Assembly: GCA_041600575.1 (NCBI GenBank)
Contig: JBFIJV010000001.1
Coordinates: forward strand, 33-64,032
Source of the DNA: Gammaproteobacteria bacterium
Lineage (GTDB): Bacteria > Pseudomonadota > Gammaproteobacteria > Eutrophobiales > Eutrophobiaceae
Length of the DNA: 64,000 nucleotides
Reading direction: 5' to 3'
Below the pieces are notes generated by a model. That model saw nothing but the letters and a program-made list of their open reading frames with translations. It had not been told where the DNA came from and did not search any database. The number at the start of each line of letters is the position of its first letter. Within the stretch, counting starts at the first letter, position 1. Below, in pieces: positions 1-64,000 of this stretch. Position numbers and translations under genes: made by a program.

Positions 1-979
1 AGGCTCAGGTGGTAATGCGGTTACAGGTGCAGCGTTCACTCCCGACCTTACTTGGATTAAAAATCGTGATGCAGCAGATTCACATCAATGGACTGACATT
101 GTTCGCGGGGTCACTAAGAATTTAAGTAGTGACTCAACAGCAGTAGAAGGAACAGACACCGAAGGATTAACGTCTTTTACGTCAGGCGGTTTTACTGTCG
201 GCTCAGACGTTTCCTACAACACCAACACCGAAGATTATTGGGCTATGTGTCTCAAAGCTGACAACACAAGTGGCGCATCTAACACCGATGGTACTGAGAC
301 AACGACAGTCTCGGCGGGGGATTTCTTTTCGATTGTTACTTACACAGGAACAGCAGCAGTCGATACTTTTGGTCACGGCTTGGGAAAAACGCCTGATTTA
401 ATTCTGATAAAACATCGCTCTGGCACGTTTGGCTGGATGGTTTATCATTCAAGTAATACGTCTGCGCCTGAAACAGATTATTTGCAGTTAAACACTACAG
501 CAGCAACCGCAGATTTAGCTGGATTTTTAAATGACACCGCACCAACGTCAAGTGTATTTACACTAGGAACTAATACGACAGCTAATACCAGTGGTGGCAC
601 CTATGTCGCCTATTGTTTCGTGTTCGACACAACAGCCGGAGCAGAGGGTTCACCATTTTGCGGGGGCGTTTACACGGGGAATGGGGCAGATGATGGGACG
701 ATGATAGTAAGTGATTCATTGTTGATGCACTGTATCAAGCGAACTGACGCAGCAAGCAACTGGTGGTTGTTTGACCAACTACGCGCACCAACATACAACC
801 CAACAAGCACAAGAATCAATCCCGATAGTAGTGGTGCAGAGTCAACGCTGACCGGACTAGAGCAAGATTATTTGAGCAACGGGTTCAAACAACGGAAGGG
901 GACATCCAATACAAACGTAAGTGCCGCAACTTACATCTGGTGGGGCATCAAAAAGAACGGTGGACAACTATGGGCTTAA
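1..979 (+). CDS. C-terminal part of the junction-spanning tail fibre-like protein. Same gene as 62508-64000
   Basis: Open frame from nt 2 to the stop at 977-979. Bases 1-72 duplicate 63929-64000. Internal repeats occur ('FTPDLTWIKNRD...HQWTDIVRG' and 'KTPDLILIKHRSGTFGWMVYH'). Confidence 0.6.
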   Translation, partial: GSGGNAVTGAAFTPDLTWIKNRDAADSHQWTDIVRGVTKNLSSDSTAVEGTDTEGLTSFTSGGFTVGSDVSYNTNTEDYWAMCLKADNTSGASNTDGTETTTVSAGDFFSIVTYTGTAAVDTFGHGLGKTPDLILIKHRSGTFGWMVYHSSNTSAPETDYLQLNTTAATADLAGFLNDTAPTSSVFTLGTNTTANTSGGTYVAYCFVFDTTAGAEGSPFCGGVYTGNGADDGTMIVSDSLLMHCIKRTDAASNWWLFDQLRAPTYNPTSTRINPDSSGAESTLTGLEQDYLSNGFKQRKGTSNTNVSAATYIWWGIKKNGGQLWA

Positions 980-994
980 TAAAGGAAATAAATT

Positions 995-1570
995 ATGTGG
1001 CATAACGAAACTTCATTAATAAAATCACCTCGTGCTTTAGCTGTTGGTGATGTGCAATACCCTGCTTCAATCTTTACAAAGTGGTCAGAGGCAGACCTTA
1101 ACGCTATCGGGATTTACAAAGTCACCGAGATTAAGCCGAGTATTACTGACACGCAGAAATACGGTAACGCAATATTAGATATTGTGGCGCACACTTACAC
1201 GCATCCTGTGGTTGATATTCCTCAAGAAGTATTAGATAGGAAAGCACAAGAAGCAGCAGTAGCTTACATCACGGCAGTTAAAACAGAAGCGGGTAGACGT
1301 ATCTTGTCTTTCCTGCCCGAATGGAAGCAACGTAACTTGACTGCACGAATGACGGAATTACTTGAGATAGGTAAAGCTAATTGGACTATCGAGCAGCAAG
1401 AAGAAGTAGATACGATGAAAGCTATTTGGAAGCAAGTTAAGGTAATAAGGAAGCTCTCAGATACGTTAGAGGCAACACCTGTTGACAACCCAAATGATTA
1501 CAATAACTGGCCTGAGTTTACATGGTCAGATGCGGAAGTTGAGTTAAGCGAGGAAGTTGTACCTGAATGA
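995..1570 (+). CDS. Hypothetical protein (191 aa). Possible fibre assembly or accessory protein
   Basis: ORF with AGGAAA-type spacer directly after the fibre gene. No recognisable motifs. Confidence 0.45.
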   Translation: MWHNETSLIKSPRALAVGDVQYPASIFTKWSEADLNAIGIYKVTEIKPSITDTQKYGNAILDIVAHTYTHPVVDIPQEVLDRKAQEAAVAYITAVKTEAGRRILSFLPEWKQRNLTARMTELLEIGKANWTIEQQEEVDTMKAIWKQVKVIRKLSDTLEATPVDNPNDYNNWPEFTWSDAEVELSEEVVPE

Positions 1571-2133
1571 TTCAGCCATACGACTTATTCCTTTATGGCG
1601 CGTTAGCCGCCTTGCTCTGGATGCTGCGCGGCGGGATGTGGTACGACCGATTGCCCGATTGGTATCGGAACCCTTTCAACGGGAAAAAGCTCTCACTCAA
1701 AATACCAGCCACTTCAACAGTGGCTTTTTTGTATGTGTGGATTATTGGTTACAACCACTGGTGTTTGATATTCGTGGCTTGGTTGCCCGCGCTAACACAG
1801 ATAATGGGAACCGGCGATTACATGGGCAAGATGGCAGTAGGCCATGCGCCCTATCCTAAAGATGGTACAGGCTGGGAAAAATTCCAATGGACGAATAACG
1901 CGTGGTGGACTGGCGCAACTGCCGGTGCTATCTGGTCATTCCCGTGCTTATGGTTCGGTTACTTTATTGATACAAACTGGTATATCGCGTTTGCTTCAAT
2001 AGTCATCGCTGTTCCACTAGGCGGCATATTAAGCCGCACGATTTTCGACAAAGAGGACAGGTGGCTTGCAACTGAAGGTTTGCTTGCTGGTATAGCAATA
2101 TCACTAACTAATCTCTGGGTGACTTCCCAATGA
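1567..2133 (+). CDS. Integral membrane protein (about 4 TM, Trp-rich, 188 aa)
   Basis: ATGA overlap with the upstream gene. Several hydrophobic segments. Lies at the head of the lysis region. Confidence 0.5.
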   Translation: MIQPYDLFLYGALAALLWMLRGGMWYDRLPDWYRNPFNGKKLSLKIPATSTVAFLYVWIIGYNHWCLIFVAWLPALTQIMGTGDYMGKMAVGHAPYPKDGTGWEKFQWTNNAWWTGATAGAIWSFPCLWFGYFIDTNWYIAFASIVIAVPLGGILSRTIFDKEDRWLATEGLLAGIAISLTNLWVTSQ

Positions 2134-2405
2134 CATATGAACAACAAAATAAAGAGCAGCAAAACCAATCACGCAATAACGACGAATTAATACTGTATAA
2201 GCTCGATGAAATGAGTAACAAGATAGATGCTCAATCAAAAAAGATGGATGAGTACACCACCAAAACTGATTATCTTTTATTTGGCAATGGCACACCGGGC
2301 TTAAAGACAATCGTTGAGGTGCTTAAAACGCGAGTTACTATTATTAGTCTATTCCTGTTTGGCGCGTGGTCTGCACTTCTAACCAGTTTTTTTAAGGGCA
2401 ATTAA
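2130..2405 (+). CDS. Small protein with a polar N-terminus and one C-terminal TM helix (91 aa). Possible holin, antiholin or lysis regulator
   Basis: ATGA overlap. C-terminal 'IISLFLFGAWSALLTSFF' TM segment. Confidence 0.45.
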   Translation: MTYEQQNKEQQNQSRNNDELILYKLDEMSNKIDAQSKKMDEYTTKTDYLLFGNGTPGLKTIVEVLKTRVTIISLFLFGAWSALLTSFFKGN

Positions 2406-2846
2406 ATGAAACTTCTTCTTAAACGAAAGGCATCCAGCGCTAATCACATGCATGGAGATCTGTTTGATGGAGAGGGGCAATGGATATGCCACACCCTCGA
2501 AGATGAAAAAAGAAAAGTAAAGATTAAAGGTGAGACCGCTATTCCAGCAGGGGTCTACGAAATAAAGTTACGGCCTCTCGGCGAATCGAGGCTGGATGAA
2601 AAATACGCTGAACGTTTTGACTTTTACAAAGGCCAGTTGTGGCTGCAAGACGTTCCGAACTTCACGTACATTTATATACATTGTGGCAACACAGAGAAAC
2701 ACACTGACGGTTGTCCTTTGATTGGGCTGAAACGTTTCGCTACAACAATCGGCAATAGTCGTGATGCATACCGTAAATTTTACCCGATGGTAATAGCCGC
2801 ATTAGACGCGGGTGAGGAAATTTTTATCCACGTGGTGGACGCTTAA
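2406..2846 (+). CDS. Candidate endolysin with a YkuD/L,D-transpeptidase-like catalytic signature (146 aa)
   Basis: 'IYIHCGNTEKHTDGCPLIG' resembles the YkuD active-site pattern (x-I-H-G-T ... S/T-x-G-C-[IV]). It is the only soluble enzyme-like ORF in the lysis cassette. Confidence 0.4.
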   Translation: MKLLLKRKASSANHMHGDLFDGEGQWICHTLEDEKRKVKIKGETAIPAGVYEIKLRPLGESRLDEKYAERFDFYKGQLWLQDVPNFTYIYIHCGNTEKHTDGCPLIGLKRFATTIGNSRDAYRKFYPMVIAALDAGEEIFIHVVDA

Positions 2847-3065
2847 ATGATTAAGTGGCTGCTTTGTCTCGCAGTCCTTACACCACAAGACGGGAACTTA
2901 CTAATCCCATTTAAAGATGTGAAGGTTAGTAACACACGCGCCGAGTGCGAAGAATTAAAGAAAGACCCTAAGTGGGTCAGAATAAAATACACATACGAGA
3001 AATTTTCAGGCGCTGTTGCTGTTGTGGTTTGTGCCGGGTTTCCTGACTCAGAGGTGGAGACTTGA
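2847..3065 (+). CDS. Small protein with a hydrophobic N-terminus (72 aa)
   Basis: ORF abuts its neighbours. Signal-like N-terminus 'MIKWLLCLAVLT'. Confidence 0.4.
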   Translation: MIKWLLCLAVLTPQDGNLLIPFKDVKVSNTRAECEELKKDPKWVRIKYTYEKFSGAVAVVVCAGFPDSEVET

Positions 3066-3427
3066 TGACTGAATTTGTAATAGCTTACTGGTGGGCGATT
3101 ATGGCAATAGGTGTTTCACCTTTATTTGGCTATGCCGTTGCCCAGAGGGTCAAGGCTGTACGACCCAAACCTTCGAACGCAGTCATTATTAACGCGGCAG
3201 GGTTATCAACGACAATATCAGCCTTTGGCTTTTGGATGGAATACAGTGGTGTTTTATCTCAGTCGATAATGATGGCGGTCACTATAGGCATGATGCAGTT
3301 GTTGATGGTACGTGCCATATTCGGGCTAATGGAAAGATTCTTCCCGAAGGTGGCCAAAAGAATTGAAGAAGGCACTGACGATACAAGCACGATTCTTCCT
3401 TGGAAAAACAAATCAAATGATGATTAA
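3062..3427 (+). CDS. Class I-like holin candidate (3 TM, charged C-terminus, 121 aa)
   Basis: Three hydrophobic helices and a charged tail 'EEGTDDTS...KNKSNDD'. Sits immediately upstream of Rz/Rz1. Confidence 0.55.
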   Translation: MMTEFVIAYWWAIMAIGVSPLFGYAVAQRVKAVRPKPSNAVIINAAGLSTTISAFGFWMEYSGVLSQSIMMAVTIGMMQLLMVRAIFGLMERFFPKVAKRIEEGTDDTSTILPWKNKSNDD

Positions 3428-3842
3428 GGTAGTGGCAATACTTGTGTTGATTTTAGCGTCAGTATCATTTGGGTTATACAAGTCTGTTCAAGCGAATGGA
3501 GAGCTGAAGCAGCGCGAAGTGCAAATGGAGCAGGCGCTATCGGAGGCCAATAACGAAATCATTGCAATGGTCGAAACTGAAAAAGTTAACCAGCGTATTG
3601 CAGCAAAAAACATACAAACACGAAACACCATTATCAATACGTTGCGCAAGCAAGTCGCTCAGTTGAGTGAAATTGAAAACGGAGACCCCAATGTTAAAGA
3701 GTTTCTTGATATACCTATTCCTGACTCTGTTGTTGACTGGTTGCCAAAACCAGCCGGTGAAGACAAGGATAGTGAAGCAGTTCCCGCCGATGCAGTACAT
3801 GGAGCCGACTCCGATACCGTACCTGCAGGACAGAACGGTTAG
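3417..3842 (+). CDS. Rz: Inner-membrane spanin (i-spanin, Rz-like)
   Basis: N-terminal TM 'MMIKVVAILVLILASV', a coiled-coil periplasmic domain and an acidic C-terminus. Contains an out-of-frame lipoprotein gene. Confidence 0.7.
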   Translation: MMIKVVAILVLILASVSFGLYKSVQANGELKQREVQMEQALSEANNEIIAMVETEKVNQRIAAKNIQTRNTIINTLRKQVAQLSEIENGDPNVKEFLDIPIPDSVVDWLPKPAGEDKDSEAVPADAVHGADSDTVPAGQNG

Positions 3843-3945
3843 AGGTATGGCGATTTTAATTAAGGAACAACACGCGGCATTACTACAATGTAATGGCGAT
3901 AAAAAATCATTACAGGAGTGGGCTAAAGATGCCAACAACAACTGA
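3691..3945 (+). CDS. Rz1: Outer-membrane lipoprotein spanin (o-spanin, Rz1-like). Starts inside Rz in the +1 frame and extends past it
   Basis: 'MLKSFLIYLFLTLLLTGC' signal with an LTGC lipobox, followed by a Pro-rich short mature peptide. Confidence 0.7.
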   Translation: MLKSFLIYLFLTLLLTGCQNQPVKTRIVKQFPPMQYMEPTPIPYLQDRTVRGMAILIKEQHAALLQCNGDKKSLQEWAKDANNN

Positions 3946-4855
3946 GTACGATCCAACAACCGCTGCGACAACGCTTCCTCCAGCGCCAACTGACACGACC
4001 ATCACAGCAACTGGAGCAGACTCTCCTCCGATGGTCGGAGGGAACGATGCTATTACTCAAACAGTGGATCCTAACTCAACAGTTAGAACCCAAATGGAAG
4101 GGCTATTGGCTGAAGACAGTCAGTTCCTTCAACTGGCCAAGCAGGGAGCAAAAGAAGAAGCCAGCTCCAGAGGACTACTAAACTCCTCTATCGCGGCCGG
4201 AGCAGGACAGCGTGCTGCCATACAATCAGCCCTGCCTATTGCTCAGCAAGATGCCCAAACCTACGGCAACCAGCAGATAGCAAACCAGAAATATCAGAAT
4301 GACTATGGCCTACAAGAAAACCAAGCCAACTATACAAACGAGATGGCTGACAACGAAGTTGCTCGACAAGAGCAGCTCGCAATAACAAAGACAGAGCTGA
4401 ATAAAGACGCTGCTCAGTACGCAGCGGAACTCGACATGCTGAAGCAAAACGATGCACAGGCTTACCAGACGTTTTTAACTAACTTAAACACAAGTAATCA
4501 ACAGGAATTAATGGCGGCGGAAGCGCATATTAAGAATGAATTGGCTTCGATTCAGCAGGATTATGCAGTTCAGTTGGAAAAGATAAAAACCAATCTCGCT
4601 ATACAAGGCAATATTGATTCGCAGGTGGGTGCGTTATACGCTGATAACATCAAATCAATAGGAACTATTTTGGCCAGCCCTGACATATTAGCCGCAGATA
4701 AAAACAGCTTGGTCGATATTATGATGAGCAATATGAACACCATGTCCACATACTTAAACGCTATAAAGCAAACGAGCGTGACAAATCAGGCCACAGCAGA
4801 AGCTGACACCGTTGACACCTCGATAGACCTTTACCAGCCTAATTACGCTGCATGA
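3929..4855 (+). CDS. Virion/internal protein (Thr/Ala/Gln-rich, coiled-coil)
   Basis: GGAG RBS before ATG 3929. Low-complexity N-terminus and Q/N-rich coiled-coil segments. Confidence 0.5.
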   Translation: MPTTTEYDPTTAATTLPPAPTDTTITATGADSPPMVGGNDAITQTVDPNSTVRTQMEGLLAEDSQFLQLAKQGAKEEASSRGLLNSSIAAGAGQRAAIQSALPIAQQDAQTYGNQQIANQKYQNDYGLQENQANYTNEMADNEVARQEQLAITKTELNKDAAQYAAELDMLKQNDAQAYQTFLTNLNTSNQQELMAAEAHIKNELASIQQDYAVQLEKIKTNLAIQGNIDSQVGALYADNIKSIGTILASPDILAADKNSLVDIMMSNMNTMSTYLNAIKQTSVTNQATAEADTVDTSIDLYQPNYAA

Positions 4856-5301
4856 AGTTATTTATAAGGGAGACTGAGTTATCAGATTGGCTTCCTGTAA
4901 AAGAACTCCTTACCCGGCTACACGATAAAGCGCCTTACAGTAAAGTTCCAATAAATTACCCGGACATGAAGCGAACGTTTGCGACAACAGCTCGCAGCAA
5001 GAACGCACTTTCTATGGTGGTGGCTGATAAAAAACACAGAATTTACGGTGTGTGTATTTGTATTACGCAACCAAATTGGTGGGGAGCCACTTGCTCATTA
5101 GAGCTAGTCACATATTGCGAGGCTCCGGGTTGGCAAGATAAGTTGATCAGGCGTTATGTAAAGTGGGCAAAAGAAAGAAATATTCAAGTAATCACGGTTG
5201 TTAATTCTGCTGGAGAGAATCCACGTTATGACAATCTCATTCAAAAAATTAATTTTCAAAAGACAGGTAGCGTACACATGATGCTACCGGAGGGTGAATA
5301 A
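4852..5301 (+). CDS. Hypothetical protein (149 aa)
   Basis: ATGA-coupled ORF. GNAT-like fold is not supportable from motifs alone. Confidence 0.45.
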   Translation: MKLFIRETELSDWLPVKELLTRLHDKAPYSKVPINYPDMKRTFATTARSKNALSMVVADKKHRIYGVCICITQPNWWGATCSLELVTYCEAPGWQDKLIRRYVKWAKERNIQVITVVNSAGENPRYDNLIQKINFQKTGSVHMMLPEGE

Positions 5302-6143
5302 TGGGTTTTATAGCTGATGTGTTCTCAGGCATTTTCGACTTTATCGGAGACGTTATAGGGAAAGTAGTTGATGTTGTTGGGAAGGCAATTAAGTTTGCTA
5401 TGGACAATCCACTGATACTTGTCGCAGCGGGGATAGGTATTGCTGCCTACGCAGGCTCGATAGCCGCCGCCGGTGCAGGGGCGGGAGCTGCCGGTGGTAC
5501 TGGCGGAGCTACTTTCGGAGGTTTTGTGAGTCAAGGCGCTACCGTAGCGGCTACAACAGCAGGGTCATCAGGAGCGTCAGTTTTAGCCGGCGCAACAGGT
5601 TTTTCTCAGGCTGGTGTAGCTGCTGCAAACACAGCCGCTGGCCTCGGAACGACGGCTGCGGGTGTTGGTGCAGCAGCCGCACCGGGCGCAATGGCCGCAG
5701 CAGGAAGCGCTGTCGGGGGAGCTGTGGCCGGCGCTGCTGGAAACGGTTTTTTATCAGGCATTGTTAAGTCAGGCAAAGGTTTGCTTAACTGGGCTGAGAA
5801 CAATCAGATGTTGGCAAGTACGGCTTTTCAGAGCGTCGCAGGTGGCTTAAACAATCTAAGACAAGATGAGATACTTAAAGACCAGCGTGCGTTTGAACTC
5901 GACTACATGGATAAAAAATACAACAAAGAGTATGACACTGCAGTAGCCCTCGAAGAAGAGAAGCGTCGCATGAACGATGAAGAGCAGATGCAGGCTTATG
6001 GCGGCTTATTGGACATACAGGGCGCAACAGGACAAACCAACCAACAATTGATTGGTGAAGCAGGATTACTCAACTATCAACCTCGATTAGAAGGCTCTCA
6101 GAATGAGGGCTACGCAGAAACAATGCAGGGTGTTTACTCATGA
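5301..6143 (+). CDS. Gly/Ala-rich internal virion/ejection protein
   Basis: Hydrophobic N-terminus, then a long (G/A)n tract, then a charged C-terminus. Confidence 0.5.
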   Translation: MGFIADVFSGIFDFIGDVIGKVVDVVGKAIKFAMDNPLILVAAGIGIAAYAGSIAAAGAGAGAAGGTGGATFGGFVSQGATVAATTAGSSGASVLAGATGFSQAGVAAANTAAGLGTTAAGVGAAAAPGAMAAAGSAVGGAVAGAAGNGFLSGIVKSGKGLLNWAENNQMLASTAFQSVAGGLNNLRQDEILKDQRAFELDYMDKKYNKEYDTAVALEEEKRRMNDEEQMQAYGGLLDIQGATGQTNQQLIGEAGLLNYQPRLEGSQNEGYAETMQGVYS

Positions 6144-6673
6144 ACGAACAAATGGCGCAACAGCAATCTCCCGAAATAGGAGGTCAGCCACAATCTGCCG
6201 GGATGCAAAAAAGCCCTCAGTTCTTGGACGAGTTTAAAGGCCGTATGGATATGGCTAAAGACATGCTCTACGACAAAGGCTTTGAGCAAATGGTTGAGTT
6301 GTTCCAAAAAAGCGGCAAACAGGGTTTTGCTGACGCAATGGGAATGATTGTGCCAACGACCATCGAGCAGATGGAAGAACAAGGTGGTGAGATGAATCCT
6401 AATGTCATCATGATGACGATGGTTGGTATGGTTGCCATGATAGGTTCTGACATGATTTCAGGCGGCGTTGTTCCTGACGCTGACCAAGAAGACATTCAAT
6501 TGGCAATCAGTAACTGCATGGCAAAGTGGGCGGAAGCAAATGAAGATCGCGCTGACTTAGGTGGCGCGGTAGAACAAATGAACAAAGAAGCGATGAAGCA
6601 GAAACAAGGCGGAGGCGCGGAAGGCATGGGTTTGATTGCGCAACAATCACAGTCCTCTGGTATGGGAGTTTAA
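6140..6673 (+). CDS. Met/Gln-rich internal virion protein (177 aa)
   Basis: ATGA overlap. Unusual Met-rich composition. Confidence 0.45.
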   Translation: MNEQMAQQQSPEIGGQPQSAGMQKSPQFLDEFKGRMDMAKDMLYDKGFEQMVELFQKSGKQGFADAMGMIVPTTIEQMEEQGGEMNPNVIMMTMVGMVAMIGSDMISGGVVPDADQEDIQLAISNCMAKWAEANEDRADLGGAVEQMNKEAMKQKQGGGAEGMGLIAQQSQSSGMGV

Positions 6674-6675
6674 TT

Positions 6676-7956
6676 ATGAGTTTTTTATCTTTCGCAGCAG
6701 GCGCGACAGACCGAGGCGCTAACGAATATTCCAAGTTTGCGAATCGTAACCACACAGCTTCATTGCAAGAAATACGCGACAACCGATTGGCTGGCATGGA
6801 AAGCAAAGAATGGAAGAAGCGTTACGACACGCAACGCACTGACAAGGTTGCTGATGACACTAAAGCATCAAAGGCTGCTGTAGGCATGAAGTTATTGGAA
6901 TACAGCCATGATTTTGCTATCGAAGAAATGAAAGCAAACGGCAAGAGCAAAGAGCAAATGATTGATCTTTATTCTGACCAATCAAAAAACTTAACGTCAC
7001 AATTAGAAGACGCTGAGTATGACGCTGACTTAAGGGAGGCATTAACAAAACAAATTGCAGAAATTGACGGCAAGCGTGCGGCATTAATTAAATTTGGCGC
7101 TCCGAATATTGATTACGGTAGTGGGAAGGGTGGGACGGACAAAAGTTCAACTTCAATCTCATTCGGCGCTTTCGATACTAGCGATTCAGCACAGTTCGCA
7201 AGCTCCGTTCAGAAAGCATTAAGTAACGGGGAGATAAAGTCAGAAGAAGCGAGGCAGTTGCGTGATGAATGGATAAACAAATATGGCAACCCTAACGCAG
7301 TCGAAAAAAAGGCAACTCAAAAAACATCCACTCAAACACCTAGTCAAGAAGAGACTGCTATCAATGAAGATCCGATACCAACAATGGGTGAAGAATCAAT
7401 GGATATTCGCGCTAAGATTGAAGGCTTGTATGGGAAAGGAAGCGAGATGGCAGGGAACCTATGGGATATGCTTCGTGATGAAGAATCGCAGGGTGAAATG
7501 AAGACAGGTCTTATTGATTCTGTAAAAACTAGCGGCAAAGGACTTCTTACCGTAGCAGATGAGGCGTGGGAGGGTGGCAAAGATGTACTCAAAGCATCTA
7601 CTGAAGCTGTGGGTGGAGTCACTAAAGATCTTGTCACTTCGGCATCCGGAGCAACATCAGAATTATTTAAAGATTACGCAAAAACTTTCGATGGCGCGAG
7701 TAAGGGAGCGACTTTCGCTAACAATAAAAAATCAATAGTTAGAGCAGAGCGGATTGCCTCGCGTGTCGCATTAGAGACCGGCGTTGATGCTGCAGCTTTA
7801 GAACAAATGCTTAAGAACCAAATCTCAGGGAAGGAAAAAATTGGGGGTTCTGAAGCCGAAGTAATCGCAATGTACCAAGAGAGGTTTGATTTAAATGGCG
7901 CACAAGCAAAAGCACTATTTAATAAACTTATTGTAGCCGCCAAACGAGGAAATTAA
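6676..7956 (+). CDS. Virion structural/internal protein (426 aa)
   Basis: ORF inside a coupled operon. Confidence 0.5.
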   Translation: MSFLSFAAGATDRGANEYSKFANRNHTASLQEIRDNRLAGMESKEWKKRYDTQRTDKVADDTKASKAAVGMKLLEYSHDFAIEEMKANGKSKEQMIDLYSDQSKNLTSQLEDAEYDADLREALTKQIAEIDGKRAALIKFGAPNIDYGSGKGGTDKSSTSISFGAFDTSDSAQFASSVQKALSNGEIKSEEARQLRDEWINKYGNPNAVEKKATQKTSTQTPSQEETAINEDPIPTMGEESMDIRAKIEGLYGKGSEMAGNLWDMLRDEESQGEMKTGLIDSVKTSGKGLLTVADEAWEGGKDVLKASTEAVGGVTKDLVTSASGATSELFKDYAKTFDGASKGATFANNKKSIVRAERIASRVALETGVDAAALEQMLKNQISGKEKIGGSEAEVIAMYQERFDLNGAQAKALFNKLIVAAKRGN

Positions 7957-10856
7957 TGAAAGACTTTTGGACAACTGACTTCGGGTCGGTTAGCTCTGAG
8001 GAAAGTGTATCGCCTAGTGAAACCACACAACCTGCCGATGATTTTTGGTCGAGAGATTTTGGTGGTGGAGCCAATAGTGTTTCAGGCGGCAATCCTGTAG
8101 AAAAACCCGGATTTTTAGAAAACACATACGATAGTTTTGCTGACGGCTTTGAGGACTTGCAGTCGTTCATGTCGGTAACGTCAGCCCTTTCTGGCGCAAC
8201 AGATAAGAGTGATGCTGCAAACTCTGTGGCAAATTACTTCTCAAGAGCTTCAACAAGAGAAGACCCTCAATACAGGACTGACTTTAATTCAGACTTAAAG
8301 ACGGCTACTGACAGAGTTGGGCAGATGGAGTCTTATTCTGACAAGGGCTGGGCAATGCTTGATGTTGTTAAAGAGATCGCCATGAACCCAAAAGGAGCTG
8401 TTGACCTCGCGGCAGAAAGTGGCGCTACTTTTATCCCTTCAGCAATACTTGGTTTTGCTGGTGGTGTTGGTGGTGGCGCGGCTGGATCGGTAATTCCCGG
8501 TGTAGGCTCTGTCGTAGGCGCTGGTCTTGGCGCAAAAACAGGCATGGCGGCTGGTTCAATGGCTGTTGAGACAGGCTCAAAAGTGATTGAGTTGATTGGT
8601 GAAGAGGCTCGCAACAAAGGTCTTGACCCATCAAACCCAGCCGATGTAAACACCATACTTAATGATGAAGATTTTTTGGCTTCAGCGACTAAGGCTGGTT
8701 TAATTAAAGGCTCTACTATTGCCGCCTTGAACTTCATGACTATCCCTGTTGCCGGCAAGATGCTTAACGCTCCACGAAGGGCTGCTGACTCAAAGATTAA
8801 AAAAATATTAACCAATAAAAATATTGACGCAAAAGACCCTGCCGCTATCAAGAAAGCTATGTTAGATCCGGAGGTCAATACCAGTATAAGAAAAGTTTAC
8901 AGTGATTTAGACAAATCATTAGCCTCAAAAACTGGGAAAGTTGCGCGAGGAACTGCAGCAGGAACGATAGAGACTGTTAGTGAAGGTGCTGGCGAATACC
9001 TTGGTGAAGAATTCTCTGGTGGAGAAGGCTCTCTCTATGAATCAGTCCTTGAAAGCGTAGGAGCATTAGTTCAGTCAACTGTGCACGCTGGTGCTGGTTA
9101 TGCAATCGAGAGATCTAAAGCAAGTATCACAGACATTCTCGCAGCCGACAATGTTGGTGACGCAACAAAAGTAATGGACGAAGCTGCTGGCTCCGTCAAC
9201 GGAAAAGTAAAAACACGTCCCAAAGGATCTGTGCTTAACTTCGACTTCGATGATAATGGAGTCGGCACACCAGACCTCTCCCCTATTAAGTCTTTCGATG
9301 ACGCTGATAGCGCTCTACGCAAACTCTATGATTCAAATCCCGAAGGTATAAACCCAAAAAGCTATGAAGCTGTTGAGGAGAATGTCCTCAAAAAAGAACG
9401 CCTCAAACTACGAAACCAAGAATACACTGAGCAAGGTATAAATTATTTTGATACTGAAGAAGAATTTGCTGACGCTGATTCTCGACTTCAGCGATTAGCT
9501 AAAGCAGAAGCAGAAAGCAATGGCTACGAATATGATGCAAGCGACTTCGAAGTAGGCACTGCCGACAAAGAATTAAAACCACTGGTAAAAGCTATTGAGC
9601 AAATCGGTGGGCTGAAGGTTGTTTTCTTGCGTGACAATCGGACAGACAAGGGCTTTGCTTTTAATGGAGCAGTATTAAGCCAAGACTCGAACACAATCTT
9701 TATTAATGAAGATACCGAGACCCCTCACCTTGCTGTTTTAGGGCACGAGCTGTCTCACATTATTGAAAAGAAAGACGCGAAAGTTTATGAGTTTTTTAGA
9801 AGTGAGGCCATGAAGCTCGTAAGGAATGAGCAATCATACCAGCAGCGGTTGTCACAACAAATGATGAAGGAGACACGGGACGCTTTAGATAAGGGTGTCG
9901 TGGCCAAGATAGAGTCGCAGGAAAAAGCAATTAAAGCCTCACAAGGAAGGATTAACCAACTTGAGACAGGCATAAAGTCAGCCGAGAAAAAAGGCGACGC
10001 TAAAACGATGGCATCACGTCAGGAAAAATTAGCAACAGAACAAGCTACATTATCTGAACTCCAGTCAAAACGCGCAGAAATGGAAGATGCACAGTCTGTT
10101 GATATGGATGTGGTAAACAAAGAGTTACTGGCTGATATTCAGGGCGACATGTTTTTGAACCCGGAATTTTACACCAACCTATCGAAGAAGAACCCTACCT
10201 TGTTCAAGAAGTTTGCTGATATGACGCTTGAAATCATAGACAAACTCCTTGGTGTGTTCGGAGTTCAGAAGGATGTTGATGGTTATAGCGCCAAAGGCTA
10301 CGGAACAGAGAAATACGTCTCCGATATTCAAGCAATGCGCGACCTGATTGTTCAGACAATGGACTCATTTAGCAATAATGAGCAAGACCGTCAGAAAGAG
10401 CAAGCCTCTCAGGACGTTCAAGCGGAAGCTGTCGCAGCAGAAAACACTGACGCGGTTAATCAGCAAGCGCCACCAGAAAAATCTGAAAAGGACTCTTCTG
10501 ACAGGGAGTTGCCACAAGCCAAAGAAGCTGCAAACACACCAGAACCAGTTGTCAATAGTGGGCAGCCGAAAAAAGAAACTAAAAAACAAATGGAGAGTTC
10601 TCAGAAGAACTCACCACCTAAAAGCAGGAAGAATAAGAACAAGTCTGGCTTGCAGGAAGTGATTGACAAATATAAAAATCCTGATAACCAATACAAGAGG
10701 AAAGTTGATAAGTTAAGAACAGTGTTAATCGACGTTGAGTACGAGGTAGACGGGGAAGTTTTTGCCGAGAAAGAAAATGCAGCAAAATTAATTGAAGGTA
10801 CTGACTCTCAGATTGACGAAATAAAACAATTAATATCATGTTTAAAGGCAGGTTGA
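7956..10856 (+). CDS. Large virion protein (966 aa) with an HExxH zincin-like motif and a C-terminal coiled-coil/K-rich tail
   Basis: 'LAVLGHELSHIIEK' (HExxH) motif. Size and position fit an ejection or internal protein. Confidence 0.5.
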   Translation: MKDFWTTDFGSVSSEESVSPSETTQPADDFWSRDFGGGANSVSGGNPVEKPGFLENTYDSFADGFEDLQSFMSVTSALSGATDKSDAANSVANYFSRASTREDPQYRTDFNSDLKTATDRVGQMESYSDKGWAMLDVVKEIAMNPKGAVDLAAESGATFIPSAILGFAGGVGGGAAGSVIPGVGSVVGAGLGAKTGMAAGSMAVETGSKVIELIGEEARNKGLDPSNPADVNTILNDEDFLASATKAGLIKGSTIAALNFMTIPVAGKMLNAPRRAADSKIKKILTNKNIDAKDPAAIKKAMLDPEVNTSIRKVYSDLDKSLASKTGKVARGTAAGTIETVSEGAGEYLGEEFSGGEGSLYESVLESVGALVQSTVHAGAGYAIERSKASITDILAADNVGDATKVMDEAAGSVNGKVKTRPKGSVLNFDFDDNGVGTPDLSPIKSFDDADSALRKLYDSNPEGINPKSYEAVEENVLKKERLKLRNQEYTEQGINYFDTEEEFADADSRLQRLAKAEAESNGYEYDASDFEVGTADKELKPLVKAIEQIGGLKVVFLRDNRTDKGFAFNGAVLSQDSNTIFINEDTETPHLAVLGHELSHIIEKKDAKVYEFFRSEAMKLVRNEQSYQQRLSQQMMKETRDALDKGVVAKIESQEKAIKASQGRINQLETGIKSAEKKGDAKTMASRQEKLATEQATLSELQSKRAEMEDAQSVDMDVVNKELLADIQGDMFLNPEFYTNLSKKNPTLFKKFADMTLEIIDKLLGVFGVQKDVDGYSAKGYGTEKYVSDIQAMRDLIVQTMDSFSNNEQDRQKEQASQDVQAEAVAAENTDAVNQQAPPEKSEKDSSDRELPQAKEAANTPEPVVNSGQPKKETKKQMESSQKNSPPKSRKNKNKSGLQEVIDKYKNPDNQYKRKVDKLRTVLIDVEYEVDGEVFAEKENAAKLIEGTDSQIDEIKQLISCLKAG

Positions 10857-10857
10857 A

Positions 10858-11202
10858 ATGGTCTTAAAAAAGAAAGCGTCAAAGTCCAAAGCTGAGTTGC
10901 TAAGGGCAAAAAAACACACGGCGACAAAAGAAAGTTTAGATTCTGTTGATTCGCGCCAAATGATGGAGCTAGTCTCTAAGTCTGTGTCAGATGCTGTTGA
11001 TAAGGCAGTGGCCAAAGGCATTCTTGAGACTCAATTAATTGCTAAGGCAATACAGGATAGGCCGCAGCCTGAGACTCAAGTTCAGTTGGTTCAAAACCAA
11101 GCGCCAGCAATTAAAAACATTAAAGTCACGAACATTAGTCGTGACTCACGCGGATTAATTAAGGACATGGATATGAAGGTTGAGAGGGAGAGTATTCACT
11201 AG
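10858..11202 (+). CDS. Hypothetical protein (114 aa)
   Basis: ORF followed by an intrinsic terminator. Confidence 0.45.
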   Translation: MVLKKKASKSKAELLRAKKHTATKESLDSVDSRQMMELVSKSVSDAVDKAVAKGILETQLIAKAIQDRPQPETQVQLVQNQAPAIKNIKVTNISRDSRGLIKDMDMKVERESIH

Positions 11203-11226
11203 GGGTAATTTTGTTACACATATTAA

Positions 11227-11250
11227 CCGCTTTGGGCGGTATTTTTTTTG
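11227..11250 (+). terminator. Rho-independent terminator
   Basis: ACCGC-tttg-GGCGGT followed by T9. Confidence 0.6.
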
Positions 11251-11266
11251 ATTTAGGAGAAACAAA

Positions 11267-13450
11267 ATGGCAATGGTAGACGCAGACTGGAGCATTGATC
11301 GTGCGACAGGCAATATTAGATATATAGGTGATGATCATACACTCTCAGGAGGCTCGCCCTCGTATGCGACGGTCATTCAATTTCACAGATGGATAGCAGC
11401 GTTCTCGGATAACGAGGCGTATGACTCAGGCGGTGTTGCTACTGATAACATCGAGGTCGATATCATCGACAAAGAAGTTTCTACCCGGTCAACTGATAAC
11501 ATTGTCAATCTCATTAATGGGTATAATGTCACAGAAACAGAAATCGAGCATCTCTATGATGGTACGATTGTTCAAGGCTCTGGCATAACTGAAGAGCGAT
11601 GGGATGGTATTGTTAACTTTGGTAATCCAAGTGCGCACATTCAGGTACAGCAAGACGGTGCGACTCTAACCGATGATTTTTGGAATTTTGGTTACGAAGC
11701 AGGCACACATACTCCTGCTGGTGGTAGCGCAACAGTATTAACAGATACTACGCTTGCAGCGACAACGGATGAGTTTATTGGTTACACCATAGTCAATATC
11801 ACTGATGGATCTCGCGGCATTATTACTGCTAACACTACAACCACTGTTACTGTTGCGGCATTATATGGCGGAACGACTGACGCGTGGGCACAAAACGATG
11901 TTTACCATATTGCAGTGCCGCTTAATGGTGATGCTGGACAGGGTATATCACATCGCTTCATGGTTAAGACCAGAGAGAATGGTGTTGATATAGACCGAAG
12001 ACGTTTAGTGGGTACTACCAGAAGGTATGGCAATACCTATGGCGAGTTTAAGATTAATGGTACTTCACAGGGTAACAACGTATTTGCACTATCCGATACA
12101 GGCGATTTGAATAACAACACGGATTTTGCAACGATTGATGCGATTGCCGATATTCTTAATACCGAAGGCTTACGGGCCATTGATATTTCTGGTGATGGTG
12201 CCACTGAGGATTACTATTCAGAATGGGATCGTGGTGCTAACTCAATTAATGTCTTTTATGAAAGACTTAAATTACTTTCAGCCGACTCAACTGCAGAAAC
12301 ACTTCACGGTGTAAGTGGCGAGTTTTTCCGAGGCGTTACTCATTCTGGCCCTTATGATACAGAGACAGGTGCACCAACAACTGCAACCAATGACAAGCAT
12401 GTCTATGGTACGTTAGTTGATACGGGTGTTGTCACAGGCGGCCCATTTGTTGTGGGTGAGGTTGTTCGTGAAACTGGGTCGGATAACTGGAGAGGTCGTG
12501 TACTTGGTGTAGACGCTACAAACACCACTCTTATTGTTGATGTAGAGGTTGGTAGTGTAACTACTGGTGAAGCAATTATCGGTGACACGTCAGGTGCAAC
12601 GGCGACAACTTCTGCAACGCCAACAGGTGAAGAAATTCAAAACGCAGCGGGAGAGGTGCTTGTATTAGCATTTGACGATAATGGTGCCGCTGGTAGTTTT
12701 TATGGCCAGGTTACAAAGGGTGTTGGTTGGTTAAACAATACTCGTCTTTATGATGCAACTGATCATACTGACTACTACACCATGAGTGCGGCATCAACGG
12801 AACGCGCAATATCTACACCTTTCGTTGGTGTATCTACTGGCTCGGCGTTGATTGGTGCTTACGGCATAGGGTTGCAAGCTAATGATACAGCGGCTGCTGA
12901 CACCTACTTTGACTTAAGTAATACAGCTATTAACCCGCCAAACACGGTGACGTTTACAGCGTCTGGATTTATCTCAGGCGATTATGTGTTATGTACAGAA
13001 GATAGTGGCGGTGATATTAACTTCACTCAAATGGCGACTACAGGTGCGACAATTACGGGTGCGGCAGTAACGGAAATACCCGTTGTTGCTATACCTTCTG
13101 ATACACCGCTAACGTCTGGGACAAAAGGTGGTATTCGAGTGCAGCGTGATGATGGATTGTACAGTTTGCATCGTTACACGGCCTTGGATCTAACCACTGA
13201 TATATTCACTATTCCTTCATTTGACTTTAGTTCCAATAACGTCACTTCAGGCAATAATGTGTTTGTGTCTTATCTTGACCTTGTAACATCAGGAACGTCT
13301 GAAATATTTCAGTATGTATACAGTTCAGACAGAACTCACTTCTTGCGAGTTCGTGACGGAGGTGTAACGCCAATTAAAACGGCAGAAGGTACGGGTATAA
13401 TGGGAACGAACGGCGGTAGTGGTTCTATCAACCGAGTGTCTGACGCATAA
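11267..13450 (+). CDS. Tail fibre/tailspike-like protein (727 aa)
   Basis: GGAGAAA RBS. Thr/Gly/Ser-rich beta-type composition. Confidence 0.55.
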   Translation: MAMVDADWSIDRATGNIRYIGDDHTLSGGSPSYATVIQFHRWIAAFSDNEAYDSGGVATDNIEVDIIDKEVSTRSTDNIVNLINGYNVTETEIEHLYDGTIVQGSGITEERWDGIVNFGNPSAHIQVQQDGATLTDDFWNFGYEAGTHTPAGGSATVLTDTTLAATTDEFIGYTIVNITDGSRGIITANTTTTVTVAALYGGTTDAWAQNDVYHIAVPLNGDAGQGISHRFMVKTRENGVDIDRRRLVGTTRRYGNTYGEFKINGTSQGNNVFALSDTGDLNNNTDFATIDAIADILNTEGLRAIDISGDGATEDYYSEWDRGANSINVFYERLKLLSADSTAETLHGVSGEFFRGVTHSGPYDTETGAPTTATNDKHVYGTLVDTGVVTGGPFVVGEVVRETGSDNWRGRVLGVDATNTTLIVDVEVGSVTTGEAIIGDTSGATATTSATPTGEEIQNAAGEVLVLAFDDNGAAGSFYGQVTKGVGWLNNTRLYDATDHTDYYTMSAASTERAISTPFVGVSTGSALIGAYGIGLQANDTAAADTYFDLSNTAINPPNTVTFTASGFISGDYVLCTEDSGGDINFTQMATTGATITGAAVTEIPVVAIPSDTPLTSGTKGGIRVQRDDGLYSLHRYTALDLTTDIFTIPSFDFSSNNVTSGNNVFVSYLDLVTSGTSEIFQYVYSSDRTHFLRVRDGGVTPIKTAEGTGIMGTNGGSGSINRVSDA

Positions 13451-13824
13451 TGATTACTCTCTTAACAATGTTGGAGGACGGCTATTCAAGTTCGTTTGAA
13501 CACTTAGCCTTTCGCCAACTTAAAGGGGCGTATGGAATTAATCTAATTTCAATCCCGCATGATTACGCAACAATGCAGGAAGGGTTAGATGTGGCTATCG
13601 GTACTAAAGTGTTTATGTGCCCACCCGGAAGGGTGGGGCATAGCACTGAAATGAAAGACTCCACATTGCCTACGGGTGATGTGGTATTCATTTTAGGTTC
13701 GCCACAAAACGATCTCCATTCATACATCACAGAATCAGAAATTGTCTACCATATAACTACGCCACAACCAGTAGATATTATGGCGATTTCAGTGGCTGGA
13801 ATAGTATTGAATGAGTACGGATAA
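13450..13824 (+). CDS. Hypothetical protein (124 aa)
   Basis: ATGA-coupled ORF. Confidence 0.4.
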   Translation: MITLLTMLEDGYSSSFEHLAFRQLKGAYGINLISIPHDYATMQEGLDVAIGTKVFMCPPGRVGHSTEMKDSTLPTGDVVFILGSPQNDLHSYITESEIVYHITTPQPVDIMAISVAGIVLNEYG

Positions 13825-15736
13825 CAGGCGCAAAGTAAACAACTGTGAAAACAGCACTGGTTGGACTGGTGATGATACCGCAAATGCTATAACTACGGAT
13901 GGCTCATTTATTGAAGGGTCTACAGGACTAGCTACGCAGTTATCAAATGCTGACGAGCAGATGTCTACCACACAAGACACGACTAGCGCGGGGGCATATT
14001 CTACTGATTGGTCTGATACCACTTTGTATATGAACATCAAAGATAATCTCATGGCAGGTTATTCAGCAGGTGGTGTTCAGTTTGTTGTCGGTGACGCAGC
14101 AGATTTAGTTGGTTACTTTGTGGCAGGTAATGATGCGGTAGGTATGCCGGGACAATTATTCTTCTCAGCTTACAAGCTCGATGTTTCAGTAGTAGTTGCT
14201 TCACCCGGTACTGTTAATGTTGATTACACAAACTTTGCAGGGTCGGAGGGTTCTCTAGATCATACAGCGTGTACTCGATTAGGTTACGGCACTATCCATC
14301 TAGCCAAAGCAGTAGGCTCGATTGATAACATCATTATGGATGGATTTTATTCCATTGCTAACGGTTCTTACGCTTTAACGATTAATGCAGGAACATCAGG
14401 TACGCCTGAGACTACGGCAGATGTTTCTGGTGATGATGTAACTAATGGATGGAACTTAGTTACTAATCCTCGCGGTACATTATATAACTTCTTCTCTCCT
14501 ACCGAGTGGGGGGAATCAACTGCATCCGCAGACCATTACTTTACTGCGGATGGTGAGCAATGGTTTTGGATTGGTGACAACTCAGGAGGTCACGCTATTG
14601 GCGCAGGGAACTTCCCTTTTAGAGTGGTCGGCAACGCAACGGACACAGGCAGTTTTGTTATATCGAATGTCGCTATTATTAACACAGGCACAGCAGCAGA
14701 CTTTGATTGTTCAAGCACAAATGTTAATACTTTAGAGATAAACGGTTGCTCAATGACAGGGTTAGCTACGTTCAACGCGCCAAGCTCAGGCGGTACTAGT
14801 AGATTCTGCACTAACACTATTTTCTCAGGATGCGGTTTGGTTACACATAATGGCGCATCATTAAATGAGTCAAGTATTTTACTTTCTACTGTCGCAGCAG
14901 ATACAGGGGCGTTACTTTACAACTCCGCAACCGATCCAGATGGTTTAATAGATGGAATGACGTTCTCGCAAGGCACTAATGCACATCACGCAATAGACTT
15001 TGGAACATTGGTCACATCAGATATTACTATTAGAGATTGTGAGTTTACTGGCTTCTCAGGCTCAGAAAATGTTAATGGTTCAACTTTTAGATTCTTAGCT
15101 ACAACAGGTTCACTAAATCTTAACTTAATTAATTGCACCGTTGGTGGCGCAGCAGCGAGTCAAGCCAACATCGGTGTTGATGATGCAGCAGGAATAACCG
15201 TTACAGTTGTTATCTCGCCCGTTACTGAAACCATTAATGTGAAGGGCGGCGGAGCAAATATAGAAAACGCGAGAGTTTTAATAGAAACAGCATCCACGAT
15301 TACTGGCGGCGAAATGTTTGAGGCTGCGACAACTTCTTTAACGTCATTAACAGGAACAGCCACTTGCACGACAACCGGAGTACATGGGTTGGTGACAGGT
15401 GACTACGTTGTTATTCGAGGAGCGCAACCAGACGAGTACAACAGGGTTGCCTTAGTGACAGTAACTAGCACAACCGTATTTACATACGCTGTATCAACAG
15501 GCATAGCCACGACAGCAACAGGAACACCAGTTGTGTCCTTTGTTGCAATAAGTGGGTTAACAGACGCTAGTGGCAATATATCAGCGACACGGACTTGGGG
15601 TGCTGCACAAGAAATGAAAGGCTGGGCGAGAAAGGTGAACTCAGTATCGCCTTTCTGGAAGCAGGCAGAGATTTCGTACACAATAGACAGCAATAACGGT
15701 AATACAGTTAACGCAGTCCTACAACCAGACGAGTAA
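13811..15736 (+). CDS. Tailspike-like protein (641 aa). Possibly a beta-helix
   Basis: Repetitive G/T/N-rich segments typical of right-handed beta-helix spikes. Confidence 0.5.
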   Translation: MSTDNRRKVNNCENSTGWTGDDTANAITTDGSFIEGSTGLATQLSNADEQMSTTQDTTSAGAYSTDWSDTTLYMNIKDNLMAGYSAGGVQFVVGDAADLVGYFVAGNDAVGMPGQLFFSAYKLDVSVVVASPGTVNVDYTNFAGSEGSLDHTACTRLGYGTIHLAKAVGSIDNIIMDGFYSIANGSYALTINAGTSGTPETTADVSGDDVTNGWNLVTNPRGTLYNFFSPTEWGESTASADHYFTADGEQWFWIGDNSGGHAIGAGNFPFRVVGNATDTGSFVISNVAIINTGTAADFDCSSTNVNTLEINGCSMTGLATFNAPSSGGTSRFCTNTIFSGCGLVTHNGASLNESSILLSTVAADTGALLYNSATDPDGLIDGMTFSQGTNAHHAIDFGTLVTSDITIRDCEFTGFSGSENVNGSTFRFLATTGSLNLNLINCTVGGAAASQANIGVDDAAGITVTVVISPVTETINVKGGGANIENARVLIETASTITGGEMFEAATTSLTSLTGTATCTTTGVHGLVTGDYVVIRGAQPDEYNRVALVTVTSTTVFTYAVSTGIATTATGTPVVSFVAISGLTDASGNISATRTWGAAQEMKGWARKVNSVSPFWKQAEISYTIDSNNGNTVNAVLQPDE

Positions 15737-15739
15737 GAG

Positions 15740-16126
15740 GTGAATATGAGCATTGGAGCAACAACAGGTAAAGAGCCAGACCATGTAGCGGACGGTGATT
15801 TAAAGTCACTTGAGGAGTTGAGAGGCGCTTATAAAGATATGCACAAAGCGAAACTCTCACTTAATGAACGCGCCTCCTATCAAAGTGTTATGACTGAGCT
15901 TAGTGTAGTCAAACAGCAGATGGAAATGACGCACGAACAAATGCGTAGACTGATAGGTATGTACTCAACCTTGTCAGACGAGTTTAATGATTATAGAAGC
16001 CAACGTGTTAGAGAGCTGAATATCCGGGTTAATGGTGGTTCTACGACTTCAGTAGATCAGGATTATTTAGCGCGTTCGGCCAACGGCTCTACTTCACCAG
16101 AGGATTACGATGACCATAATAACTAG
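15740..16126 (+). CDS. Hypothetical protein (128 aa)
   Basis: ORF. Confidence 0.4.
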   Translation: MNMSIGATTGKEPDHVADGDLKSLEELRGAYKDMHKAKLSLNERASYQSVMTELSVVKQQMEMTHEQMRRLIGMYSTLSDEFNDYRSQRVRELNIRVNGGSTTSVDQDYLARSANGSTSPEDYDDHNN

Positions 16127-16814
16127 ATCAGGAAAAGGGTCGCAATTAACCCACACTGAGTTAGATACTAACTTCACTGATTTGCGTGATGGCCTTAATG
16201 CAAGACTCCCAAAAACCAGTGGCACAGGCATAAAGATCGGTGGCGAAGGTGATGACACTTTTGGTTGGCATGATTTAACAGGCCCACTCCAGATCGATAG
16301 CGATGATGCTAATAGAGCACTAATGCAGACATATCGTGGAGTGCTTAAGCAGAGGCAATTCATAGAAGCGGTAAGCGAGGCTTATGTAGACTTTCATATA
16401 CCACACGATTATTTGCCGGGGAGTGCAATTTATATCCACGCTCACTGGTCGCATAATAGCGCGTTAGTCACTGGTGGCTCCGTTACTTGGAAGTTTGATG
16501 CTATGTACGCCAAAGGGCACACTCAGCAAGCATTCTCTGCCCCAGTCCCTATTACCGTTGCGCAGAGCGCAAACACTACCCAATATATGCACATGATTGC
16601 TGAAACCGCAGCTTCAACGCCGGGCGGTAGCGCAGGACAGTTAGACACAGATCTAATGGAAGTAGATGGCATTATTCAATGCCTTGTATCACTGGATAGC
16701 AACGACATAACAAGTAGTGGTGCAGTGCCCGATCCTTTTGTTCACCAAGTTGATATTCATTACCAATCAATAGGTGCACCAACTAAACAACGCGCACCAG
16801 ACTTCTATACCTAA
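16110..16814 (+). CDS. Hypothetical structural protein (234 aa)
   Basis: ORF. Confidence 0.45.
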   Translation: MTIITRSGKGSQLTHTELDTNFTDLRDGLNARLPKTSGTGIKIGGEGDDTFGWHDLTGPLQIDSDDANRALMQTYRGVLKQRQFIEAVSEAYVDFHIPHDYLPGSAIYIHAHWSHNSALVTGGSVTWKFDAMYAKGHTQQAFSAPVPITVAQSANTTQYMHMIAETAASTPGGSAGQLDTDLMEVDGIIQCLVSLDSNDITSSGAVPDPFVHQVDIHYQSIGAPTKQRAPDFYT

Positions 16815-17392
16815 TGGCCACAATAACCGAATATGTAGATGCTGACTATGTAGACAGCGGCTACTACCAGACTTCGATGGAGGTCATCTGGGGAACGAGG
16901 GTAATATTTATTCCACGCCTTTACTTGACGCTAGTCCAGTCAGTCCCAACAGTTATTTACGATCTTGATTTAGATCAGTTTAGGCTTGATTTAAGGGCGT
17001 TAGAAGCAACCGAAGAAGGCTCGCCTTTCCCCGATACACACAGCCACAATACATCCGTTACTCTTGGTGGTATTGACTATGCGCGATTAGTCGAAATTAT
17101 TAACGGCTATACAGTTACATTCGAAGATGGTCAATACGCTGTTAACTTGATTGGCGCTAATAGTAACGTGGGTGACGTAGTAAACGTAAACCAAGTGTCT
17201 ATCCGGCCCCAGAACTCAGCGGGTAACATTTCACAAGCTGCGATACTCGAAAAGATTACCGAGTTATGGCAGGAGCGTGGACTAGACCCTGAAAACCCAA
17301 CAACCTACTCACTCACATCAACAAGCAATGGCGCGTTAACCTTAACGCATGATGGCGACCCAGAAAACAGCATAACAACCACACGACAATGA
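16814..17392 (+). CDS. Hypothetical structural protein (192 aa)
   Basis: ORF. Confidence 0.45.
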   Translation: MATITEYVDADYVDSGYYQTSMEVIWGTRVIFIPRLYLTLVQSVPTVIYDLDLDQFRLDLRALEATEEGSPFPDTHSHNTSVTLGGIDYARLVEIINGYTVTFEDGQYAVNLIGANSNVGDVVNVNQVSIRPQNSAGNISQAAILEKITELWQERGLDPENPTTYSLTSTSNGALTLTHDGDPENSITTTRQ

Positions 17393-17616
17393 GTGCTTTA
17401 TGTAGAGCAACAGGAGGCAGGGTTCCGCTTTCTGTTATCTCTTCAACAACAGAGGGCAGACTTTGCGCCTCACTTACTTATGATCTTGGTGGCAGCAGTG
17501 GCGGGACAGGAAAGTCAAAGAAATACCTAAAATTACAGCGCAACCTCCAAATTGAAGAACGCGACATACAAGAAATAACAACAATACTTATTGCATCAGG
17601 AATCCTAGACGAATGA
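17389..17616 (+). CDS. Small hypothetical protein (75 aa)
   Basis: Coupled ORF. Confidence 0.35.
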   Translation: MSALCRATGGRVPLSVISSTTEGRLCASLTYDLGGSSGGTGKSKKYLKLQRNLQIEERDIQEITTILIASGILDE

Positions 17617-20600
17617 GCCTAACAAATTGTTTAAAAAGTTTAGACATCAGCAAAGATACTGCTAAAGACGTAAAACGTATTGCACGTTCTTACCGAGAAG
17701 ATGACGGAATGAGTCCCAACGACGCAAGCCTTGCCGCAGCAAAAGACATTCTCTCCGATCTTATTGATTACAGAAATCAAATCTCAGAAGAAATTGAAAG
17801 CAAAGGGCATGAAGCCCCTCGTAGGTCAGAAGCAGCAGTCAAGGCAGACTTGACAGAAGGAGGCAGGACGGCTAAATTAAGCCGTAAGTGGCCTATTGAT
17901 CCCAGTGATGATATCCCTACCGCCTTGGTTAAAACGATTGGCGCGGATATGGATAACTTTGTAACAGAGCTGTCCGACAAGAAGTCGATGGCAGACATAG
18001 CGAACGACGTTGCTAAGCAAGTTAAGGTGCAGGAAGCTGCACCATTACCTAATCCAGACCAGACTCCTCAGACAGCGCAAGCAGCGTTTCTAGAAAAGAG
18101 GCGCAACAAGCCAGATATGCCTTATGAATACTGGCTGACAATGACGGATGAAAACGGCAAAGAGATTGTGGATGATTTGCATGTCCCGATGACGGCGACT
18201 GTTCTTGAGTTCAAGCGCGAAGGTGTTATTGAGATTGACATAAGCTCCTTTAAGAAAGGGAATGGCGGCAATGTCATATATCAAGTTGTTGCTAACTACG
18301 CGCTTAATAACGGTTTAAGATTTCAAGGTGATAGGCAGGGCTTGTCTCCGATAGCACGAATTAGACGTACTGAGCAGATGTTAGCGGCGGCAGCAAAAGC
18401 TGGAACAACTACCCATTTACTGCCGCACCATTGGCAGTATCAAGGCGAAACCGGAACTGAAAATGTTGAAGGTGTTGTTAGGCTAGACTGGAGAAGAGAC
18501 GAAGACAACCACAACTTAAAAGAAATGGTTAACTCGCTGACAGACACATGGCACAATTTAGTGCCTTCACTGAACGAGATGACCTACAATTTTGAAACGG
18601 AGAGGTTTGAGAATGAAGAAGGACAACTTATCGAAGACGGTGTATTCGAAGACGCAGCCGAGTCTGCACGAGCTAATGAACTCCAGAAAGAAGGAGGGGG
18701 AAGCCTTGGTTACACAGATGAACAAGGCATACCAGCAGGGAGCGGCTCGCTTAAAAGAGCTGTATATTTCAAAGCAGCCAGAGGTTTACAAGGACAAGCC
18801 GCTGAGCTACTTTCGGGGCAAGATGATAGGCTCGCCAAATATGTTCGGGGATTTAAAAAGAATACAAAAGACGGAAAAATAAGTTACTCCCGCAAAATCA
18901 CTCCTGAAAAAACAGAAGTCATACCTAACTTCTCTATTATCACTCCATCAATTGTCAGTCAGTCGTCACAAGACGTACAGCAGGTTGATGGTTGGTTGAA
19001 GTATCTGCAGAACAAAGGCGTTAAGAAGGAAGAAATGGAAGCGCTCGGACTGACTGCTGAGGAACTATCGTCACTTTCTTTGGAATTATTTAAAAACAAT
19101 AAAAAATACAAAAACCCAAAGCAACTATCTAAAGAAGATCTGCTTGAGTATATTGACAATCAGTCAAATCAACTCAAATTTATCGAGGAGTTTAGAGTTG
19201 GGAACAGATCTTCTTATTCCAATATGATTCTTCCAGAAGATTACGGTAAAAAAACCGGATATTTTGTCTCTGTGGTTGACTCACCTAAAGCGCCTTGGCA
19301 AAAATTGCCCACTTTTACAGAGCATTTTATTGGCGAAAACGATGATAGTTATAATAATTTTGCTCATTACAGAGCAACAATTAGGGAGGATGCTAACAGC
19401 AAGCGGTTTCTATTAATAGAGGAGCTGCAATCTGACGGACACCAACGCGCACGAAAGAACGGTTATGAGGATAGAGACCTCTCATCGGAAGATGCAGACC
19501 TCACCAGCAAAATGACAGCGGTTGGCGAAAACATACAAGACATTGATGTGTTTCTGGAAGACACGCACAACCAATTAGATTCGCTGATTGATAGCGCTAC
19601 GAATGATTTTGATTTTGAATTAAAAAAAATGTCCCTTAAGTTTGTTTCTGGATTAAAAAAGAATGATAGCTACAACGAAAAGGTTCAGAAAGTATTCAAA
19701 AACAGAAGCCTTCCGGACGACGAAGGGCTGTTTAATTTAATGAAGGAATATCTTGATACCTTAGATAAAGCGACTAAAAAAATTGATGAGGCGTTCAATA
19801 AGGCAGGTATAGACCTAAGAGTTGCAACTTCTAACAACAGCAGATCCATGACCCATAAACCAGAACTATTTGGTTTAATGCCTTTAGAAACAGAAGCCAT
19901 TTTAACCCAAGGCAGTATCTGGGATATAACGTCTCTCACCGAGATATCAAAAGCTATTTCTGGTGCTACTGAGAGCGCTAACTTAAATATGCGCAAAGTT
20001 CCGTATATGCCAATGAAGGTTGGTTGGGAAATGTTTTTGATAAAGAAGGCGATGGTATTTGCCAAGAAAAACGGATTAAAACAAATACGCTTCCCTGCTA
20101 CTTATGAGCAAGTTGATCTCATAGAAAAATGGGGGGGCACCGAACTCCCCGGAATGGAAACTATAGCCAAAAGATACACTGAAAAACTACCCCGACAAAT
20201 AAACAGTCTTATTAAAAAGTATGGAAGCAAGGTTGAAAAAACAGAATTCAAAGTAAAAGAAAAAGACAGTATATTGAAGAAACGTCAGGCTGAAGATATT
20301 ACCTTGATATATCAGAGCGCTGATCCTGTGATAATTAAAGTCCCAATAAGAGCAACAAGTATTATTCATTCAATCGAAGGTGACAGTTTAGTCCCTATGA
20401 CAGTGCAGGAGTATGACGAAACCGAAATTGGAGAAGAGGTTTATGTTGTTGGATATACAACCAAGGATTCTCAAACGAATGGCAGTACATCAAGAGCTAT
20501 AAAAAGGCACTTCTCTAACACCACTACATCAAACAATATACGAGATATTGTCGGTTACGATCTGTATGAGCAAAGCCTCTTCGCAGAAGATAGGAGTAGT

Positions 20601-23423
20601 GCAGAGAATTTAATGGTTCACCTTAAGCGTGACATGGAAGAAGAATATCAGCGGGCACTTGATTTAATAAATAATCCACCAAAGAAAACAGACGAACTAA
20701 ACTCATTCGAGATAACACCTGAGCTTGAAGAGTACATCGACAACATGACGATGTTCTCTCGTAAGATGAATGAAGGAACGTCTTATGACAGGAATAACCA
20801 AGTTGAGCCTGAAGTTTTCTACCACGACACAAGCCAGCCTACTGCATCAGAAAGCGCGTCAATAACTTCACGAGTAAAAGAGTTTATTGATGGCTTCCGC
20901 TACGAAATGCAGGATAAGCATATCTATTTGAAGCGTGCTCAAGAATTAGCTGGCGACGTATCTGAGTCAGAAGATGCTTATGGAGCAGAGTCACTCTGGC
21001 AGGGCAAAGCCGGTGAAGTTATTGGTCAGTTTGGTAAATCACAAGCCGAGCCAATCATGAAGAAGATCGGTGAGACTGGCATGGAACTAGAAGAGGTTGA
21101 GCGTTGGTTGCACGCACGCCACGCTGAAGAAGCTAACCGCTATCTTCGTGGTATAAACCCTAACCGTAACGATAACGATGCATTGTCAGGTATGACTGAC
21201 CAAGAAGCATTGCAAATACTGGCCACTAATCAAGGGAATGAGGCATTACAAGAAGTGGGCAGCATGATTGATAATTTAAACAACAGTCGTCTCGATATGA
21301 TGCTGGAATACGGACTGGTTGATGCAGATTCTGTTGCCGCATGGCGAGCGACTTATGAGCATTACGTTCCATTGCGACGCGAGGAGCAGGAAGATCTGAT
21401 CTCCGCACGTGCATCCGGTTTTAATATTCGTGGCAAAGAAAGTCGTGAGCGTTTAGGTTCCACGCTGCCTGTTACTAATATACTGGCACACACCTTTGCT
21501 CAGTACGAGAACAGCATTGTTCGTGGTGAAAAGAACATTGTTGGTCAGGCGCTGTTTAATTTTGCGCAGGCCAATAACTCTTCTGGCTGGTGGACTATCG
21601 ATGAATTGAAACAGGTCGGCAAAGTTAAAGACGGTGAGGTGCAGTGGTTTAATGATCCGCGTGAGACCGACGAAGAACTGAATGTTAAAATAAACGGCAC
21701 AACCCATCGTATTCGTTTTAACAGGAATAATAAGAGCGCTATTCGCATACTCAAGGCAATGAAAAATCTTGAGAGCAAGGAGATGAATCCATTCATCAAG
21801 ACGTTGCTGGGTATTAACAGGTTCCTGAGTAGCATTAATACATCTTTCTCACCTGAGTTTATTATCTCCAACTTTACGCGTGACTTGCAGACAGCCGGCT
21901 ACAATCTGGGCGACACTGAATTATCCAGTATGGAACTAAGTGTCATGAAAAATGTACCGGGCGCAATTAAAGGCTTGAAACAGAATATTCGTGGTGACAG
22001 GACTGATACCGCGTGGTCTCAGTGGGCAGAGCGATTCCGTTTGGCTGGAGGCAAGACCGGTTGGATAGACAATATGAACAATATTGAAGACCGTCACTCA
22101 AAATTAGAGAAGCAATTACAGCGAATCAGAAAAGGCAAAGCGCCTCGAAGTGTATTTATGTCTTTTATTCACATGGTTGAGGACTACAACTCTATTGCTG
22201 AGAACGCAGTGCGTCTCGCCGCATTTAAGACAGCCGTAGAAAACGGCGTATCAGAGCAAAAAGCAGCGATTTTAGCCAAGAATTTGACCGTAAACTTTAA
22301 TCGCAAGGGAATGTCAGGCTCGACAATGAACGCGCTGTATCTCTTCTATAATGCCTCTATTCAGGGTTCTACGCGTATGCTACAAGCAATGGTCAAATCA
22401 AAGAAAGGCCGTATGTTGGCAGCGGCCACGATAGGTCTCTCAGTGGGCTTGGATATTATGAACCGCGCTATGTCTGGAGACGACGATGATGGTGAAAACA
22501 TCTATGACCAGATACCGGATTACGTGAAAAGCCGTAACTGGATAATAATGGGTGAGAAAGAGCCGATAGTTAAGATCCCATTGCCTTGGGGTTACAACGT
22601 TCTTCATATCATAGGACAACAGATTGGCAAGGGATTCACAGGAAAGGACTTCAATGCGCTGGACTCCACCGGTGTTGTCATGAAAGGCATAATCGATTCG
22701 TTCAACCCGGTAGGTAGCGGCACGTTGTTACAAACCGTATCTCCGACAATTGGTGACCCTGCTGTGATGATAGCTGAAAACAAGAACTGGGCAGGTCAAC
22801 CACTTAAACCAGACCAATTGCCGTTCGGAGTTAATAAACCTGAGTACCAAATGCATTGGCGCAAACACAACGACACTATTATGAAAGACGTGTCGAAGTT
22901 CCTCAACGACTTGTCAGGTGGCGACAGTGTGCGGCCGGGCGCGATAAACATCTCGCCAGAATGGATCGAGGTCTTTAGTGACTTCGCAACAGGTTCTGCT
23001 GGCCGGGTAGTATCAAACACATTTTCAACAGCACGCAAAGCCGTTGCTGGTGAAGAGTTGCCTACTCAGGAAATCCCTTTTATACGCAAAGTGACCGGGT
23101 TTGATTCAGAGCGACAGTTACAGTCTCGCTACTACGAACGCGTTGAGGATATTCAATATCACCGTAAACAGCTTGATGCGGCCAAGGTTAGCAGGGATAA
23201 AGAGGTTTCTAAGCAGTTACTGTCAAATCCACGCACTCAATTACTTAAGCTGGAAAAAGACGTGTCAAAGGCGCTCAAGAAGCTAAGTCAAAACAAACGT
23301 AAGATTGAGCAGTCCAGCCTGTCAGATAAAGACAAAGAGAAGCGTGTCGAAAAAATCGACAGCATAATTCGAATGTACCAAGCGCGATTTAGCCGGCTGT
23401 ACTCTGAACGCGTCAAGTCTTAG
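17613..23423 (+). CDS. Giant protein (1936 aa) of unknown function. Likely a virion-associated or injected protein
   Basis: Uninterrupted 5.8-kb ORF at the distal end of the late operon. No Walker A and no T7/N4-type RNAP motifs found. Confidence 0.6.
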   Translation: MSLTNCLKSLDISKDTAKDVKRIARSYREDDGMSPNDASLAAAKDILSDLIDYRNQISEEIESKGHEAPRRSEAAVKADLTEGGRTAKLSRKWPIDPSDDIPTALVKTIGADMDNFVTELSDKKSMADIANDVAKQVKVQEAAPLPNPDQTPQTAQAAFLEKRRNKPDMPYEYWLTMTDENGKEIVDDLHVPMTATVLEFKREGVIEIDISSFKKGNGGNVIYQVVANYALNNGLRFQGDRQGLSPIARIRRTEQMLAAAAKAGTTTHLLPHHWQYQGETGTENVEGVVRLDWRRDEDNHNLKEMVNSLTDTWHNLVPSLNEMTYNFETERFENEEGQLIEDGVFEDAAESARANELQKEGGGSLGYTDEQGIPAGSGSLKRAVYFKAARGLQGQAAELLSGQDDRLAKYVRGFKKNTKDGKISYSRKITPEKTEVIPNFSIITPSIVSQSSQDVQQVDGWLKYLQNKGVKKEEMEALGLTAEELSSLSLELFKNNKKYKNPKQLSKEDLLEYIDNQSNQLKFIEEFRVGNRSSYSNMILPEDYGKKTGYFVSVVDSPKAPWQKLPTFTEHFIGENDDSYNNFAHYRATIREDANSKRFLLIEELQSDGHQRARKNGYEDRDLSSEDADLTSKMTAVGENIQDIDVFLEDTHNQLDSLIDSATNDFDFELKKMSLKFVSGLKKNDSYNEKVQKVFKNRSLPDDEGLFNLMKEYLDTLDKATKKIDEAFNKAGIDLRVATSNNSRSMTHKPELFGLMPLETEAILTQGSIWDITSLTEISKAISGATESANLNMRKVPYMPMKVGWEMFLIKKAMVFAKKNGLKQIRFPATYEQVDLIEKWGGTELPGMETIAKRYTEKLPRQINSLIKKYGSKVEKTEFKVKEKDSILKKRQAEDITLIYQSADPVIIKVPIRATSIIHSIEGDSLVPMTVQEYDETEIGEEVYVVGYTTKDSQTNGSTSRAIKRHFSNTTTSNNIRDIVGYDLYEQSLFAEDRSSAENLMVHLKRDMEEEYQRALDLINNPPKKTDELNSFEITPELEEYIDNMTMFSRKMNEGTSYDRNNQVEPEVFYHDTSQPTASESASITSRVKEFIDGFRYEMQDKHIYLKRAQELAGDVSESEDAYGAESLWQGKAGEVIGQFGKSQAEPIMKKIGETGMELEEVERWLHARHAEEANRYLRGINPNRNDNDALSGMTDQEALQILATNQGNEALQEVGSMIDNLNNSRLDMMLEYGLVDADSVAAWRATYEHYVPLRREEQEDLISARASGFNIRGKESRERLGSTLPVTNILAHTFAQYENSIVRGEKNIVGQALFNFAQANNSSGWWTIDELKQVGKVKDGEVQWFNDPRETDEELNVKINGTTHRIRFNRNNKSAIRILKAMKNLESKEMNPFIKTLLGINRFLSSINTSFSPEFIISNFTRDLQTAGYNLGDTELSSMELSVMKNVPGAIKGLKQNIRGDRTDTAWSQWAERFRLAGGKTGWIDNMNNIEDRHSKLEKQLQRIRKGKAPRSVFMSFIHMVEDYNSIAENAVRLAAFKTAVENGVSEQKAAILAKNLTVNFNRKGMSGSTMNALYLFYNASIQGSTRMLQAMVKSKKGRMLAAATIGLSVGLDIMNRAMSGDDDDGENIYDQIPDYVKSRNWIIMGEKEPIVKIPLPWGYNVLHIIGQQIGKGFTGKDFNALDSTGVVMKGIIDSFNPVGSGTLLQTVSPTIGDPAVMIAENKNWAGQPLKPDQLPFGVNKPEYQMHWRKHNDTIMKDVSKFLNDLSGGDSVRPGAINISPEWIEVFSDFATGSAGRVVSNTFSTARKAVAGEELPTQEIPFIRKVTGFDSERQLQSRYYERVEDIQYHRKQLDAAKVSRDKEVSKQLLSNPRTQLLKLEKDVSKALKKLSQNKRKIEQSSLSDKDKEKRVEKIDSIIRMYQARFSRLYSERVKS

Positions 23424-23760
23424 AGGTGAGCGTCTCGGCTACTGCGAAAGCTATTGAGGTTTCGAGTATCTGTTCTGAATTATTGATTGCAGCCACCTCG
23501 CTCATTATCTCAGCAGGGATAAGGTCAAGGTCAAGAGGCAATCCGTAGAAGGCGCAAAAACAAGCTGCACAGTAATTTTGCTTTTTTCTTAAAGACATGT
23601 TGTGAACAACAGACGGAATGACAGGGGTGAATCTATTGATAAATTGCGTGCTAAACCATTCAAAATAATATTTGTATTTAAGTGGAATACGCACGTCAGC
23701 GTAATCGCCAAAAGTGATTCCTTTTGTTATGTCACTAACATTCTTATCTGTATTAATCAT
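23413..23760 (-). CDS. Hypothetical protein (115 aa)
   Basis: ORF between the late operon end and attP. Confidence 0.35.
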   Translation of the reverse strand: MINTDKNVSDITKGITFGDYADVRIPLKYKYYFEWFSTQFINRFTPVIPSVVHNMSLRKKQNYCAACFCAFYGLPLDLDLIPAEIMSEVAAINNSEQILETSIAFAVAETLTSKT

Positions 23761-23801
23761 GGGAAAGCCGTAGCTAATTTATTGTTTTATATAGTAATCC
23801 A

Positions 23802-23851
23802 CAGCACTCATAACGCTGGGGTCGGTGGTTCAAGTCCACCCATAGCCACCA
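23802..23851 (+). tRNA. Partial tRNA from anticodon stem to CCA end (anticodon CAT, Met/Ile2-like). Putative attP core
   Basis: Anticodon loop ctCATaa, T-arm GGTGG-TTCAAGT-CCACC, then CATAGCC-A-CCA acceptor 3' strand. No 5' acceptor partner is found upstream. Lies 11 bp from the integrase stop. Confidence 0.55.
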
Positions 23852-23861
23852 ATACCAACCG

Positions 23862-24791
23862 TTACAGCGATAGTGGTCGCAAACTTACACTCTTCGCTGA
23901 GCCTAGCACAGCACGGCGGACTTTATCGACCTTACTTGGCGCATAAATCGCTTCTGTAGTAGACTTGTCTGCATGGCCGAGCTGGGATTGAGCTGTCTCC
24001 AAGTCATAGTCTTGGCGAAGCCTGTTACCGCATGTTCTGCGTAAATCATGCAAACGTAAGTCCGGGGAGCCAATGGTGTTTCGTAATGTTCGCCATTGGT
24101 TCCTCAACCACCAGTACGATACTGGTTTCCCGTCTTTACTGAACGCATAATCACTTAACGGTTGACGACGAATAATCTCCAGTGCCTGCGCACTGAGGTA
24201 ACGACACTCCCATCGACCCGACTTATTATCGTCCGGGGCGAGCATAGCTTCGTCACCATGAATATTGCATTGCTTCAACGTTAACGCTTCGCGTGCGCGA
24301 AACCCGGTCTCCAAATAGAACATCACCAAATCTTTCAACAGGCCGCTACTGTTTTCAAGCAGCAACACGTTCTCCTCTGGTGTCAATATCCTTCTGCGCG
24401 GCTGCTGCTGTTTGCGGTCTGCCTTTGAATATTGTCTATCGAAGAAAGGGTTTCGTAGTTCCCAGTCGAGTTCCTTATTGCAGTAACGAATCGCGGAAGA
24501 CGCAACTGTGATTTCACGCGCAATCGTCGCCGGCGCAATGCCTTTGGTTTTACGCCACTCACGGTATTGTCTTACATCCTCGCCCACAATCATCCCTCGT
24601 ATTTTCATTTCAGCCAACTTCTTGCTCTTAAAATAATCTTTTAATGGCAGTGAACACGTTCCGTCGCGCTGTTGCGAACTGAACTTATTCTCTTTATTGC
24701 CCTGTCGTAAGTACAACGTTATTACTTCACTGAATGTTTTCACCATAGCAATTTCTCCTACGCTACGGCTTCCCACATCAAATGTTTTCAT
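23862..24791 (-). CDS. int: Tyrosine integrase (P4-like)
   Basis: C-terminal 'HDLRRTCG' (HxxR) and 'AIYAPS' catalytic Tyr. 'FRAREAL' box Arg. Adjacent to the attP tRNA fragment. Confidence 0.85.
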   Translation of the reverse strand: MKTFDVGSRSVGEIAMVKTFSEVITLYLRQGNKENKFSSQQRDGTCSLPLKDYFKSKKLAEMKIRGMIVGEDVRQYREWRKTKGIAPATIAREITVASSAIRYCNKELDWELRNPFFDRQYSKADRKQQQPRRRILTPEENVLLLENSSGLLKDLVMFYLETGFRAREALTLKQCNIHGDEAMLAPDDNKSGRWECRYLSAQALEIIRRQPLSDYAFSKDGKPVSYWWLRNQWRTLRNTIGSPDLRLHDLRRTCGNRLRQDYDLETAQSQLGHADKSTTEAIYAPSKVDKVRRAVLGSAKSVSLRPLSL

Positions 24792-24912
24792 AATCTCTCC
24801 ATAATTTCAATTGTAATTTACCGAGAACGTCTATTCTGATAACACGACAACCTGTTGTGACGTGTTAACCAATTCTCTTTCCTGATCTTGCGTTTGCACA
24901 CTTTTAGCTTCC

Positions 24913-25335
24913 TCATTGATCGTGATAAATTCTTGCGTACTCTTGCCATTGAACCCAGCCTTCCTCAGTCCAAAAACCCCACTCTCTTATTTTTCTGCTT
25001 GTGAAGACAAGTGAGATACAGCCGCCTTCTTTAACCTCAACAATACGATGACTGTCTTCGGCTTTAATGATGTTGAGCCAACGTCTTCTTATGTAATAAC
25101 CACTTCTATTTTCAATGTAATTACCTTTTAAGATAAACGAGATGAAGCTGGCTGGATGGTCGTGACTGTGACGCTGTTTATCAGGGTGATAAAACATGTT
25201 GGCCATAATGGTAAACAACGGACAGTGAAAAAAATAAAGGCGACGCATATAAAGCACGCCATCAGTTTCTATATCTTTCCAGCGCCAGAAAGCAAACTTA
25301 CTGCCGTGAGTATATTCGCGTCTTTTTTTATTCAT
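24913..25335 (-). CDS. Hypothetical protein (140 aa) with an HxD...H pattern
   Basis: ORF upstream of int. Contains 'YHPDKQRHSHDHP'. Confidence 0.4.
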   Translation of the reverse strand: MNKKRREYTHGSKFAFWRWKDIETDGVLYMRRLYFFHCPLFTIMANMFYHPDKQRHSHDHPASFISFILKGNYIENRSGYYIRRRWLNIIKAEDSHRIVEVKEGGCISLVFTSRKIREWGFWTEEGWVQWQEYARIYHDQ

Positions 25336-25607
25336 GCATAACCTTCTTTACTGTTCGGTATAATTTTTAAATGTTGTGCTTTAAATAGTGGTTTTTGTAC
25401 CGTACTGAAAATATTCCATCACTCATACAACACCCATCCTGATAAACACTATTAATGTCAATACACTTATACATTAACCCCCTTTAATGCTTTTTTAATG
25501 GCAATAGTTGCCTCTACTAATGCCTCGATAGATTTCATTATCTGAGAAATTACAAAGATAAACACCTTCTTCATCAGTCAACCTATCGTTTACACTTATC
25601 CATTCGC

Positions 25608-25838
25608 TCATACATCACCCTCTTCAATCTCGGTTATTAATCTATTGCCTGCCCTTAGTGCAGCGCCAGATATGCGGTTTAATATTCCGCCAGTTCGTTC
25701 GTTAATACTTGTCAACGCGTCTTCGTACATAGTGGCTTTTCTTAAAACACGAAGATGCGCCTCCGATAGAGTTGTGTTCTGCTCTTTTAATATTCGCAGC
25801 TCTTCTTTGTAATCGACTTCAGTTTTAATTTTAGCCAT
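25608..25838 (-). CDS. Hypothetical coiled-coil protein (76 aa)
   Basis: ORF. Confidence 0.4.
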   Translation of the reverse strand: MAKIKTEVDYKEELRILKEQNTTLSEAHLRVLRKATMYEDALTSINERTGGILNRISGAALRAGNRLITEIEEGDV

Positions 25839-26242
25839 CTAGTTGTTCCTGTTATTCATGTTAGAGAGAAGCGCCCAGCCCAAGTAAGTTACACAGCAAA
25901 CATTAACAAAAGTTAATTTAAGGGCTGGGTGCTTCATTTATTAACCAACACGCTGTCAGGTATAACAACATGCTCATCATCAATCTTTATAACAATATCA
26001 ATATCCACCTGCGCCAGACCGTAAGCGATAGCCACCGACAGGACACACCTACCCATGAAGCTAGCTAACGCTTCCATGAGAAACTCCTCCACTTACCTCT
26101 GAGTTATCAACTGTAAACGCTTTAAGTTCTTTCACTTGAGCTAAAAAAGAAAGCAGCTCTGGTGAATACTCATCAAATCTTGACGTGTCGATAAAACGCG
26201 TCATTTCGTAGGCAAGACCCATGTAGTCGTTCTCACTAGCAC

Positions 26243-26554
26243 TCACCATAATGTCTTTCTCGCTATTTCACCCTTATCTTCCATAACAGGAATAACCATT
26301 GAGCCTTTCTTGTGTTCGCTGAGTGCTGACTTGTAATTGTCGTCGTTAGCATAAAACTCCAACGTGTCACGCAGCGCCATTATTTCCTTGTCTTTATCAA
26401 CAAGCTGTTCTCTGCAAACGTTGGTCAATGACTTGCGCAAGCAAATATTTTCTCGCTCCAAGTGTCGCGCAAAATCAGCGCTAACAACGGAGTTGTTTGG
26501 CCAGTTGTTTATTTCTGGATGACTTTCTTTGTCTGTCAATGGTGTATCGCTCAT
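26243..26554 (-). CDS. Hypothetical protein (103 aa)
   Basis: ORF. Confidence 0.4.
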   Translation of the reverse strand: MSDTPLTDKESHPEINNWPNNSVVSADFARHLERENICLRKSLTNVCREQLVDKDKEIMALRDTLEFYANDDNYKSALSEHKKGSMVIPVMEDKGEIARKTLW

Positions 26555-26754
26555 GAGTTAGTAAACCTCCGCTCTTTTTTTATTTTTTGACTCTCGACAT
26601 ACACCTTACTGCAGCCTTTGCATTTAGTGCCTTTGCCCATCACGCCACCACAGACCCACGCAAATTCATCGAGTGACTTCTCTATCTCGCACGTAATGCA
26701 AGTACGAAGACGTGACCTTAAATAATCCTTTTTAGCTGGTCTCTTGGCTCTCAT
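26551..26754 (-). CDS. Small zinc-ribbon protein (67 aa)
   Basis: CxxC...CxxC pattern. Overlaps the csrA-like stop in another frame. Confidence 0.4.
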   Translation of the reverse strand: MRAKRPAKKDYLRSRLRTCITCEIEKSLDEFAWVCGGVMGKGTKCKGCSKVYVESQKIKKERRFTNS

Positions 26755-26905
26755 TTCTTGCCTTTACCTCCTCTCGTAAAATGTTTACGTCTTTAGGTGC
26801 ATCAAAACCTAGCTTGACTTGATTCTTGTCAATTGAAATAACAGTAACTGTCATGTCGTCTCCGATATGAACTGACTTGCCTAACTTAACGCCTAGTAAC
26901 AACAT
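26732..26905 (-). CDS. csrA: CsrA/RsmA-family RNA-binding protein homologue (57 aa). Absent from the ORF track
   Basis: Translation is MLLLGVKLGKSVHIGDDMTVTVISIDKNQVKLGFDAPKDVNILREEVKARNESQETS. It aligns along its whole length with CsrA (ML.L....G....IGD.VTVTV......NQV.+G..APK.V...REE+). AGAGGAAG RBS 8 nt upstream. Starts 18 nt after the helicase stop. Confidence 0.7.
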   Translation of the reverse strand: MLLLGVKLGKSVHIGDDMTVTVISIDKNQVKLGFDAPKDVNILREEVKARNESQETS

Positions 26906-26922
26906 AATTATTCTTCCTCTTA

Positions 26923-28509
26923 TTAAAATTTATAATCAACAACGTTCTCATGCTTTCCGTTTCTTACTATTTTTATTTGCTTCGGTTTATTTAATAAACG
27001 TGTTTGCATTAGCGACTCCGATACAGTTGCAGGCGCGTAAAGCCCTCCGTGAGTCGCCCACCATTGTTCTGCTTTCTTGCGTGCGTAACCGGTGTGCTCA
27101 ACACAAACCCATTCGTTTATTTTTCTAAGGCCGCAACTGTAAATAACGCGCAACGTGTTCTTCTTTGTTTTCTTCGAAACGTGTGGCATATAATCGATGC
27201 GCTGAATGTCATGCCACTCAGGTTTAATGTCGTCAGATAACAGTGCCGACTCTGAGGCGTAAGCGTTATGATTTATTTCGCGCTCAAGTGTTGGGTACTC
27301 AAAGCCGCACACACATTCTTTAAGCTGAATAGGATTAATTGTTTGGCACTCAGGACATTCTCTTGTTGGCGCAACGCCCGGCCTGCCGCTTTTGCCGTCA
27401 GGGACTGACAAGTTATCAATGCAACCGTGTGTTGAAACATTGCCGGCAAAGTCCATAATCAAACAGTCTGTTTTACCCGCTGCTTTTCTAAGACCTCGAC
27501 CAACCATTTGATAGTACAACCCCACCGACTTCGTGGGTCGAAGTAACGCAATCAAATCTATGTGGGGAGCATCAAAACCTTCCGTCAAAATATTGACGTT
27601 GATTAAACAGCGTAATTTCTTGGCCTTGAAGTCTGCAATATACTGGGCACGCAAATCACTTGATGTGTCGTCGGTCAATACTTCCGCGTGAATACTGTGG
27701 TCACTAATTAAGCTGTTTTTGACGTACTCAGCGTGCAACTTGTTGACACAAAAAATAACCCACCCTTCTCTCGGCTTATTAAAGTCAAGACCAACATGCG
27801 CTATCTCTTTGCACGCTGACATGGTGATTGCATGGTCGTGAGCGATAATACTTAACGAACCCTGTGTGTAATCACCCTTGCCATTAGCAACAAGATTAGA
27901 TGTGTCTATTTTTTGTTTGCCACCACGAGCAACAACGCGAGACAAGTACCCCTCGTCGATAAGTCGTTTAACACTCGCTTCGTAAGCAACGTTTTGAAAC
28001 ATTTTTCTCGCGCCATATATTTTCCCGCTACCCATACGGTAAGGCGTGGCAGTGAAGCCGATGACGCGCAAGTTCGGATTAACCAGCATCAGTTTACTGA
28101 TAAGCTGTTGGTACATGCTGCTCTCTTCTTGGCTCACCCTGTGAGCCTCATCGATAAACAGCAGATCGTAGTGGCCAAGGTTGCTAGCGCGGTAAACACT
28201 CTGAACCCCAGCGAACACAATATTGGCGTGCAGTTCTTTTGCGCCTAGCCCAGCAGAGTAGGTTGCTATATCCCCATCGTAGGCGCTCTTTAGTTCGTCT
28301 CGGTTTTGTTCTACCAACTCCTTGGTGTGTACAGCGTTCATGATGCGCGTGTCAGACCACAGCGAAGTGTATTTACGAATTATCTCGGCCATGATGTAGC
28401 TCTTGCCGCCGCCAGTAGGAATAACCACCAACGGGTTGCCGGTCTCTTGCCGTAAATAAGCATCTACTGCTGTGAGTGCTTCCTGTTGGTATTTACGTGA
28501 CTCCATCAA
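26923..28509 (-). CDS. SF2 DEAD/DEAH-box DNA helicase with a C-terminal zinc finger
   Basis: Walker A 'PTGGGKS', 'FIDEAH' DEAH box, 'GFTATP' motif III, 'QMVGRGLR' motif VI, C-terminal CPEC...CVCG. Confidence 0.8.
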   Translation of the reverse strand: MMESRKYQQEALTAVDAYLRQETGNPLVVIPTGGGKSYIMAEIIRKYTSLWSDTRIMNAVHTKELVEQNRDELKSAYDGDIATYSAGLGAKELHANIVFAGVQSVYRASNLGHYDLLFIDEAHRVSQEESSMYQQLISKLMLVNPNLRVIGFTATPYRMGSGKIYGARKMFQNVAYEASVKRLIDEGYLSRVVARGGKQKIDTSNLVANGKGDYTQGSLSIIAHDHAITMSACKEIAHVGLDFNKPREGWVIFCVNKLHAEYVKNSLISDHSIHAEVLTDDTSSDLRAQYIADFKAKKLRCLINVNILTEGFDAPHIDLIALLRPTKSVGLYYQMVGRGLRKAAGKTDCLIMDFAGNVSTHGCIDNLSVPDGKSGRPGVAPTRECPECQTINPIQLKECVCGFEYPTLEREINHNAYASESALLSDDIKPEWHDIQRIDYMPHVSKKTKKNTLRVIYSCGLRKINEWVCVEHTGYARKKAEQWWATHGGLYAPATVSESLMQTRLLNKPKQIKIVRNGKHENVVDYKF

Positions 28510-28543
28510 GCCACTTCTTCCCAGTCAAGATTGTGTTTTTTCA

Positions 28544-28750
28544 TTAGTTGCTCTCAAACGTTGCGTGCTGCTTTCCGCAGTAGCACTCGAATTTAGGATA
28601 GCCGCATGAGTCACACAAGCCGCAGTACGCATGTCCTAAAGTGCCTGCTTCATGGCAGTTAGCTCTATCCAAATCATCATCAACAGGGTCGCGCCCTGTT
28701 AACTTTTTAAACTCAGACTCATTCATCGTCTTCTTTTTTCTCCACTGCAA
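28544..28750 (-). CDS. Small Cys-rich protein (68 aa)
   Basis: Eight Cys/His in 40 aa. Confidence 0.35.
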   Translation of the reverse strand: MQWRKKKTMNESEFKKLTGRDPVDDDLDRANCHEAGTLGHAYCGLCDSCGYPKFECYCGKQHATFESN

Positions 28751-29834
28751 TCGTAGCGTCGAACCCTTTTAATAAGTTGTGAAACTCTTCATCATCAAGC
28801 ATCAACAGGTTGTCAATTGCATACAGCTCTTCGCTGGTGAAACACCTGCTGCCATCGTGATTGCTGTTATAAAATACTTTTCCTGATGGCAGTTTGTAGC
28901 CGACATAATTATCTTCATCACTACCCTCTTCAACAGGGAGATTAATTATGTCGGGGATAAATACATGGTCGGCGCAGCCTTTGCGTTGCGCGGTACGTGA
29001 CAAGACCTTCTCGTGCATTGAGCAAGACCACGAACCCTTATCTTCTTCTTCGTTAACAATTGGTGTGCTATGTGCACACGTACGGCAATTCATTTGCGGT
29101 GCTTTTTCTGTGTGACACAAATCTTTATAGTCACACCAACCACAAATATAATAATTAGGATCTTCCGACACTCGATCTAACGGCACAGGCGATTCAATAA
29201 TTTTCTTAGCGCGTGACAATGTGTCGTCAATTGCGTTCTGCTCTGGCTCAAGCAACTCTGTTATGCAGCTTATGTACTCACGACCACCGGGAGAACTAAC
29301 GGTTAGATAGTGCTTCGACATGCCACTGTATTTCATGTACAGCACAGCCTGTATATAATATGTCCAGTCCCACGCAGCTAAAGCAAATTGCTCTCCCTTT
29401 TCTTCAACAAGTTTTTCAAGTTTATTTAACTTCTTTAAGTCAACTTGCTTGTGCTCCCAAACGTACCAACCACGCGGGTCTTGGACGAGGCCACTAATTG
29501 CGCCATCCATGTGGCCAAGAAAATGACCGCTAACATCCTTATACTCGAACTGGTAGCCTGTACCGTAATCAACCGTATGTAACTCAATACCCGGCAACAT
29601 CTTGAGACGTGATGCCATTATATCTTCGCCTAAATGACCATCAGCAAAACGTCTTAATGTTGCTGCGTTGAAGTTTGATTTTTCTACCCATCGAAATTCA
29701 TACCACAACTTCCTGCGACAAGGATGCCCAACACCCGACATGCCCAAGTAGGCACGCTTACGCTCTGCGTTTTCTTTTTTCTCTATCGCAGCATCGACTG
29801 CTAACAATGTTGGATCTAGTCTTGGTAATTTCAT
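28719..29834 (-). CDS. PD-(D/E)XK nuclease (YqaJ/Cas4-like) with a C-terminal Cys cluster
   Basis: 'GHMDG' ... 'WEHK' (D...ExK) core. C-terminal CGWC...C...C..C Cys-rich tail. Recombination-module context. Confidence 0.6.
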   Translation of the reverse strand: MKLPRLDPTLLAVDAAIEKKENAERKRAYLGMSGVGHPCRRKLWYEFRWVEKSNFNAATLRRFADGHLGEDIMASRLKMLPGIELHTVDYGTGYQFEYKDVSGHFLGHMDGAISGLVQDPRGWYVWEHKQVDLKKLNKLEKLVEEKGEQFALAAWDWTYYIQAVLYMKYSGMSKHYLTVSSPGGREYISCITELLEPEQNAIDDTLSRAKKIIESPVPLDRVSEDPNYYICGWCDYKDLCHTEKAPQMNCRTCAHSTPIVNEEEDKGSWSCSMHEKVLSRTAQRKGCADHVFIPDIINLPVEEGSDEDNYVGYKLPSGKVFYNSNHDGSRCFTSEELYAIDNLLMLDDEEFHNLLKGFDATIAVEKKEDDE

Positions 29835-30256
29835 AATGACTGCCTATAGTGTTTATCTAGCTTTAAATGGATGGGTTTTCTTAATACTAATTTGTTCATG
29901 ATTTTTTCATTGATAAATTCACTATCACTTACATCGCAAAGAAGTCCCGAACGACTGTCATACCAAGCACGCAGAATATTGCTTGCTCCTTCCACAAACA
30001 GGTATTGGTCTTGATGTACTTGCACGTAAGTGGGCATCACTCCGCCAAACATGTTTGAGAACTTCATGTATAAGCATTTTGGAAAGTGACCAGACTCTTT
30101 GTATATAGGGTTTTCTTGAATTTCAAGGAAGAACTGTTCAATCAGTACACCACGAACAACTTCTCTCATGTCGGTAGGTTTATTCACGATTGCTGAGTCT
30201 CTAGGCATAGCGACACCATCATAAGATTGACAAAATGTGCCGCTATGCCTAGACAA
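29831..30256 (-). CDS. Hypothetical protein (141 aa)
   Basis: ORF. Confidence 0.4.
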   Translation of the reverse strand: MSRHSGTFCQSYDGVAMPRDSAIVNKPTDMREVVRGVLIEQFFLEIQENPIYKESGHFPKCLYMKFSNMFGGVMPTYVQVHQDQYLFVEGASNILRAWYDSRSGLLCDVSDSEFINEKIMNKLVLRKPIHLKLDKHYRQSL

Positions 30257-30310
30257 AGACTCCTCCTGTAGTTTGTTGTCATTTCCTTTTCCCTTTCATG
30301 CTTTAGCGAT

Positions 30311-30805
30311 CTACTTCTGCCAAGGTTTCTTTGCTGGAGTGGTTGCAGTGTTACTTGGTTCTGCAGCAGGCTGTGCTTCACCCAGTGCAGGCACGCTATG
30401 CATAACTGCGTCAACAGCCTTGTAACCTTTCACTTCATTCTGGTCGCCGTAATCTGCTGAGCTACGAACAGCCAGCTTGACTTGTATGGGTCGGTTATGA
30501 AGCTGCGCAGAGTCTTGCACCGCACCCAAACCTACTGCTGTGCAAATAGACTTCAAATCACGCTGTGCAATCTCTGCCGCTTTTGGGTTAGAGTTCCACA
30601 GGTTTAAATTAGTCCACACTTTTCGGTTGGCGAACTTGCCGCTTTGAATGGTGAGTTCCAACTTCAAATATTCGTTGTTAGAATTTGCCTGCGAAACTTT
30701 CTTTTCGCTGTTTGATATATAAGCTGAATACCAGCCTGCCGGTACTACATCAAACGACTCCGATTCTTGCACTTGTGATAAGTCGAATCCTGCCAAGTTT
30801 GTCAT
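30311..30805 (-). CDS. Putative ssDNA-binding protein (DUF669-like) partnered with Sak4
   Basis: Acidic or Pro-rich disordered C-terminal tail. Immediately downstream of the Sak4-like ATPase. Confidence 0.4.
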   Translation of the reverse strand: MTNLAGFDLSQVQESESFDVVPAGWYSAYISNSEKKVSQANSNNEYLKLELTIQSGKFANRKVWTNLNLWNSNPKAAEIAQRDLKSICTAVGLGAVQDSAQLHNRPIQVKLAVRSSADYGDQNEVKGYKAVDAVMHSVPALGEAQPAAEPSNTATTPAKKPWQK

Positions 30806-31527
30806 TAGTTATCTTCTCCTTGTGGTTTAGGATTTTGCGTTGCTGACGTGATTTTATTTACAATCATGCCAAGGTTGGGTTCTTCGAACTGATTCAAACA
30901 ACCGCTTCTATCTTTGCAGTTGTATTGCGGGTCAGCCGATGTTTGTAACCAACGAGTTGACACACCTTCGGGGTCTTGCTCCATGCGTAAAGCAAATACT
31001 TCATCAAACATGTATGGAATAGACTGTCCGAGTTTTGCGCCGGGCATCATTGGTTGGTATAAAATCATCCCTGACAATTCATCCTTTTCCTTCGCCATTT
31101 TCGCCGCCATATACACATGACGTTCGGGCAAGTCACGAAACGCACGTAACAAATCACCCATTTCCTCCTGCAGCTTTCCGTATGCTTGTCGCGGGTCGGC
31201 TGACTTTTTCTTTTCACTGGATAGCAATGCTTCTGCAATCTCGGTGATAGAATCGATGTTAACGAAATCATATTGTTTACCTTCCGCAGAATCTGCGAGA
31301 AAGGAATAGGCTTCATAAACCTCTTCAATATTGTTCACTGAAATAACTGGCAAGTCGTAGTCACGTAATGACATAAGTCCTGACTCGGCAGAAATAATAA
31401 TCGGGTTGCAGCCTTGTGGCGGCGTAGCACATAACGTGGTCTTTCCTGCGCCAGCCAATCCGTAAACTAATATCTTCACGCCTTGGTTTGTGACCGCGTT
31501 CTTTGTGCTTGATAACTGTATAGCCAT
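30805..31527 (-). CDS. Sak4-like RecA-fold ATPase (single-strand annealing/recombination)
   Basis: Walker A 'GLAGAGKTT' near the N-terminus. About 240 aa. Neighbourhood of SSB, nuclease and helicase. Confidence 0.6.
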   Translation of the reverse strand: MAIQLSSTKNAVTNQGVKILVYGLAGAGKTTLCATPPQGCNPIIISAESGLMSLRDYDLPVISVNNIEEVYEAYSFLADSAEGKQYDFVNIDSITEIAEALLSSEKKKSADPRQAYGKLQEEMGDLLRAFRDLPERHVYMAAKMAKEKDELSGMILYQPMMPGAKLGQSIPYMFDEVFALRMEQDPEGVSTRWLQTSADPQYNCKDRSGCLNQFEEPNLGMIVNKITSATQNPKPQGEDN

Positions 31528-31543
31528 GATTACTCCTTTTTGT

Positions 31544-32092
31544 TTATTCGTATTTTGTATCGTTGTCGAAAATCTGTACCTTTACTGTTGGCCTGTCGGG
31601 TTTAACCTCAAACACGCCATCAAGAAATTCTCTTCTTTGTGCTGAACTCAGTTGCTGCATTGCTTTCTCATAGCCGCGCTTACTGACGTTGCGTTTTTGT
31701 GGTAGCACGCAGTCAGACATTAATCGCGCTAACCGTTCGTCATCACGTGCCTTTTCAAGACGTTCAAAAAACAACTTTTCATCCATGCTGATTTTTTCGT
31801 TTTCTTTTATCGTGACAACATAATCATCCCCATGAGCGTGTGTTGTTCGTGATATATCGGGGATGGCCTTCTTGATGTGTTTCACAACTTCTTCTTGGAT
31901 GTTTCTTTTTTCGTTTTGCAAGTGTTTCAACTGCTCGTCGATGGCCATAATCTGTCTGCCGGCCTCGTCTATCAGCACAGCAGAAACATCTTTCTGAAAC
32001 TGGTTCTGGTTAGTTGACTGGTCTACCGCTTCCTTTGCTTTTGCGAGCGCCGCAATCTCGTCAATCATCATGACCTGCCGTGTGAGTCGCAC
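31544..32092 (-). CDS. Hypothetical coiled-coil protein. The start may be the internal Met at 32071
   Basis: First gene of the leftward operon. Confidence 0.4.
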   Translation of the reverse strand: MRLTRQVMMIDEIAALAKAKEAVDQSTNQNQFQKDVSAVLIDEAGRQIMAIDEQLKHLQNEKRNIQEEVVKHIKKAIPDISRTTHAHGDDYVVTIKENEKISMDEKLFFERLEKARDDERLARLMSDCVLPQKRNVSKRGYEKAMQQLSSAQRREFLDGVFEVKPDRPTVKVQIFDNDTKYE

Positions 32093-32394
32093 ACAAAAAA
32101 ATACCCGCGAAACAAGTCACAGAGGGTGCGACTCGTTAAGCGGGATAAAAGTAGGAGATAACCAAATACAACATGCAATAAATAAAACACCGTCCATCGA
32201 ACAGGATTAGGCGCATCAGACACAACAGCAACGTGCACACAGCGGCATTGGCTTTCCGCGATGGCAAGTAGGGGAGTTTGGGGATTACTTCTATGTTGAT
32301 GCAGCATCTAATTTCCTTCTCCTGTTGATGAACGGTACAGGACGGATATTAGACTACCGACTTTCGGGTGTCAAGCCTATGTTGCTATTAAGTG

Positions 32395-32418
32395 TAAGGC
32401 TTGCTCGAAAGCAAGCCA
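32395..32418 (-). terminator. Strong hairpin just downstream of the cI stop. Possible terminator or processing site
   Basis: GGCTTGCT-cgaa-AGCAAGCC perfect 8-bp stem. Only a weak T-tract follows. Confidence 0.35.
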
Positions 32419-32427
32419 AACACTGGG

Positions 32428-33066
32428 TTACAGCAAACTGGTTGTTTTGAATACAGCAGTACCGACGATAGCTTCCTCCTCCATCATGGGTCGGGTTTTG
32501 TTAGGCATTGACTCGCTTTGGTGAGAAACGAATTCAGTTCCAGCGTCTTCCGAGTACAACCGAAGCGCAAACGAACCTTTAGCCTTGTTATAAAGAAGCA
32601 CTATATCGCCTGACGCATAATCATGGTCAGGATCGACATACACACAATCACCTTTCTCAACTGTAGGCGACAACATGTTGTCGTGCGCAATAATTGCAAA
32701 CGCATTACTCCCTATAGTGCTGGGACAAATCACATTATTATTGTTATTGGTGGCCATATACTTTTCTAGATACCCCGGAAGCTCCGAAAGTGTGAGCAGC
32801 GGAACATAAAAAACCCCCTCTGTTATATCCTTGAAATCATCATTAATGTTGCTTTCATCATCGACCAGCCACTTGAGTGGCGCACCGGTTAACTCGGCTA
32901 GTTTTTTAAGTTGTGCAATGTTTGGGTTTGTTCGAACAGAAGCGTTCGATTGTTCCCACAATGAGATTGCCGCACGCGTGCACCCCATTTGATCCGCAAT
33001 GTCCGTTTGCGAAACATCCGCTGCTTTACGAGCAGCTTTAATCCTTTGCCATAGCTCTGATGGCAT
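32428..33066 (-). CDS. cI: CI-like repressor: N-terminal XRE HTH plus C-terminal S24 (LexA-like) autopeptidase
   Basis: 'VSQTDIADQMGCTRAAISLWE' HTH. C-terminal S24-like segment with candidate Ser ('HDNMLSP') and Lys ('YNKAKG'). GAGAGG RBS before ATG 33066. The track's upstream extension to 33138 was rejected. Confidence 0.75.
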   Translation of the reverse strand: MPSELWQRIKAARKAADVSQTDIADQMGCTRAAISLWEQSNASVRTNPNIAQLKKLAELTGAPLKWLVDDESNINDDFKDITEGVFYVPLLTLSELPGYLEKYMATNNNNNVICPSTIGSNAFAIIAHDNMLSPTVEKGDCVYVDPDHDYASGDIVLLYNKAKGSFALRLYSEDAGTEFVSHQSESMPNKTRPMMEEEAIVGTAVFKTTSLL

Positions 33067-33130
33067 AACGAATACCTCTCTGGTTACATGGAACGTATTT
33101 ATTTCCTCTTTAAAGTCACTACAAAGCGAA

Positions 33131-33177
33131 ATTGACAACCGAAAAATAAAAGCGTAGCTTTCGGCCTGTCAATATAA
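33131..33177. promoter_or_regulatory. Divergent cI/cro switch: back-to-back promoters embedded in a long inverted repeat (operator)
   Basis: TTGACAACCGAAA ...15 nt... TTTCGGCCTGTCAA. Each arm supplies a TTGACA -35 for one direction. Rightward -10 is TAGCTT and leftward -10 is TTATTT. Confidence 0.5.
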
Positions 33178-33202
33178 ACTTTCACCCCATAGGATATAGA
33201 TC

Positions 33203-33412
33203 ATGCTTGACGGTTCAGTAGAAGTTAAAAATACACTTCTCCATTTTTTCCCCTCCATCAATTGGTTGTCTAAACAACCGGGACTACCTTCTCGACAAGC
33301 CATCGCGCAGTGGGAAAAAATTCCCGCAAAACACGTTATCAGACTTGAGAAATTATCAGGGAAACTACTCTCGCGTCATGATATGCGGTCAGACCTCTAT
33401 CCGAGAGAGTGA
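33203..33412 (+). CDS. cro: Cro-like or YdaS-family HTH regulator (69 aa)
   Basis: Divergent from cI. 'LSKQPGLPSRQAIAQWEKIP' HTH. Confidence 0.55.
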   Translation: MLDGSVEVKNTLLHFFPSINWLSKQPGLPSRQAIAQWEKIPAKHVIRLEKLSGKLLSRHDMRSDLYPRE

Positions 33413-33494
33413 CTTGTACACAAAGGGTAGACCCGAAGGTGGTCTTTGTCAAGGTTAGGTTGCATAGGATAGGGGGATATAGGTGGTAGAGGAC

Positions 33495-35810
33495 ATGAAG
33501 CAATACGCAGAATTATATATTAATAAGGGCTGGAAAGTGTTGCCACTACACAGTGTCAGCGATACCGGTAAATGCACATGCGGTGATGAAAAGTGTACAT
33601 CAGCCGGCAAACACCCCATCCACGATAAGCAGCTTTGTCCATCGGGCGTGCATAGCGCAAGCGACAATATCAATGTGATCTACAAGTGGCTTTCGAAGTA
33701 CCCTTTTATGAATATCGGAATTGCCACCGGGCAAGATTCGAACTTAACCGTGCTAGATGTGGACGGTCGCAAGGGCGGTATCGGGACAGTTGAGCATTTG
33801 TACGGGGATGATGGCGAAGACTTACTCGACACCTCAGAACTCGTTGTCAGAACCGGTGATGGGTTTCATTTGTTTTACAGCTACGACCCCATTGCAAAGA
33901 ACGGCAGTAACCGCATGGTCGGTGTAGACATACGCAGTACCGGCGGTTACATCGTCGCACCCCCATCACGACATGCCTCTGGCAAACAGTACGAATTTAT
34001 CGACGAAGAATACTTGGACGAAACAACCCAGGGCGCATTACCCCAATCAATCCTCAAGCTGTTGTCACAATCCAGCAATAGCACGAAGGTCGCTTCTTCA
34101 GCCACAGCATCCCAGCCCTCCCCGGCCAAACCAGCAATCCCTTTATCAGATACAGAAAAAGAAGACATAGCCGGCGCAATTAAACATATCCCGGCAGACG
34201 AACGCGACACATGGATTCGCGTGGGCATGGCATTACACAGCACTGGGGCGGGACACGAAGCCTTTGAGATTTGGGACACGTGGTCACAGACCACCAAAAG
34301 CGGTAATTACCGGTACAAGGACGCGCTGATTAATTGGCGTAGTTTCAAGGATGGCGACGTGACAATCGCCAGCTTGTTCGGGTTAGCGCAGGAACACGGT
34401 TACATGTACGCACCGCAGGCTGGTACGCGCATACAGTTACAGCAGTCTAGCGAAGAGCCGTCTAGCGAATACACAGCGGAAGAGCTGGACTTACAAGACC
34501 TGACTGGCGTAGGCCACAAGCGCAAAGCCATCCCGGCCAAGTTACTGCAGCTCAACGGCACCATGCAGGACATTATGAACCATATTTTACAAGCCTCAGT
34601 GAGACCTCAACCTGTGCTGGCGTTAGCCAGCACGCTGTCATGTTTCGGGACAATCATCGGTCGGCGTTATTCCACCGGGTACGGCGGTGAAGAAACACGC
34701 AGCAACGTGTTTGTCGTAGGTTTAGCACCCAGCGGCGCAGGTAAAGATATCACAATGAAGATGACCACCAAGATTTTAGAAGCCGGGAACCTGTTTGACC
34801 GCGTGGGCGCAAGCAAGATAGGCAGTGGCAGCGGGTTGCTGCATGACTTAGGGACGAATCACTGTCAGCAGTACCAGCTAGACGAATTTGGTTTGGCCTT
34901 ACAAAGCATGACCAGTTCAGGCAGTTCGCAGCACACGAAGGAAGTGATTAGTACGCTAATGGAATTGTACTCGTGCGCGGCAGGAACCTACCAAGGCGGC
35001 GCGTACGCCACCAAGCAGCGTGTGCGTATCGAGCAACCGCACTGTTGCGTATACGGCGTGAGCACGCCAGAGGAATATTACAAGGCATTTAACAGCGGGT
35101 TTGGTAACAACGGCTTTTTCGGGCGCTGGCTCGCGTTTGAAGTTATGGAAGATGTGCCGAAACGCCGCGTCCCGAAGGGCGCGGGGGATATTGATCCGCA
35201 GTTGGCCAAGCGGATTGAGACGTACGCGATGTACGAGAACATGCCAGTCAACGGCAACATGACGCATTACGTGCATGACGTGCCAATGACTCCGGATGCA
35301 GAACTCTTGTTTGATGGTTTTGCCGACTACGCAGAGCAGCAATCAAAGAGACACGAGTTGCGTGGTGATAGCGTGGGCACACGAATCTGGGCACGCGCTG
35401 TTGAGAACTCTCGAAAGCTAGCGCTTTTATGGGCGTGCAGTGAGCGAGCGAAAGACCCGGAAATTACCATTACCGCGATTGAGTGGGCGACAGCATTAAT
35501 CACCCATTTAGTTGAAGACCAAATTATCGCAATGGAGAACCATGTCTCCGATACCGAGAACGAATCACTCCACCAAATGTTAATGAATGTTATCTCGATA
35601 GGTGGGGCGCGAGGGATTCCAGCAGCACAATTTAAACGAAAATATGTACGCAAGTTAGGAGCAAGACGTTTCAACGAAATCATGCGGGAATTGATTGATT
35701 TGAACGTTATTGAAATGTTCAAAGTAAAGGGAGAGGTGAAAACACTGCTCGATAAGCCAGTAACCCGGTATCGACTAAGTGTGTACACACCGTCGGGGGA
35801 AGATAAGTGA
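33495..35810 (+). CDS. Bifunctional primase-polymerase (prim-pol) with a D5/P4-type helicase or NTPase C-terminal domain
   Basis: N-terminal 'VLDVDGRKGG', 'GGYIVAPPSRH' prim-pol motifs with a Cys4 cluster. Walker A 'GLAPSGAGKD'. A GTG at 33483 is an alternative start. Confidence 0.7.
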   Translation: MKQYAELYINKGWKVLPLHSVSDTGKCTCGDEKCTSAGKHPIHDKQLCPSGVHSASDNINVIYKWLSKYPFMNIGIATGQDSNLTVLDVDGRKGGIGTVEHLYGDDGEDLLDTSELVVRTGDGFHLFYSYDPIAKNGSNRMVGVDIRSTGGYIVAPPSRHASGKQYEFIDEEYLDETTQGALPQSILKLLSQSSNSTKVASSATASQPSPAKPAIPLSDTEKEDIAGAIKHIPADERDTWIRVGMALHSTGAGHEAFEIWDTWSQTTKSGNYRYKDALINWRSFKDGDVTIASLFGLAQEHGYMYAPQAGTRIQLQQSSEEPSSEYTAEELDLQDLTGVGHKRKAIPAKLLQLNGTMQDIMNHILQASVRPQPVLALASTLSCFGTIIGRRYSTGYGGEETRSNVFVVGLAPSGAGKDITMKMTTKILEAGNLFDRVGASKIGSGSGLLHDLGTNHCQQYQLDEFGLALQSMTSSGSSQHTKEVISTLMELYSCAAGTYQGGAYATKQRVRIEQPHCCVYGVSTPEEYYKAFNSGFGNNGFFGRWLAFEVMEDVPKRRVPKGAGDIDPQLAKRIETYAMYENMPVNGNMTHYVHDVPMTPDAELLFDGFADYAEQQSKRHELRGDSVGTRIWARAVENSRKLALLWACSERAKDPEITITAIEWATALITHLVEDQIIAMENHVSDTENESLHQMLMNVISIGGARGIPAAQFKRKYVRKLGARRFNEIMRELIDLNVIEMFKVKGEVKTLLDKPVTRYRLSVYTPSGEDK

Positions 35811-35869
35811 TTGATTTAAAAGGAAATCCTTGGAAACGTGAAATATGGTCAGGGCACTGTAAGTCTTTG

Positions 35870-35925
35870 ATTTATATAATAATATATATAATATATATAC
35901 ATATATATATAGTTATATATAAAAA
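35870..35925. repeat. AT-rich (TA)n/(ATATAT) tract. Candidate DNA-unwinding element or origin
   Basis: 'ataatatatataatatatatacatatatatatagttatatataaaaata' lies 60 bp after the primase gene, in a 255-bp non-coding gap. Confidence 0.4.
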
Positions 35926-36065
35926 TACTCTATTTACCTTGTTTTCACGCTTTCATACTACGACGCTGTTTTTGTACGTTCAGAGGTGTATTTCCTTTTT
36001 AAATCATTAGGTTATCGTGCCACCAAAGAAAAACACGTTTGGTCAACTTTTAGCGAGGATATGAA

Positions 36066-36512
36066 ATGAGACAGAGAACAAAAAGAGAACTTTCTGATTT
36101 AATCACCCGAATGAAGGACGTTAAATTTGAAATTGATGGCCGCGAGTATGAATACGGTAAAGCCAATGTGTTGTCTTCGGATTTGATCGATGAACACATG
36201 GTTCCGTTAATGGCCAACGCGTTGGGTGTTAAATTGTCACTCAGTGACGACACTTATGATGCGGTGAAGTTAGGCATTGGGTTGTTTGGTTTGATGATGC
36301 AATCGACTTTCTTTTTAATGGATATGGGTGTTGAGATTGACGAGGGGTTGGAGCGTTTATTTGACGTGTACCGGACTCACGCCAAGCACGATGAAGATTC
36401 CGATGAAATGGGTGAAGTTACCCAGCAGTTCGGTGAATGGCTGGCCAACAACCTTGATGTGCCAGAGACGGAGACTGTCGCCAGAGGTGACGAGCCGAGA
36501 ACAATCCATTGA
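36066..36512 (+). CDS. Hypothetical acidic protein (148 aa)
   Basis: GAGG RBS. ORF. Confidence 0.45.
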   Translation: MRQRTKRELSDLITRMKDVKFEIDGREYEYGKANVLSSDLIDEHMVPLMANALGVKLSLSDDTYDAVKLGIGLFGLMMQSTFFLMDMGVEIDEGLERLFDVYRTHAKHDEDSDEMGEVTQQFGEWLANNLDVPETETVARGDEPRTIH

Positions 36513-36760
36513 AAACACGTATACACGTAAACCAACATGTTATTCGTGCCAATGTAAAGCATGGTAGAGACGACCCTTGTATTACTGTTAAGCAAGGGAA
36601 ATCAAACCGGTACACGAAGCACGTTGAGATCCGATGTTGTGACTGCGAAGAGGTGGTAGCCGAGGTTATACAATCAATCGACAATCCGTTGTCCTGTGGT
36701 GCAAGAATCTGGATAGAGGTTGACGGGGCTGTTGGAGTTAGCCTAGAGGAGAAAGAATAA
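36509..36760 (+). CDS. Hypothetical Cys-containing protein (83 aa)
   Basis: ATGA-coupled ORF. Confidence 0.4.
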   Translation: MKTRIHVNQHVIRANVKHGRDDPCITVKQGKSNRYTKHVEIRCCDCEEVVAEVIQSIDNPLSCGARIWIEVDGAVGVSLEEKE

Positions 36761-36914
36761 TGATACGTCTGACTGTTCTTGCTATTGCTTGTTACGTTAT
36801 CTGGTTCTTGATTGTTCCATCAATTCTCATTTTACTCATAATCAGTTTTTGGACTGGTGGGTTGGCGATGGTGATGGAATCGATTGAGAAAAAAATAAGA
36901 GAGGTGAAGAAATG
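36760..36914 (+). CDS. Small hydrophobic membrane peptide (51 aa). Not in the ORF track
   Basis: TAATG coupling to the upstream gene and ATGA coupling to ruvC. Two TM-like segments. Confidence 0.35.
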
Positions 36915-37379
36915 AATATACTTGCGCTCGACCCGGCAACGCATTGTGGGTGGGCACATACTTGTGGTGCGTCAGGCGACTGGGACTTAAGTGTTCGCCG
37001 TGACGAATCCGGAGGTATGCGACTCATTCGACTTAATTCGAAGTTAAAAGAAATACACGAATCATTTGGTATCAGCCTGTTGGTGTATGAAGCAGCAAGA
37101 CACGCCATGCCCAAGATGCAAGGTGCGTTAGTGGTTCAATCCGAGTTACAGGGTTGTATCAAGTTGTTCTGTGAAACCAACGGTGTTGAATATCGTGGCT
37201 ACTCACCATCTGAAATCAAAAAGTTTGCAACAGGTAAAGGCAACGCCAATAAGAAGTTAATGGTTCAAGCTGCGCACGAACGATTTGGCAACGTGTCGTC
37301 AGATAATGAAGCTGATGCATTGTGGTTACTGGAGTTGGCCAAAAAGGAGTACGCGAAAGATGAACTACAAGAAAATTAA
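36912..37379 (+). CDS. RuvC-family Holliday junction resolvase
   Basis: 'ILALDPATHCGWA' (Asp 1), 'YEAA', 'SPSEIKKFATGKGNANKKLM', 'NEADALWL' (last acidic residue). Matches the phage RuvC-like fold. Confidence 0.7.
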   Translation: MNILALDPATHCGWAHTCGASGDWDLSVRRDESGGMRLIRLNSKLKEIHESFGISLLVYEAARHAMPKMQGALVVQSELQGCIKLFCETNGVEYRGYSPSEIKKFATGKGNANKKLMVQAAHERFGNVSSDNEADALWLLELAKKEYAKDELQEN

Positions 37380-37392
37380 TTAGAGGCTAACT

Positions 37393-37950
37393 ATGAATCC
37401 AGAAAAAGCACTCAGCAGATTGACAGCAAAGACCGGCGGCCTTGATGTGAATGTGCGTTCAACTGACAACACGTCTCTCAGTGGTTCAGATATTGCGTAC
37501 GCCTTGGGCGGTCTTAACCAGTTTGAGTCAAATTTAATATTGTATAAGTATGCGCAGGCTGATGATTCGTTATATGCCAGGCTGTTGCCCGACTGGTACG
37601 AACGTGTGCGTGTTGCGTGTTTGCGCGAGGGCTGGGGTAAGCATAGGAAAATACCTGACAACAGGTTGGTGTTACTTGCTCAAGCAACACTGGATGAATT
37701 TGTGGGTGATAGTCTTTGCAGGAAATGCAATGGAATTGGATCTGTAAGAACCTTAGATAAGATAGAGGTGTGTAGGACATGTGAAGGGAATCGAATACAG
37801 GCGTGGTCGTCTGCGCGTAGAGCGCGAAGTTGTGCAATGGATAGCCATAACTTTCGCAAGCTATGGAAGACACGTTACCGTTCGACGCTTGGCCGTCTAA
37901 TCAATATAGAACAGTACGCGTTATCGGAGGTTAAAAGGAGGCTGGGTTAA
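37393..37950 (+). CDS. Zinc-finger protein. Possible Q-like late antiterminator
   Basis: CRKC-x15-CRTC zinc ribbon in the C-terminal half. Position matches lambdoid Q except for the inserted minus-strand block. Confidence 0.3.
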   Translation: MNPEKALSRLTAKTGGLDVNVRSTDNTSLSGSDIAYALGGLNQFESNLILYKYAQADDSLYARLLPDWYERVRVACLREGWGKHRKIPDNRLVLLAQATLDEFVGDSLCRKCNGIGSVRTLDKIEVCRTCEGNRIQAWSSARRARSCAMDSHNFRKLWKTRYRSTLGRLINIEQYALSEVKRRLG

Positions 37951-38119
37951 CAGGTTGTCAGTTGGTTGCACATTAAAAATATGAACCCTAGAAGATACTT
38001 TTTGATACTTACCGCACGTGACAATAAGTTGGGACAGGGTGGTCATCACTCCACAGCACCACAACCTTCCGAGGAAGACTTTTTTATGCTCTCAAGAATG
38101 AGCCTGTCCCGATTTAATT

Positions 38120-38668
38120 TTACCATATAATTTCAGTGGGTGAGTCATCGCCTTTGCTGGCTTTTAGTTTGTCCGTGACCATACGTGCAACGTCTTGATT
38201 AATTTTATCCATTGCAACAGCTTTGTCAGTGCAATAGAACTCATGCGTAAAGTCGTCACCATCTTTGCGTACACCCTTGTATACTTGCGAAGTCAAGTAA
38301 GTATCTCGCTCAATCGAGACATGAAATACATCAAGCAACAACAGCTCGTGGTGTGTTGACTTAAACACGGTCTTAAAATCCAGAGCTGCCGACATATAAT
38401 TACGGTACATCGTGGGAATTATCCTGCAATACTGCGTTCCAAATAAAGCACCAACACGAACCAATATCTTTCTATGCTTCACGTCTTTTGTGATGCAGTA
38501 TTCTTGCCCGAATCTTACGGGCGAGAACTCAACTGTAAACAAAGCACAACGTGTATTTAAATAATCTTCAAGACGCTGCGTGAAGTCTTTACCGATTCGG
38601 TCGTCACCGCTTCCCAAATAATGCTCCCACTTAGTGGACTCAGACCATCTGGGCTTGTCCAGTCTCAT
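38120..38668 (-). CDS. Hypothetical protein (182 aa). Start placed at the Met preceded by the conserved box
   Basis: Conserved hairpin, box and RBS sit before ATG 38668. The ORF-track start at 38752 would include the regulatory box in its coding region. Confidence 0.5.
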   Translation of the reverse strand: MRLDKPRWSESTKWEHYLGSGDDRIGKDFTQRLEDYLNTRCALFTVEFSPVRFGQEYCITKDVKHRKILVRVGALFGTQYCRIIPTMYRNYMSAALDFKTVFKSTHHELLLLDVFHVSIERDTYLTSQVYKGVRKDGDDFTHEFYCTDKAVAMDKINQDVARMVTDKLKASKGDDSPTEIIW

Positions 38669-38674
38669 AATAAT

Positions 38675-38723
38675 ATCTCCTCTGTTGGTTGTATGATGTA
38701 ATGGGTAACTTAAATACCCATTA
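38675..38723 (-). promoter_or_regulatory. Conserved box plus hairpin, copy 1
   Basis: Minus strand reads hairpin(TAATGGGTA...TACCCATTA)-CATCATACAACCAACAGAGGAGATattattATG. Confidence 0.5.
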
Positions 38724-38758
38724 GGATTGACTCTCTTTCGAGAGCCAATCACTAATGA

Positions 38759-39289
38759 CTACTCAGCTTTTAATTTAGCCAGTAACTTCAAGGTAGGTTT
38801 GCGACACGTCTTACCTTGTGCCGTTCGTGTGTCAACACGTTCCTGTAAGTATGCGATAACCGCTTGCTTACCCACGAAACCCTCGTCAAGCATTTCTTCC
38901 AACCGCTTCGCAGATAGGCCAACGCCCAACTCCACTTCGTCACGCTTAACGTCTTCGCTTGATTTGCTGACAACAGGTTGCTCTGTCTTTTCGATTGCTA
39001 GTTCCATTGTACTAATCTCCTCTTTTGGTTGTGATTGATGTTCGACTGACTGTAACAGTTTGATTGCGCCTTGGGTAATTCCATTGCGCTCACCAACTGA
39101 CAACAGACTGTCAATTGCTTTCCTTAATGGGTAGTCAAGTGGTTTGCAATTGCGGTATTCTGCAATTGGAATCTTCTTGATTGCCACATCAGGATTGACG
39201 ACAACTAAACGTACGAACTTGTGCCCCTTAAAGGCGACACATGTTCGTATGCCATCGTTGAAGTGATAACGACACACTTCGGCTTGCAT
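38759..39289 (-). CDS. Hypothetical protein (176 aa). The in-frame internal start at 39007 carries its own conserved box, so there may be two products
   Basis: The TAATG-like overlap with the upstream gene supports the long form. The full box and RBS before Met 39007 support a nested 82-aa C-terminal product. Confidence 0.45.
   Translation of the reverse strand: MQAEVCRYHFNDGIRTCVAFKGHKFVRLVVVNPDVAIKKIPIAEYRNCKPLDYPLRKAIDSLLSVGERNGITQGAIKLLQSVEHQSQPKEEISTMELAIEKTEQPVVSKSSEDVKRDEVELGVGLSAKRLEEMLDEGFVGKQAVIAYLQERVDTRTAQGKTCRKPTLKLLAKLKAE
39013..39040 (-). promoter_or_regulatory. Conserved box copy 2, internal to ORF 38759-39289
   Basis: CATCAATCACAACCAAAAGAGGAGATtagtacaATG, in frame. Confidence 0.45.
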
Positions 39290-39290
39290 A

Positions 39291-40061
39291 TTACTTGCCT
39301 CCCATGAGTCTAGCAGTTACGTGCTTGGTCGCTGATTTCTTAAATGATGCTTTCAGACCACGCATAGTTTTGCTGCATACAACGTAACGATTAGTGCCAC
39401 CATTGCCGAATATCTTGGCATACACTTTTTCAACGTTATAAGATCTCCCATCACCGGGAATGAGTAACGCTAAGTGAAAATGGTTGTCATCAAGTTTCTT
39501 GCCGCTTACCACAACACGTTGTCCGTTCTTGTATTCAACGCTCAGACCACGCAATTGCTCTTTAAGTTTATGCAAGTTAAAGGTGATGCTTATTCCTTCC
39601 TCGCTAAAACGCACATCATCAATAGACTTGACCGACTGCACATAATTTCCACGATTAATGCATCGGGCAATGATACGGCCAAGGTTATCAACTTCCTTGC
39701 CATAACCGGACTCATCACCCCATTCAGCCTCATAAATAGCATGAGCGTTGCGGCTAATCTTGGCCAAGTATCTGTACATAGTATTTCCCATAAACCGGGG
39801 GAATATATGTTTTCTTCCTCTTGGCTTGCGTGACTCAAGCAAAATACGCGCCCTTCTGGTAATCGCTAAATCATGTAGCGTTGTAATTACACTCCATATC
39901 GACTCTGAATTACAATCCGGTCTGCCACCACGAGACTTCGTTTCATCGAAGTAAGCGATGTAAGTTTCTGGACTGTAATCGTAAGCCGCTTTCAGTAACG
40001 ACTTAGGTAGCGTATTAGCTGCCGGGTTAATAACCATGTCTATAACTTCTGCTCTTTCCAT
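39291..40061 (-). CDS. Protein with a HUH-like 'HFHLAL' motif and downstream Tyr. Possible rolling-circle Rep or relaxase-like nuclease
   Basis: 'NHFHLALLIPG' fits the HUHUUU pattern, followed by 'EKVYAKIF'. Conserved box before ATG 40061. Confidence 0.35.
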   Translation of the reverse strand: MERAEVIDMVINPAANTLPKSLLKAAYDYSPETYIAYFDETKSRGGRPDCNSESIWSVITTLHDLAITRRARILLESRKPRGRKHIFPRFMGNTMYRYLAKISRNAHAIYEAEWGDESGYGKEVDNLGRIIARCINRGNYVQSVKSIDDVRFSEEGISITFNLHKLKEQLRGLSVEYKNGQRVVVSGKKLDDNHFHLALLIPGDGRSYNVEKVYAKIFGNGGTNRYVVCSKTMRGLKASFKKSATKHVTARLMGGK

Positions 40062-40065
40062 AACA

Positions 40066-40152
40066 TAATCTCCTCTGTATTGGTTGTGGATTGTTTGGCG
40101 GTAGAGTACCCACCACACAACGTACTGTGATGTTCGTAGAACTCACATCACA
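40066..40152 (-). promoter_or_regulatory. Conserved box plus hairpin, copy 3
   Basis: hairpin(GTGATGT..ACATCAC)...CAAACAATCCACAACCAATACAGAGGAGATtatgttATG. Confidence 0.5.
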
Positions 40153-40172
40153 ATACGTTGTAGGGTTTGCAC

Positions 40173-40367
40173 TTATGAAAATTCATACTCAGGGTGATTG
40201 ACCTCGACCTTGTAACCAAGGCTCCGGATATGCCCCAGCGCATCTTTTGTGAGCGTCTTCGTGTTAGTTAATCGAGCAAAGACAAACGCATCTTTGTTAT
40301 CGGGGTAAAATCTTGCTTCACCATAAGTGTATTTGACTGTGACCTTGACTGTCATTTCGTTATTCAT
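40173..40367 (-). CDS. Small hypothetical protein (64 aa)
   Basis: Conserved box and hairpin immediately upstream. Confidence 0.45.
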   Translation of the reverse strand: MNNEMTVKVTVKYTYGEARFYPDNKDAFVFARLTNTKTLTKDALGHIRSLGYKVEVNHPEYEFS

Positions 40368-40371
40368 AACG

Positions 40372-40417
40372 TAATCTCCTCATAATAGGTTGGTGGATGT
40401 TGGTAGTAATACCTACC
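40372..40417 (-). promoter_or_regulatory. Conserved box plus hairpin, copy 4
   Basis: hairpin(GGTAG..CTACC)-CAACATCCACCAACCTATTATGAGGAGATtacgttATG. Confidence 0.5.
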
Positions 40418-40462
40418 AGTGAGAGGACTCTTGCGAATCCCCTCTAGCTAGGTACTAGCTTG

Positions 40463-41731
40463 TTACATGTCTACCATGTCGTGAGCATGGATGACTTCAC
40501 CAATATCTGGTGAACCTTGTGGCAACGACTTGTCACCACATGACAACCACACCACCGGATAGTCCGGCACTGTCGAAGGTATGTCATTGCTAGAAACGTA
40601 CAGGTCAGTGATATAGATAAAACAATCAGGCCGAATACCCTTCTTGGCAACATATTCAAACGCCGGTTTCAAACAAGTACCGCCTCGACCACTATACTTA
40701 AAGGTCAAGTCTTCGCCTTGTTCGAACTCGTGAACACAGTCCTCGTTAACATCACCATAATCGTTATAAATAACGGTTATTTTCCGAGGTCGTGTATCGT
40801 CTGCGATGGCCTGTATTTCGGAGGCAGATTGCTGCAACTGCTCGTCAGATACTGAACCACTGGTGTCAACTGCCAGAACTAATTCCCCTGTTTCTTCACC
40901 ATCTGGTGAAGGTAGGAGAACGTCGTCCAGTGAGTTACGGCGATTGAACCGTCTATATGACCAGTCGTCACGTGCTGGCTGCATGAAGTCACGCAGCAGG
41001 CTTCGCCAGTCCTGTTGAGGTTTCAATAGCTCGTCAATTTCTCCAGTGATACCACCTTTGCTATTGCCGGATAAACGTTCAGCCATATCAGCTTGACGAA
41101 TGTCAAGGTCATCAACTGCTTGGACTGGAACGTTACCGTTCAAGTCTTTAGTACCTACGACCTTGCCAGATTTCGGCTTGTCACCGTCGGCAATCTTAGG
41201 AGCGTCTATTACGCCACCGCAACCGCCGGGGTCGCCACCATCTGACAATCCGTTGTCACCAGATTGACTATTGTCACCTCCGCCTTCACTCTCACCTTCA
41301 CCCTCACCCTCACCTTTCGGTGGTTTTTCCATGTGGATGATTTTGTATATGTCCTCAACGGACATACCGCTGAATTTAGGTTCAAGCATGGCGCTAGCTG
41401 GTAAAGCACAACCCGATTTCTTACAAATCGGATTGATTGCGTAGTCACATGCCACGTTCCAATCATGTGGATCACGTTCGCCACGTCTAAGCGTATGCTT
41501 AAATGCTACGTGGGCAATTTCATGAGCCAACACACCAGCAAATTCATCAACCGGTAAATTTGAAACAAATTCACGGTTGTAATAAATCTTTACGCCATCG
41601 GTTGCACATGTATCAAAATCATTACGTTCTACCAAAGGTAGTTTCATAATGAGCGAACCAAAAAACGGCTGGCCTGTCATGAGTCGAATTCGAGCACGTT
41701 CTATATGCTTTTTTAACTCTGAATCATTCAT
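40463..41731 (-). CDS. Zincin metallopeptidase-like plus von Willebrand A (vWA, MIDAS) protein. Partner of the MoxR ATPase
   Basis: 'LAHEIAHVAFKH' HExxH. Gly/Asp/Glu-rich linker. 'LVLAVDTSGSV' DxSxS MIDAS. Start set at the Met preceded by the conserved box. Confidence 0.65.
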   Translation of the reverse strand: MNDSELKKHIERARIRLMTGQPFFGSLIMKLPLVERNDFDTCATDGVKIYYNREFVSNLPVDEFAGVLAHEIAHVAFKHTLRRGERDPHDWNVACDYAINPICKKSGCALPASAMLEPKFSGMSVEDIYKIIHMEKPPKGEGEGEGESEGGGDNSQSGDNGLSDGGDPGGCGGVIDAPKIADGDKPKSGKVVGTKDLNGNVPVQAVDDLDIRQADMAERLSGNSKGGITGEIDELLKPQQDWRSLLRDFMQPARDDWSYRRFNRRNSLDDVLLPSPDGEETGELVLAVDTSGSVSDEQLQQSASEIQAIADDTRPRKITVIYNDYGDVNEDCVHEFEQGEDLTFKYSGRGGTCLKPAFEYVAKKGIRPDCFIYITDLYVSSNDIPSTVPDYPVVWLSCGDKSLPQGSPDIGEVIHAHDMVDM

Positions 41732-41737
41732 TTTGTA

Positions 41738-41782
41738 AATCTCCTCTATGTTGGTCTGTGGATGGTGGTAGAAAATATCTAC
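41738..41782 (-). promoter_or_regulatory. Conserved box plus hairpin, copy 5
   Basis: hairpin(GGTAGATATTTTCTACC)-ACCATCCACAGACCAACATAGAGGAGATttacaaaATG. Confidence 0.5.
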
Positions 41783-41886
41783 CAACATGCTGTCGGGATT
41801 AACTGACAACATGTTGCTAAATACTCGCATTAAAAAGTTGGGGAGAGTACGCAGTCCTAAGACTACGCACCCTCCACCACAGGTGG

Positions 41887-42738
41887 TTACGACTTGATAC
41901 CCAGTTGCTTATCAATATCAGCCAATAATGCTTTAGCATCATTAGCTGCCTCGATTCTGCGTTCTGGATAATTTCGTAATTCGCTTGCTGTACGGCTACC
42001 GATTGACTCCATCAATCGTTTTGCCATATCGTTAAGCAATGGGTCGTTGTTGATATTCAACAAAGGCAGGATTTCAGCCAGTTCCTTGATATTCCCTATA
42101 AGTGAATCTCTAAAAATTGACTCAACGTCCTGCAGTTTATCAACTGCATGACTGACAGCTTTATGTAGACGCTGCCATACCTCGGCCAATGCTGCAGTTT
42201 CTGCAGATTTCACCTTCGACTCAACGCTATCAGCTATTGCTGATATTTCATCGTCATTCAGTGAAACACGAAAGTCACCGCCATCAGGCACTGGCAATAA
42301 TTCAACGTTGAAGTTGAATTTACTGGCAACATCTTGTGGGTAGTCTGCATCTTTATACAGACCGCCTAAGATGCGCTGAGCCATTGACTTCAATTCAGGA
42401 TATTTAGTAATGAAATTACTAACAGCCGAATCAAACTCATATTGCCATTTCCTCATACCGTCCCGGTATGCCTCGAATCCCACAATAGGCAATATTCTTT
42501 GCCCATTGTTGTCCCAAGGCAGTGTGTGCTCATAATGAAAATCACGAACCTGATTGACTACCTGACCGATACGACGAAAGTCGTCACCCTGAATGAGTAG
42601 CTTGTTGAATTTACCAACGTCACCAGTTGCAGAGTTGCTAACAGCAACCTGTTGTGTCGCTTTCTTATCGTATTTACGAGCTGTCCATTGACTAATGGAT
42701 AGCTGAACAAGCATTGCTTTCTCGTTTAATTTTGACAT
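41887..42738 (-). CDS. Hypothetical protein (283 aa) between the MoxR and vWA genes
   Basis: Conserved box and hairpin upstream. Confidence 0.5.
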   Translation of the reverse strand: MSKLNEKAMLVQLSISQWTARKYDKKATQQVAVSNSATGDVGKFNKLLIQGDDFRRIGQVVNQVRDFHYEHTLPWDNNGQRILPIVGFEAYRDGMRKWQYEFDSAVSNFITKYPELKSMAQRILGGLYKDADYPQDVASKFNFNVELLPVPDGGDFRVSLNDDEISAIADSVESKVKSAETAALAEVWQRLHKAVSHAVDKLQDVESIFRDSLIGNIKELAEILPLLNINNDPLLNDMAKRLMESIGSRTASELRNYPERRIEAANDAKALLADIDKQLGIKS

Positions 42739-42742
42739 GTCA

Positions 42743-42791
42743 AAATCTCCTCTATGTTGGTTTGTGGATGGTGATGTATTGAAAATACATC
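42743..42791 (-). promoter_or_regulatory. Conserved box plus hairpin, copy 6
   Basis: hairpin(GATGTATTttcaAATACATC)-ACCATCCACAAACCAACATAGAGGAGATtttgacATG. Confidence 0.5.
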
Positions 42792-42836
42792 GGGCTGCCC
42801 ACTACCTAAGTAGTGAGCAGTATCGATATATTCTCG

Positions 42837-43892
42837 CTAGAGAATTACGTCTTGATTTTCTACACACCAATTGACGTATGCTGTGGACTTAACAAAGTCC
42901 TCATACTGTCCGTTAGCCTTTTGTTTATCGGTCATTGTCTGGACTGAAAACACTTCGAACTCTTTGTCCAATCTTTTCAGGTACTGAATAAATTGGCTGA
43001 AATTGTTCTTGTCAGCGACATTAGCAATAGCTCCAGCTATTGCGTAAAGTGCTCCCATGCTGCCGTCGTCTTCTGGAATCTGAGCACCATTCGGGTCTCT
43101 CGCAATTTCATCGACATTTGGCAGCTTGCCCCAGAGACTAAGAAAAGCAGTTAAATTAACTGCTTGTTCTTCACCGACGCACCCCGATAAAGCCAAGAAT
43201 TGGTCTTTATCATCGTAGCCAAGTCCAAGCTCAGTCCCTGCATAATCCCAGTTTCTGGGATTAGGGTTGACCTTGGCAGACCTGTCGAATTGGCAAAAAG
43301 CAGGACTATTGAAGCGTAAATACGCTACAATCTGTGTTGGTATGTTGTGCTGAATAGCCCAAACACACCAACGGTCTAAGTCAGCATTGACTTCGACCTC
43401 TGATAGTCGATCAGACATTGCATTTAATGTCTTCTCGACACCAGAACCATGCTCGATGCCATTCGTTGCTAAGACAACGAACGTATCTTCTGGTAATCGG
43501 TAGTGACTACCGATACCTCGTTCATTGCTATTACCTAATTGCATTAGCACCTTTTGCATCCCTCGATTGGCCTGACCAAATTCATCTATGAAAAGAATTT
43601 GCCTTGGCTTGCTTGGTAGGATTGCGTTAGCAACCATGTCCACCGTTTTGTTGTCCCTGTCGTAGACAGGTAAAGCAAAATCGGTAGCCTCGTGCTGACT
43701 CGGACGAATCGTAATCACTTCGTCGTAGTGTTTAGAAACACTAGGAAGCGAATCAATCATCGCCGTTTTGCCGACACCCGGTTGCCCTTTCATGACAATC
43801 GTTTTTGCCCAACGCTTCGTCTGGTTGTAACTGTCCATACGAGCACCAAGAAAAGCAGGCATGTCATATATTGATTTAATTATCTGTTGCAT
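42837..43892 (-). CDS. MoxR-family AAA+ ATPase
   Basis: Walker A 'GQPGVGKT' and Walker B 'ILFIDEF'. First gene of the block, behind the conserved box. Confidence 0.7.
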   Translation of the reverse strand: MQQIIKSIYDMPAFLGARMDSYNQTKRWAKTIVMKGQPGVGKTAMIDSLPSVSKHYDEVITIRPSQHEATDFALPVYDRDNKTVDMVANAILPSKPRQILFIDEFGQANRGMQKVLMQLGNSNERGIGSHYRLPEDTFVVLATNGIEHGSGVEKTLNAMSDRLSEVEVNADLDRWCVWAIQHNIPTQIVAYLRFNSPAFCQFDRSAKVNPNPRNWDYAGTELGLGYDDKDQFLALSGCVGEEQAVNLTAFLSLWGKLPNVDEIARDPNGAQIPEDDGSMGALYAIAGAIANVADKNNFSQFIQYLKRLDKEFEVFSVQTMTDKQKANGQYEDFVKSTAYVNWCVENQDVIL

Positions 43893-43898
43893 TTGTGT

Positions 43899-43947
43899 AT
43901 CTCCTCATAATAGGTTGGTGGATAGTGCGAAATACGAATGTATTTCA
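43899..43947 (-). promoter_or_regulatory. Conserved box plus hairpin, copy 7
   Basis: hairpin(GAAATACattcGTATTTC)-GCACTATCCACCAACCTATTATGAGGAGATacacaaATG. Confidence 0.5.
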
Positions 43948-44330
43948 GTAAAGGCAAAAGCGAACTTGCGTTCGCCTTCACCTTTGGTGAAACACACTCA
44001 CCACGCCACAAGGAACACAAAGTGTTCCCTGTGACATAACCATTAAGAGGGAGATTATTTGGTGACAGGTTTACGTTCTAATCAGCCTCTAGCTGGACGC
44101 AGATTTGACCTGTCGAACCCCGACTCTACCGTCCTAATTACTAACGGTAGCCGTTACGCTGTGCCGACTCCGCAAACGAGAACTTCGTTCGCCTTATCTT
44201 TCGTGGCACTGAATGCTTCGCAGCAATCAGCAAGCTGAACCAACAGCTAATCAGTCGTCACCAACTCACTGGTTTCACCAGTTTCGGCAATTTCAGCATC
44301 CTGCTGAGCCGAGTTGGAATTGTGTATCTA

Positions 44331-44391
44331 AGTCCTTAATCTTTTTTTTCCCTTTTTCACTTTGTTCAAAAGGAAAAAAAAGTTAAGGACT
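44331..44391. repeat. Long AT-rich palindrome (about 20-bp arms, 20-nt loop)
   Basis: AGTCCTTAATCTTTTTTTTCC ...loop... GGAAAAAAAAGTTAAGGACT. Confidence 0.6.
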
Positions 44392-44488
44392 AATAGGTTG
44401 GGGAATGATAGTGGAGACAAGTTACACTTGTCAAGGTAGACTTGCAGGCCGTTATTCTCGATTGTACCAATCGAAAGTCTGGCAACGC

Positions 44489-44533
44489 GTTTCACGTGAA
44501 ACCCTTGACACACGCGAGTGATTATGGATAATA
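44489..44533 (+). promoter_or_regulatory. Sigma70-like rightward promoter with an abutting perfect 14-bp palindrome. Candidate late promoter
   Basis: GTTTCACGTGAAAC (44489-44502), TTGACA (44505-10), 17 nt, ATAATA (44528-33). Confidence 0.5.
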
Positions 44534-44562
44534 TCAATAATAGTATTGTAGACCTCCTCAAA

Positions 44563-44595
44563 AGCCAGACTGCTAAAGCAGTCAGGCTTTTTTTA
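44563..44595 (+). terminator. Rho-independent terminator 30-60 nt downstream of the candidate late promoter
   Basis: AGCCAGACTGC-taaa-GCAGTCAGGCT followed by T7. Confidence 0.6.
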
Positions 44596-44697
44596 TGCCC
44601 ATCACAAAGTGATGAACAACTGACAACCGGTTGCTCAACGTTCAAGGTCATAGACCTTGTTTGGTGGGACATACGCACAGCGTGCGTTGGTTTTAAA

Positions 44698-44739
44698 AAC
44701 CTATGGTTATTAAAACACTTGAACTTATAACCTATGGTT
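44698..44739. promoter_or_regulatory. Two copies of the palindromic site AACCTATGGTT, 31 bp apart. The second lies within TTATAACCTATGGTTATAA. Operator-like
   Basis: Direct reading. Lies in the leader upstream of the first late gene. Confidence 0.4.
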
Positions 44740-44954
44740 ATAACAGGGCTGGCATAGCATGTCCTGTGCTGTGTATCTCCTTATAAATCAAGGAGATAGG
44801 GTGGTGCGTACTAGGTTCATTGCGTTCGAGAGTGTCTACACACAGCACGTTTTCGTGTATGCAAACGCGCTCTGAGCGCGGGGGCTAACACCACTGTATA
44901 TATAGAACTCACAAAAAATATTTCACAAAATTTTAAACCTTTGTAAAGGAAAAC

Positions 44955-45614
44955 TTGCACATGGCACTATCTCCATCTGACCAGCGACGACTTGTACGAA
45001 AACTGGAAGGACGATCTCGCGCCGAGAAAGAAGCAATCATTGGCGCTACTTACGAAGCGATGAATAAGGGCATAAAAGACCCGATAATCGCTGGTATCAC
45101 CCGGGCTAAAGAAAAGATTGCGATTGCCGCTGGCTCAAGCCCTGATAATGTAAATTACAATGGTATTCAGTACGGTAACGGGGGATGGAATGTCCCGGTT
45201 AATGTGCCGGGGCGAAGAATTTATGCGTCACAATTACCGGCTGTGTTTGGAAATCTTCCACAATTTAAAAATGGATATTTTGACACGCCGGCAAGCACGC
45301 GTACCGCGTTTGTTCCAAAAAGAACTGAGGCTGATGCATGGGTGCACGGACTCAGACAATATGAAGAAGGACTTAAAAATATCGAAGGGCAATTAGTTCA
45401 AGGCAAAGATGATCAATGGAAGTCAGCACAAAAAGAAATACGACTCGCTGACCTGAGAAAAAACAGCCAGGAACTTTTGTTCAATCAAAAGCCTCGCGGC
45501 TTTCAGCCGCAACAAAAAGGCATGTTCTCTCAATTGAATGGCGGCAATAACCCTATCAATCAAATTAGTCAGGGCTTCGATAAGAAGTTCGACATGGCGA
45601 GCAAGTTACGTTAA
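44955..45614 (+). CDS. Hypothetical protein (219 aa), first gene of the late operon
   Basis: ORF. ATG 44961 is an alternative start. Confidence 0.5.
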   Translation: MHMALSPSDQRRLVRKLEGRSRAEKEAIIGATYEAMNKGIKDPIIAGITRAKEKIAIAAGSSPDNVNYNGIQYGNGGWNVPVNVPGRRIYASQLPAVFGNLPQFKNGYFDTPASTRTAFVPKRTEADAWVHGLRQYEEGLKNIEGQLVQGKDDQWKSAQKEIRLADLRKNSQELLFNQKPRGFQPQQKGMFSQLNGGNNPINQISQGFDKKFDMASKLR

Positions 45615-46105
45615 TGGCTTACAAAAAACCAGACGGCAGATCAGGTAAGCCACCCACAGAAAAGCAAAAGCATTTTGCGCGTGAGTTCATCGCTAATGGC
45701 GGCAACGCTACTGAAGCCTTTCGTCAGGCGTACACCGATAAGCACGACGCGAAAACTACGCAAAGAATGGCGTTTAAGGTTAAGCAAAGCGCGGCGATTG
45801 CAGCAGAGATTGACCGGCTACAGAAAAAGATTGACCAAAAGTTCATGATTACAATCGGAAAGATAACGCAGGAACTTGATGAAAACAGGACTCTGGCAAA
45901 AGAACTTGGCAAGCCAGAGGCTATGAATGCAGCAACAATGGGAAAAGCGAAGCTACACGGATTAATCACTGACAAGCGTGAAACAAAACACGGCTTTGCA
46001 GAGGAGTTCGTGGATGCGTTGTTGGGGAACCTTCCGGACACGACTGGCCTGCCCGGCCAGCACAGGCAGTTACCGGAAGACTCTGATGATGAAGTGCTTC
46101 ATTAA
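45614..46105 (+). CDS. terS: Terminase small subunit
   Basis: 'EKQKHFAREFIANGGNATEAFRQAY' is the classic TerS HTH N-terminus. Immediately precedes TerL. Confidence 0.8.
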   Translation: MAYKKPDGRSGKPPTEKQKHFAREFIANGGNATEAFRQAYTDKHDAKTTQRMAFKVKQSAAIAAEIDRLQKKIDQKFMITIGKITQELDENRTLAKELGKPEAMNAATMGKAKLHGLITDKRETKHGFAEEFVDALLGNLPDTTGLPGQHRQLPEDSDDEVLH

Positions 46106-47658
46106 TGGCAGCGACAGTAACTGCACCATCGAAAGTTCTTTCGATAAAAGATCCGAGCGTAATAAAAAAACTGAATCAACAGCGTCGCAATTATGCAAAC
46201 CAAAAATGGCGCTTAAATAATTTATACAAAATAAAAGACAAGGAAGGCCACGTTGTTCAGTTCATTATGAACGAGCAGCAGGAAAATTTATATGACAACC
46301 AATGGTATCTCAATGTAGTTCTTAAAGCGCGTCAGCTAGGGTTTTCTACCTTCATTGATGTGTACATTCTTGATACGTGCTTGTTTAACGACAACATTGA
46401 TGCAGGCATCATCGCTCACCATCTTGACGACGCAAAGACTATCTTCGACGACAAGATTAAGTTTCCGTATGACAGTCTGCCGGAGTGGGTGCGTGGACAA
46501 AAAGAAGCAACAACCGATAGAGCAAACGAGATTGCATTTAGTAATGGTTCCAGAATCCGAGTTAGTACGTCGTTTCGTTCGGGAACGCTGCAAATCCTGC
46601 ATGTCTCTGAGTACGGGAAAATTGCGGCTAAATTTCCGGATAAGGCGCGAGAAATTAAAACTGGTGCATTCGAATCCGTTGCCACCGGGCAAAAGATATT
46701 CGTAGAGTCAACCGCTGAAGGGCGAGACGGCGAATTTTATGAGTTGTGTGTTCGCTCACAAGCGGCCACGAAGTCAAACAAAAAGCTGTCACCGCTAGAC
46801 TTCCGTTTTCACTTCTACCCTTGGTGGAAGAACCCGCTGTACCGTTTAGACCCTGCCGGGGTTGTTATCACACAAGATGACGCAAAGTATTTTGAAAATC
46901 TGGCAGAACGCGGCATCAAGCTGGACGACGGGCAATGCGCGTGGTGGGCAAAAAAATTCCAGACGCTTGGTGTGGACATTTGGAAAGAGCACCCAAGCTA
47001 CCCTGAAGAAGCATTTAAGGCATCTATTGATGGCGCTTACTATGGCACGGTAATGACCGGCCTGCGGCAAAAAGACCGCATAGGCAACGTGCCTTGGGAA
47101 CAAAGTTTCCCGGTACACACTGCTTGGGATTTAGGTATGAACGACGCTATGTCGATTGTCTTTTTTCAGCAAATTGTAAAAGACGTACGCATTATTGATT
47201 TCATCCAAGACCAAGACCGGGGCATCCCTTACTACGCTAAATTGCTCAAGGAGAAGCCGTACAGCTACGGCAATCACTACATGCCTCACGACATTAAGGT
47301 GCGCGATTTATCGACCGATATGGAGCGCAGGATAGACGTGGCGCGTAAGCATGGCATTGTCCCTATCGTGGAAGTGGCCAAGCCGCGAAACAATCAAGAC
47401 TTGATGGATCAAATCGATATGACGCGAAAATTTTTAAGCATGGCGTGGATAGATGAGAGTAATTGCAGTCACGTCATTAAAGCCCTCGAAGCCTATTCGA
47501 AGGAGTGGGACGAAAAGCTAGGGACATTCAAAAGCAATCCAAGACACAACTGGGCATCACACCCTGCTGACGCAGTAAGGTCAGGCGCAGTTGGTTTTAA
47601 ATCGGTGGTCTACGCTGCACAGCAGATGCTGGAACCGCCTCCACTTGAGGATTATTAA
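46105..47658 (+). CDS. terL: Terminase large subunit
   Basis: Deviant Walker A 'LKARQLGFST'. C-terminal RNaseH-like nuclease with 'HTAWDLGMND' first Asp. Confidence 0.8.
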   Translation: MAATVTAPSKVLSIKDPSVIKKLNQQRRNYANQKWRLNNLYKIKDKEGHVVQFIMNEQQENLYDNQWYLNVVLKARQLGFSTFIDVYILDTCLFNDNIDAGIIAHHLDDAKTIFDDKIKFPYDSLPEWVRGQKEATTDRANEIAFSNGSRIRVSTSFRSGTLQILHVSEYGKIAAKFPDKAREIKTGAFESVATGQKIFVESTAEGRDGEFYELCVRSQAATKSNKKLSPLDFRFHFYPWWKNPLYRLDPAGVVITQDDAKYFENLAERGIKLDDGQCAWWAKKFQTLGVDIWKEHPSYPEEAFKASIDGAYYGTVMTGLRQKDRIGNVPWEQSFPVHTAWDLGMNDAMSIVFFQQIVKDVRIIDFIQDQDRGIPYYAKLLKEKPYSYGNHYMPHDIKVRDLSTDMERRIDVARKHGIVPIVEVAKPRNNQDLMDQIDMTRKFLSMAWIDESNCSHVIKALEAYSKEWDEKLGTFKSNPRHNWASHPADAVRSGAVGFKSVVYAAQQMLEPPPLEDY

Positions 47659-47840
47659 TGGGTACTAACGATATTGGAAAACGAGTTGTCTTACTTGGCC
47701 TCCCTTGGGGATTCGTATTTATCGAAGTACAGGATGACGAAGATTAATGGCCGCAAACAACAACTCAAAACCAAACGTCAGACTGAAAAAAGTTGATTGG
47801 CGAGCACTGGTCTCGGAGTCCGTTGACTTGAACGCGCCGC

Positions 47841-48278
47841 ATGACTCGTATGAGTTTAGCAAGCGCACCTTCAAAGAAACCGACGGTGATGGAGTATATG
47901 ACAGTGAGTAGTTTAGCTTTGCCCGAATCAGTTACACGTGAGTTAGAAGAGCAACAGGTCAGCTCATTAGCAAAGAATATTATCGAAGTGCTGGACAAGC
48001 ATTATCCGACCTACACCGGGACATGGCACATATTAATTAACACAGATCCAAATGCCGGCGTTGTCCAAGTACGCAACTTGCGCATCAGTGGGACGATGGG
48101 TTTTCAAATTCCTATCACGTGGTTACATGACCATGACACGATGATGAAGTTAATCAAAAACAATGGCGGCGAATTGCTTGAACGTTTCCGTCTTAGTCGT
48201 GAGAGAGGCGCTTCTGTTGAAGACCAATTGAACGATGCTAAACGAAACTTTAAAGGCGAATTAATCCACGATGAGTGA
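47841..48278 (+). CDS. Hypothetical protein (145 aa or shorter)
   Basis: ORF between terL and the portal gene. Confidence 0.4.
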   Translation: MTRMSLASAPSKKPTVMEYMTVSSLALPESVTRELEEQQVSSLAKNIIEVLDKHYPTYTGTWHILINTDPNAGVVQVRNLRISGTMGFQIPITWLHDHDTMMKLIKNNGGELLERFRLSRERGASVEDQLNDAKRNFKGELIHDE

Positions 48279-50541
48279 CAAGTTCCAGTCTGCTGGGCGT
48301 ACCACAAACCAAAACAAGAATGATGAAGAAGTAACCGTCGCGGAAAATAGCGCTCCCGAATTGATGGATGACTTTGCCGACGCAACACTTATCAACGAAG
48401 CTATTAACACCCAGAAGAGCGAAGCTGAAGATAGTGAGTGGTTAGCTTTGGCGCGTGACGCGTATCAATCATCCACTGATTACTTTGATGCAAGCATAAG
48501 GAAAGGCGTTGAGAGGAATCTCGCGCATTTCAATATTCAGCACGCACCGGGTTCGAAATACCATTCTGACTTATACAAATACCGGGCGAAAGGGTTTCGA
48601 CCTAAAACACGTTCAGTCATTCGTCAGAACGAAGCAAAAGCGGCTGTCGCCTTATTCTCAACCAGCGACGTAGCACACGTCAGCGCAGAGAATGATTCAG
48701 ACATGAACATGCAAATGAACGCGGAAATAAACGAGAAGCTATTGCAGTACCGTTTAACAAACACAATGGATTGGTTCCAGACAGCCATTGGCGCGTATCA
48801 GGACGCACTGACAACCGGTGTCTGCTTATCTCACCAGCATTGGGATTACGAGGAAATCGTAGACGAGATAGAGGAAACACAGGAGGGCTTGTTGGGTGCT
48901 GAGCCGGTAATGCGGGAAGTCAGAACTATTGTGCGTGACACTCCAGCAGTTGACTTACGCCCTATTGAAAACTTGCGCTTCAGCCCGTCGGCTGACTGGC
49001 GCGACCCGGTAGGCACATCGCCTTATCTGGTTGATTTAATGCCAATGGAAATTGGCGCGGCCAAGCAAATGATTAAGCAGGGCCAAAAAACAAACATACC
49101 TTGGAAGGAAGATTTAGGCGAAGAAGTTTGGAAGCGCGGCATGACTAACGAATACGATTCAGTTCGTAGTATGCGCGAGAGAAACAAACAGGATTCAAAA
49201 GACCAGCAACATCAAACGTCTGACTTTGATACAGTTTGGATTCATCGCAATATTATTCGCAAAGAAGGTATTGATTATATTTTTTACACGCTGGGTGTTT
49301 ACCAGTTGTTATCAGACCCTATCCCATTAGTTAAAGAGTATGGCTTTCTAAAACTGGGTGAACGTCCTTACAAAATGGGTAAGGCCGTCATTGAGACGCA
49401 CAAGGTCTACCCTGAATCGTTGGCCGGGTTGGGCGCATCGCTACAGCACGAAGCTAACGATATTAATAACCAGCGACGTGACAACGTGCAGTTGGTTCTT
49501 AATCGACGCTACTACGCACGACGCGGCGCACAGATAGACTATCGCAGCCTGGTTAAAAACATTCCCGGCTCTGTTACTGAAATGGATAACATAACGAACG
49601 ATATTCGGAGTGATGCACCACCGGAAATAACCGGTAGCGCGTACCAAGAACAAGACCGGGTGAACATGGACTTTGATGAGTTGATGGGAACCTTCTCAAC
49701 GTCGTCTATCGGAAGTAATCGTCAACTGAATGAAACGGTTGGCGGCATGGAGATGCTGTCTGGCAGCGCTAATGACGTAACGGAATATCAGCTCCGGACT
49801 TTTGTACAAACATGGGTTGAGCCTGTTTTGAAACAGGTGATACAAATGGAGCAGTTCTACGAAACCAATGAAGCTCTGTTGCAGTTGATGGGTGATAAAA
49901 TCAAATCATTGGTGCGGTATAACAAGGGTGAAATAACCGACGCGCAGTTACAAGGCAACATGCTGGTACAAATCAATGTTGGTTTTGGCGCAACGAATCC
50001 GAAGCAAAAAATCGACAAGCTGGCAATGGGTTTGAATTACGTCATGCAAATGCCCGGCATGTCAGCACGCTTGAACAGTGACGAAGTAGGTAAGGAAGTA
50101 TTTGGCGCAATGGGTTATGACACCCACGAACGCTTCTTCCCACAATTAACCGAAGAACAAAAGCAAGCAGCTCAGCAACCACAAGACCCGAAGGTTATGG
50201 TTGAGCAAATGCGTGCACAAGCGAAGATGGCCGAACTCGAAAAACAACATGCAATGGACATGAAGCGCATGGAAGTCGAGGCCGCAATGAAGCTGCGCTC
50301 AATGCAACAGCAAAAAGCTATGTCGGACACAGACCATCAGGTGAAGATGGCATTGGCCGAGATGGACAAGGAAAAAGAAATGATGAATCTTGCTGCACGA
50401 CAGGAAATGTCACTGCAATCCATCAAGGCTCAGTTAGCGCAAAAGGCTATGTCCGAACGCGGCACGAACGAACGTTTCGTGGCCGAGAAAGAGTTCGCGC
50501 AGCAGCAGCCTGATGGAAATGGTTTTAGCAGCAAAACATAA
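48271..50541 (+). CDS. Portal protein (P22-like, with a long C-terminal coiled-coil barrel)
   Basis: 756 aa. Downstream of terL. C-terminal 120 aa is a Met/Gln/Ala/Lys-rich heptad coiled coil. Confidence 0.7.
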   Translation: MSDKFQSAGRTTNQNKNDEEVTVAENSAPELMDDFADATLINEAINTQKSEAEDSEWLALARDAYQSSTDYFDASIRKGVERNLAHFNIQHAPGSKYHSDLYKYRAKGFRPKTRSVIRQNEAKAAVALFSTSDVAHVSAENDSDMNMQMNAEINEKLLQYRLTNTMDWFQTAIGAYQDALTTGVCLSHQHWDYEEIVDEIEETQEGLLGAEPVMREVRTIVRDTPAVDLRPIENLRFSPSADWRDPVGTSPYLVDLMPMEIGAAKQMIKQGQKTNIPWKEDLGEEVWKRGMTNEYDSVRSMRERNKQDSKDQQHQTSDFDTVWIHRNIIRKEGIDYIFYTLGVYQLLSDPIPLVKEYGFLKLGERPYKMGKAVIETHKVYPESLAGLGASLQHEANDINNQRRDNVQLVLNRRYYARRGAQIDYRSLVKNIPGSVTEMDNITNDIRSDAPPEITGSAYQEQDRVNMDFDELMGTFSTSSIGSNRQLNETVGGMEMLSGSANDVTEYQLRTFVQTWVEPVLKQVIQMEQFYETNEALLQLMGDKIKSLVRYNKGEITDAQLQGNMLVQINVGFGATNPKQKIDKLAMGLNYVMQMPGMSARLNSDEVGKEVFGAMGYDTHERFFPQLTEEQKQAAQQPQDPKVMVEQMRAQAKMAELEKQHAMDMKRMEVEAAMKLRSMQQQKAMSDTDHQVKMALAEMDKEKEMMNLAARQEMSLQSIKAQLAQKAMSERGTNERFVAEKEFAQQQPDGNGFSSKT

Positions 50542-50571
50542 ATTGGGGTTTGGCATACACAAGAGGATGTT

Positions 50572-50895
50572 ATGAGCGACAACCCGACAGACGATGTACT
50601 GAAAGATTTTAATGAACAAGAGCAGCAGGAAATACGCCGAGCGAATTTAGGGATGGAAGCTGAAAGTTTTATGAGCAGCAACCTTTACCGATATATCGCA
50701 AGTAGAGCACAAATGGAATTTGAAGAAAAAATGAAAGAGTTAGTTACTTGCCCTGCTGACGACGTAAGTGAAAACACGCGTTTACGCAGCGAGATAAAAG
50801 TCTATATCGCCTTTGAAGACTGGCTTAAGGAAGCTGTGTCTTCCGGCAAAAATGCTGAGCAAAGTTTAAACGCAATGGATGCGACGGATAAGTAG
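50572..50895 (+). CDS. Hypothetical acidic protein (107 aa)
   Basis: GAGG RBS. Followed by a terminator. Confidence 0.45.
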   Translation: MSDNPTDDVLKDFNEQEQQEIRRANLGMEAESFMSSNLYRYIASRAQMEFEEKMKELVTCPADDVSENTRLRSEIKVYIAFEDWLKEAVSSGKNAEQSLNAMDATDK

Positions 50896-50913
50896 GGGAG
50901 TCTATTTATCAAC

Positions 50914-50937
50914 AAACCCGCTAACGCGGGTTTTTTT
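50914..50937 (+). terminator. Rho-independent terminator
   Basis: AAACCCGC-taac-GCGGGTTT followed by T7. Confidence 0.65.
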
Positions 50938-50968
50938 ACGCCTATCAAAAGACGGCGAGGAGCAATAA

Positions 50969-52099
50969 ATGAATACCAAAACAGCAGAAGCAAAAAAAGA
51001 AGATGGCTCGGCCACTGAGTTTAAAGCAGAAGAGAAAGCTATCTCCGAGGTAATGGAGCAAAAAGGCGTTGAAGAAGATGTGTCAGATGACTCACCTAAA
51101 AGCCGCCGGGAAGAAATTGCAGCGAAGTTTGCTAAAGAGCAGCGCGGCTACGACGGGGAAGAGGAAGTCGAAGACGAAGCTGACGATAAAGATAAGGATG
51201 ATGATTCAGAACGCAGCAAAGATGTGGAATCAACTGACGATGAGTTGCCAGATGATGACACTAAAGCTGATGAGCCTGATGAAGAATCTGAAATTATGGT
51301 TCAAGTCAAAATCAACGGCAGAACACGCGACGTTGAAAAATCAAAGATTGACGCGGTAGGTGGTGTAACCAACTACCAGAAAATTGTAGCTGCTGACGAA
51401 CAGTTTCGTGAAGCAGCAGAAAACAGAAAGATTTTAGATGAACAAGCAGAAGCCTTGCAAAGAATGGAGGCCGAGCTTGCTGAAAGAGAAAAAGCACTAT
51501 CGAAAGGACGTGCACAAGATACAGATGAACCACCCCTCAGTGGCGTTCAAATAAAAGAGGTTCGTGAGCAGGCAAAGAAGTACCGCGAAGCTCTTTTTAA
51601 TGGCGACGAAGATGCGGCAGACGAGGCTTTGGCTAACTTGATGGCAACGAAGCAGGATGCTTCTACTGGCAACAATGTAGACGAAATAATCGAAACAGCA
51701 GCAGGTCGCGCCATTCAGGTAATCGAACAGCAACGTTATCGACAGGAACTGACTCAAGCAGTTGAATCGTTCAATAAAGAGTACCAAGACATTACCGCAG
51801 ACCCTCGCCTCTATCAGATGGCCGATGCAGAAAGCGCAATTGTCAAAAAGGAACACCCTAATTGGACACCAGAGCAGATCCTGACAGAAGCAGGTGAGCG
51901 TATTCGGACATGGCATGGCAAAGACATTAAAAAGCCAGAGCCAGTGAACACCTCTATCGCGGACAAGAAAGCGGAAAAGCAACGATTATCAAACGTCAAG
52001 GCAGGCACGGTGCGTCAGCCTGCACCGCAAGGCAAGCCAAAAACAATCTCCAACTCTGAATACATTACGAATCTTCGTAAGCAACGCGGATTGGAATAA
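50969..52099 (+). CDS. Scaffolding protein
   Basis: Highly acidic. Long coiled coils. Lies between the portal and coat genes. Confidence 0.6.
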   Translation: MNTKTAEAKKEDGSATEFKAEEKAISEVMEQKGVEEDVSDDSPKSRREEIAAKFAKEQRGYDGEEEVEDEADDKDKDDDSERSKDVESTDDELPDDDTKADEPDEESEIMVQVKINGRTRDVEKSKIDAVGGVTNYQKIVAADEQFREAAENRKILDEQAEALQRMEAELAEREKALSKGRAQDTDEPPLSGVQIKEVREQAKKYREALFNGDEDAADEALANLMATKQDASTGNNVDEIIETAAGRAIQVIEQQRYRQELTQAVESFNKEYQDITADPRLYQMADAESAIVKKEHPNWTPEQILTEAGERIRTWHGKDIKKPEPVNTSIADKKAEKQRLSNVKAGTVRQPAPQGKPKTISNSEYITNLRKQRGLE

Positions 52100-52128
52100 T
52101 TTTAATTTAAATCATTGAGGTAATAACA

Positions 52129-53076
52129 ATGGCAGGACAAGTTTGGGAAACGAGCGCTGCTGGTGGGTATATGTATAGTGGGGAACTTTCACAAGTCCTT
52201 CGTAATGCACTCCAGCCGATGACTCGATTCGTACAGCATTGTGACGCAGATGATTTCACAGACAAAGGTCTTCACGCAGGTGAAGCCTTTCAGTGGAACA
52301 TTTATAGCGATGTAAGTGCACAAGGTGGGCGTTTAACGGAAAACGTTAGAATGCCTGAAACAAGTTTTACGATCACACAAGGCTCAGGCACTGTGTATGA
52401 GTTTGGTAATTCAGTTCCTTACTCTGGTTTGCTGGATGACCGTTCAGCTCACCCCGTAAAACAAATAATCCATAAGGCGCTTAAGAATGACTGCGTAAAG
52501 GCTTTTGAATCAGAAGCTCACGCTCAGTTTGCAGCAACGCCTTTAACCGTCACACCGGACAGTGGTAGCAGTGCAACAGCGATTGCATTTGAAACCACTG
52601 GCACACCAGCGGCGACAAACGCACTAGCGATGAACAACGTTCACGTTAAGTTGATCTCTGATCAGATGAAGGAACGTAATATTCCTGTCTATGAAGATGG
52701 CAACTATCGTTGTATTGGTCGTCCAAGCACGTTCCGTGATTTTAAAGATGACTTGGAAGCGATACATCAGTATCAAGACCAAGGCTTCAGTTTGATTATC
52801 AACGGTGAAATTGGTCGTTCGTACGAAGGTATTCGTTTCTTCGAGCAGACTGCAATTGCTTCACAGGGTTGGTCTGGTGGTTTATCTGATCAAGCCTTCT
52901 TCTTCGGTAGTGATACCGTTTTGGAAGCTATTGTTGTTCCGCCTGAAATACGCGGAAAACTTCCGGGTGACTTTGGTCGTGACAAGGGCGTTGCATGGTA
53001 TGCGCAAGAAGGTTTTGCATTAGTTCATACCATTGCAGCAGACGCAAGAATCGTTGAATGGGCATCAGCAGCTTAA
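52129..53076 (+). CDS. Major capsid protein (HK97-fold)
   Basis: 315 aa. Position after the scaffold. GAGG RBS. Confidence 0.65.
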   Translation: MAGQVWETSAAGGYMYSGELSQVLRNALQPMTRFVQHCDADDFTDKGLHAGEAFQWNIYSDVSAQGGRLTENVRMPETSFTITQGSGTVYEFGNSVPYSGLLDDRSAHPVKQIIHKALKNDCVKAFESEAHAQFAATPLTVTPDSGSSATAIAFETTGTPAATNALAMNNVHVKLISDQMKERNIPVYEDGNYRCIGRPSTFRDFKDDLEAIHQYQDQGFSLIINGEIGRSYEGIRFFEQTAIASQGWSGGLSDQAFFFGSDTVLEAIVVPPEIRGKLPGDFGRDKGVAWYAQEGFALVHTIAADARIVEWASAA

Positions 53077-53089
53077 TAGGAGGTATGTT

Positions 53090-53452
53090 ATGAGTTACTC
53101 AGAAAATGGTTTAACCGCGCATCGCTTCTCAGCTTTGACGCTTTCAGCAGCCGCTGAAATTGGTCGCATCTATGGTGTGGCCGGTTCAAAAGCAGAAATT
53201 GTCGATGTTGCAGTTATCGAAACCACTGATATTACAGTCGCAGACTGTACTGTCAAAATCGGTTCTGCTGCTGACGATAATGCGTATGGAACCTTAACAG
53301 TTCCTTTCGCTGGGTCTGTTGGTGACGGTGTAAATGGCATGGTGGCAGGCGTAGCAGATGCAGTTCCTGCTGATACTGAGATCGTTATTACTGCTGGTGG
53401 TGAATGCACTGCTGGCGCTGGTGACGTGATCGTTTATGTACGTTGGTCATAA
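53090..53452 (+). CDS. Head-associated or decoration-like protein (121 aa)
   Basis: AGGAGG RBS before ATG 53090. The ORF-track upstream extension overlaps the MCP gene. Confidence 0.45.
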   Translation: MSYSENGLTAHRFSALTLSAAAEIGRIYGVAGSKAEIVDVAVIETTDITVADCTVKIGSAADDNAYGTLTVPFAGSVGDGVNGMVAGVADAVPADTEIVITAGGECTAGAGDVIVYVRWS

Positions 53453-53463
53453 GGAGGCTAATT

Positions 53464-53658
53464 ATGCAAGGATATAAAGGTGGCGACAAAGCCAAAGTAG
53501 CAGGCGATTCGGTAAAGGACTTGGGCATAAGCTCGCAGTCTCGCATCGAGGGCGGCACGAAAATGAAACTTCGTGGCGAAACTTCTTTAGCTACTCAGCG
53601 CCCTACTCTCGCAAAGAGCAAGGTGTCGAGTGACCGAGGCAGTTTTACCTGTAAGTAA
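53464..53658 (+). CDS. Small hypothetical protein (64 aa)
   Basis: AAGGAGG RBS. Confidence 0.4.
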   Translation: MQGYKGGDKAKVAGDSVKDLGISSQSRIEGGTKMKLRGETSLATQRPTLAKSKVSSDRGSFTCK

Positions 53659-53660
53659 AA

Positions 53661-54029
53661 ATGAAGGGTGGGACAGAAATGTCCTGCCCTTTTTTTATGA
53701 TTGAAAAATGCCCAATCTGCAAAGTCAATAACCGCGCCTCTAACGGGCACGGCGCAAGGAAGGCACTATGCAATTCTTGCACACGGAAACCTTACACTAG
53801 ACACAAGAAAGAATACTGCGAGGAATGCAGCTTCGTAGCAAAGCACCGGGTTCAGCTTGATGTTGACCATGTTGATGGCAACAAGAAAAACAATGACCTA
53901 TCAAATTTAAAAACTCTCTGCGCTAACTGCCACAGACTTAAAACTCTGGAGAGTGGCGACGCATGGAATATCGGCCATAAGAAACATTTCGAAGATACGA
54001 AAATAACTTACATCGGAGAAGATGAATGA
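53661..54029 (+). CDS. HNH endonuclease
   Basis: CPIC...C..C zinc knuckle. 'DVDHVDGNKKNN...LCANCH' is the HNH core. Confidence 0.75.
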   Translation: MKGGTEMSCPFFMIEKCPICKVNNRASNGHGARKALCNSCTRKPYTRHKKEYCEECSFVAKHRVQLDVDHVDGNKKNNDLSNLKTLCANCHRLKTLESGDAWNIGHKKHFEDTKITYIGEDE

Positions 54030-54214
54030 GAAACAAAGTAATGAGCACTTTAAGGACTGATGTTGTTAAAGAAAAAGAAGGAAACAAAATGTCTGGCGGA
54101 AGAGACTGGTCTATTGGCAGTTACGGCATGAACGGCCGCCCCAGCCCACAGGAAGAAACGTGGTCAAAAAAAGATGCAATGGAAACAGGTCTTAACAGCA
54201 GGAAGCCGCTCTAA
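54026..54214 (+). CDS. Small hypothetical protein (62 aa)
   Basis: ATGA-coupled ORF. Confidence 0.35.
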   Translation: MRNKVMSTLRTDVVKEKEGNKMSGGRDWSIGSYGMNGRPSPQEETWSKKDAMETGLNSRKPL

Positions 54215-54534
54215 TGATGATCAATAAAAAAGAAAGTCACGCTGTTATCAGCGGCAAGACCAGTGATGGTGCGCGATATATTCAAGGCGGCATTCGGTTC
54301 AAGCCTAACGGCCACCCTGTTGCCGGACAAGAGATCCCAGAGCCAATTGTCGCTGCTCCAGAAAACGTTTTGCCACGCCCTGATATCGATAACCTAGAGT
54401 CCTCGCAGTTAAACGTGAAGTCTGCAAGAGAGATTCAAAAAATGGTTGAGCGTCTCGGTGGTGAATACACTAACAAGAGAGAAGGTATTGAATTCATTAT
54501 TCAGGAAAGTTTGAAGGCTAATGACATTTCTTGA
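54214..54534 (+). CDS. Hypothetical head-tail region protein (106 aa)
   Basis: Coupled ORF. Confidence 0.4.
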   Translation: MMINKKESHAVISGKTSDGARYIQGGIRFKPNGHPVAGQEIPEPIVAAPENVLPRPDIDNLESSQLNVKSAREIQKMVERLGGEYTNKREGIEFIIQESLKANDIS

Positions 54535-55405
54535 ATTAACGCAAGAACTTTGTGATAGAGCAAATATACCAAGAGACCAGTTAACGACTGTTACCGGACT
54601 GTCCGGCGAATTAAATGTTGCAACTAACTGGATCGTCCAAGCGTACATCGATATTCAGCGTTCATATTTTGGTAGATGGAGATACTTGCATACGGAATTT
54701 TTACGCAACACTCGCGCAGCAACATTGCTGGATGCAGCGCCAGCAGTAGACGCTGGCGGCGGCTTGGTCACTATTCCAGTCACAGGGCACGCTTATTCCG
54801 CGAGTGACTACATTACTATTCGTGGAACAGGCAATTACGACGGCACTTATTTAATTGCCTCTGTCGTTGCAGCCACAAGCATTAATATTACGACAACTTA
54901 TGTTTCGGAAACATTCGCAGGAACTGAAAGAGCATTTGTTCGTGACTACGAATTTAGAACAGCAAACGCTATCAAATCTTTTGATGAAGGCTCTTTAATG
55001 TTTTATCGCAAATCTGACGGGGCAAATGAATCACAACCTTTGTTTTTTCTTGATTACGAAGAATTTAAGAAGAAAAGCGTTGATTATAGCTCCCCAGATC
55101 AGCCCGCTTATATAACGATAACACCTAGTGATAAGCTGCGATGCCATCCTGCTCCCGATGCTGTTTACACCATCGAAGCCGATGCATTTATTATCCCGGA
55201 AACCCTGTCTGTTGACTCAGACGTACCTTTATTGCCTAGTGAATTTCACATGCTTATTGTATGGAAAGCGCTTATCGACTATGCCGGATTTGAAGAGGCA
55301 GCGCCTGTATTGACGTACGCCAAAGCACGTCACGACGAACTCTATAGTGACTTACTGTGGCAGCAGAAGTTTGATAACAAACAAATGGTTGTCAGAGCAG
55401 AATAA
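54521..55405 (+). CDS. Structural protein (294 aa)
   Basis: ORF in the morphogenesis operon. Confidence 0.45.
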   Translation: MTFLELTQELCDRANIPRDQLTTVTGLSGELNVATNWIVQAYIDIQRSYFGRWRYLHTEFLRNTRAATLLDAAPAVDAGGGLVTIPVTGHAYSASDYITIRGTGNYDGTYLIASVVAATSINITTTYVSETFAGTERAFVRDYEFRTANAIKSFDEGSLMFYRKSDGANESQPLFFLDYEEFKKKSVDYSSPDQPAYITITPSDKLRCHPAPDAVYTIEADAFIIPETLSVDSDVPLLPSEFHMLIVWKALIDYAGFEEAAPVLTYAKARHDELYSDLLWQQKFDNKQMVVRAE

Positions 55406-57513
55406 TGTTTGAAATGGATTCTCGTTCATTAAAGGGTTGGGGTAGAGGGGAAAAATTAGACTTCATCCCGTTCCAAGGAGGCTACGACGAAATAACGCCG
55501 CCTTATCAGATGAAGCCGGGTAAGCTGCGTTCTTCTGAGAATTTCGAGGTTGGTATTGCTGGCGGCTATAATAGAGCAGTTGGTTATGAGCGCTTTGATG
55601 GAAGAACAAAGCCGTCAAGTGCAACTTATTCAATTATGAGTATCACTATCAGTGGATCGTTCTCTGCCGGTGATTCAATTACTGGGGCAACAAGCTCTGC
55701 TACAGCCGAAGTTCTTGCTGTTGTAACAACCACAACACCAAATTACTTGGCACTAACAAAAGTAGTTGGCACTTTCGTGGCCGAGAACATACAGGTTAGT
55801 GCAGTTACTCAAGGCGTGATAACTTTAACTCCTTTTTCAAACGCTGCAACAACGCCACTGCTAAACGCAGCGTACAACAATTTGGCAGCAGACGAATATC
55901 GTAGTGACATTGGCGCTGTTACGGGTTCTGGCAATATATTAGGTGTTGTTTACTATAACGACGTGGCTTACGCTTTTCGCAACAACGTTGGCGGTACAGC
56001 GGCAAACCTGTATAAATCTACAACGTCCGGCTGGACGCAAGTTACGCTCGGCGAAGAACTTACATTCACGTCCGGATCAACCGAACCTGATGAGGGCGAC
56101 GCTATTCAGGGTCAAACTTCTAGCGCGACAGCGACTGTCGCAAGAGTTGTGCTCACATCAGGCACGTTCGCTGGTGGCGATGCCGCAGGGAAATTAATTT
56201 TATCAGGTGTATCAGGCACGTTTAACGCTAGCGAGTTGATTGATAACACTACTGACACAGCAACCAACGTTCTAACAACTACAGCGACCAACGCTGCTAT
56301 AACATTAGCGCCGAATGGTCGATATGAATTTGATATTCATAACTTCGGCAGCCAATTAGGCACACGAAGAATCTACGGTTGTGACGGCGTTAATCGTGGT
56401 TTTGAGTTTAATGGAACCGTCTTTGTTCCAATAGATACTGGTATGTCAGTAAGTGTCGTTGGAGACAAACCAAGTCACGTACGCGTACACAAAGGCCATT
56501 TGTTTTTTTCATTTGGCTCGTCAATACAAAATTCAAGCCTTGGCTTTCCTTATCTTTGGTCTGCCGTGTTCGGCGCAAGTGAGATTGGTCTGGGGGATGT
56601 AGTTACCTCTATGATAACCCAGCCGGGTTCAGAGAGTGGTGGCGCATTAACTATAACAACAAGAAACACTTCTTTTGTTTTGTACGGCTCAACCGTATCA
56701 GATTTTAATCTTGTTAAGTACCGCGAAGAAATTGGTGGCGCTGCTTATACCGTTCAGGATATGGGTATGACAGTCATGCTTGACGATAGAGGAGTAACCA
56801 CCCTTGTAGCGGCCCAAGAATTTGGCAACTTCACCGATGCCACAATAACCAGTGATATTAAAAACTTTATAAACAGCAAACGAAATCTTGCTGTTGCCTC
56901 ATGTATCGTCAGAGAGAAAAATCAATATAGATTATTCTTTTCGGATAAAAGCGCCCTATACATTACCTTTGATAATAAGCGAGTCACCGGCATTATGCCT
57001 CAGTCACTTACTCACTCAGTAACATGCTGTTTTAGCACAGAAGACAGCTCTGGCGCTGAAGTAATACTTTTTGGCTCAGGTGATGGTTATGTTTACCAAA
57101 TGGAAAAAGGCACTTCATTTGATGGCGAGAACGTAAACGCCTTTATGGTGTTGCATTATATATTTTCTAAATCTCCTCAAGTCATGAAGAACTATAAGCA
57201 GTGCACACTTGAGGTTGGCGGTAACGGCTACGCTGAGTTTGATTTTGGTTACGAAATAAATTATGGAGTCCTTAATACAGCGCAACCATCAACAACTGAA
57301 AGCAATATTGTTAACTTCGCCGTCACTCGCTGGGATGCTTTCACATGGGACTCTTTTTACTGGGACGGCAAAACGTTATCACCAAACAGGCTGCGAGTTA
57401 AAGGCTCCGGGGAAAACATATCATTAACTATTCGTACAAATAGTGACTCCCATGAATCAATTAAATTCACAGGCGCAGTATTGCGCTATCAACAACGCAG
57501 GATTAAACGCTAA
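55405..57513 (+). CDS. Large tail structural protein (702 aa)
   Basis: ATGA-coupled ORF. Confidence 0.5.
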   Translation: MFEMDSRSLKGWGRGEKLDFIPFQGGYDEITPPYQMKPGKLRSSENFEVGIAGGYNRAVGYERFDGRTKPSSATYSIMSITISGSFSAGDSITGATSSATAEVLAVVTTTTPNYLALTKVVGTFVAENIQVSAVTQGVITLTPFSNAATTPLLNAAYNNLAADEYRSDIGAVTGSGNILGVVYYNDVAYAFRNNVGGTAANLYKSTTSGWTQVTLGEELTFTSGSTEPDEGDAIQGQTSSATATVARVVLTSGTFAGGDAAGKLILSGVSGTFNASELIDNTTDTATNVLTTTATNAAITLAPNGRYEFDIHNFGSQLGTRRIYGCDGVNRGFEFNGTVFVPIDTGMSVSVVGDKPSHVRVHKGHLFFSFGSSIQNSSLGFPYLWSAVFGASEIGLGDVVTSMITQPGSESGGALTITTRNTSFVLYGSTVSDFNLVKYREEIGGAAYTVQDMGMTVMLDDRGVTTLVAAQEFGNFTDATITSDIKNFINSKRNLAVASCIVREKNQYRLFFSDKSALYITFDNKRVTGIMPQSLTHSVTCCFSTEDSSGAEVILFGSGDGYVYQMEKGTSFDGENVNAFMVLHYIFSKSPQVMKNYKQCTLEVGGNGYAEFDFGYEINYGVLNTAQPSTTESNIVNFAVTRWDAFTWDSFYWDGKTLSPNRLRVKGSGENISLTIRTNSDSHESIKFTGAVLRYQQRRIKR

Positions 57514-58313
57514 TGGCTAATGATTTTTTTACTCCATCAGGCTACCCATCAAACAGCGCGTTCGGCACCTCAAGTGATGCGCGGTCTGAGTTCAATTTAA
57601 TCGAGGATGGCTTTGATAAGCTCCCTGCATTAGCAGGCAACAGCAATAAGTTGGTCAGGGTCAATGCAGCGGAGACAGGCCAAACAGTAAGTTTAATAAC
57701 TGATGATGGCGTTAATGTCACGATTAACGGCTCCATTATTTCAACAGGCGGTATAACGCTTGGCACCACATTGGCTATCGCTGATGGTGGTACTGGTGCA
57801 ATAACCGCCCCACTAGCAAGAGTTAGTTTAGGCGTTGATATCGGGGTAGACGTTCAAGCCCATTCAGCCGTTTTAGATGCAACTACCGCATCATTCTTGA
57901 TAGCAGACGAAACAAAACTGGATGGCATCGAAACATTGGCGACAGCAGATCAGACTGGGGCTGAAATTAAAACCCTTTATGAAGCTGAGTCTAATGCTTT
58001 TACTGATGCTCAATTCACTAAGCTGGCCGGTATCGAAACATTGGCGACAGCAGATCAAACGGGCGTTGAGATAAAAGCCGCTTACGAGTTAGAGGCTAAC
58101 GCCTTTACCGACGCACAGTTTACAAAACTTTCTAATATCGAAACGTTAGCTGATGTAACCGACGCAACCAACGTCGCAGCAGCAGGCGCGTTAATGGCAT
58201 CTAACGACCTTTCGGACGTTACGACACCCGCGACAGCATTAAACAACATAGGCGGATCAACCGTCGCAGAAATCAATTCAATCGCACTCAAGAAAGTGCT
58301 GGTATTCGGATAG
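57513..58313 (+). CDS. Tail fibre protein with 35-aa tandem repeats
   Basis: 2.3 copies of 'IETLATADQTG(A/V)EIK..YE.E.NAFTDAQFTKL'. Confidence 0.6.
   Translation: MANDFFTPSGYPSNSAFGTSSDARSEFNLIEDGFDKLPALAGNSNKLVRVNAAETGQTVSLITDDGVNVTINGSIISTGGITLGTTLAIADGGTGAITAPLARVSLGVDIGVDVQAHSAVLDATTASFLIADETKLDGIETLATADQTGAEIKTLYEAESNAFTDAQFTKLAGIETLATADQTGVEIKAAYELEANAFTDAQFTKLSNIETLADVTDATNVAAAGALMASNDLSDVTTPATALNNIGGSTVAEINSIALKKVLVFG
57927..58160 (+). repeat. 105-bp tandem repeat (about 2.3 copies) inside the fibre gene
   Basis: 'atcgaaacattggcgacagcagatca' at 57927 and again at 58032. A degenerate third copy is at 58137. Confidence 0.6.
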
Positions 58314-58322
58314 GGGTAAAAC

Positions 58323-58646
58323 ATGGCGCTAACAGACAACAACGCAAACGGATCATTAACGGGTGGCACTGACACGCTAATAACGGGCAATGCCGCTGGA
58401 ACGTTAATTAAAAAAGGCACGTTACGCATTACAAACAACACGACCAGCACAGTAGGTGACTTGCAATTAATTTTTGATATTGGCGCAACATCGAAAGACT
58501 TATTTAATAGCACGATTAATCCAGGCGCGTCTTGGATTAACGATGGTGACATAATTCTGAAAGATGCTACTGATTCTATTCAGGCAATCGGCACGGTATC
58601 GGTGTTTGATTATACCTGTTCATTCTTTGACGACTTCTTGAGTTAA
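58323..58646 (+). CDS. Tail protein (107 aa)
   Basis: N-terminal 'MALTD' shared with the 60816 gene. Confidence 0.4.
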   Translation: MALTDNNANGSLTGGTDTLITGNAAGTLIKKGTLRITNNTTSTVGDLQLIFDIGATSKDLFNSTINPGASWINDGDIILKDATDSIQAIGTVSVFDYTCSFFDDFLS

Positions 58647-58650
58647 GACT

Positions 58651-58962
58651 ATGGCTATCGTAGACGATTCAGTAGACACCACGGGCGTATTAAAAGCGTC
58701 TCAAGCCGAAGCCGAAGCGGGTGTTATTGATACAAAGTATTTAACGCCGTTAACAGGCAGCCAAGCAATCGCGTCGTTAGCATCAGGCGGAGAAAAAGAT
58801 TCCGGTAATAATGTTATTGGTGTTGCTAACAAGAAAACAACAGCGGGTAACTACACAACAGACGCAACCGAAAACTTAGTTACTGGCGGTGATTTTACAA
58901 TCGCAAGTGGACACACCATTACTGTCACTAGTGGTTCGTCATGGACAATAGTGGGGTCTTAA
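58651..58962 (+). CDS. Short tail fibre-like protein with the conserved N-terminal fibre motif
   Basis: 'ASQAEAEAGVIDTKYLTPLTGSQAI' parallels the 62050 gene N-terminus. Confidence 0.5.
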   Translation: MAIVDDSVDTTGVLKASQAEAEAGVIDTKYLTPLTGSQAIASLASGGEKDSGNNVIGVANKKTTAGNYTTDATENLVTGGDFTIASGHTITVTSGSSWTIVGS

Positions 58963-58963
58963 C

Positions 58964-59473
58964 ATGAGTACGATAAAAGTAGATACGATTCAAGACAGTG
59001 ATGGTCTTTACAATAAGCAGCAAGTTGTTCAGGTTGTTAATGTTACTGATGGTGCGGTTGCTACAGGTACAACAGCAATAGTAAACGATGACACGATAGG
59101 CCAGAACACAGAGGGCGACCAGTACATGTCGCGTGCTATCACTCCTAAGTCAGCAACGAATATTTTAAAGATTGAAGTGGTTATTATTGTGTCTCATTCC
59201 ATCCTAACAGCACGTAATGTAACGTATTTATTTCAAGATTCAACAGCAAACGCATTGGCTTGTGCATATAACCTCACAACGACTGCGACTGTTCCGCAGA
59301 CCACTGCTTTTTCTCATTACATGGTTGCAGGGACAACATCCGCCACGACCTTTAAGGTGAGGGCGGGGTCAAATGTGGGTGGCACGATGACTTTTAATGG
59401 TCAATCAGGCAGTCGAACACAAGGGGGTGTACTCGCATCATCAATTACCATCACGGAGTACCAACCATCATGA
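58964..59473 (+). CDS. Tail fibre/receptor-binding paralogue 1 (169 aa)
   Basis: Conserved N-terminus 'KQQVVQVVNVTDGAVATGTT' and C-terminus '...SSITITEYQPS'. Confidence 0.6.
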   Translation: MSTIKVDTIQDSDGLYNKQQVVQVVNVTDGAVATGTTAIVNDDTIGQNTEGDQYMSRAITPKSATNILKIEVVIIVSHSILTARNVTYLFQDSTANALACAYNLTTTATVPQTTAFSHYMVAGTTSATTFKVRAGSNVGGTMTFNGQSGSRTQGGVLASSITITEYQPS

Positions 59474-59979
59474 GTATCGTAAATGTAGATGACATATATG
59501 ACCGTACTGGCACATATAAAAAACAGCAAGTTGTTCAGGTTGTTAATGTTACTGATGGTGCGGTTGCTACTGGAACTACTGTTGTTGGTGCGTCTGATGC
59601 GATTATGCAGAATACGCAAGGAGATCAATATATGTCTCTGGCTATCACCCCTAAATCAGCAACAAATATATTAAGAATTGAGTCTATTATCCATTGCGCT
59701 CATTCTGTTGCTACTGCTTTTATCCTTGCAGGGATATTCCAAGACAGTATCGCGGATAACCTCGCGGTTGGGTGGGAATACTCTCACGCTGTAAATTATA
59801 ACAAGCAACTCCAAGTTGAGCATTATATGGTGGCAGGAACAACAAGTTCTACTACTTTCAAAATAAGGGTTGGCTCAAATCAAGTTGGAACAACAACCTT
59901 TAATGGTCAGGCATCATCGAGGCGGCAAGGTGGAAAACTGTGTTCCTCAATCACAATCACGGAGTACCAGCCATCATGA
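59470..59979 (+). CDS. Tail fibre/receptor-binding paralogue 2 (169 aa)
   Basis: ATGA overlap. Same conserved termini and a divergent centre. Confidence 0.6.
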   Translation: MSIVNVDDIYDRTGTYKKQQVVQVVNVTDGAVATGTTVVGASDAIMQNTQGDQYMSLAITPKSATNILRIESIIHCAHSVATAFILAGIFQDSIADNLAVGWEYSHAVNYNKQLQVEHYMVAGTTSSTTFKIRVGSNQVGTTTFNGQASSRRQGGKLCSSITITEYQPS

Positions 59980-60479
59980 GTGGATTGAATGTAGGTGACA
60001 TATATGATGTTGGTGGTGTTTATAAAAAGCAACAGGTGGTACAGGTTGTTAATGTTACTGATGGTGCTGTAGCCACTGGCACAACCGTTCTGCCTTATGA
60101 TGATACTGTCCCACAAATTACTGAGGGTGATCAATATATGACAAGGACTATCACGCCCAAGTCAGCAACTAATATATTAAAAATAGAAGTTAATTTATTG
60201 GGTACTCATACGGTCGCGAGTTTTTGGACAACTGCACTCTTTCAAGATTCTACGGCGAGCGCATTAGCTGCAACGGGGTACTATGGGGCTTCCGCAGAAC
60301 TCACGCAATGGGTTATTACGCATTACATGGCGGCGGGCACAACTTCTGAGACAACTTTTCGAGTTCGGGCGGGATGCTCTGCGGCGGGCACATTCACCTT
60401 CAATGGTGATACAGGCGTAAGAAAGTACGGTGGCGTTGCTTCTTCATCAATAACAATCACGGAATATCAACCTTCATAA
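59976..60479 (+). CDS. Tail fibre/receptor-binding paralogue 3 (167 aa)
   Basis: ATGA overlap. Same conserved termini. Confidence 0.6.
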   Translation: MSGLNVGDIYDVGGVYKKQQVVQVVNVTDGAVATGTTVLPYDDTVPQITEGDQYMTRTITPKSATNILKIEVNLLGTHTVASFWTTALFQDSTASALAATGYYGASAELTQWVITHYMAAGTTSETTFRVRAGCSAAGTFTFNGDTGVRKYGGVASSSITITEYQPS

Positions 60480-60494
60480 TCGGAGAATAGAATT

Positions 60495-60812
60495 ATGAGT
60501 ATCACAGTAAACAATCCAGAAGCATTAACTTTCAAACATGAAGGTGTAGGTGGTATCAGTACACGAGGCGGTGTCATTACTGGATGGCCTGACTCTTTGC
60601 CAGCACTGACACAAGAATTGATAGACAGTTACGATGCTGAGTACCAAGCGCATTTAGATGCGACAGCTTACGCTGATAAACGCAAAGCCGAGTACCCAGA
60701 GATAGGCGACCAGTTAGATGCGTTATGGAAAGACCGACAGGGTGATACAGCAGATGCAGATGCAATAGCGGCTGATATTGCTGCGGTTAAAGTTAAATAT
60801 CCGAAGGGGTAA
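60495..60812 (+). CDS. Hypothetical protein (105 aa). Possible fibre assembly or chaperone
   Basis: Acidic small ORF after the fibre genes. Confidence 0.4.
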   Translation: MSITVNNPEALTFKHEGVGGISTRGGVITGWPDSLPALTQELIDSYDAEYQAHLDATAYADKRKAEYPEIGDQLDALWKDRQGDTADADAIAADIAAVKVKYPKG

Positions 60813-60815
60813 ATC

Positions 60816-61760
60816 ATGGCATTAACAGACCAAGGCGACATACTACTACCGTATGGCAGTCCAACGGGCGCGGGACAGATATTAGTCAGTCAAAGCACAA
60901 GCACACATGACTGGGCGAGCAGAGGACTAAGCGGCAGACAGCCTTCGGGTCGATTAACATTAACGTCTGGAACGCCAGTTACAACTGCCGATGTAAGCGC
61001 GGCTGGAACTATTTATTTTACGCCGCATCTTGGCAACACTATTCCGCTTTACACTGGAACAGACTGGGTAATGTATGCGTTCACTGAGTTATCAGTAGCA
61101 GTATCAACCAGTGCAAACAAAGTATTCGATATATTCCTCGATTATAACGCAGGGACACCACAATTAGTTACTACTGATTGGACGAACGACACGACCAGAG
61201 CAACAGCACTTGTTTATCAGGACGGTGTGCTTGTTCAAACAGGCAATACCGATTGGCGATATTTAGGTACTGCACGAACTAAAACAGTAAGCCAAGTTGA
61301 TGATGCAGAAGCATTTAGACATCTGTGGAATTATTACAACCGTGTTGATAAGAATATGCTTGTTGAAGAACCAGCCGATACATGGACGTATACAATAGCA
61401 ACAATAAGACAGGCTAACGGAAACACAGCCAACCAATTAGATTTTGTTATCGGGGTGGCAGAAGATGTGGTTGTTGCTACTGTCAATGCAACTGCAACAA
61501 ATGCGTCGACAAATGTTTCTTATGGTGTTGGGATTGGGCTTGATAGCACGACAACGTTTAGCCAATTACACGCTAGAGTTTCATCTCCCGCTGATGGCTA
61601 TCTGCAATTTGCAGCAAACTATAAAGCACAAGTCGCAGCAGGTCGCCATTACCTGTCTTGGAATGAGTGGGCGCAAGCTGTCGGAACAACAACTTGGGTT
61701 GGTGATAACGGAGCACCACTAACTGTCCAAGCAGGTATTCAAGGGAGTATCAAATGTTAA
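60816..61760 (+). CDS. Tail protein (314 aa)
   Basis: ORF. The N-terminus resembles the 58323 gene. Confidence 0.45.
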   Translation: MALTDQGDILLPYGSPTGAGQILVSQSTSTHDWASRGLSGRQPSGRLTLTSGTPVTTADVSAAGTIYFTPHLGNTIPLYTGTDWVMYAFTELSVAVSTSANKVFDIFLDYNAGTPQLVTTDWTNDTTRATALVYQDGVLVQTGNTDWRYLGTARTKTVSQVDDAEAFRHLWNYYNRVDKNMLVEEPADTWTYTIATIRQANGNTANQLDFVIGVAEDVVVATVNATATNASTNVSYGVGIGLDSTTTFSQLHARVSSPADGYLQFAANYKAQVAAGRHYLSWNEWAQAVGTTTWVGDNGAPLTVQAGIQGSIKC

Positions 61761-62053
61761 TACATTTATTAGACCAAGCAATCAAACAAGCCTGCCCCAT
61801 TGATGGTATTTCTATCGGACGTAAAGATGACAAATCAACATGGCGTATCGACTTCAAATCTAAAGCAACACAAGCCCAAAAAGACGCTGCTCAACTTGTT
61901 GTTGATAACTTTGACATTAACGCGAAAGACCCTATTGAAGAACGCATCAAAGAATACGGCACTCCCTCAGAACAGCTTGAACGCATTATTGAAAATGGAC
62001 TTGACGCTGAACAGACAAGAGTGGCAGAGATAAAAGCGAGGCATCCTAAATGA
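61754..62053 (+). CDS. Hypothetical protein (99 aa)
   Basis: Coupled ORF. Confidence 0.4.
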   Translation: MLIHLLDQAIKQACPIDGISIGRKDDKSTWRIDFKSKATQAQKDAAQLVVDNFDINAKDPIEERIKEYGTPSEQLERIIENGLDAEQTRVAEIKARHPK

Positions 62054-62508
62054 TTAGCAACAACGGCGGTATATCAAGAGCAGCGCAGGCCGATGCAGAG
62101 GCGGGAACATCTGATAGTGCGTGGATGAGTCCTTTAAAAACGAAACAAGCCGTTGAGAATGTAGCGCATGAATACAGCGGCACACAGAACTTCAACGCAA
62201 CGACATTGACAAGCACAACCAACGCAGTCGCATGGGATGCTAGTGCCAATCAGGTTGTTTCACACACTCTAACAGAGAACACAACCTTCTCCGCACCAAC
62301 TAACTTAGTTGACGGGGCTTTCTATTCGTTAGCCATAATACAAGACTCAGGTGCAAGTGGGTACACGGTAGCTTTTAATTCCGTATTCAAATTTATCGGT
62401 GGAACAGCACCGACATGGACAACGACTGCGAGTGCAAGAGACTACATATCTTTCCGCTCTAATGGCACTAACTTGTATGAAGTTGGTCACGCTTTGGACG
62501 TAAGTTAA
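62050..62508 (+). CDS. Tail fibre-like protein with the conserved N-terminal fibre motif (152 aa)
   Basis: 'AAQADAEAGTSDSAWMSPLKTKQAV'. Confidence 0.5.
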   Translation: MISNNGGISRAAQADAEAGTSDSAWMSPLKTKQAVENVAHEYSGTQNFNATTLTSTTNAVAWDASANQVVSHTLTENTTFSAPTNLVDGAFYSLAIIQDSGASGYTVAFNSVFKFIGGTAPTWTTTASARDYISFRSNGTNLYEVGHALDVS

Positions 62509-64000
62509 TGTTAGGAATAGAAGGAAGTACATTTACAGTTGATGGCATCGACAGGGGTACTTACGGTGGAAAATCGTTGGTGCTTGATGGTGGGTACGCA
62601 ACAAGAACACTTAGTGCAGGTGATAGGCAGGAGTGGATTTTCGGCACTAGCATGAAGTGGTCTGCTGATAGTGGTCAACGCTATTTATTGTCAGTTGCAA
62701 ATGGTGGGACAGACACAACGTCCATGTTTATAGGTGATAACTCTGGTGATGGTTCTTTAGCGATACTTGGTCAATCCACAATATTTTTACAGACAAACGC
62801 AAAATACCGCGACCCGAATAAACATATAGATATTATAATATCTTGTTATACGCCTGATGCGACAGCTAACAATAGGTTTAGGCTGTGGGTGGACGGTGAG
62901 GAAGTAACATCCTTTGTCACTCGTAACAACCCGTCTATAAGTGCATCACTTGCTATCAATCAAGCTACTCGACACGCGCTTTTTACAAATGAAAACTCAC
63001 CCGGTGCGTCCTTGGCAAAAGGCTATGCCTCAAAAACATTTTTAATATCAGGCAAGAGTATTCAGCAGGGTGATTACGCGATAACAGACTTTGTTTATCA
63101 GTCAGCCGATACTGGCAAATATGTGCCGAAAGATATTAGTGGTCTAGCAGAGTCAGGAACTAATTCGTTTTATCTGGACTATAATGACGACAGGTCAGGC
63201 ACTCCTGACACGACCACAGTTTTATATGACCAATGGAACAGCAATAACTGGACAGGTAACTCATTAGTAGCGGGGAGTTTTACGTCAGATAGGTCAGTTG
63301 ATAATTATGCGACGTTAAATGCGCTTTCAGGTGGGATTGATGCGTCATTGCTTGGTAACGGTAATTTAACAATTAGCGCACCCGCTAGTGCTTCACGTTG
63401 TTTTGTGGGTAATTCATGGGCTAAAGAAGGCAAACATGTTTTTGAAGGTAAGTTTACAAGTGCGCCTACTGTTAATGGTGGCATTGGTTTATATGATGTT
63501 GATTCAACTTATACAGCAAACAATCTGCCAGATTCAGGAACAGGCGTTGATTACAATCCTGTTACTGGTAGCGTTGATAGAGTTGATAATGGTTCAGCAA
63601 CAAACATAGGCACTTATGCAACTTATGGCAGTGGTGATGTTATCCGCTACGAGTGGGATTGTGATGCGGGAACGGTGGAGATATTTAAAAACAATGTTTC
63701 GATTGTTTCATTTACTCATTCATCATTAGCAGGGGTGAACCTTACATTTTATGGTTACACCTATAATGCTTCAATGGAGTTTATTAATGGTGCAAAAGGA
63801 TTTACACATACACCAACAACAGGGTTCTTGCCTTTATCATCAGCCAATCTCCCAGTACCCGATGCACTCTATCGCAAGCCTCAGAATTTCGCTGACATAC
63901 TCTTATACACAGGTGATGGTGTTGCGATAGGCTCAGGTGGTAATGCGGTTACAGGTGCAGCGTTCACTCCCGACCTTACTTGGATTAAAAATCGTGATGC
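62508..64000 (+). CDS. Large tail fibre/structural protein, N-terminal part. The ORF runs off the window end and continues at 1-979, about 799 aa in total
   Basis: ATG at 62508 right after the stop of the upstream gene. The frame stays open to the window end. The last 72 nt are identical to nt 1-72 and the frame continues without a stop to 979. Thr/Ser/Gly-rich and beta-rich, with repeated 'PDL(T/I)WIKNRD / HQWTD' motifs, in a fibre gene neighbourhood. Confidence 0.6.
   Translation, partial: MLGIEGSTFTVDGIDRGTYGGKSLVLDGGYATRTLSAGDRQEWIFGTSMKWSADSGQRYLLSVANGGTDTTSMFIGDNSGDGSLAILGQSTIFLQTNAKYRDPNKHIDIIISCYTPDATANNRFRLWVDGEEVTSFVTRNNPSISASLAINQATRHALFTNENSPGASLAKGYASKTFLISGKSIQQGDYAITDFVYQSADTGKYVPKDISGLAESGTNSFYLDYNDDRSGTPDTTTVLYDQWNSNNWTGNSLVAGSFTSDRSVDNYATLNALSGGIDASLLGNGNLTISAPASASRCFVGNSWAKEGKHVFEGKFTSAPTVNGGIGLYDVDSTYTANNLPDSGTGVDYNPVTGSVDRVDNGSATNIGTYATYGSGDVIRYEWDCDAGTVEIFKNNVSIVSFTHSSLAGVNLTFYGYTYNASMEFINGAKGFTHTPTTGFLPLSSANLPVPDALYRKPQNFADILLYTGDGVAIGSGGNAVTGAAFTPDLTWIKNRD

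What the first reader, a model, noticed from the sequence alone, without database searches (positions are those of the whole stretch)
40463..43892. Three-gene module of MoxR AAA+ ATPase, an unknown 283-aa protein, and a zincin (HExxH) plus vWA (MIDAS) protein
The ATPase is 42837-43892, with Walker A GQPGVGKT and Walker B LFIDEF. The partner is 40463-41731 and combines an HEIAHxxxxH metallopeptidase-like domain, a Gly/Asp/Glu-rich linker and a DTSGS MIDAS vWA domain. A conserved middle gene, 41887-42738, has no recognisable motifs. MoxR-vWA pairs are chaperone-like or remodelling systems such as RavA-ViaA. In a temperate phage accessory block, co-regulated by the conserved boxes, the module could act in virion maturation, anti-defence, or as a defence or abortive system. 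None of these is established.
Basis: partly seen in the sequence, partly recalled or inferred. Interest (0 to 1): 0.66.

Follow-up and report, generated by a model that had tools for sequence, protein, structure and literature searches.

The report
Phage AAA+ ATPase, DUF3150, protease-vWA trio
The three genes are real and form a fixed operon (a MoxR-like ATPase, a DUF3150 protein and a zinc-protease/vWA protein) that recurs in hundreds of phage contigs and on conjugative plasmids, so it is a new example of a widespread module whose function is still unknown.

Summary
On the minus strand lie a 351-aa MoxR-like AAA+ ATPase (42837-43892), a 283-aa protein (41887-42738) and a 422-aa protein (40463-41731). 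The last joins an intact HExxHxxxxH zincin to a vWA domain with a complete MIDAS motif.

The middle protein does belong to a family. It is a divergent member of Pfam DUF3150, with about 10,000 representatives at 50% identity.

The trio is a fixed operon. Every one of 93 DUF3150 loci with enough sequence carries all three genes, 91 of them in the same order. It also sits on conjugative Burkholderiales megaplasmids.

The ATPase plus zincin-vWA pair without DUF3150 corresponds to N4 gp24/gp25, core genes of N4-like phages. It also occurs in jumbo, rV5-like and Thermus phages.

The trio usually heads an early operon, divergent from the terminase genes or ahead of replication genes. No match was found in the PADLOC-DB v2.0.0 (2023) defence library, and no solved homologue exists for DUF3150.

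My best reading (about 0.4) is an early-acting machine that helps the element establish itself. MIDAS would capture a target, the ATPase remodel it and the zincin cut it. Plasmid carriage argues against a role in virion assembly. Core status in virulent phages argues against a defence role.

It is a new member of a known but uncharacterised kind.

The parts
42837..43892 (-). MoxR-like (AAA_5 / midasin-related) AAA+ ATPase, 351 aa. Walker A is at nt 43764-43787 and Walker B at nt 43581-43598.
   Evidence: Found as an ORF and matches phrog_1297 at 1.4e-50. Pfam AAA_5 scores 22.5 bits against a cut-off of 22, and AAA_3 scores 22.9 against 27. G36, P38, G39, G41, K42, D103, N144, R162 and R213 are invariant in 13 orthologues. 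The best solved match of the profile is the midasin AAA ring, at 2.8e-31.
41887..42738 (-). DUF3150-family protein, 283 aa. It is the most conserved of the three: 42-43% identity to marine and bacterial orthologues, against 26-35% for the other two proteins.
   Evidence: Pfam DUF3150 matches the window protein only at E=0.008, but 18 of 42 close homologues hit it, the best at 1.5e-7. GenBank annotates the MinM2 orthologue as DUF3150. There are 9,959 representatives at E<=1e-3. The AF2 model has pLDDT 86 and pTM 0.80. It has no PDB fold match and matches only uncharacterised phage proteins in BFVD.
40463..41731 (-). Zincin-linker-vWA protein (DUF2201_N + DUF2201, N4 gp25-like), 422 aa. HExxHxxxxH is at nt 41495-41524. 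The acidic Gly-rich linker is at about nt 41222-41314. MIDAS DTSGS is at nt 40853-40867, MIDAS Thr352 at nt 40676-40678 and MIDAS Asp376 at nt 40604-40606.
   Evidence: Pfam scores are 145.8 and 64.8 bits, and Peptidase_M48 scores 22.3 bits against a cut-off of 20.3. It matches phrog_1314 at 1.6e-96. The catalytic and MIDAS residues are invariant. The AF2 model has pLDDT 85. Foldseek matches the C-terminal domain to integrin I, vWF-A, Ro60 and NorD vWA domains, and the N-terminal domain to selecase. The profile hits an M48 peptidase, 3c37, at 4e-4.
43897..43927 (-). Leader box plus Shine-Dalgarno sequence ahead of the ATPase gene (CACTATCCACCAACCTATTATGAGGAGATAC).
   Evidence: Repeat family D1 and pattern searches.
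42743..42773 (-). Leader box plus Shine-Dalgarno sequence ahead of the DUF3150 gene.
41737..41767 (-). Leader box plus Shine-Dalgarno sequence ahead of the zincin-vWA gene. It fixes the start codon at 41731.
42781..42835 (-). Intergenic stem-loop between the ATPase and DUF3150 genes.
   Evidence: RNA fold of -33.4 kcal/mol, z -6.4.
41773..41879 (-). Two intergenic stem-loops between the DUF3150 and zincin-vWA genes. The first, at 41842-41875, is terminator-like.
   Evidence: RNA fold of -58.2 kcal/mol, z -7.0, and the terminator scan.
43936..44039 (-). Two long stem-loops in the 5' leader just upstream of the ATPase gene.
   Evidence: RNA fold of -69.1 kcal/mol, z -8.8.
44405..44434 (-). Sigma-70-like promoter candidate for the leftward block (TTGACA-18-TATCAT, 11 of 12 positions).
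   Evidence: Consensus scan only. The overall count of such sites is no higher than in shuffled sequence.
38120..40367 (-). Four further genes of the same leftward block, carrying the same box. Their starts are 40367, 40061, 39289 (with an internal start at 39007) and 38668. They are not part of the conserved trio.
   Evidence: Boxes found. No Pfam, PHROG or PADLOC hits. They are unrelated to the genes downstream of the trio in other phages.

Best explanation
Shown: the three genes encode one conserved module, and they are inherited together by phages and conjugative plasmids.

Inferred: the three products form a ternary machine. The ATPase would form a MoxR/midasin-type ring that docks the zincin-vWA protein. 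The vWA MIDAS site would capture an acidic residue of a target protein. ATP hydrolysis would remodel that target, and the tethered M48/minigluzincin-like zincin would cut it.

Inferred: DUF3150 never appears without the pair, while the pair appears without DUF3150. So DUF3150 is most likely a dedicated adaptor or specificity subunit, or else the primary client. Its invariant exposed loop P149-x-P151-x3-D155-F-R-V is a candidate MIDAS ligand.

Inferred from position: the machine acts early after the element enters a cell, on a host protein or a DNA-bound protein. Its role would be establishment, meaning host takeover or counter-defence, and not virion building.
For: 1. Domains and catalytic residues are intact and invariant, and the folds agree.

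2. The trio is a strict unit. All 80 IMG/VR loci and 13 further loci with enough sequence carry the three genes on one strand, 91 of the 93 in the same order. All three proteins are mutually orthologous across the window, marine phages, cyanophage MinM2, a bacterial contig and plasmids. Nothing else in the neighbourhood is conserved.

3. The trio is on conjugative Burkholderiales megaplasmids. There it lies in one same-strand array with SSB, a primase, an orphan N6-methylase and the PRTRC cassette. A Lar restriction-alleviation gene lies nearby on the opposite strand, and the type IV secretion genes follow.

4. The position is early. The trio is divergent from the terminase operon in three unrelated packaging lineages and heads operons that continue into HTH, RecT, SSB, DnaB and PolA genes. 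In Thermus phage phiFa the pair lies about 2.7-5.8 kb beyond the 5' long terminal repeat. N4 gp24/gp25 are middle transcripts and belong to the 14 core genes of N4-like phages (PMC4193335).

5. In the window, the block has its own promoter-like site and a uniform arrangement of hairpin plus leader box.
Against: - No experiment exists for any member of this module.
- No target is identified, and the three-protein complex is inferred from synteny only. No multimer model could be run.
- Early position and plasmid neighbours are guilt by association. An early or middle position is equally compatible with a replication-linked role.
- In this window the trio is not next to the replication genes. It lies between a Q-like gene and the terminase, the classic accessory slot.
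- Iyer et al. 2021 (PMC7824862) proposed virion assembly for the same pair in jumbo phages.
- Some orthologues have DD in place of DE in Walker B.
Confidence: 0.4

Rival explanations
1. It is a replication or recombination accessory, working like Cdc48-Wss1/SprT. The machine would strip or cleave proteins bound or crosslinked to the incoming or replicating DNA, such as nucleoid proteins, terminal or pilot proteins, or a relaxase.
For: The trio is adjacent to PolA, PD-(D/E)XK, SNF2, Rad52, RecT, SSB, DnaB and primase genes in phages, a bacterial contig and plasmids. N4 gp24/gp25 lie in the middle (replication) region (PMC4193335). There is a weak Pfam SprT-like hit at E=0.0017.
Against: All three proteins are acidic (pI 4.6-6.3), and no DNA-binding domain was detected. 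The SprT hit is below threshold, and the zincin is closer to M48/selecase. The trio accompanies several unrelated replication systems. In this window it is separated from the replication genes.
Confidence: 0.2
2. It is a virion-assembly chaperone and protease. The MoxR-vWA pair would help assemble or proteolytically process structural proteins, as proposed for jumbo phages and as shown for Acidianus two-tailed virus p618/p892.
For: Iyer et al. 2021 make this proposal for the same MoxR plus metallopeptidase-vWA pair (PMC7824862). Kaur et al. 2020 (PMC7159879) cite the precedent of the archaeal virus tail. In several phages the trio is next to the terminase operon, although divergent from it.
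Against: The orthologous trio is on conjugative plasmids that build no virions. It is transcribed away from the structural operons and together with early or replication genes. In N4 the genes are middle, not late (PMC4193335).
Confidence: 0.12
3. It is a defence, abortive-infection or superinfection-exclusion system, expressed by the lysogen or plasmid against other phages.
For: The element is temperate, and the slot between the Q-like gene and the terminase often holds morons. MoxR-vWA ternary systems are predicted conflict systems (PMC7159879). The trio is carried on plasmids and prophages.
Against: There is no significant PADLOC hit. The best is DolB at E=0.0048 and 14 bits. The pair is a core gene set of strictly virulent N4-like phages and occurs in jumbo, rV5-like and Thermus phages (PMC4193335). 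The trio sits in early lytic operons of phages with PolA and no visible lysogeny genes.
Confidence: 0.1
4. It is a dedicated maturation or cofactor-insertion chaperone of the NorQ/NorD, CbbQ/CbbO or CobS/CobT type. DUF3150 would be the client that is matured or metallated.
For: Characterised MoxR-vWA pairs mostly mature one client that is encoded nearby (PMC9976466, PMC13036017). NorD appears among the fold matches. DUF3150 is always co-encoded with the pair. Public records sometimes label such genes cobS or cobT.
Against: DUF3150 has no recognisable metal site or enzyme fold. The invariant zincin has no role in the known insertion systems. The pair works without DUF3150 in many phages. No CobN-like partner is present.
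Confidence: 0.1

Closest known systems
Phage N4 gp24 (AAA ATPase) and gp25 (vWFA protein), the Schitoviridae core pair (phrog_1297 and phrog_1314)
   Same: They are orthologous to the window's ATPase and zincin-vWA proteins. Against Vibrio N4-like phage SBP1 the E-values are 4e-18 and 1e-53. The gene order is the same, the HExxHxxxxH and MIDAS motifs are the same, and the function is unknown in both.
   Different: N4-like phages have no DUF3150 gene between or beside the pair. They are virulent, whereas the window is a temperate phage in which the module has its own leftward operon.
MoxR plus metallopeptidase-vWA pair of group 2.2 jumbo phages (Iyer et al. 2021, PMC7824862)
   Same: The domain architecture is the same, and jumbo phages are among the tblastn hits of the window protein.
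   Different: That paper described a two-gene pair and proposed a virion-assembly role. DUF3150 and plasmid carriage were not part of the description.
Annotated trio in Synechococcus phage MinM2 and Planktothrix phages Pag-Yong1 and Pra-JY27
   Same: The three families are the same and in the same order. GenBank labels them MoxR family ATPase, DUF3150 domain-containing protein and VWA-like domain-containing protein.
   Different: Small ORFs are inserted between the three genes. Identity is only 26-30%. No function is assigned.
NorQ-NorD, CbbQ-CbbO and RavA-ViaA (characterised MoxR-vWA chaperone pairs)
   Same: All pair an AAA+ ring with a MIDAS-bearing vWA adaptor encoded next to it. NorD appears among the fold matches.
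   Different: Their vWA partners have no protease domain. They serve known respiratory or carbon-fixation clients. RavA has extra LARA and helical domains that are absent here. The window ATPase does not reach the Pfam AAA_3 threshold.
Midasin (Rea1)
   Same: It is the best solved match of the ATPase profile. It also couples AAA_5-type modules to a MIDAS domain that grips an acidic residue of its substrates.
   Different: Midasin is a single giant eukaryotic polypeptide with six AAA modules. It has no protease and acts in ribosome biogenesis.
ArdC, and SprT/Wss1 with Cdc48 (zincins of mobile elements and of DNA-protein crosslink repair)
   Same: All involve a zincin protease deployed by mobile elements or working with an AAA+ ATPase. 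This comparison is by analogy only.
   Different: No ssDNA-binding domain is present. The Pfam SprT-like hit is below threshold, and the fold is nearer to M48/selecase.

Membership tests
MoxR-class AAA+ ATPases (Pfam AAA_3 / AAA_5 clade) | Walker A GxxGxGK[ST] and Walker B hhhhDE | tested here: met
   GQPGVGKT is at aa 36-43 and ILFIDE at aa 99-104. G36, P38, G39, G41, K42 and D103 are invariant in 13 orthologues.
MoxR-class AAA+ ATPases (Pfam AAA_3 / AAA_5 clade) | Sensor-1 Asn, the Arg of the S/D-R-F/L motif, the sensor-2 'PR' motif and the TDxxGxP segment after strand 2 | tested here: met
   N144, R162 and R213 are invariant, and P212, D71 and P75 nearly invariant. The functional role assigned to each residue comes from my own knowledge of the family, not from a structure.
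MoxR-class AAA+ ATPases (Pfam AAA_3 / AAA_5 clade) | Score above the Pfam gathering threshold | tested here: inconclusive
   AAA_3 scores 22.9 bits against 27, so it is not met. AAA_5 scores 22.5 against 22, so it is barely met. NCBIfam gives no hit. The profile's best solved match is the midasin AAA ring, at 2.8e-31.
MoxR-class AAA+ ATPases (Pfam AAA_3 / AAA_5 clade) | Helix-2 insert and pre-sensor-1 hairpin seen in a structure | not tested
MoxR-class AAA+ ATPases (Pfam AAA_3 / AAA_5 clade) | A vWA/MIDAS partner in the same operon | tested here: met
DUF2201 / N4 gp25-like zincin-vWA proteins (PF13203 + PF09967) | Both Pfam domains above threshold, in N-to-C order | tested here: met
   145.8 bits against a cut-off of 23.2, and 64.8 bits against 26.4.
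DUF2201 / N4 gp25-like zincin-vWA proteins (PF13203 + PF09967) | Zincin HExxH with a third ligand | tested here: met
   H70, E71, H74 and H79 are invariant in 44 sequences and kept in phage, plasmid and N4-like orthologues. Fold matches to selecase have probability 0.97-0.98.
DUF2201 / N4 gp25-like zincin-vWA proteins (PF13203 + PF09967) | Complete MIDAS motif, DxSxS...T...D, on a vWA fold | tested here: met
   D289, S291, S293, T352 and D376 are invariant. Foldseek matches integrin I, vWF-A1, Ro60 and NorD domains with probability 0.9-0.99, though E-values are only 0.016-0.2.
DUF3150 (PF11348) | Score above the Pfam gathering threshold (24.9 bits) | tested here: not met
   The window protein scores 16 bits, E=0.008.
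DUF3150 (PF11348) | Membership through close homologues | tested here: met
   18 of 42 homologues at 40-49% identity hit DUF3150, the best at 1.5e-7. P0256 scores 40 bits. The MinM2 and Cupriavidus orthologues are annotated as DUF3150. The top BFVD fold hit is a DUF3150 protein, with TM 0.83 and E=3e-20.
RavA-ViaA | RavA architecture (AAA+ plus triple-helical plus LARA domains), a ViaA partner without a protease, and a link to LdcI, Frd or Nuo | tested here: not met
   No such domains were found. The partner carries a zincin, and the context is that of a phage or plasmid. The definition of the RavA architecture comes from the literature titles and from my own knowledge.
Known anti-phage defence systems (PADLOC-DB v2) | Significant match of any component to a defence-system model | tested here: not met
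   The only hit is DolB at E=0.0048 and 14 bits for the ATPase. The other two proteins have none.
Head-maturation (prohead protease / scaffold) module | Location inside the structural operon, and a prohead-protease fold or family | tested here: not met
   The trio is on the opposite strand to the terminase-portal-capsid genes. The protease is M48/selecase-like. Orthologues occur on plasmids.
Cobaltochelatase CobS/CobT(/CobN) | A CobT-type vWA subunit and a CobN partner | tested here: not met
   No CobT or CobN family hit was found in Pfam or NCBIfam. The vWA protein carries a zincin instead.

The most novel reading that the evidence does not exclude
The ATPase-DUF3150-zincin/vWA trio would be a so far unrecognised, very widespread counter-defence or host-takeover protease machine shared by phages and conjugative plasmids. 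DUF3150 would act as the specificity subunit that presents a particular host immune or nucleoid protein to the MIDAS site, for ATP-driven remodelling and cleavage. The two-gene version in N4-like, jumbo and rV5-like phages would do the same with other adaptors.
Probability: 0.25. Interest if true: 0.75.

Novelty: new member of a known kind. Interest (0 to 1): 0.45.

Why it matters
The ATPase plus zincin-vWA pair is one of only 14 core genes of N4-like phages, and it recurs in jumbo, rV5-like and Thermus phages. After more than fifteen years of annotation it still has no function.

This analysis adds three points that make the question easier to test:
- A third protein, DUF3150, is an obligate partner in a large clade of about 10,000 sequence clusters.
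- The same trio is carried by conjugative plasmids, which makes a virion-specific role unlikely.
- The trio sits at the front of early operons.

If the module proves to be a targeted protease that helps incoming DNA establish itself, it would be a new and very common class of phage and plasmid effector.

A practical point also follows. PHROG 1314 labels the zincin-vWA family 'HNH endonuclease', and that wrong name is spreading through phage genome records.

Tried and rejected
- Nucleotide search of the module against 50,697 phage records found no match, so the phage has no sequenced close relative there.
- Single-sequence searches of all three proteins against PDB sequences found nothing useful. 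A profile of DUF3150 against PDB gave only noise, the best being an HMG box at E=0.01.
- I looked for domain fusions of DUF3150 among the top 150 of 9,959 representatives. Only short unannotated extensions turned up.
- I tested whether the four genes downstream in the window belong to the module. They have no homology to the genes downstream of the trio in 80 viral loci, so they were rejected.
- I annotated the two genes most often found downstream in marine phages. Nothing came of it.
- I looked for a DUF3150 homologue in an N4-like locus and for extra copies in the window. There were none.
- An Rfam scan of 37900-45100 gave only chance-level miRNA and snoRNA hits. A tRNA scan found nothing.
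- A genome-contig scan gave only 6 loci, all MAG contigs that look viral, so it said little about hosts.
- Literature searches for DUF3150, DUF2201, COG3864, TM0930 and vWA anti-defence found no functional study.
- A cobaltochelatase reading was rejected: there is no CobN or CobT, and a zincin is present.

Full report
**1. What is in the window**

The window is almost the whole of a 64,069-bp phage contig (contig length). Its map is as follows:
- Tail genes lie at 1-23423 (+).
- An integrase lies at 23862-24791 (-).
- A leftward recombination block holds a helicase, a Cas4-like exonuclease and a Sak4-like protein at 26923-31527.
- A CI-like repressor lies at 32428-33138 (-).
- A primase (33483-35810), a RuvC-like resolvase and a weak Q-like protein (37393-37950) lie on the + strand.
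- A leftward block of seven genes occupies 38120-43892.
- A gap of about 1 kb without genes follows, at 43893-44954.
- Small and large terminase and head genes run from 44955 (+).

No tRNA gene is present. The element is therefore a temperate phage, and the finding lies between the Q-like gene and the packaging genes.

**2. Checking the observation**

The ATPase is 351 aa.
- It has GQPGVGKT at aa 36-43 and ILFIDE at aa 99-104.
- It matches phrog_1297 at 1.4e-50.
- It matches Pfam AAA_5 at threshold (22.5 bits against 22) but stays below the AAA_3 threshold (22.9 against 27).
- In an alignment of 13 orthologues, the Walker A residues, D103, N144, R162 and R213 are invariant. The TDxxGxP segment typical of MoxR-type proteins is present.
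- A profile of that alignment finds the midasin AAA ring as the best solved relative, at 2.8e-31. Cdc48/p97-type ATPases follow far behind.
- 'MoxR-like, AAA_5/midasin-related' is therefore a fair name.

The partner protein starts at 41731, not at the first ATG of the ORF (41830).
- The GAGGAG site lies 7 nt upstream of 41731.
- The public gene call is 422 aa.
- It matches DUF2201_N at 2.5e-42 and the DUF2201 VWA-like domain at 1.1e-17. Peptidase_M48 scores just above threshold.
- In 44 homologues at 34-71% identity, H70, E71, H74 and H79 (HExxHxxxxH) are invariant. So are D289, S291, S293, T352 and D376, which make up the five-residue MIDAS motif.
- The same motifs are kept in plasmid, cyanophage, marine-phage and N4-like orthologues.
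- The AlphaFold model has mean pLDDT 84.7, and only the acidic Gly-rich linker is disordered.
- Its C-terminal domain matches integrin I, vWF-A1, Ro60 and NorD vWA domains. Its N-terminal domain matches selecase, a minimal M48/M56-like zincin. Probabilities are 0.9-0.99, although E-values are only 0.016-0.2.
- A sequence profile also finds an M48 peptidase, at 4e-4.

The middle protein does belong to a family.
- Pfam DUF3150 scores only 16 bits on the window sequence.
- However, 18 of 42 close homologues hit DUF3150, and its orthologues in GenBank are annotated as DUF3150.
- The best viral fold match is a DUF3150 protein, with TM 0.83.
- An exhaustive profile search finds 9,959 representatives at 50% identity with E<=1e-3, and 4,130 with E<=1e-30. 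Almost all are single-domain proteins of 275-330 aa.
- The model is confident (pLDDT 86, pTM 0.80). It shows a small N-terminal sheet, a long antiparallel helical hairpin (85-127 and 162-203) and a C-terminal helical bundle.
- It matches nothing in the PDB.

**3. The trio is a fixed unit in phages and plasmids**

A pattern scan of IMG/VR found 509 viral contigs that encode a relative of the middle protein. I examined the best 80.
- Every locus with enough sequence on the relevant side carries the ATPase immediately upstream and the zincin-vWA gene immediately downstream, on the same strand.
- One locus has a changed order.

Thirteen further loci all carry the trio, again with one order variant. 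They come from metagenomes, MAG contigs, a 459-kb bacterial contig, cyanophage MinM2 and two plasmids.

All three proteins are mutually orthologous across these sources. DUF3150 is the best conserved of the three.

Clustering of the flanking genes shows that nothing else is conserved with the trio. The four genes that follow it in the window have no relatives downstream of the trio elsewhere.

The same trio lies on conjugative megaplasmids of Burkholderia, Cupriavidus, Ralstonia and Variovorax. The DUF3150 gene is found on 62 plasmid records and the zincin-vWA gene on 90. In pBMC401 the trio is part of one long same-strand array:
- The array holds SSB, a primase, an orphan N6-methylase, the PRTRC ParB/ThiF cassette, the trio and then the VirB type IV secretion genes.
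- A Lar restriction-alleviation gene lies nearby on the opposite strand.

**4. The pair without DUF3150**

The zincin-vWA protein has relatives in 719 phage records. These include:
- N4-like Schitoviridae;
- jumbo phages of 250-350 kb;
- rV5-like myoviruses;
- Thermus phage phiFa.

In those I inspected, the ATPase is nearby but no DUF3150 homologue is found.

This pair is N4 gp24/gp25. Its function has been listed as unknown since 2009 (PMC2784036). It is counted among the 14 core genes of N4-like phages and is transcribed as middle genes (PMC4193335).

Iyer et al. 2021 noticed the same MoxR plus metallopeptidase-vWA pair in jumbo phages and proposed a virion-assembly role (PMC7824862).

Many GenBank records call the protein 'HNH endonuclease', copying the label of phrog_1314. 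That label is wrong.

**5. Position and expression signals**

In three unrelated packaging lineages, the trio is transcribed divergently from the terminase operon. The lineages have Terminase_3, Terminase_6 with a P22-type portal, and the window's own type.

In several contigs it heads a long operon that continues into HTH, RecT, SSB, DnaB, PolA, PD-(D/E)XK and SNF2 genes. In phiFa the pair lies about 2.7-5.8 kb beyond the 5' long terminal repeat. This is the position of early genes.

In the window, the block has several expression signals.
- A good sigma-70-like site lies at 44434-44405 (11 of 12 positions). The overall number of such sites is no higher than in shuffled sequence.
- Each gene is preceded by one or more strong stem-loops, with z-scores from -4.2 to -8.8.
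- After the stem-loops comes an unstructured C/A-rich box that ends in GAGGAGAT, 6-7 nt before the ATG.
- Seven of the eight GAGGAGAT copies in the 64 kb lie in this block.
- The longer box has 5 copies where 0.02 are expected.
- A relative at about 70% nucleotide identity has the same layout of hairpin plus box before each gene.

They are translation-initiation leaders, probably combined with RNA processing or stabilising hairpins. That last point is inferred by analogy with phage early operons and was not tested.

**6. How it most likely works**

Shown:
- The ATPase motifs, the zincin site and the MIDAS site are all intact.
- The three genes are strictly co-inherited.
- The trio is carried by plasmids.
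- It sits in an early or middle position.
- It does not match models of known defence systems.

Inferred, from what is established for MoxR-vWA pairs such as NorQ-NorD and for midasin:
- The ATPase ring docks the vWA protein.
- The MIDAS site grips an acidic residue of a target.
- ATP hydrolysis remodels the target, and the tethered zincin cuts it.

Because DUF3150 never occurs without the pair while the pair occurs without it, DUF3150 is most likely a dedicated adaptor or specificity subunit, or else the client. Its invariant loop PxPxxxDFRV (149-158) has lower model confidence than its surroundings. That loop is a candidate MIDAS ligand.

Phages and plasmids share the module, and it is placed where early genes lie. 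I therefore favour a role in establishment in a newly entered cell, meaning host takeover or counter-defence. My confidence is about 0.4.

**7. Rivals**

- A replication-linked, Cdc48-Wss1-like role on DNA-bound proteins fits the neighbourhood equally well. It lacks any DNA-binding signal, and all three proteins are acidic.
- Virion assembly is hard to reconcile with plasmid carriage and with transcription away from the structural genes.
- A defence or abortive-infection role is hard to reconcile with core status in virulent phages and with the absence of PADLOC hits.
- A chelatase-like maturation role, with DUF3150 as the client, does not explain the invariant protease.

**8. Novelty and verdict**

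The finding is real and correctly delimited. It is a new and rather divergent member of a widespread module that is already annotated but uncharacterised. The closest ATPase relatives outside one sister contig share only 27-28% identity.

I did not find three points stated in the searchable literature:
- the obligate three-gene unit that includes DUF3150;
- its presence on conjugative plasmids;
- its consistent early position.

These points sharpen the question, but they do not answer it. Interest is moderate.

Noticed in passing
window 38675-44040, minus strand; also L096 8600-12640: Every gene of the leftward block is preceded by strong stem-loops (z -4.2 to -8.8). After these comes a C/A-rich unstructured box ending in GAGGAGAT, 6-7 nt before the ATG. 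Seven of the eight GAGGAGAT copies in the window are in this block. A relative at about 70% identity keeps the same layout. It resembles the processing or stabilising hairpins of phage early operons.
   Followed up: partly
phrog_1314; GenBank records H1-H29, H73-H77, H82, H86, H90, H94 and others: The zincin-vWA (DUF2201, N4 gp25-like) family is labelled 'HNH endonuclease' in PHROGs. That name, and in one record 'putative anti-sigma factor', has been copied into many phage genome records. No HNH domain is present.
   Followed up: yes
window 43893-44954: This is a gap of about 1 kb without convincing genes, between the divergent leftward block and the packaging operon. It holds back-to-back promoter-like sites (minus strand 44434-44405, plus strand 44505-44532) and a bidirectional terminator-like hairpin (44568-44583). 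It is 66% identical to the same region of L096. It is a likely regulatory region and may hold the cos or pac site. No Rfam family matches it.
   Followed up: partly
window 38120-40367, minus strand: Four further genes of the block have no Pfam, PHROG or PADLOC match. Their starts, corrected by the boxes, are 40367, 40061, 39289 and 38668. They have no relatives downstream of the trio in other phages. A box at 39015-39032 implies an internal in-frame start at 39007, inside the 176-aa ORF.
   Followed up: partly
window 37393-38120: The weak Q-like antiterminator gene (phrog_127, 1.2e-7, C-terminal part only) converges on the leftward block. If late transcription started just after this gene, it would have to run antisense through all seven genes to reach the terminase. 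That could shut the block off late in infection. This was not tested.
   Followed up: no
L096 8610-8777 and L097 2343-2510: The closest relative carries an extra 55-aa gene, with the same leader box, directly upstream of the ATPase gene. The window lacks this gene.
   Followed up: no
L017 and L093: These are the only two order variants among 93 trio loci. L017 has DUF3150-ATPase-zincin/vWA, and L093 (a Tannerella MAG) has ATPase-zincin/vWA-DUF3150.
   Followed up: no
L095 (pBMC401, record 9570-37000) and L007: On Burkholderiales megaplasmids the trio lies a few kb downstream of the PRTRC cassette, which has ParB-like, ThiF/E1-like and small ubiquitin-like components. This raises the possibility of a link between protein tagging and the AAA+/vWA/protease machine. 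No PRTRC genes accompany the trio in phages.
   Followed up: no
bioRxiv 10.1101/285403: Klebsiella and Salmonella multidrug-resistance plasmids are reported to carry DUF3150 genes linked to cobT/vWF-like genes. This suggests that DUF3150 also partners other AAA-vWA pairs. The plasmid record could not be retrieved here.
   Followed up: partly
BFVD hit S5YZA3 (Mycobacterium phage Dylan): An uncharacterised mycobacteriophage protein shares the DUF3150 fold weakly (E=5e-4, TM about 0.36). I did not check whether it has ATPase and vWA neighbours.
   Followed up: no
window 26923-31527, minus strand: A leftward recombination module holds a helicase (phrog_16), a Cas4-domain exonuclease (phrog_1990) and a Sak4-like annealing protein (phrog_124). 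It is separate from the trio.
   Followed up: no

Follow-up and report, generated by a model that had tools for sequence, protein, structure and literature searches.

The 1-kb gap at 43893-44954 in this temperate phage genome is probably a two-way control region, acting on both the transcription and the translation of two back-to-back units. The claim is a joint one, with a probability of roughly 60%: a Q-type late switch facing rightward, a leader facing leftward that would hide a Shine-Dalgarno (SD) sequence, and operator-like dyads between them. The original prediction of a control region between divergent operons is supported by two conserved sigma-70 promoters that point in opposite directions ~70 bp apart. 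It had also described the gap as gene-free, and comparison of the whole gap with a related lineage revealed no conserved open reading frame; peptide matches fell on the same DNA blocks in several different frames and ended at indels. The richness in dyads is likewise real, with 21 perfect dyads (arm of at least 6, loop of at most 12) against a mean of 4.6 +/- 4.3 per 1062 nt for the genome, but this density is not confined to the gap and runs on through the coding sequence at 40.4-43.9 kb.

Among the individual elements that had been listed, the GGAACAC-aaa-GTGTTCC hairpin (GGAACACaaaGTGTTCC, 44012-44028), the perfect 14-bp palindrome GTTTCACGTGAAAC (44489-44502), the dyad AACCTATGGTTAT at both 44698 and 44729 and the elements AAGGTCataGACCTT, ACGCACagcGTGCGT, TCTCCTTataaatcAAGGAGA and CGCGCTCtGAGCGCG were all found. 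A repeat reported at 43961 and 44178 has both of its copies, with the pattern GAACTT..GTTCGCCTT..CTTT.GTG, but these differ by indels and share only the exact 10-mer CGTTCGCCTT; only the first is kept in the related lineage. The AT-rich inverted repeat at 44331-44391 is present too, with arms that measure 18 nt and are 89% complementary.

Conservation was judged against the single independent related lineage with synteny (L001; ATPase 69% and TerL 86% identical). The comparison rests on these two lineages only, with flanking proteins at 69-86% identity, and covariation therefore has little power. Two further sequences, L003 and L004, are near-identical to L001 and add nothing. Searches of GenBank phages, E. 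coli genomes and IMG/VR, with the DNA and with the flanking proteins as queries, gave no close relatives, and 20-mers from the conserved core and from two late-leader blocks gave only chance matches in coding DNA when compared with IMG/VR, JGI metagenomes and GTDB genomes (L002, L005-L008 and L016 were rejected on these grounds). Five more distant TerL relatives (L009-L013, 56-62% identity) have neither the leader element nor the promoter-terminator unit. The window is the whole stretch of 64,000 nucleotides that was analysed; its contig is circularly permuted and the late genes run across the window ends.

The rightward unit and the late leader

The features of the rightward unit, together with its putative activator gene, are as follows.

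37393-37950, plus strand: Q-lambda-family antiterminator gene, 185 aa (phrog_127 'Q-like', E 1.2e-7)
44505-44532, plus strand: sigma-70 promoter TTGACA-16-GATAAT, 11 of 12 consensus positions; candidate PR' with Q-binding element
44539-44594, plus strand: short predicted transcript of ~55 nt ending in an intrinsic terminator, candidate tR'
44600-44693, plus strand: late-leader hairpins at 44600-44614 and 44643-44659, kept in position and different in sequence in the related lineage; after the latter, a second terminator-like hairpin, ACGCACagcGTGCGT then a T-run
44695-44743, no strand assigned: two AACCTATGGTTAT dyads either side of the conserved block GTTATTAAAACACTTGAACtTATAAC
44811-44851, no strand assigned: conserved block ACTAGGTTCA..GCGTTCGAGAGTGTCTA..CAGCACGT
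44866-44880, no strand assigned: G+C-rich dyad CGCGCTCtGAGCGCG, in a G+C-rich patch of poorly conserved sequence
44895-44960, plus strand: A+T-rich conserved block CTGTATATATAGAAC...AAAAAATATTT...TTGTAAAGGA; its end is the SD of the first late gene

A promoter and a terminator had been placed here by the original prediction, and both are present, the terminator at 44560-44594 with its stem at 44560-44591 and seven T at 44588-44594. The related lineage has TTGACA-CACGCGAG...-TATTCT at the promoter. Its terminator stem is maintained through a compensatory change, but the short RNA shows no conservation in its 5' part. The first 8 nt of the spacer after the -35 hexamer, CACGCGAG, are invariant in both lineages, which is suggestive only of a Q-binding element. 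A candidate sigma-dependent pause element, TAGTAT, lies at about +2 to +7 in the window; the related lineage has no hexamer there with both A2 and T6.

Used as a lone query the Q-like protein had no match in Pfam or in the PDB, and its AlphaFold model (pLDDT 43) was too poor for use. A profile built from 70 homologues matches the Q-lambda structure 7UBM_Q over positions 11-170, close to the full length (E 4e-11), as well as 4MO1, and five of the 70 homologues match Pfam Antiterm (PF03589). The Q gene ends at 37950 and the candidate late promoter at 44505 is thus not adjacent to it but 6.5 kb downstream (the late cassette is defined in PMC9388147); neither a promoter nor a terminator was found in the 170 nt after the Q gene. 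With the promoter-terminator unit kept in the related lineage and a phage protein belonging to the Q-lambda family, the late-control function that had been listed as a candidate gains support, and promoter, terminator and Q most likely form a PR'-tR' late switch.

Such a switch would begin with a constitutive sigma-70 promoter giving a ~55-nt RNA that stops at the intrinsic terminator, with the weaker terminator-like hairpin beyond it. The Q-type antiterminator would load on RNA polymerase at the rightward promoter, with the spacer CACGCGAG as its binding element, and the polymerase would read through into the late operon, that is the 217-aa gene, terS, terL, portal and onward. The gap had been said to lie directly upstream of terS, but the 217-aa gene intervenes. 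This first late gene starts at ATG 44961, in the same frame as TTG 44955.

Between the terminator and the first late gene the block GTTATTAAAACACTTGAACtTATAAC is invariant in the related lineage and its flanking AACCTATGGTTAT dyads are partly conserved. The block at 44811-44851 could pair with a TTGAAC block on the plus strand; this pairing has no covariation between the lineages. No canonical sigma-70 match was found in the A+T-rich block at 44895-44960.

The predicted leftward leader RNA

The left half of the gap and the promoter-proximal DNA hold the following features.

44416-44502, no strand assigned: three operator-like dyads GACAAGTtacACTTGTC, TCGATTGtacCAATCGA and GTTTCACGTGAAAC, in untranscribed DNA around and between the promoters
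44405-44434, minus strand: sigma-70 promoter TTGACA-18-TATCAT, 11 of 12 consensus positions, predicted start near 44398
44331-44391, minus strand: 26-bp AU-rich hairpin (the AT-rich inverted repeat), ~8 nt from the predicted 5' end of the transcript
44121-44317, minus strand: central multi-helix part of the leader, helices 3-11 each with compensatory double changes
44061-44119, minus strand: irregular hairpin of 59 nt, almost invariant; no other DNA in the 13 kb of synteny is as well conserved
44038-44055, minus strand: conserved CU-rich anti-SD element AUCUCCCUCUUAAUGGUU
44007-44033, minus strand: variable hairpin GGAACAC-aaa-GTGTTCC, replaced in the related lineage by TTAACAG-acaag-CTGTTAA
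43937-43998, minus strand: 27-bp hairpin at the 3' end of the leader, 90% identical in the related lineage
43899-43923, minus strand: ATPase translation initiation region, with the CA-rich tract CCACCAACCUAUUAU and the SD GAGGAG at 43901-43906, ahead of the ATG at 43892-43890

The reading of the dyads as protein-binding sites survives only in part, in that the majority in the left half are stems belonging to a single long RNA leader on the minus strand. The trio of dyads that lies over the promoters and in the DNA between them probably consists of operator-like sites for lineage-specific regulators; at two of these three positions the related lineage carries other dyads, and no further copies were found in the genome, the immunity region included.

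The leftward promoter, which has TTGACA-17-TATGCT at the aligned place in the related lineage, would drive a leader of ~505 nt from its predicted start, ahead of the MoxR-ATPase/VWA operon. No other promoter was found for that operon, and none between the leader promoter and the gene. The leader folds on the minus strand at -199 kcal/mol (z -9.9 against shuffles), compared with -165.5 (z -6.3) for the plus strand of the same DNA, and it ranks third by energy, or second after correction for G+C, among 1270 windows genome-wide. The corresponding leader of the related lineage has a z of -9.45. The joint alifold energy of -149.6 is the most extreme among 46 control windows, the next of which reaches -111, and 28 pairs carry compensatory double changes, as against 1-2 in slid controls and 4-24 in coding windows folded for the same lineage pair. 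Some pairs are G-U and possible on the minus strand only; one-sided stem changes have no overall strand bias (55 vs 51, p 0.77). The core at 44041-44140 is 95-98% identical in 60-nt windows, above terL and portal and the highest in the 13 kb of synteny.

Hairpins that vary in sequence retain their pairing by way of compensatory changes. The AU-rich hairpin near the 5' end has seven compensatory pairs, and the central part contains hairpins at 44126-44150, 44268-44282 and 44293-44307 as well as a branched domain (44156-44258) that holds the second copy of the repeat. The 59-nt hairpin differs from its counterpart at a single position, where the change from U-G to U-A keeps the pair. In the 27-bp hairpin, helix 16 of the alifold structure, there are four one-sided changes between GC and GU and three invariant G-U pairs; its inner stem GGCGAAC-GCAA-GUUCGCU, with UUUUGCCUUU after it, has the appearance of an intrinsic terminator or attenuator.

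The anti-SD element pairs with the ATPase SD in both the MFE and the centroid structures, with pair probabilities of 0.66-0.98, and the probability that the SD is unpaired is 0.01 with the leader and 0.44 without it. In the related lineage the same pairing to the first downstream SD is predicted at a probability of ~0.7, even though the first gene is a different one. An exact 25-nt copy of the ATPase initiation region occurs at 40374-40398 ahead of a 64-aa open reading frame, which has no homology to the 55-aa frame of the related lineage.

Searches of Rfam 15 gave no match at the gathering score in the whole window, and at E <= 10 only miRNA-type hairpin noise; no copies of the leader element were found elsewhere. 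A tRNA-like 3' end, suggested by a 7-bp stem followed by ACCA in the invariant hairpin, was judged coincidental because ARAGORN gave no hit and the ACC takes part in pairing in the consensus fold.

From these parts the leader can be pictured as a 5' stabilising hairpin, a multi-helix body, the 59-nt hairpin, the anti-SD and a terminator-like 27-bp hairpin. In the off-state the anti-SD would by default lie on the SD of the first gene, so that translation, and perhaps elongation, would be held off until a trigger opens the SD. That trigger would most likely act on the invariant 59-nt hairpin.

The hairpin-rich domain and competing readings

The leftward operon into which the leader would run is the following.

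40463-43892, minus strand: leftward operon encoding a VWA/metallopeptidase DUF2201 protein, a DUF3150-like protein and a MoxR-type AAA ATPase (Pfam and PHROG matches)

The DUF3150-like match is weak and below the Pfam threshold, and comparison of the operon proteins with PADLOC defence systems gave no known system. Perfect hairpins are 4-5 times as frequent in these coding sequences as in codon-shuffled controls (15 vs 2.8, 12 vs 2.3 and 13 vs 3.6 dyads in the three genes); 18 of the 44 operon dyads are conserved in position in the related lineage, with compensatory changes among them, and the ATPase coding sequence folds with a z of -9.0. Dyad density is thus a property of a 4.6-kb domain (40.4-45.0 kb), of which the gap is the edge, and not of the gap alone. 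The homologous MoxR/VWA genes of phages LUZ7 and CRP-7 have no such enrichment.

As strong folding extends over the operon coding sequence, the leader may belong to a wider phenomenon and not be a discrete regulator. It is possible, if doubtful, that selection keeps dozens of short perfect hairpins across 40.4-45.0 kb, coding and non-coding, overprinted on three genes, as a domain-wide fold of either mRNA or single-stranded DNA. The domain could protect a translationally silent operon against Rho, RNases or antisense pairing, or mark the genome end that enters first, and the invariant 59-nt hairpin of the leader would become its control point. If true, this would be a phage genome feature of a kind without earlier description. 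If confirmed, the hairpin-saturated coding region would be a rare example of several genes overlaid with strong, conserved nucleic-acid structure, and it would suit clean tests since its codons can be recoded synonymously.

An unlikely rival reading places the hairpins at the level of DNA, with 40.4-45.0 kb as the last-packaged and first-injected genome end, beside a pac or cos near 44.9 kb. The hairpins would then form in single-stranded DNA following end resection, in the course of replication or upon entry, not in RNA, and the conserved blocks at 44.7-44.96 kb would be sites for terminase or a host factor. Pac and cos had been listed among the candidate functions, but the sequence contains no specific sign of either. 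The dyad excess does cover coding, non-coding and untranscribed promoter DNA, and it drops sharply at the start of the late operon, from 17 per kb at 44-45 kb to 4, 5 and 2, as it does in the related lineage. The terminase genes lie just downstream, the one-sided stem changes lack strand bias, as noted above, and the phage carries a Cas4-like exonuclease, a Sak4 annealase and an SSB. However, the long leader helices need G-U pairs, which are A-C mismatches on the opposite strand, and the sense fold beats the antisense fold by 25 kcal per 500 nt compared with a margin of 8-12 in other genes that run leftward. Sequence conservation is lacking in the G+C-rich patch near 44.87 kb, and the arms, at 6-10 bp, are short for extrusion as cruciforms.

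It is just as improbable that the left half is a stand-alone gene for a trans-acting non-coding RNA of ~450 nt, running from the promoter at 44434-44405 to the terminator-like hairpin at 43937-43998, rather than chiefly a leader. The element is bounded by a promoter on one side and by a terminator-like, U-tailed stem on the other, its core is more conserved than any coding sequence, and the two helices of 26-27 bp resemble RNase III substrates and could release the body. The U-tract is broken (UUUUGCCUUU), however, and in both lineages the anti-SD/SD pairing binds the element to the downstream gene, despite the different first gene. The leftward operon would also be left with no other promoter that could be found, and the element has neither an Rfam family nor copies elsewhere.

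The promoter-terminator unit might, beyond its part in the Q switch, encode a trans-acting small RNA for the leftward operon or for host genes, which is very improbable. The short RNA in the window carries CCUCCUCA, complementary to the ATPase SD; 44547-44563 and the ATPase initiation region read in antisense share a 17-nt similarity, and short transcripts from PR', StxS among them, can serve as small RNAs (PMC7547250). Against this, the 5' part of the RNA is not conserved, the duplexes predicted for it and the leader do not surpass shuffled controls, and the sites are non-homologous in the two lineages.

A replication origin, which had also been listed as a candidate function, is hardly credible here, for beside two 13-nt direct repeats 31 bp apart, several dyads and A+T-rich stretches the gap has no iteron or other tandem array, no DnaA-box cluster (one DnaA-box-like site, at a chance-level count genome-wide) and no AT-rich unwinding tract, its two repeat copies are not conserved in the related lineage, and the (TA)n tract adjoining the primase gene, 9 kb away, is a better candidate.

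The two-way control region, if correct, has consequences on each side. A Q-lambda-type antiterminator would work with a promoter several kilobases off and with inserted genes between, which would be useful for annotating temperate phages beyond the enteric lambdoids. On the other side, the leader is a candidate for a new RNA that regulates in cis the MoxR-ATPase/VWA module, a gene set common in phages and conflict systems.

Comparison with known systems

The gap resembles a lambda-type cos region in being non-coding, in lying upstream of terS/terL and in containing dyads, a G+C-rich patch and a conserved block rich in A+T, but it has no recognisable cosN or R-site pattern, the 217-aa gene intervenes and the G+C patch is not conserved. 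GOLLD and ROOL, the large phage RNAs in Rfam, resemble the leader in being long, multi-helix and phage-encoded; the leader differs in matching neither of them, nor any Rfam model even at E <= 10, and in standing directly before a gene, in two lineages only.

The leader is closer to the SD-sequestering leaders, which include riboswitch expression platforms, RNA thermometers and the lambda N leader. It shares with them a CU-rich strand that lies in cis on the SD of the first gene, with a terminator-like hairpin beside the pairing element. It differs in its far greater length (~505 nt, with at least 15 helices), in having no known aptamer or Rfam match and in that the downstream coding sequence is itself abnormally structured.

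The rightward unit is best compared with lambda PR'-qut-tR', the source of 6S RNA and, in Stx phages, of StxS. In both a Q-lambda-family protein is encoded and a strong sigma-70 promoter before the late genes gives a short terminated transcript, with the late operon downstream. The element bound by lambda Q sits in the -35/-10 spacer, and it is in this spacer that the conserved sequence is found here. The lambda PR' transcript is 194 nt, whereas that predicted here is ~55 nt, and a conserved, hairpin-rich leader of ~365 nt lies between the terminator and the first late gene. The late operon opens with the 217-aa gene and terminase rather than with lysis genes, and the 6.5 kb between Q and the promoter contain a leftward block of six to seven genes. 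The arrangement would thus be that of a lambda PR'-tR' switch in which an unrelated leftward gene block has been inserted between Q and its promoter.

Gene order and relatives of the phage

The window covers almost all of a 64,069-nt phage contig whose gene content is that of a temperate tailed phage.

Principal features of the phage (window coordinates)
23862-24791, integrase
32428-33138, CI-like HTH/S24 repressor
33483-35810, primase
Same gene set, RuvC-like resolvase
37393-37950, Q-like protein, 185 aa
38120-43892, leftward block ending in VWA/metallopeptidase (DUF2201), DUF3150-like protein (a weak match, below threshold) and MoxR-type AAA ATPase
Gap of 1,062 nt between the leftward block and the late operon
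From ATG 44961, rightward late operon: 217-aa gene, then terS (Terminase_2), terL and portal

The late operon leaves the window at its right end and resumes at its left end (1-23400 and 44961-64000), so the record is circularly permuted: its start is arbitrary and its ends are not physical genome ends. A genome end might lie at the start of the late genes, the sole hint being the sharp right edge of the hairpin domain. The large terminase (46105-47658) matched no Pfam or NCBIfam family, although it has hundreds of homologues (40-62% identity), and the packaging type is not inferable from membership of its family. SU10-type portal and adaptor domains are carried by the terminase relatives L009, L011 and L012. 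The original prediction had named an origin among the candidate functions of the gap; nothing origin-like was found there. A (TA)n-like tract of ~50 nt, extremely A+T-rich and directly after the primase gene (35873-35921), is a stronger candidate than the gap for an origin or a DNA-unwinding element.

The phage lineage is rare, close relatives being absent from GenBank phages, E. coli genomes and IMG/VR. A search among 5.8 billion proteins found the ATPase only on its own contig, with one relative at 69% identity and the next best at 28%. That relative is encoded on the ENA contig L001, which has the same gene order to the left and right of a gap of 1,349 nt; two contigs from crustacean metagenomes differ little from L001. 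Searches of IMG/VR, JGI metagenomes and GTDB genomes with 17-20-mers from conserved blocks gave chance matches only. With only one independent relative found, every comparative statement rests on two lineages. Over 13 kb of aligned synteny with L001 the most conserved 60-nt windows fall inside the gap (95-98% identity at 44041-44140 and 90% at 43941-44000), and the maxima for terL, portal and capsid are 87-90%. Hairpins between the invariant blocks have diverged in sequence and retained their pairing.

The structured leader and a proposed translational gate

All the dyads, repeats and other elements listed in the original prediction were found in the gap, and its gene-free character held, as none of its ORFs is conserved with L001. 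The two copies of a GAACTT... repeat are present, but indels separate them and just the first is conserved in L001. Dyad density was likewise borne out, with 21 perfect dyads (arm of at least 6, loop of at most 12) where windows of this size average 4.6 +/- 4.3 across the genome, but it is no evidence for a protein-binding site at each dyad and it extends past the ATPase start. The observation is confirmed and its interpretation partly supported.

A minus-strand sigma-70 promoter lies at 44434-44405 (TTGACA-18-TATCAT), with TTGACA-17-TATGCT at the aligned position in L001. Folding the minus strand between the predicted start (~44398) and the start codon of the ATPase gave -199 kcal/mol (z -9.9 relative to dinucleotide shuffles), compared with -165.5 (z -6.3) for the plus strand; the L001 leader gives z -9.45. 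In a 500-nt scan of both strands (1,270 windows) two windows had a lower energy than the leader, and just one did once G+C was corrected for.

Elements of the predicted leader, 5' to 3', minus strand
44391-44331, AU-rich hairpin, 26 bp
Three-way junction and two small hairpins
Variable branched domain
44150-44126, hairpin
44119-44061, irregular hairpin, 59 nt, nearly invariant
44055-44038, CU-rich strand AUCUCCCUCUUAAUGGUU
44033-44007, variable hairpin
43937-43998, 27-bp helix, inner stem GNRA-capped, then UUUUGCCUUU
CA-rich initiation region with Shine-Dalgarno (SD) sequence GAGGAG

The consensus fold of the two leaders has 17 helices and 140 pairs, of which 28 have both partners changed; sliding the partners by 1-3 columns leaves 1-2 such pairs. 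Since alifold, rerun on 46 further windows of the same sequence pair, also gave compensatory counts of 4-24, the 28 taken alone is weak. The consensus energy was -149.6 versus -111 for the next best window. The 27-bp helix (43937-43998) and the invariant hairpin require G-U pairs, whose plus-strand equivalents are A-C mismatches, and four one-sided changes in them are exchanges between GC and GU, so the left half of the gap is read as minus-strand RNA. This leader matched no Rfam family and may be a new cis-regulatory RNA. The inner stem of the 27-bp helix followed by UUUUGCCUUU looks like an attenuator.

The mechanism with most support is a default-off translational gate, perhaps also a transcriptional one. 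The predicted MFE, centroid and ensemble structures all pair the CU-rich strand to the SD (probability 0.66-0.98), and the SD is unpaired with probability 0.01 with the leader versus 0.44 without it. The same pairing occurs in L001 (~0.7), though the first gene there is an extra 55-aa ORF. By default the SD would be held by the CU-rich strand and translation of the leftward operon would be off. A trigger opening the gate would act on the invariant hairpin, because this is the sole part conserved beyond the needs of pairing. The closing stem of that hairpin (44061-44119) has 7 bp, GACAGGU/ACCUGUC, and ACCA comes next, an arrangement like the acceptor end of a tRNA; as ARAGORN predicted no tRNA and the consensus fold has the ACC in pairs, the likeness is probably coincidence.

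Parts of the initiation region recur. The CA-rich motif CCAACCTATTA is also found at the leader 5' end (44391-44401). An unlisted 64-aa ORF between the VWA gene and the next gene (40173-40367, minus strand) is preceded at 40374-40398 by an exact 25-nt copy of the ATPase initiation region (ATCCACCAACCTATTATGAGGAGAT). The 55-aa ORF of L001 (9744-9911, plus strand), between leader and ATPase gene, comes with a further copy of the CA-rich initiation region and is not homologous to the 64-aa ORF. At 44770-44798 the minus strand reads CACCACCCUA-UCUCCUUgauuuauAAGGAGA-UACACA, a pseudo initiation region similar to that of the ATPase, but its SD is sequestered within a 9-bp hairpin and the ORF that follows has just 11 codons; L001 does not conserve the region, which may be the remnant of a gene.

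A hairpin-saturated leftward operon

The most interesting lead is the operon itself. Dyad density stays high past the ATPase start, with per-kb counts of 11, 9, 16, 18 and 17 over 40-45 kb and ~3 elsewhere in the genome, the single exception being the (TA)n tract at 35.9 kb. The coding sequences (40400-43892) exceed codon-shuffled controls 4-5x in the number of perfect short hairpins.

Perfect dyads per gene, observed and codon-shuffled
MoxR ATPase, 15, 2.8 +/- 1.6
DUF3150-like, 12, 2.3 +/- 1.6
VWA, 13, 3.6 +/- 2.1
terL, portal and primase, at codon-shuffle expectation

The ATPase coding sequence folds with z -9.0, and the L001 operon (10001-13376) shows the same dyad excess. A perfect dyad stands at the same aligned L001 position for 18/44 coding dyads, several through compensatory changes (e.g. 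CACTACttagGTAGTG vs CATCACttcgGTGATG); the Watson-Crick compensatory share of changed stem pairs was 19% versus 6% in chance dyads of late genes (Fisher p 1e-4). Phages LUZ7 and CRP-7 lack the enrichment in their homologous genes, as do the TerL relatives. The hairpins may act in RNA or in single-stranded DNA. In favour of RNA, the sense-strand fold is 25 kcal per 500 nt more stable than the antisense one, where other leftward genes differ by 8-12, and G-U pairs in stem extensions lean slightly towards the sense strand; one-sided stem changes have no strand preference (55 vs 51). Inside the VWA/metallopeptidase gene a (TCACCT) hexamer is repeated in tandem (41274-41316, ~7 copies, 18-nt super-period).

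The rightward promoter and a probable late switch

Between the two promoters, DNA transcribed by neither unit holds three perfect dyads, and L001 has different dyads at two of the three places. No further copies were found anywhere in the genome, immunity region included, and they look like operators of lineage-specific regulators. A rightward sigma-70 promoter at 44505-44532 (TTGACA-16-GATAAT) matches 11/12 consensus positions, and the 8 nt directly after its -35 element are invariant between the two lineages. Beyond ~22 nt that are not conserved, a conserved terminator follows (a stem at 44560-44591 with seven T). That the short RNA between them acts on the leftward operon is unlikely, its body not being conserved and its predicted duplexes being no better than shuffles. 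Beyond the terminator are two hairpins position-conserved with L001, a second terminator-like hairpin, and then three invariant blocks at 44706-44731, 44811-44851 and 44895-44960.

The 185-aa protein alone gave only a weak PHROG 'Q-like' match and an unusable AlphaFold model. A profile built from 70 of its homologues matched the Q-lambda structures 7UBM_Q (E 4e-11, nearly full length) and 4MO1, and 5/70 homologues matched Pfam Antiterm. No alternative promoter was found in the 170 nt after the Q gene. A Q cassette is defined by the Q gene, the late promoter PR', a pause element, a terminator and downstream genes (PMC9388147); the phage has these parts, but its promoter does not adjoin Q and a pause element could not be verified. 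Judged from sequence, the probable late switch is of a known kind in an unusual layout.

Follow-up and report, generated by a model that had tools for sequence, protein, structure and literature searches.

The window, by which is meant the whole 64,000-nt stretch of DNA that was analysed, makes up almost all of a 64,069-bp contig and is most likely the genome of a new, roughly 64-kb temperate phage, laid out in lambdoid style. An integrase (23862-24791) and a CI-like repressor (32428-33138) are encoded on the minus strand, and a rightward early operon follows on the plus strand, running from a primase gene (33483-35810) to a RuvC-like resolvase gene (36912-37379) and ending, just after the resolvase, with a 185-aa protein (37393-37950) assigned below to the Q-lambda family of antiterminators. 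To its right lies a leftward module of six minus-strand genes (38120-43892), the first of which encodes a MoxR-like AAA ATPase (42837-43892) and another a DUF2201 VWA/metallopeptidase protein (40463-41830). An intergenic region of 1,068 bp (43893-44960) separates this module from the divergent late genes, which begin on the plus strand with a 217-aa protein without assigned function (44961-45614) and continue with the small terminase (TerS; 45614-46105), the large terminase (TerL; 46105-47658), the portal (48271-50541), the major head protein (52129-53076) and tail-fibre-like proteins (57513-58313 and 245-979).

The late operon extends over about 42 kb, from 44961 to the end of the window and then from position 1 to about 23423. 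Intrinsic terminators are found on its plus strand at 53663-53692 (13 pairs, just after the head gene), 11226-11240 and 1707-1725, and promoter-like sites in the late region are fewer than in shuffled sequence (12 vs 25.2, and 23 vs 33.1). An operon of such length, interrupted by terminators and poor in promoters, is the kind of target on which a processive antiterminator acts. Among the proteins scanned against PHROGs, Pfam and NCBIfam, a non-exhaustive scan that leaves many genes unannotated, no phage sigma factor or late activator was found. Neither PADLOC nor NCBIfam matched the neighbouring operon, the 217-aa protein or the 185-aa protein, and a search for tRNA and tmRNA genes found none.

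Protein searches of a large metagenomic collection identified one related lineage, represented by three ENA contigs (L017, L038 and L039) that hardly differ among themselves in this region, two of them from crustacean metagenome samples; the comparisons described here rest on effectively two independent lineages. Gene order is the same in the window, L017 and L038, and the intergenic regions of the window and the L017 lineage align end to end. Amino-acid identity between the two lineages falls from 86% for TerL (L038 copy) through 69% for the ATPase and 65% for TerS to 36% for the first late protein. A close relative of the phage was found neither in GenBank phages, plasmids and IMG/VR nor in GTDB genomes and JGI metagenomes: searching 50,697 phage records with the region by megablast and blastn, and plasmids by blastn, gave no match, and TerL-based locus searches of IMG/VR and GTDB reached a best identity of 49%, with no locus syntenic. 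Exact DNA patterns taken from the conserved blocks were absent from GTDB, and the pattern from the leader block was also absent from IMG/VR. The known relatives all come from metagenome assemblies, several of them crustacean-associated. Three sets of pattern matches were set aside. The pattern CTTGACACACGCGAG had 19 exact matches in IMG/VR, and when the 1,068-nt region was compared with these by blastn the similarity never extended beyond 19-21 nt. The sole pattern match in JGI metagenomes (L037) lies inside a high-GC gene and is a chance match, as are three contigs (L044-L046) retrieved from IMG/VR with two further patterns. Like CTTGACACACGCGAG, AGATTTGACCTGTCGAACCCCGACTCTACC can serve as a k-mer query sequence for further relatives.

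The 185-aa protein contains a CxxC...CxxC zinc ribbon (C109, C112, C127 and C130), and the PHROG 127 family, annotated as an anti-termination protein Q-like, matches its C-terminal part with an E-value of 1.2e-7. Other family models and searches do not recognize it: Pfam, including PF03589, and NCBIfam gave no match, tblastn against the 50,697 GenBank phage records gave none, and Q-alignment searches of IMG/VR found no relatives. An exhaustive HMMER search retrieved 356 homologues of about 180 aa each, and a profile built from 98 of these matches full-length lambda Q (PDB 7UBM_Q) over residues 11-200 with an E-value of 8.4e-12, while hhalign against lambda Q gives a probability of 97%. The AlphaFold (AF2) model built with the homologue alignment has a mean pLDDT of 94.6, and the top five Foldseek matches to this model in the PDB are all Q-lambda structures, the best being 7UBN_Q (Q in a NusA-containing loading complex; TMq 0.74, probability 1.00). 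The four zinc-ribbon cysteines are invariant in the 98 homologues, only 6 of which are matched by PF03589. Because profile, hhalign, predicted fold and invariant cysteines agree, the protein is assigned as a genuine member of the Q-lambda fold family, which combines a helical body containing an HTH with a zinc-ribbon arm, and by profile comparison and modelling it is a true, full-length but very divergent homologue, with an identity to lambda Q of about 20-23%. The earlier suggestion that a zinc-finger, Q-like gene at 37393 fits a late antitermination system has thus gained considerable substance. The clade to which the protein belongs comprises about 350 proteins that current family models miss, so that late-gene control in many uncultured phages may go unannotated.

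Lambda-type cassettes consist of the Q gene, a promoter, a pause element, a terminator and the late genes (PMC9388147). In the window, the Q gene is not directly followed by such a unit: the end of Q at 37950 lies 6,555 bp from the -35 hexamer of the late promoter at 44505, and the six minus-strand genes (38120-43892) and a leader of roughly 500 nt lie between. A PR'-like unit was sought right after Q, where only a weak hairpin with a T run is found at 38069-38087. The order of Q followed by convergent genes recurs in two other lineages. The Q gene of the L017 lineage is on a separate short contig (L041), linked to that lineage only through a sample shared with L039, and encodes a protein 72% identical to Q of the window; a second relative, 65% identical, is found on the short contigs L042 and L043. 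On all of these contigs the resolvase and Q genes are followed by convergent minus-strand genes homologous to window positions 38120-38920. Because this order is repeated, gene order indicates that a leftward module already stood between Q and the late promoter in the ancestor of these lineages, and that the gap is no accident of one genome.

The late promoter, here called P_right, has a consensus -35 hexamer TTGACA (44505-44510, plus strand), identical in L017, and a -10 region (44527-44534) in which GATAAT (44527-44532) overlaps TAATAT (44529-44534). It can be parsed either as TTGACA, a 16-nt spacer and GATAAT, an 11/12 match to the sigma-70 consensus, or as TTGACA, an 18-nt spacer and TAATAT, a 10/12 match. 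The sequence-only reading had described this promoter as TTGACA-17-ATAATA, in which the -35 hexamer was correctly placed and the register of the -10 element was not, as ATAATA matches TATAAT at 1/6 positions. At the aligned -10 position L017 has TATTCT with a 17-nt spacer. Sites with 11/12 matches occur twice in the whole 64 kb, at 44505 on the plus strand and at 44434 on the minus strand, against 1.6 per 64 kb in shuffles, and both share one intergenic region, where they stand back to back, 70 bp apart. From the usual spacing, transcription from P_right is predicted to start at 44539-44542. No further plus-strand site resembling a promoter at 9/12 positions or more is found between the terminator and the gene for the 217-aa protein. 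Judged by its sequence, P_right would be a strong sigma-70 promoter standing ahead of the late genes, as expected of a lambda-type cassette.

Two short elements of the promoter are of interest for Q. The first is CACGCGAG (44511-44518), in the spacer directly after the -35 hexamer, which occurs once in the window. Together with C44504 and the -35 hexamer it forms CTTGACACACGCGAG (44504-44518), of which 15/15 positions are identical in the L017 lineage, against identities of 36% just upstream and 60% just downstream. The lambda Q site lies in the promoter spacer. Because of this shared position, the invariant and asymmetric CACGCGAG is a natural candidate for a Q-binding element, its invariance being judged from two lineages only. 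The second element is the -10-like hexamer TAGTAT (44541-44546), at about +2 to +7, which matches at 4/6 positions including A2 and T6. Placed from the predicted start only, it could be a sigma-dependent pause element; its counterpart in L017 is TAGACA, a 3/6 match without T6, and the surrounding TCnAnAATAG is common to both lineages.

Downstream of the promoter is an intrinsic terminator (44560-44594, plus strand), composed of a hairpin at 44560-44591 and a seven-T tail at 44588-44594. The stem has 13 pairs with one A.A mismatch (AAAAGCC/GGCUUUU plus GACUGC/GCAGUC), 9 pairs of which form a G+C-rich core, and it is closed by a UAAA loop and followed by the U7 tail; the hairpin has a folding energy of -18.3 kcal/mol (z -5.6 vs dinucleotide shuffles). 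The earlier description of an 11-bp stem with seven T was a fair approximation, and its estimate that the terminator follows within about 60 nt agrees with the 60-62 bp measured from the end of the -10 element to the end of the T run. Between the lineages the terminator (44560-44595) is 83% identical, with the same UAAA loop and U7 tail, one compensatory change from C-G to U-A and an internal mismatch that has moved by one position, and the L017 hairpin has an energy of -15 kcal/mol. An intrinsic terminator thus stands between the promoter and the late genes, as in the lambda-type cassette. RNA that starts at P_right and ends here would be 51-56 nt long, with the 5' arm of the hairpin beginning at about +21. 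Its 5' single-stranded part is 52% identical between the lineages and in the window carries CCUCCUC, complementary to Shine-Dalgarno sequences; CCUCC is absent in L017. Two open reading frames that overlap the unit (44518-44730 on the plus strand and 44328-44678 on the minus strand) were considered as genes and dismissed, as they are not kept in L017.

The 69 bp between the two promoters provide a built-in neutral control, being the least conserved stretch of the intergenic region with an identity of 36%, which is about the neutral level. The combination of promoter plus terminator is more than chance, and the comparison of the two lineages indicates that selection has kept these two elements but neither the palindrome nor the body of the short RNA. 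The palindrome in question, GTTTCACGTGAAAC (44489-44502), lies within the 69 bp, at about -52 to -39 of P_right, and ends 2 bp 5' of the -35 hexamer. It is a perfect 14-bp palindrome, as had been claimed, but it is at chance level (6 perfect 14-bp palindromes in the 64-kb window vs 3.9 +/- 2.0 in shuffles), occurs in one copy with nothing resembling it elsewhere in the window, and is not kept in L017. It was considered as a Q site or as the site of an activator and rejected in both roles, being unconserved, at chance level and of the wrong symmetry for Q-lambda, which binds a non-repeat site as a monomer (PMC9388147). The idea that an activator acts here also loses its ground from the promoter itself, which is near consensus and needs no activator, and the unit does not resemble the activator-dependent late promoters of the P2 Ogr or Mu C style, the -35 being a consensus TTGACA and the dyad unconserved. 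The homologous promoter of L017 carries its own, different and far stronger dyad, ATGTCTATTCT-CC-AGAATAGACAT, over the -10 element and start (L017 5102-5125), which makes it plausible that lineage-specific operators act at P_right. Such operators are possible, though they would not be part of the conserved core of the mechanism; GTTTCACGTGAAAC is probably outside the Q mechanism and at most one of these operators.

Between the terminator and the first late gene is a non-coding leader of 365-366 nt (44596-44960, plus strand), the ATG at 44961 lying 366 bp after the terminator, close to the 360 bp originally estimated. The leader is 64% identical to that of L017 and includes blocks at 100% identity, namely GTTATTAAAACACTTGAAC (44706-44724), CGTTCGAGAGTGTCTA (about 44823-44838) and the 15-nt AT-rich CTGTATATATAGAAC (44894-44908), the last of which is followed by AAAAAATATTT and lies 53 nt 5' of the first late ATG. 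The leader also holds a 13-bp direct repeat, AACCTATGGTTAT (44698-44710 and 44729-44741), and a second, weaker terminator-like hairpin (44673-44697), formed by ACGCACAGCGTGCGT and then UGGUUUUAAAAA, whose counterpart in L017 is the motif ACGCACAGTGTGTGCGTTGTTTTA (5345-5368), found on the other side of GTTATTAAAACACTTGAAC. Open reading frames in the leader of the window are not kept in L017. The leader is possibly a packaging or terminase-binding site, a leader RNA or the location of an alternative promoter.

In lambda, where a constitutive promoter is followed by a terminator, monomeric Q recognizes a 13-bp site that is asymmetric and contains no repeat, and loads onto polymerase paused just after the start, rendering it terminator-resistant over thousands of base pairs; the 5' end of the RNA threads through the torus formed by Q when it has reached a length of 15-16 nt (PMC9388147). 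By analogy, we consider it likely that the unit at 44505-44594 is a late promoter with a promoter-proximal terminator that acts as a PR'/tR'-like switch for antitermination by Q, a reading supported by the homology of Q and its position in the early operon, by the conserved promoter and terminator and by late genes with internal terminators. Host sigma-70 RNA polymerase would start near 44540 at the near-consensus, probably constitutive promoter and, without help, would halt at the U7 hairpin about 55 nt on and release a short RNA. Once the phage is induced, the rightward early operon, from primase to resolvase and Q, would supply the Q-lambda-like protein, which would act in trans from 6.5 kb away, binding promoter DNA, most plausibly at the invariant CACGCGAG, and loading on polymerase held just after the start, possibly at TAGTAT (+2 to +7). 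The Q-loaded polymerase would then resist the tR'-like terminator, the hairpin at 44673 and internal terminators such as that at 53663 after the capsid gene, and the read-through would allow the terminase, head and tail genes to be expressed. As threading takes place at 15-16 nt and the hairpin arm begins at about +21, a unit of 55 nt appears compatible with Q loading. The position of the start, the pausing of polymerase, the site at which Q binds and antitermination as such are parts of this model that we infer, built upon the promoter match, the terminator, conservation, the homology of Q and gene order, which are apparent from sequence and its comparison between lineages. The sequence-only reading had named the locus a PR'/tR'-like late control unit served by the Q gene at 37393, and this proposal has withstood every computational test applied.

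The mechanism envisaged is an ordinary one, and it is the layout that is unusual. As in lambda Q/PR'/tR', from which the 6S RNA arises, a Q protein homologous by fold and profile is the product of the gene that closes the early right operon, and a sigma-70 promoter that is strong by its sequence, with an intrinsic terminator after it, precedes the late genes (PMC9388147). The conserved block in the spacer occupies the place of the lambda Q-binding element. The lambda promoter reads TTGACT-17-TAAATT and then AACGAT, and in the window a candidate -10-like hexamer lies just after the predicted start. The departures from the lambda cassette lie in the distance of Q, 6.5 kb away across an inverted six-gene module (6,555 bp from the Q stop to the -35 in the window, in contrast to 44 bp in lambda), in a very short terminated RNA (about 55 nt instead of 194 nt) and in what follows the unit, which is a conserved 366-bp leader and then the terminase genes, without lysis genes. 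The window Q also differs from that of lambda in being invisible to Pfam PF03589.

Other antitermination systems share parts of this plan. In Shiga-toxin phages, PR'-tR' is a constitutive late promoter that is terminated just downstream in lysogeny, giving a short by-product RNA, from which StxS, a 74-nt Hfq-bound regulator with mapped targets, is processed (PMC7547250); unlike StxS, the short RNA of the window showed no target or conserved seed when compared with the neighbouring leaders in the two lineages. Q proteins fall into three families, and in the Q21 and Q82 cassettes, too, Q binds at the promoter, polymerase undergoes a sigma-dependent pause, and a terminator precedes the late genes; Q21 is structurally not homologous to Q-lambda and recognizes a direct repeat in dimeric form, the structural evidence covering Q21 and not Q82 (PMC9388147). 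In Foldseek searches, Q-lambda is the only one of these that the window protein matches. The small DNA-binding antiterminator AlpA of Pseudomonas aeruginosa offers a further parallel, as it loads at a promoter-embedded element and bypasses a downstream intrinsic terminator (PMC9371919). It differs in that its fold is a weak match to the window Q (7XYB_G: E 2.1, TMq 0.40) and in that it controls a cell-death operon and not phage late genes.

Other explanations of the unit can be weighed against the Q switch. A strong promoter and an Hfq-type 3' end, with a hairpin plus U7, are standard anatomy for a bacterial small RNA, and the unit might be a stand-alone gene for a trans-acting regulator of about 55 nt, with the late genes transcribed from elsewhere. 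Its CCUCCUC would offer complementarity to Shine-Dalgarno sequences, and by-product RNAs of PR'-tR' can turn into functional small RNAs (PMC7547250). We regard this as unlikely, as the single-stranded part is 52% identical and has lost CCUCC in L017, and a conserved single-stranded seed with complementary targets was not found in the neighbouring leaders tested. At best, the short RNA pairs with the leftward and rightward leaders no better than shuffled RNAs do (a fraction of 0.14-0.35 of these lies at or below its value), and its best duplexes fall at non-homologous places in the two lineages. A specific role in which the RNA would act against the Shine-Dalgarno sequence of the leftward ATPase gene was rejected, since L017 lacks the motif and the duplex is no better than shuffled. 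A separate small-RNA gene would also fail to explain why, in a phage that encodes Q, the unit stands exactly where the late operon begins. In a milder form, the RNA would be both a by-product of Q control and a regulator, like StxS in Shiga-toxin phages.

A very improbable explanation is that control is exerted at initiation by a dimeric activator or repressor bound to GTTTCACGTGAAAC, with the terminator as a leaky attenuator or insulator. The perfect 14-bp dyad 2 bp 5' of the -35 hexamer invites this reading, as does the different and far stronger dyad at the homologous promoter of L017, but GTTTCACGTGAAAC is unconserved, single and no rarer than chance, and a consensus -35 with a 5/6 -10 needs no activator. 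The dyad is centred near -45.5, which to our knowledge fits neither the usual class I nor the usual class II activator position. A conserved strong terminator would still need an antiterminator, so that a repressor at GTTTCACGTGAAAC would be an added layer and not a replacement for Q. It is just as improbable that the late genes are transcribed from a promoter of a type other than sigma-70 in the leader, for example at CTGTATATATAGAAC, with P_right and its terminator having an unrelated role. In favour of this explanation, the leader is conserved far above neutral sequence, and CTGTATATATAGAAC, which is AT-rich and invariant over its 15 nt and has AAAAAATATTT after it, lies 53 nt short of the first late ATG; against it, CTGTATATATAGAAC lacks both a -35 and a -10 with the key T, the non-exhaustive protein scan gave no phage sigma factor or late activator, and the invariant blocks could equally be a packaging or terminase-binding site beside the terminase genes. 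As a repeated late-promoter motif CTGTATATATAGAAC was discarded because it is single copy in the genome, even with 3 mismatches allowed. Several observations do count against the Q switch, namely that Q does not adjoin its target, that the candidate pause element is a 4/6 match whose L017 copy is without the key T, that the invariant CTGTATATATAGAAC could be a different kind of late promoter and that no lysis genes follow.

If the Q switch is confirmed, antitermination of the Q-lambda type reaches a lineage without a close relative among GenBank phages, IMG/VR or GTDB, the Q gene need not adjoin its target, and 20 nt of RNA ahead of the terminator hairpin suffices for loading. The back-to-back near-consensus promoters, together with a compact terminator, would form a ready test bed for a divergent Q.

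The second of these promoters, P_left (44405-44434, minus strand), is near consensus, with TTGACA-18-TATCAT, and is conserved in L017 as TTGACA-17-TATGCT; a palindrome, GACAAGTTACACTTGTC (44416-44432), covers its -35 and spacer. From P_left to the ribosome-binding site of the MoxR-like ATPase gene extends a structured leader RNA of about 470-500 nt (43893-44397, minus strand), a neighbour that lies outside the Q unit and is the more novel object of the region, and which is a candidate for a new riboregulator. Rfam searches at gathering and permissive thresholds returned only noise and no family for it. It contains invariant blocks of up to about 60 nt. When the leader of either lineage is folded to its minimum free energy, one such block, AAUCUCCCUC, forms a helix with the Shine-Dalgarno sequence of the gene that comes first downstream; this helix is absent from the two-lineage consensus fold. 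It is conceivable, if rather doubtful, that the whole region operates as one bidirectional hub, in which a distant Q from the clade missed by Pfam acts on a cassette of ~55 nt, the short RNA is regulatory like StxS, the leftward RNA represents a new family, the MoxR-ATPase/VWA-metallopeptidase operon is gated by AAUCUCCCUC as an anti-Shine-Dalgarno block and lineage-specific operators located between the two promoters couple them. The minimum free energy of the leftward RNA is -199.6 kcal/mol (z -8.8 to -11.8) and that of its L017 homologue -199.4 kcal/mol (z -9.5), and the leader folds to -150 kcal/mol as the minus strand vs -126 kcal/mol as the plus strand. The consensus of the two lineages has 139 pairs, with 27 compensatory double changes and 0 broken pairs, compared with 1 compensatory pair in controls in which the partner was slid by 1-3 columns.

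The leftward promoter of this temperate phage, read from the sequence as TTGACA-18-TATCAT on the minus strand (44434 to 44405), is followed by a highly structured RNA of about 470-500 nt that lies 3' of this near-consensus promoter and 5' of the MoxR-ATPase/VWA operon. Folding and comparison between two lineages place it at 43893-44397 on the minus strand of the window, with a counterpart at the homologous position (4473-4982, minus strand) in L017, an ENA contig of a related phage lineage. Its minimum free energy is about -200 kcal/mol, with z-scores of -9 to -12, and the two lineages share 139 consensus pairs, 27 of which are compensatory and none broken, together with invariant blocks of up to about 60 nt. 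In the minimum free energy fold of each lineage the first gene has its Shine-Dalgarno sequence paired with the invariant AAUCUCCCUC, in a helix that is absent from the two-lineage consensus fold. A search of Rfam with this RNA returned no family matches, and we regard it as a candidate new riboregulator.

Two palindromes of 7-3-7 design, each single-copy in the genome and sharing a TAC centre, accompany the leftward promoter. GACAAGT-TAC-ACTTGTC (44416-44432) overlaps it, while TCGATTG-TAC-CAATCGA (44458-44474) is positioned between the leftward and late promoters. At both places L017 carries dyads of other sequence, and the palindromes are therefore probably lineage-specific operators. The homologous late promoter of L017 possesses a perfect 11-2-11 palindrome, ATGTCTATTCT-CC-AGAATAGACAT (L017 5102-5125), of which only a 5-bp remnant is found at the same place in the window. 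This palindrome spans the -10 element and the predicted start, which suggests that the late promoter is under repressor control in the L017 lineage. Across the intergenic region as a whole (43893-44960), perfect inverted repeats with a 3-nt spacer are strongly over-represented: arms of 6 bp occur in 12 of them and arms of 7 bp in another five, the latter against an expectation of approximately 0.07 per 1 kb.

Between the late terminator and the first late gene lies a non-coding late leader (44596-44960) that is 64% identical to that of L017. Three blocks within it are invariant, GTTATTAAAACACTTGAAC (44706-44724), CGTTCGAGAGTGTCTA (about 44823-44838) and CTGTATATATAGAAC (44894-44908), and AACCTATGGTTAT is present in two copies, at 44698-44710 and 44729-44741. 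The leader also contains several hairpins of 6-8 bp, the stems of which are unlike between lineages (44600, 44643). Adjoining the terminase genes, it may serve as a packaging site or as a leader RNA. A further hairpin, at 44866-44880 in the window and about 5461-5480 in L017, contains CGCTCT (CGCTCTTC in L017), a sequence similar to the core of boxA in antitermination sites of the N/Nus type; this resemblance may be a coincidence.

The lambda-Q-like antiterminator encoded at 37393-37950 is a member of a clade that comprises about 356 proteins in metagenomic collections, with lengths of roughly 180 amino acids. This clade, an unannotated branch of the Q-lambda family, is recovered neither by NCBIfam nor by a tblastn search of 50,697 GenBank phages, and Pfam PF03589 matches only 6 of 98 relatives. 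Between the Q gene and the late promoter is a leftward module of six genes (38120-43892, minus strand), whose order is kept in related lineages and among whose products are an AAA ATPase, a 283-aa protein, a DUF2201_N+DUF2201 protein and four proteins without a family. The module gave no matches in PADLOC or NCBIfam.

The late operon ends with a protein of 1,936 amino acids (17613-23423), the C-terminal 860 residues of which match PHROG 14770 (E 5e-175), comprising giant phage proteins of unknown function. Directly 3' of the head-protein genes, the late strand carries a strong intrinsic terminator with a 13-pair stem and T run (53663-53701). The initial part of an HNH-endonuclease-like open reading frame (53661-54029) overlaps this terminator.
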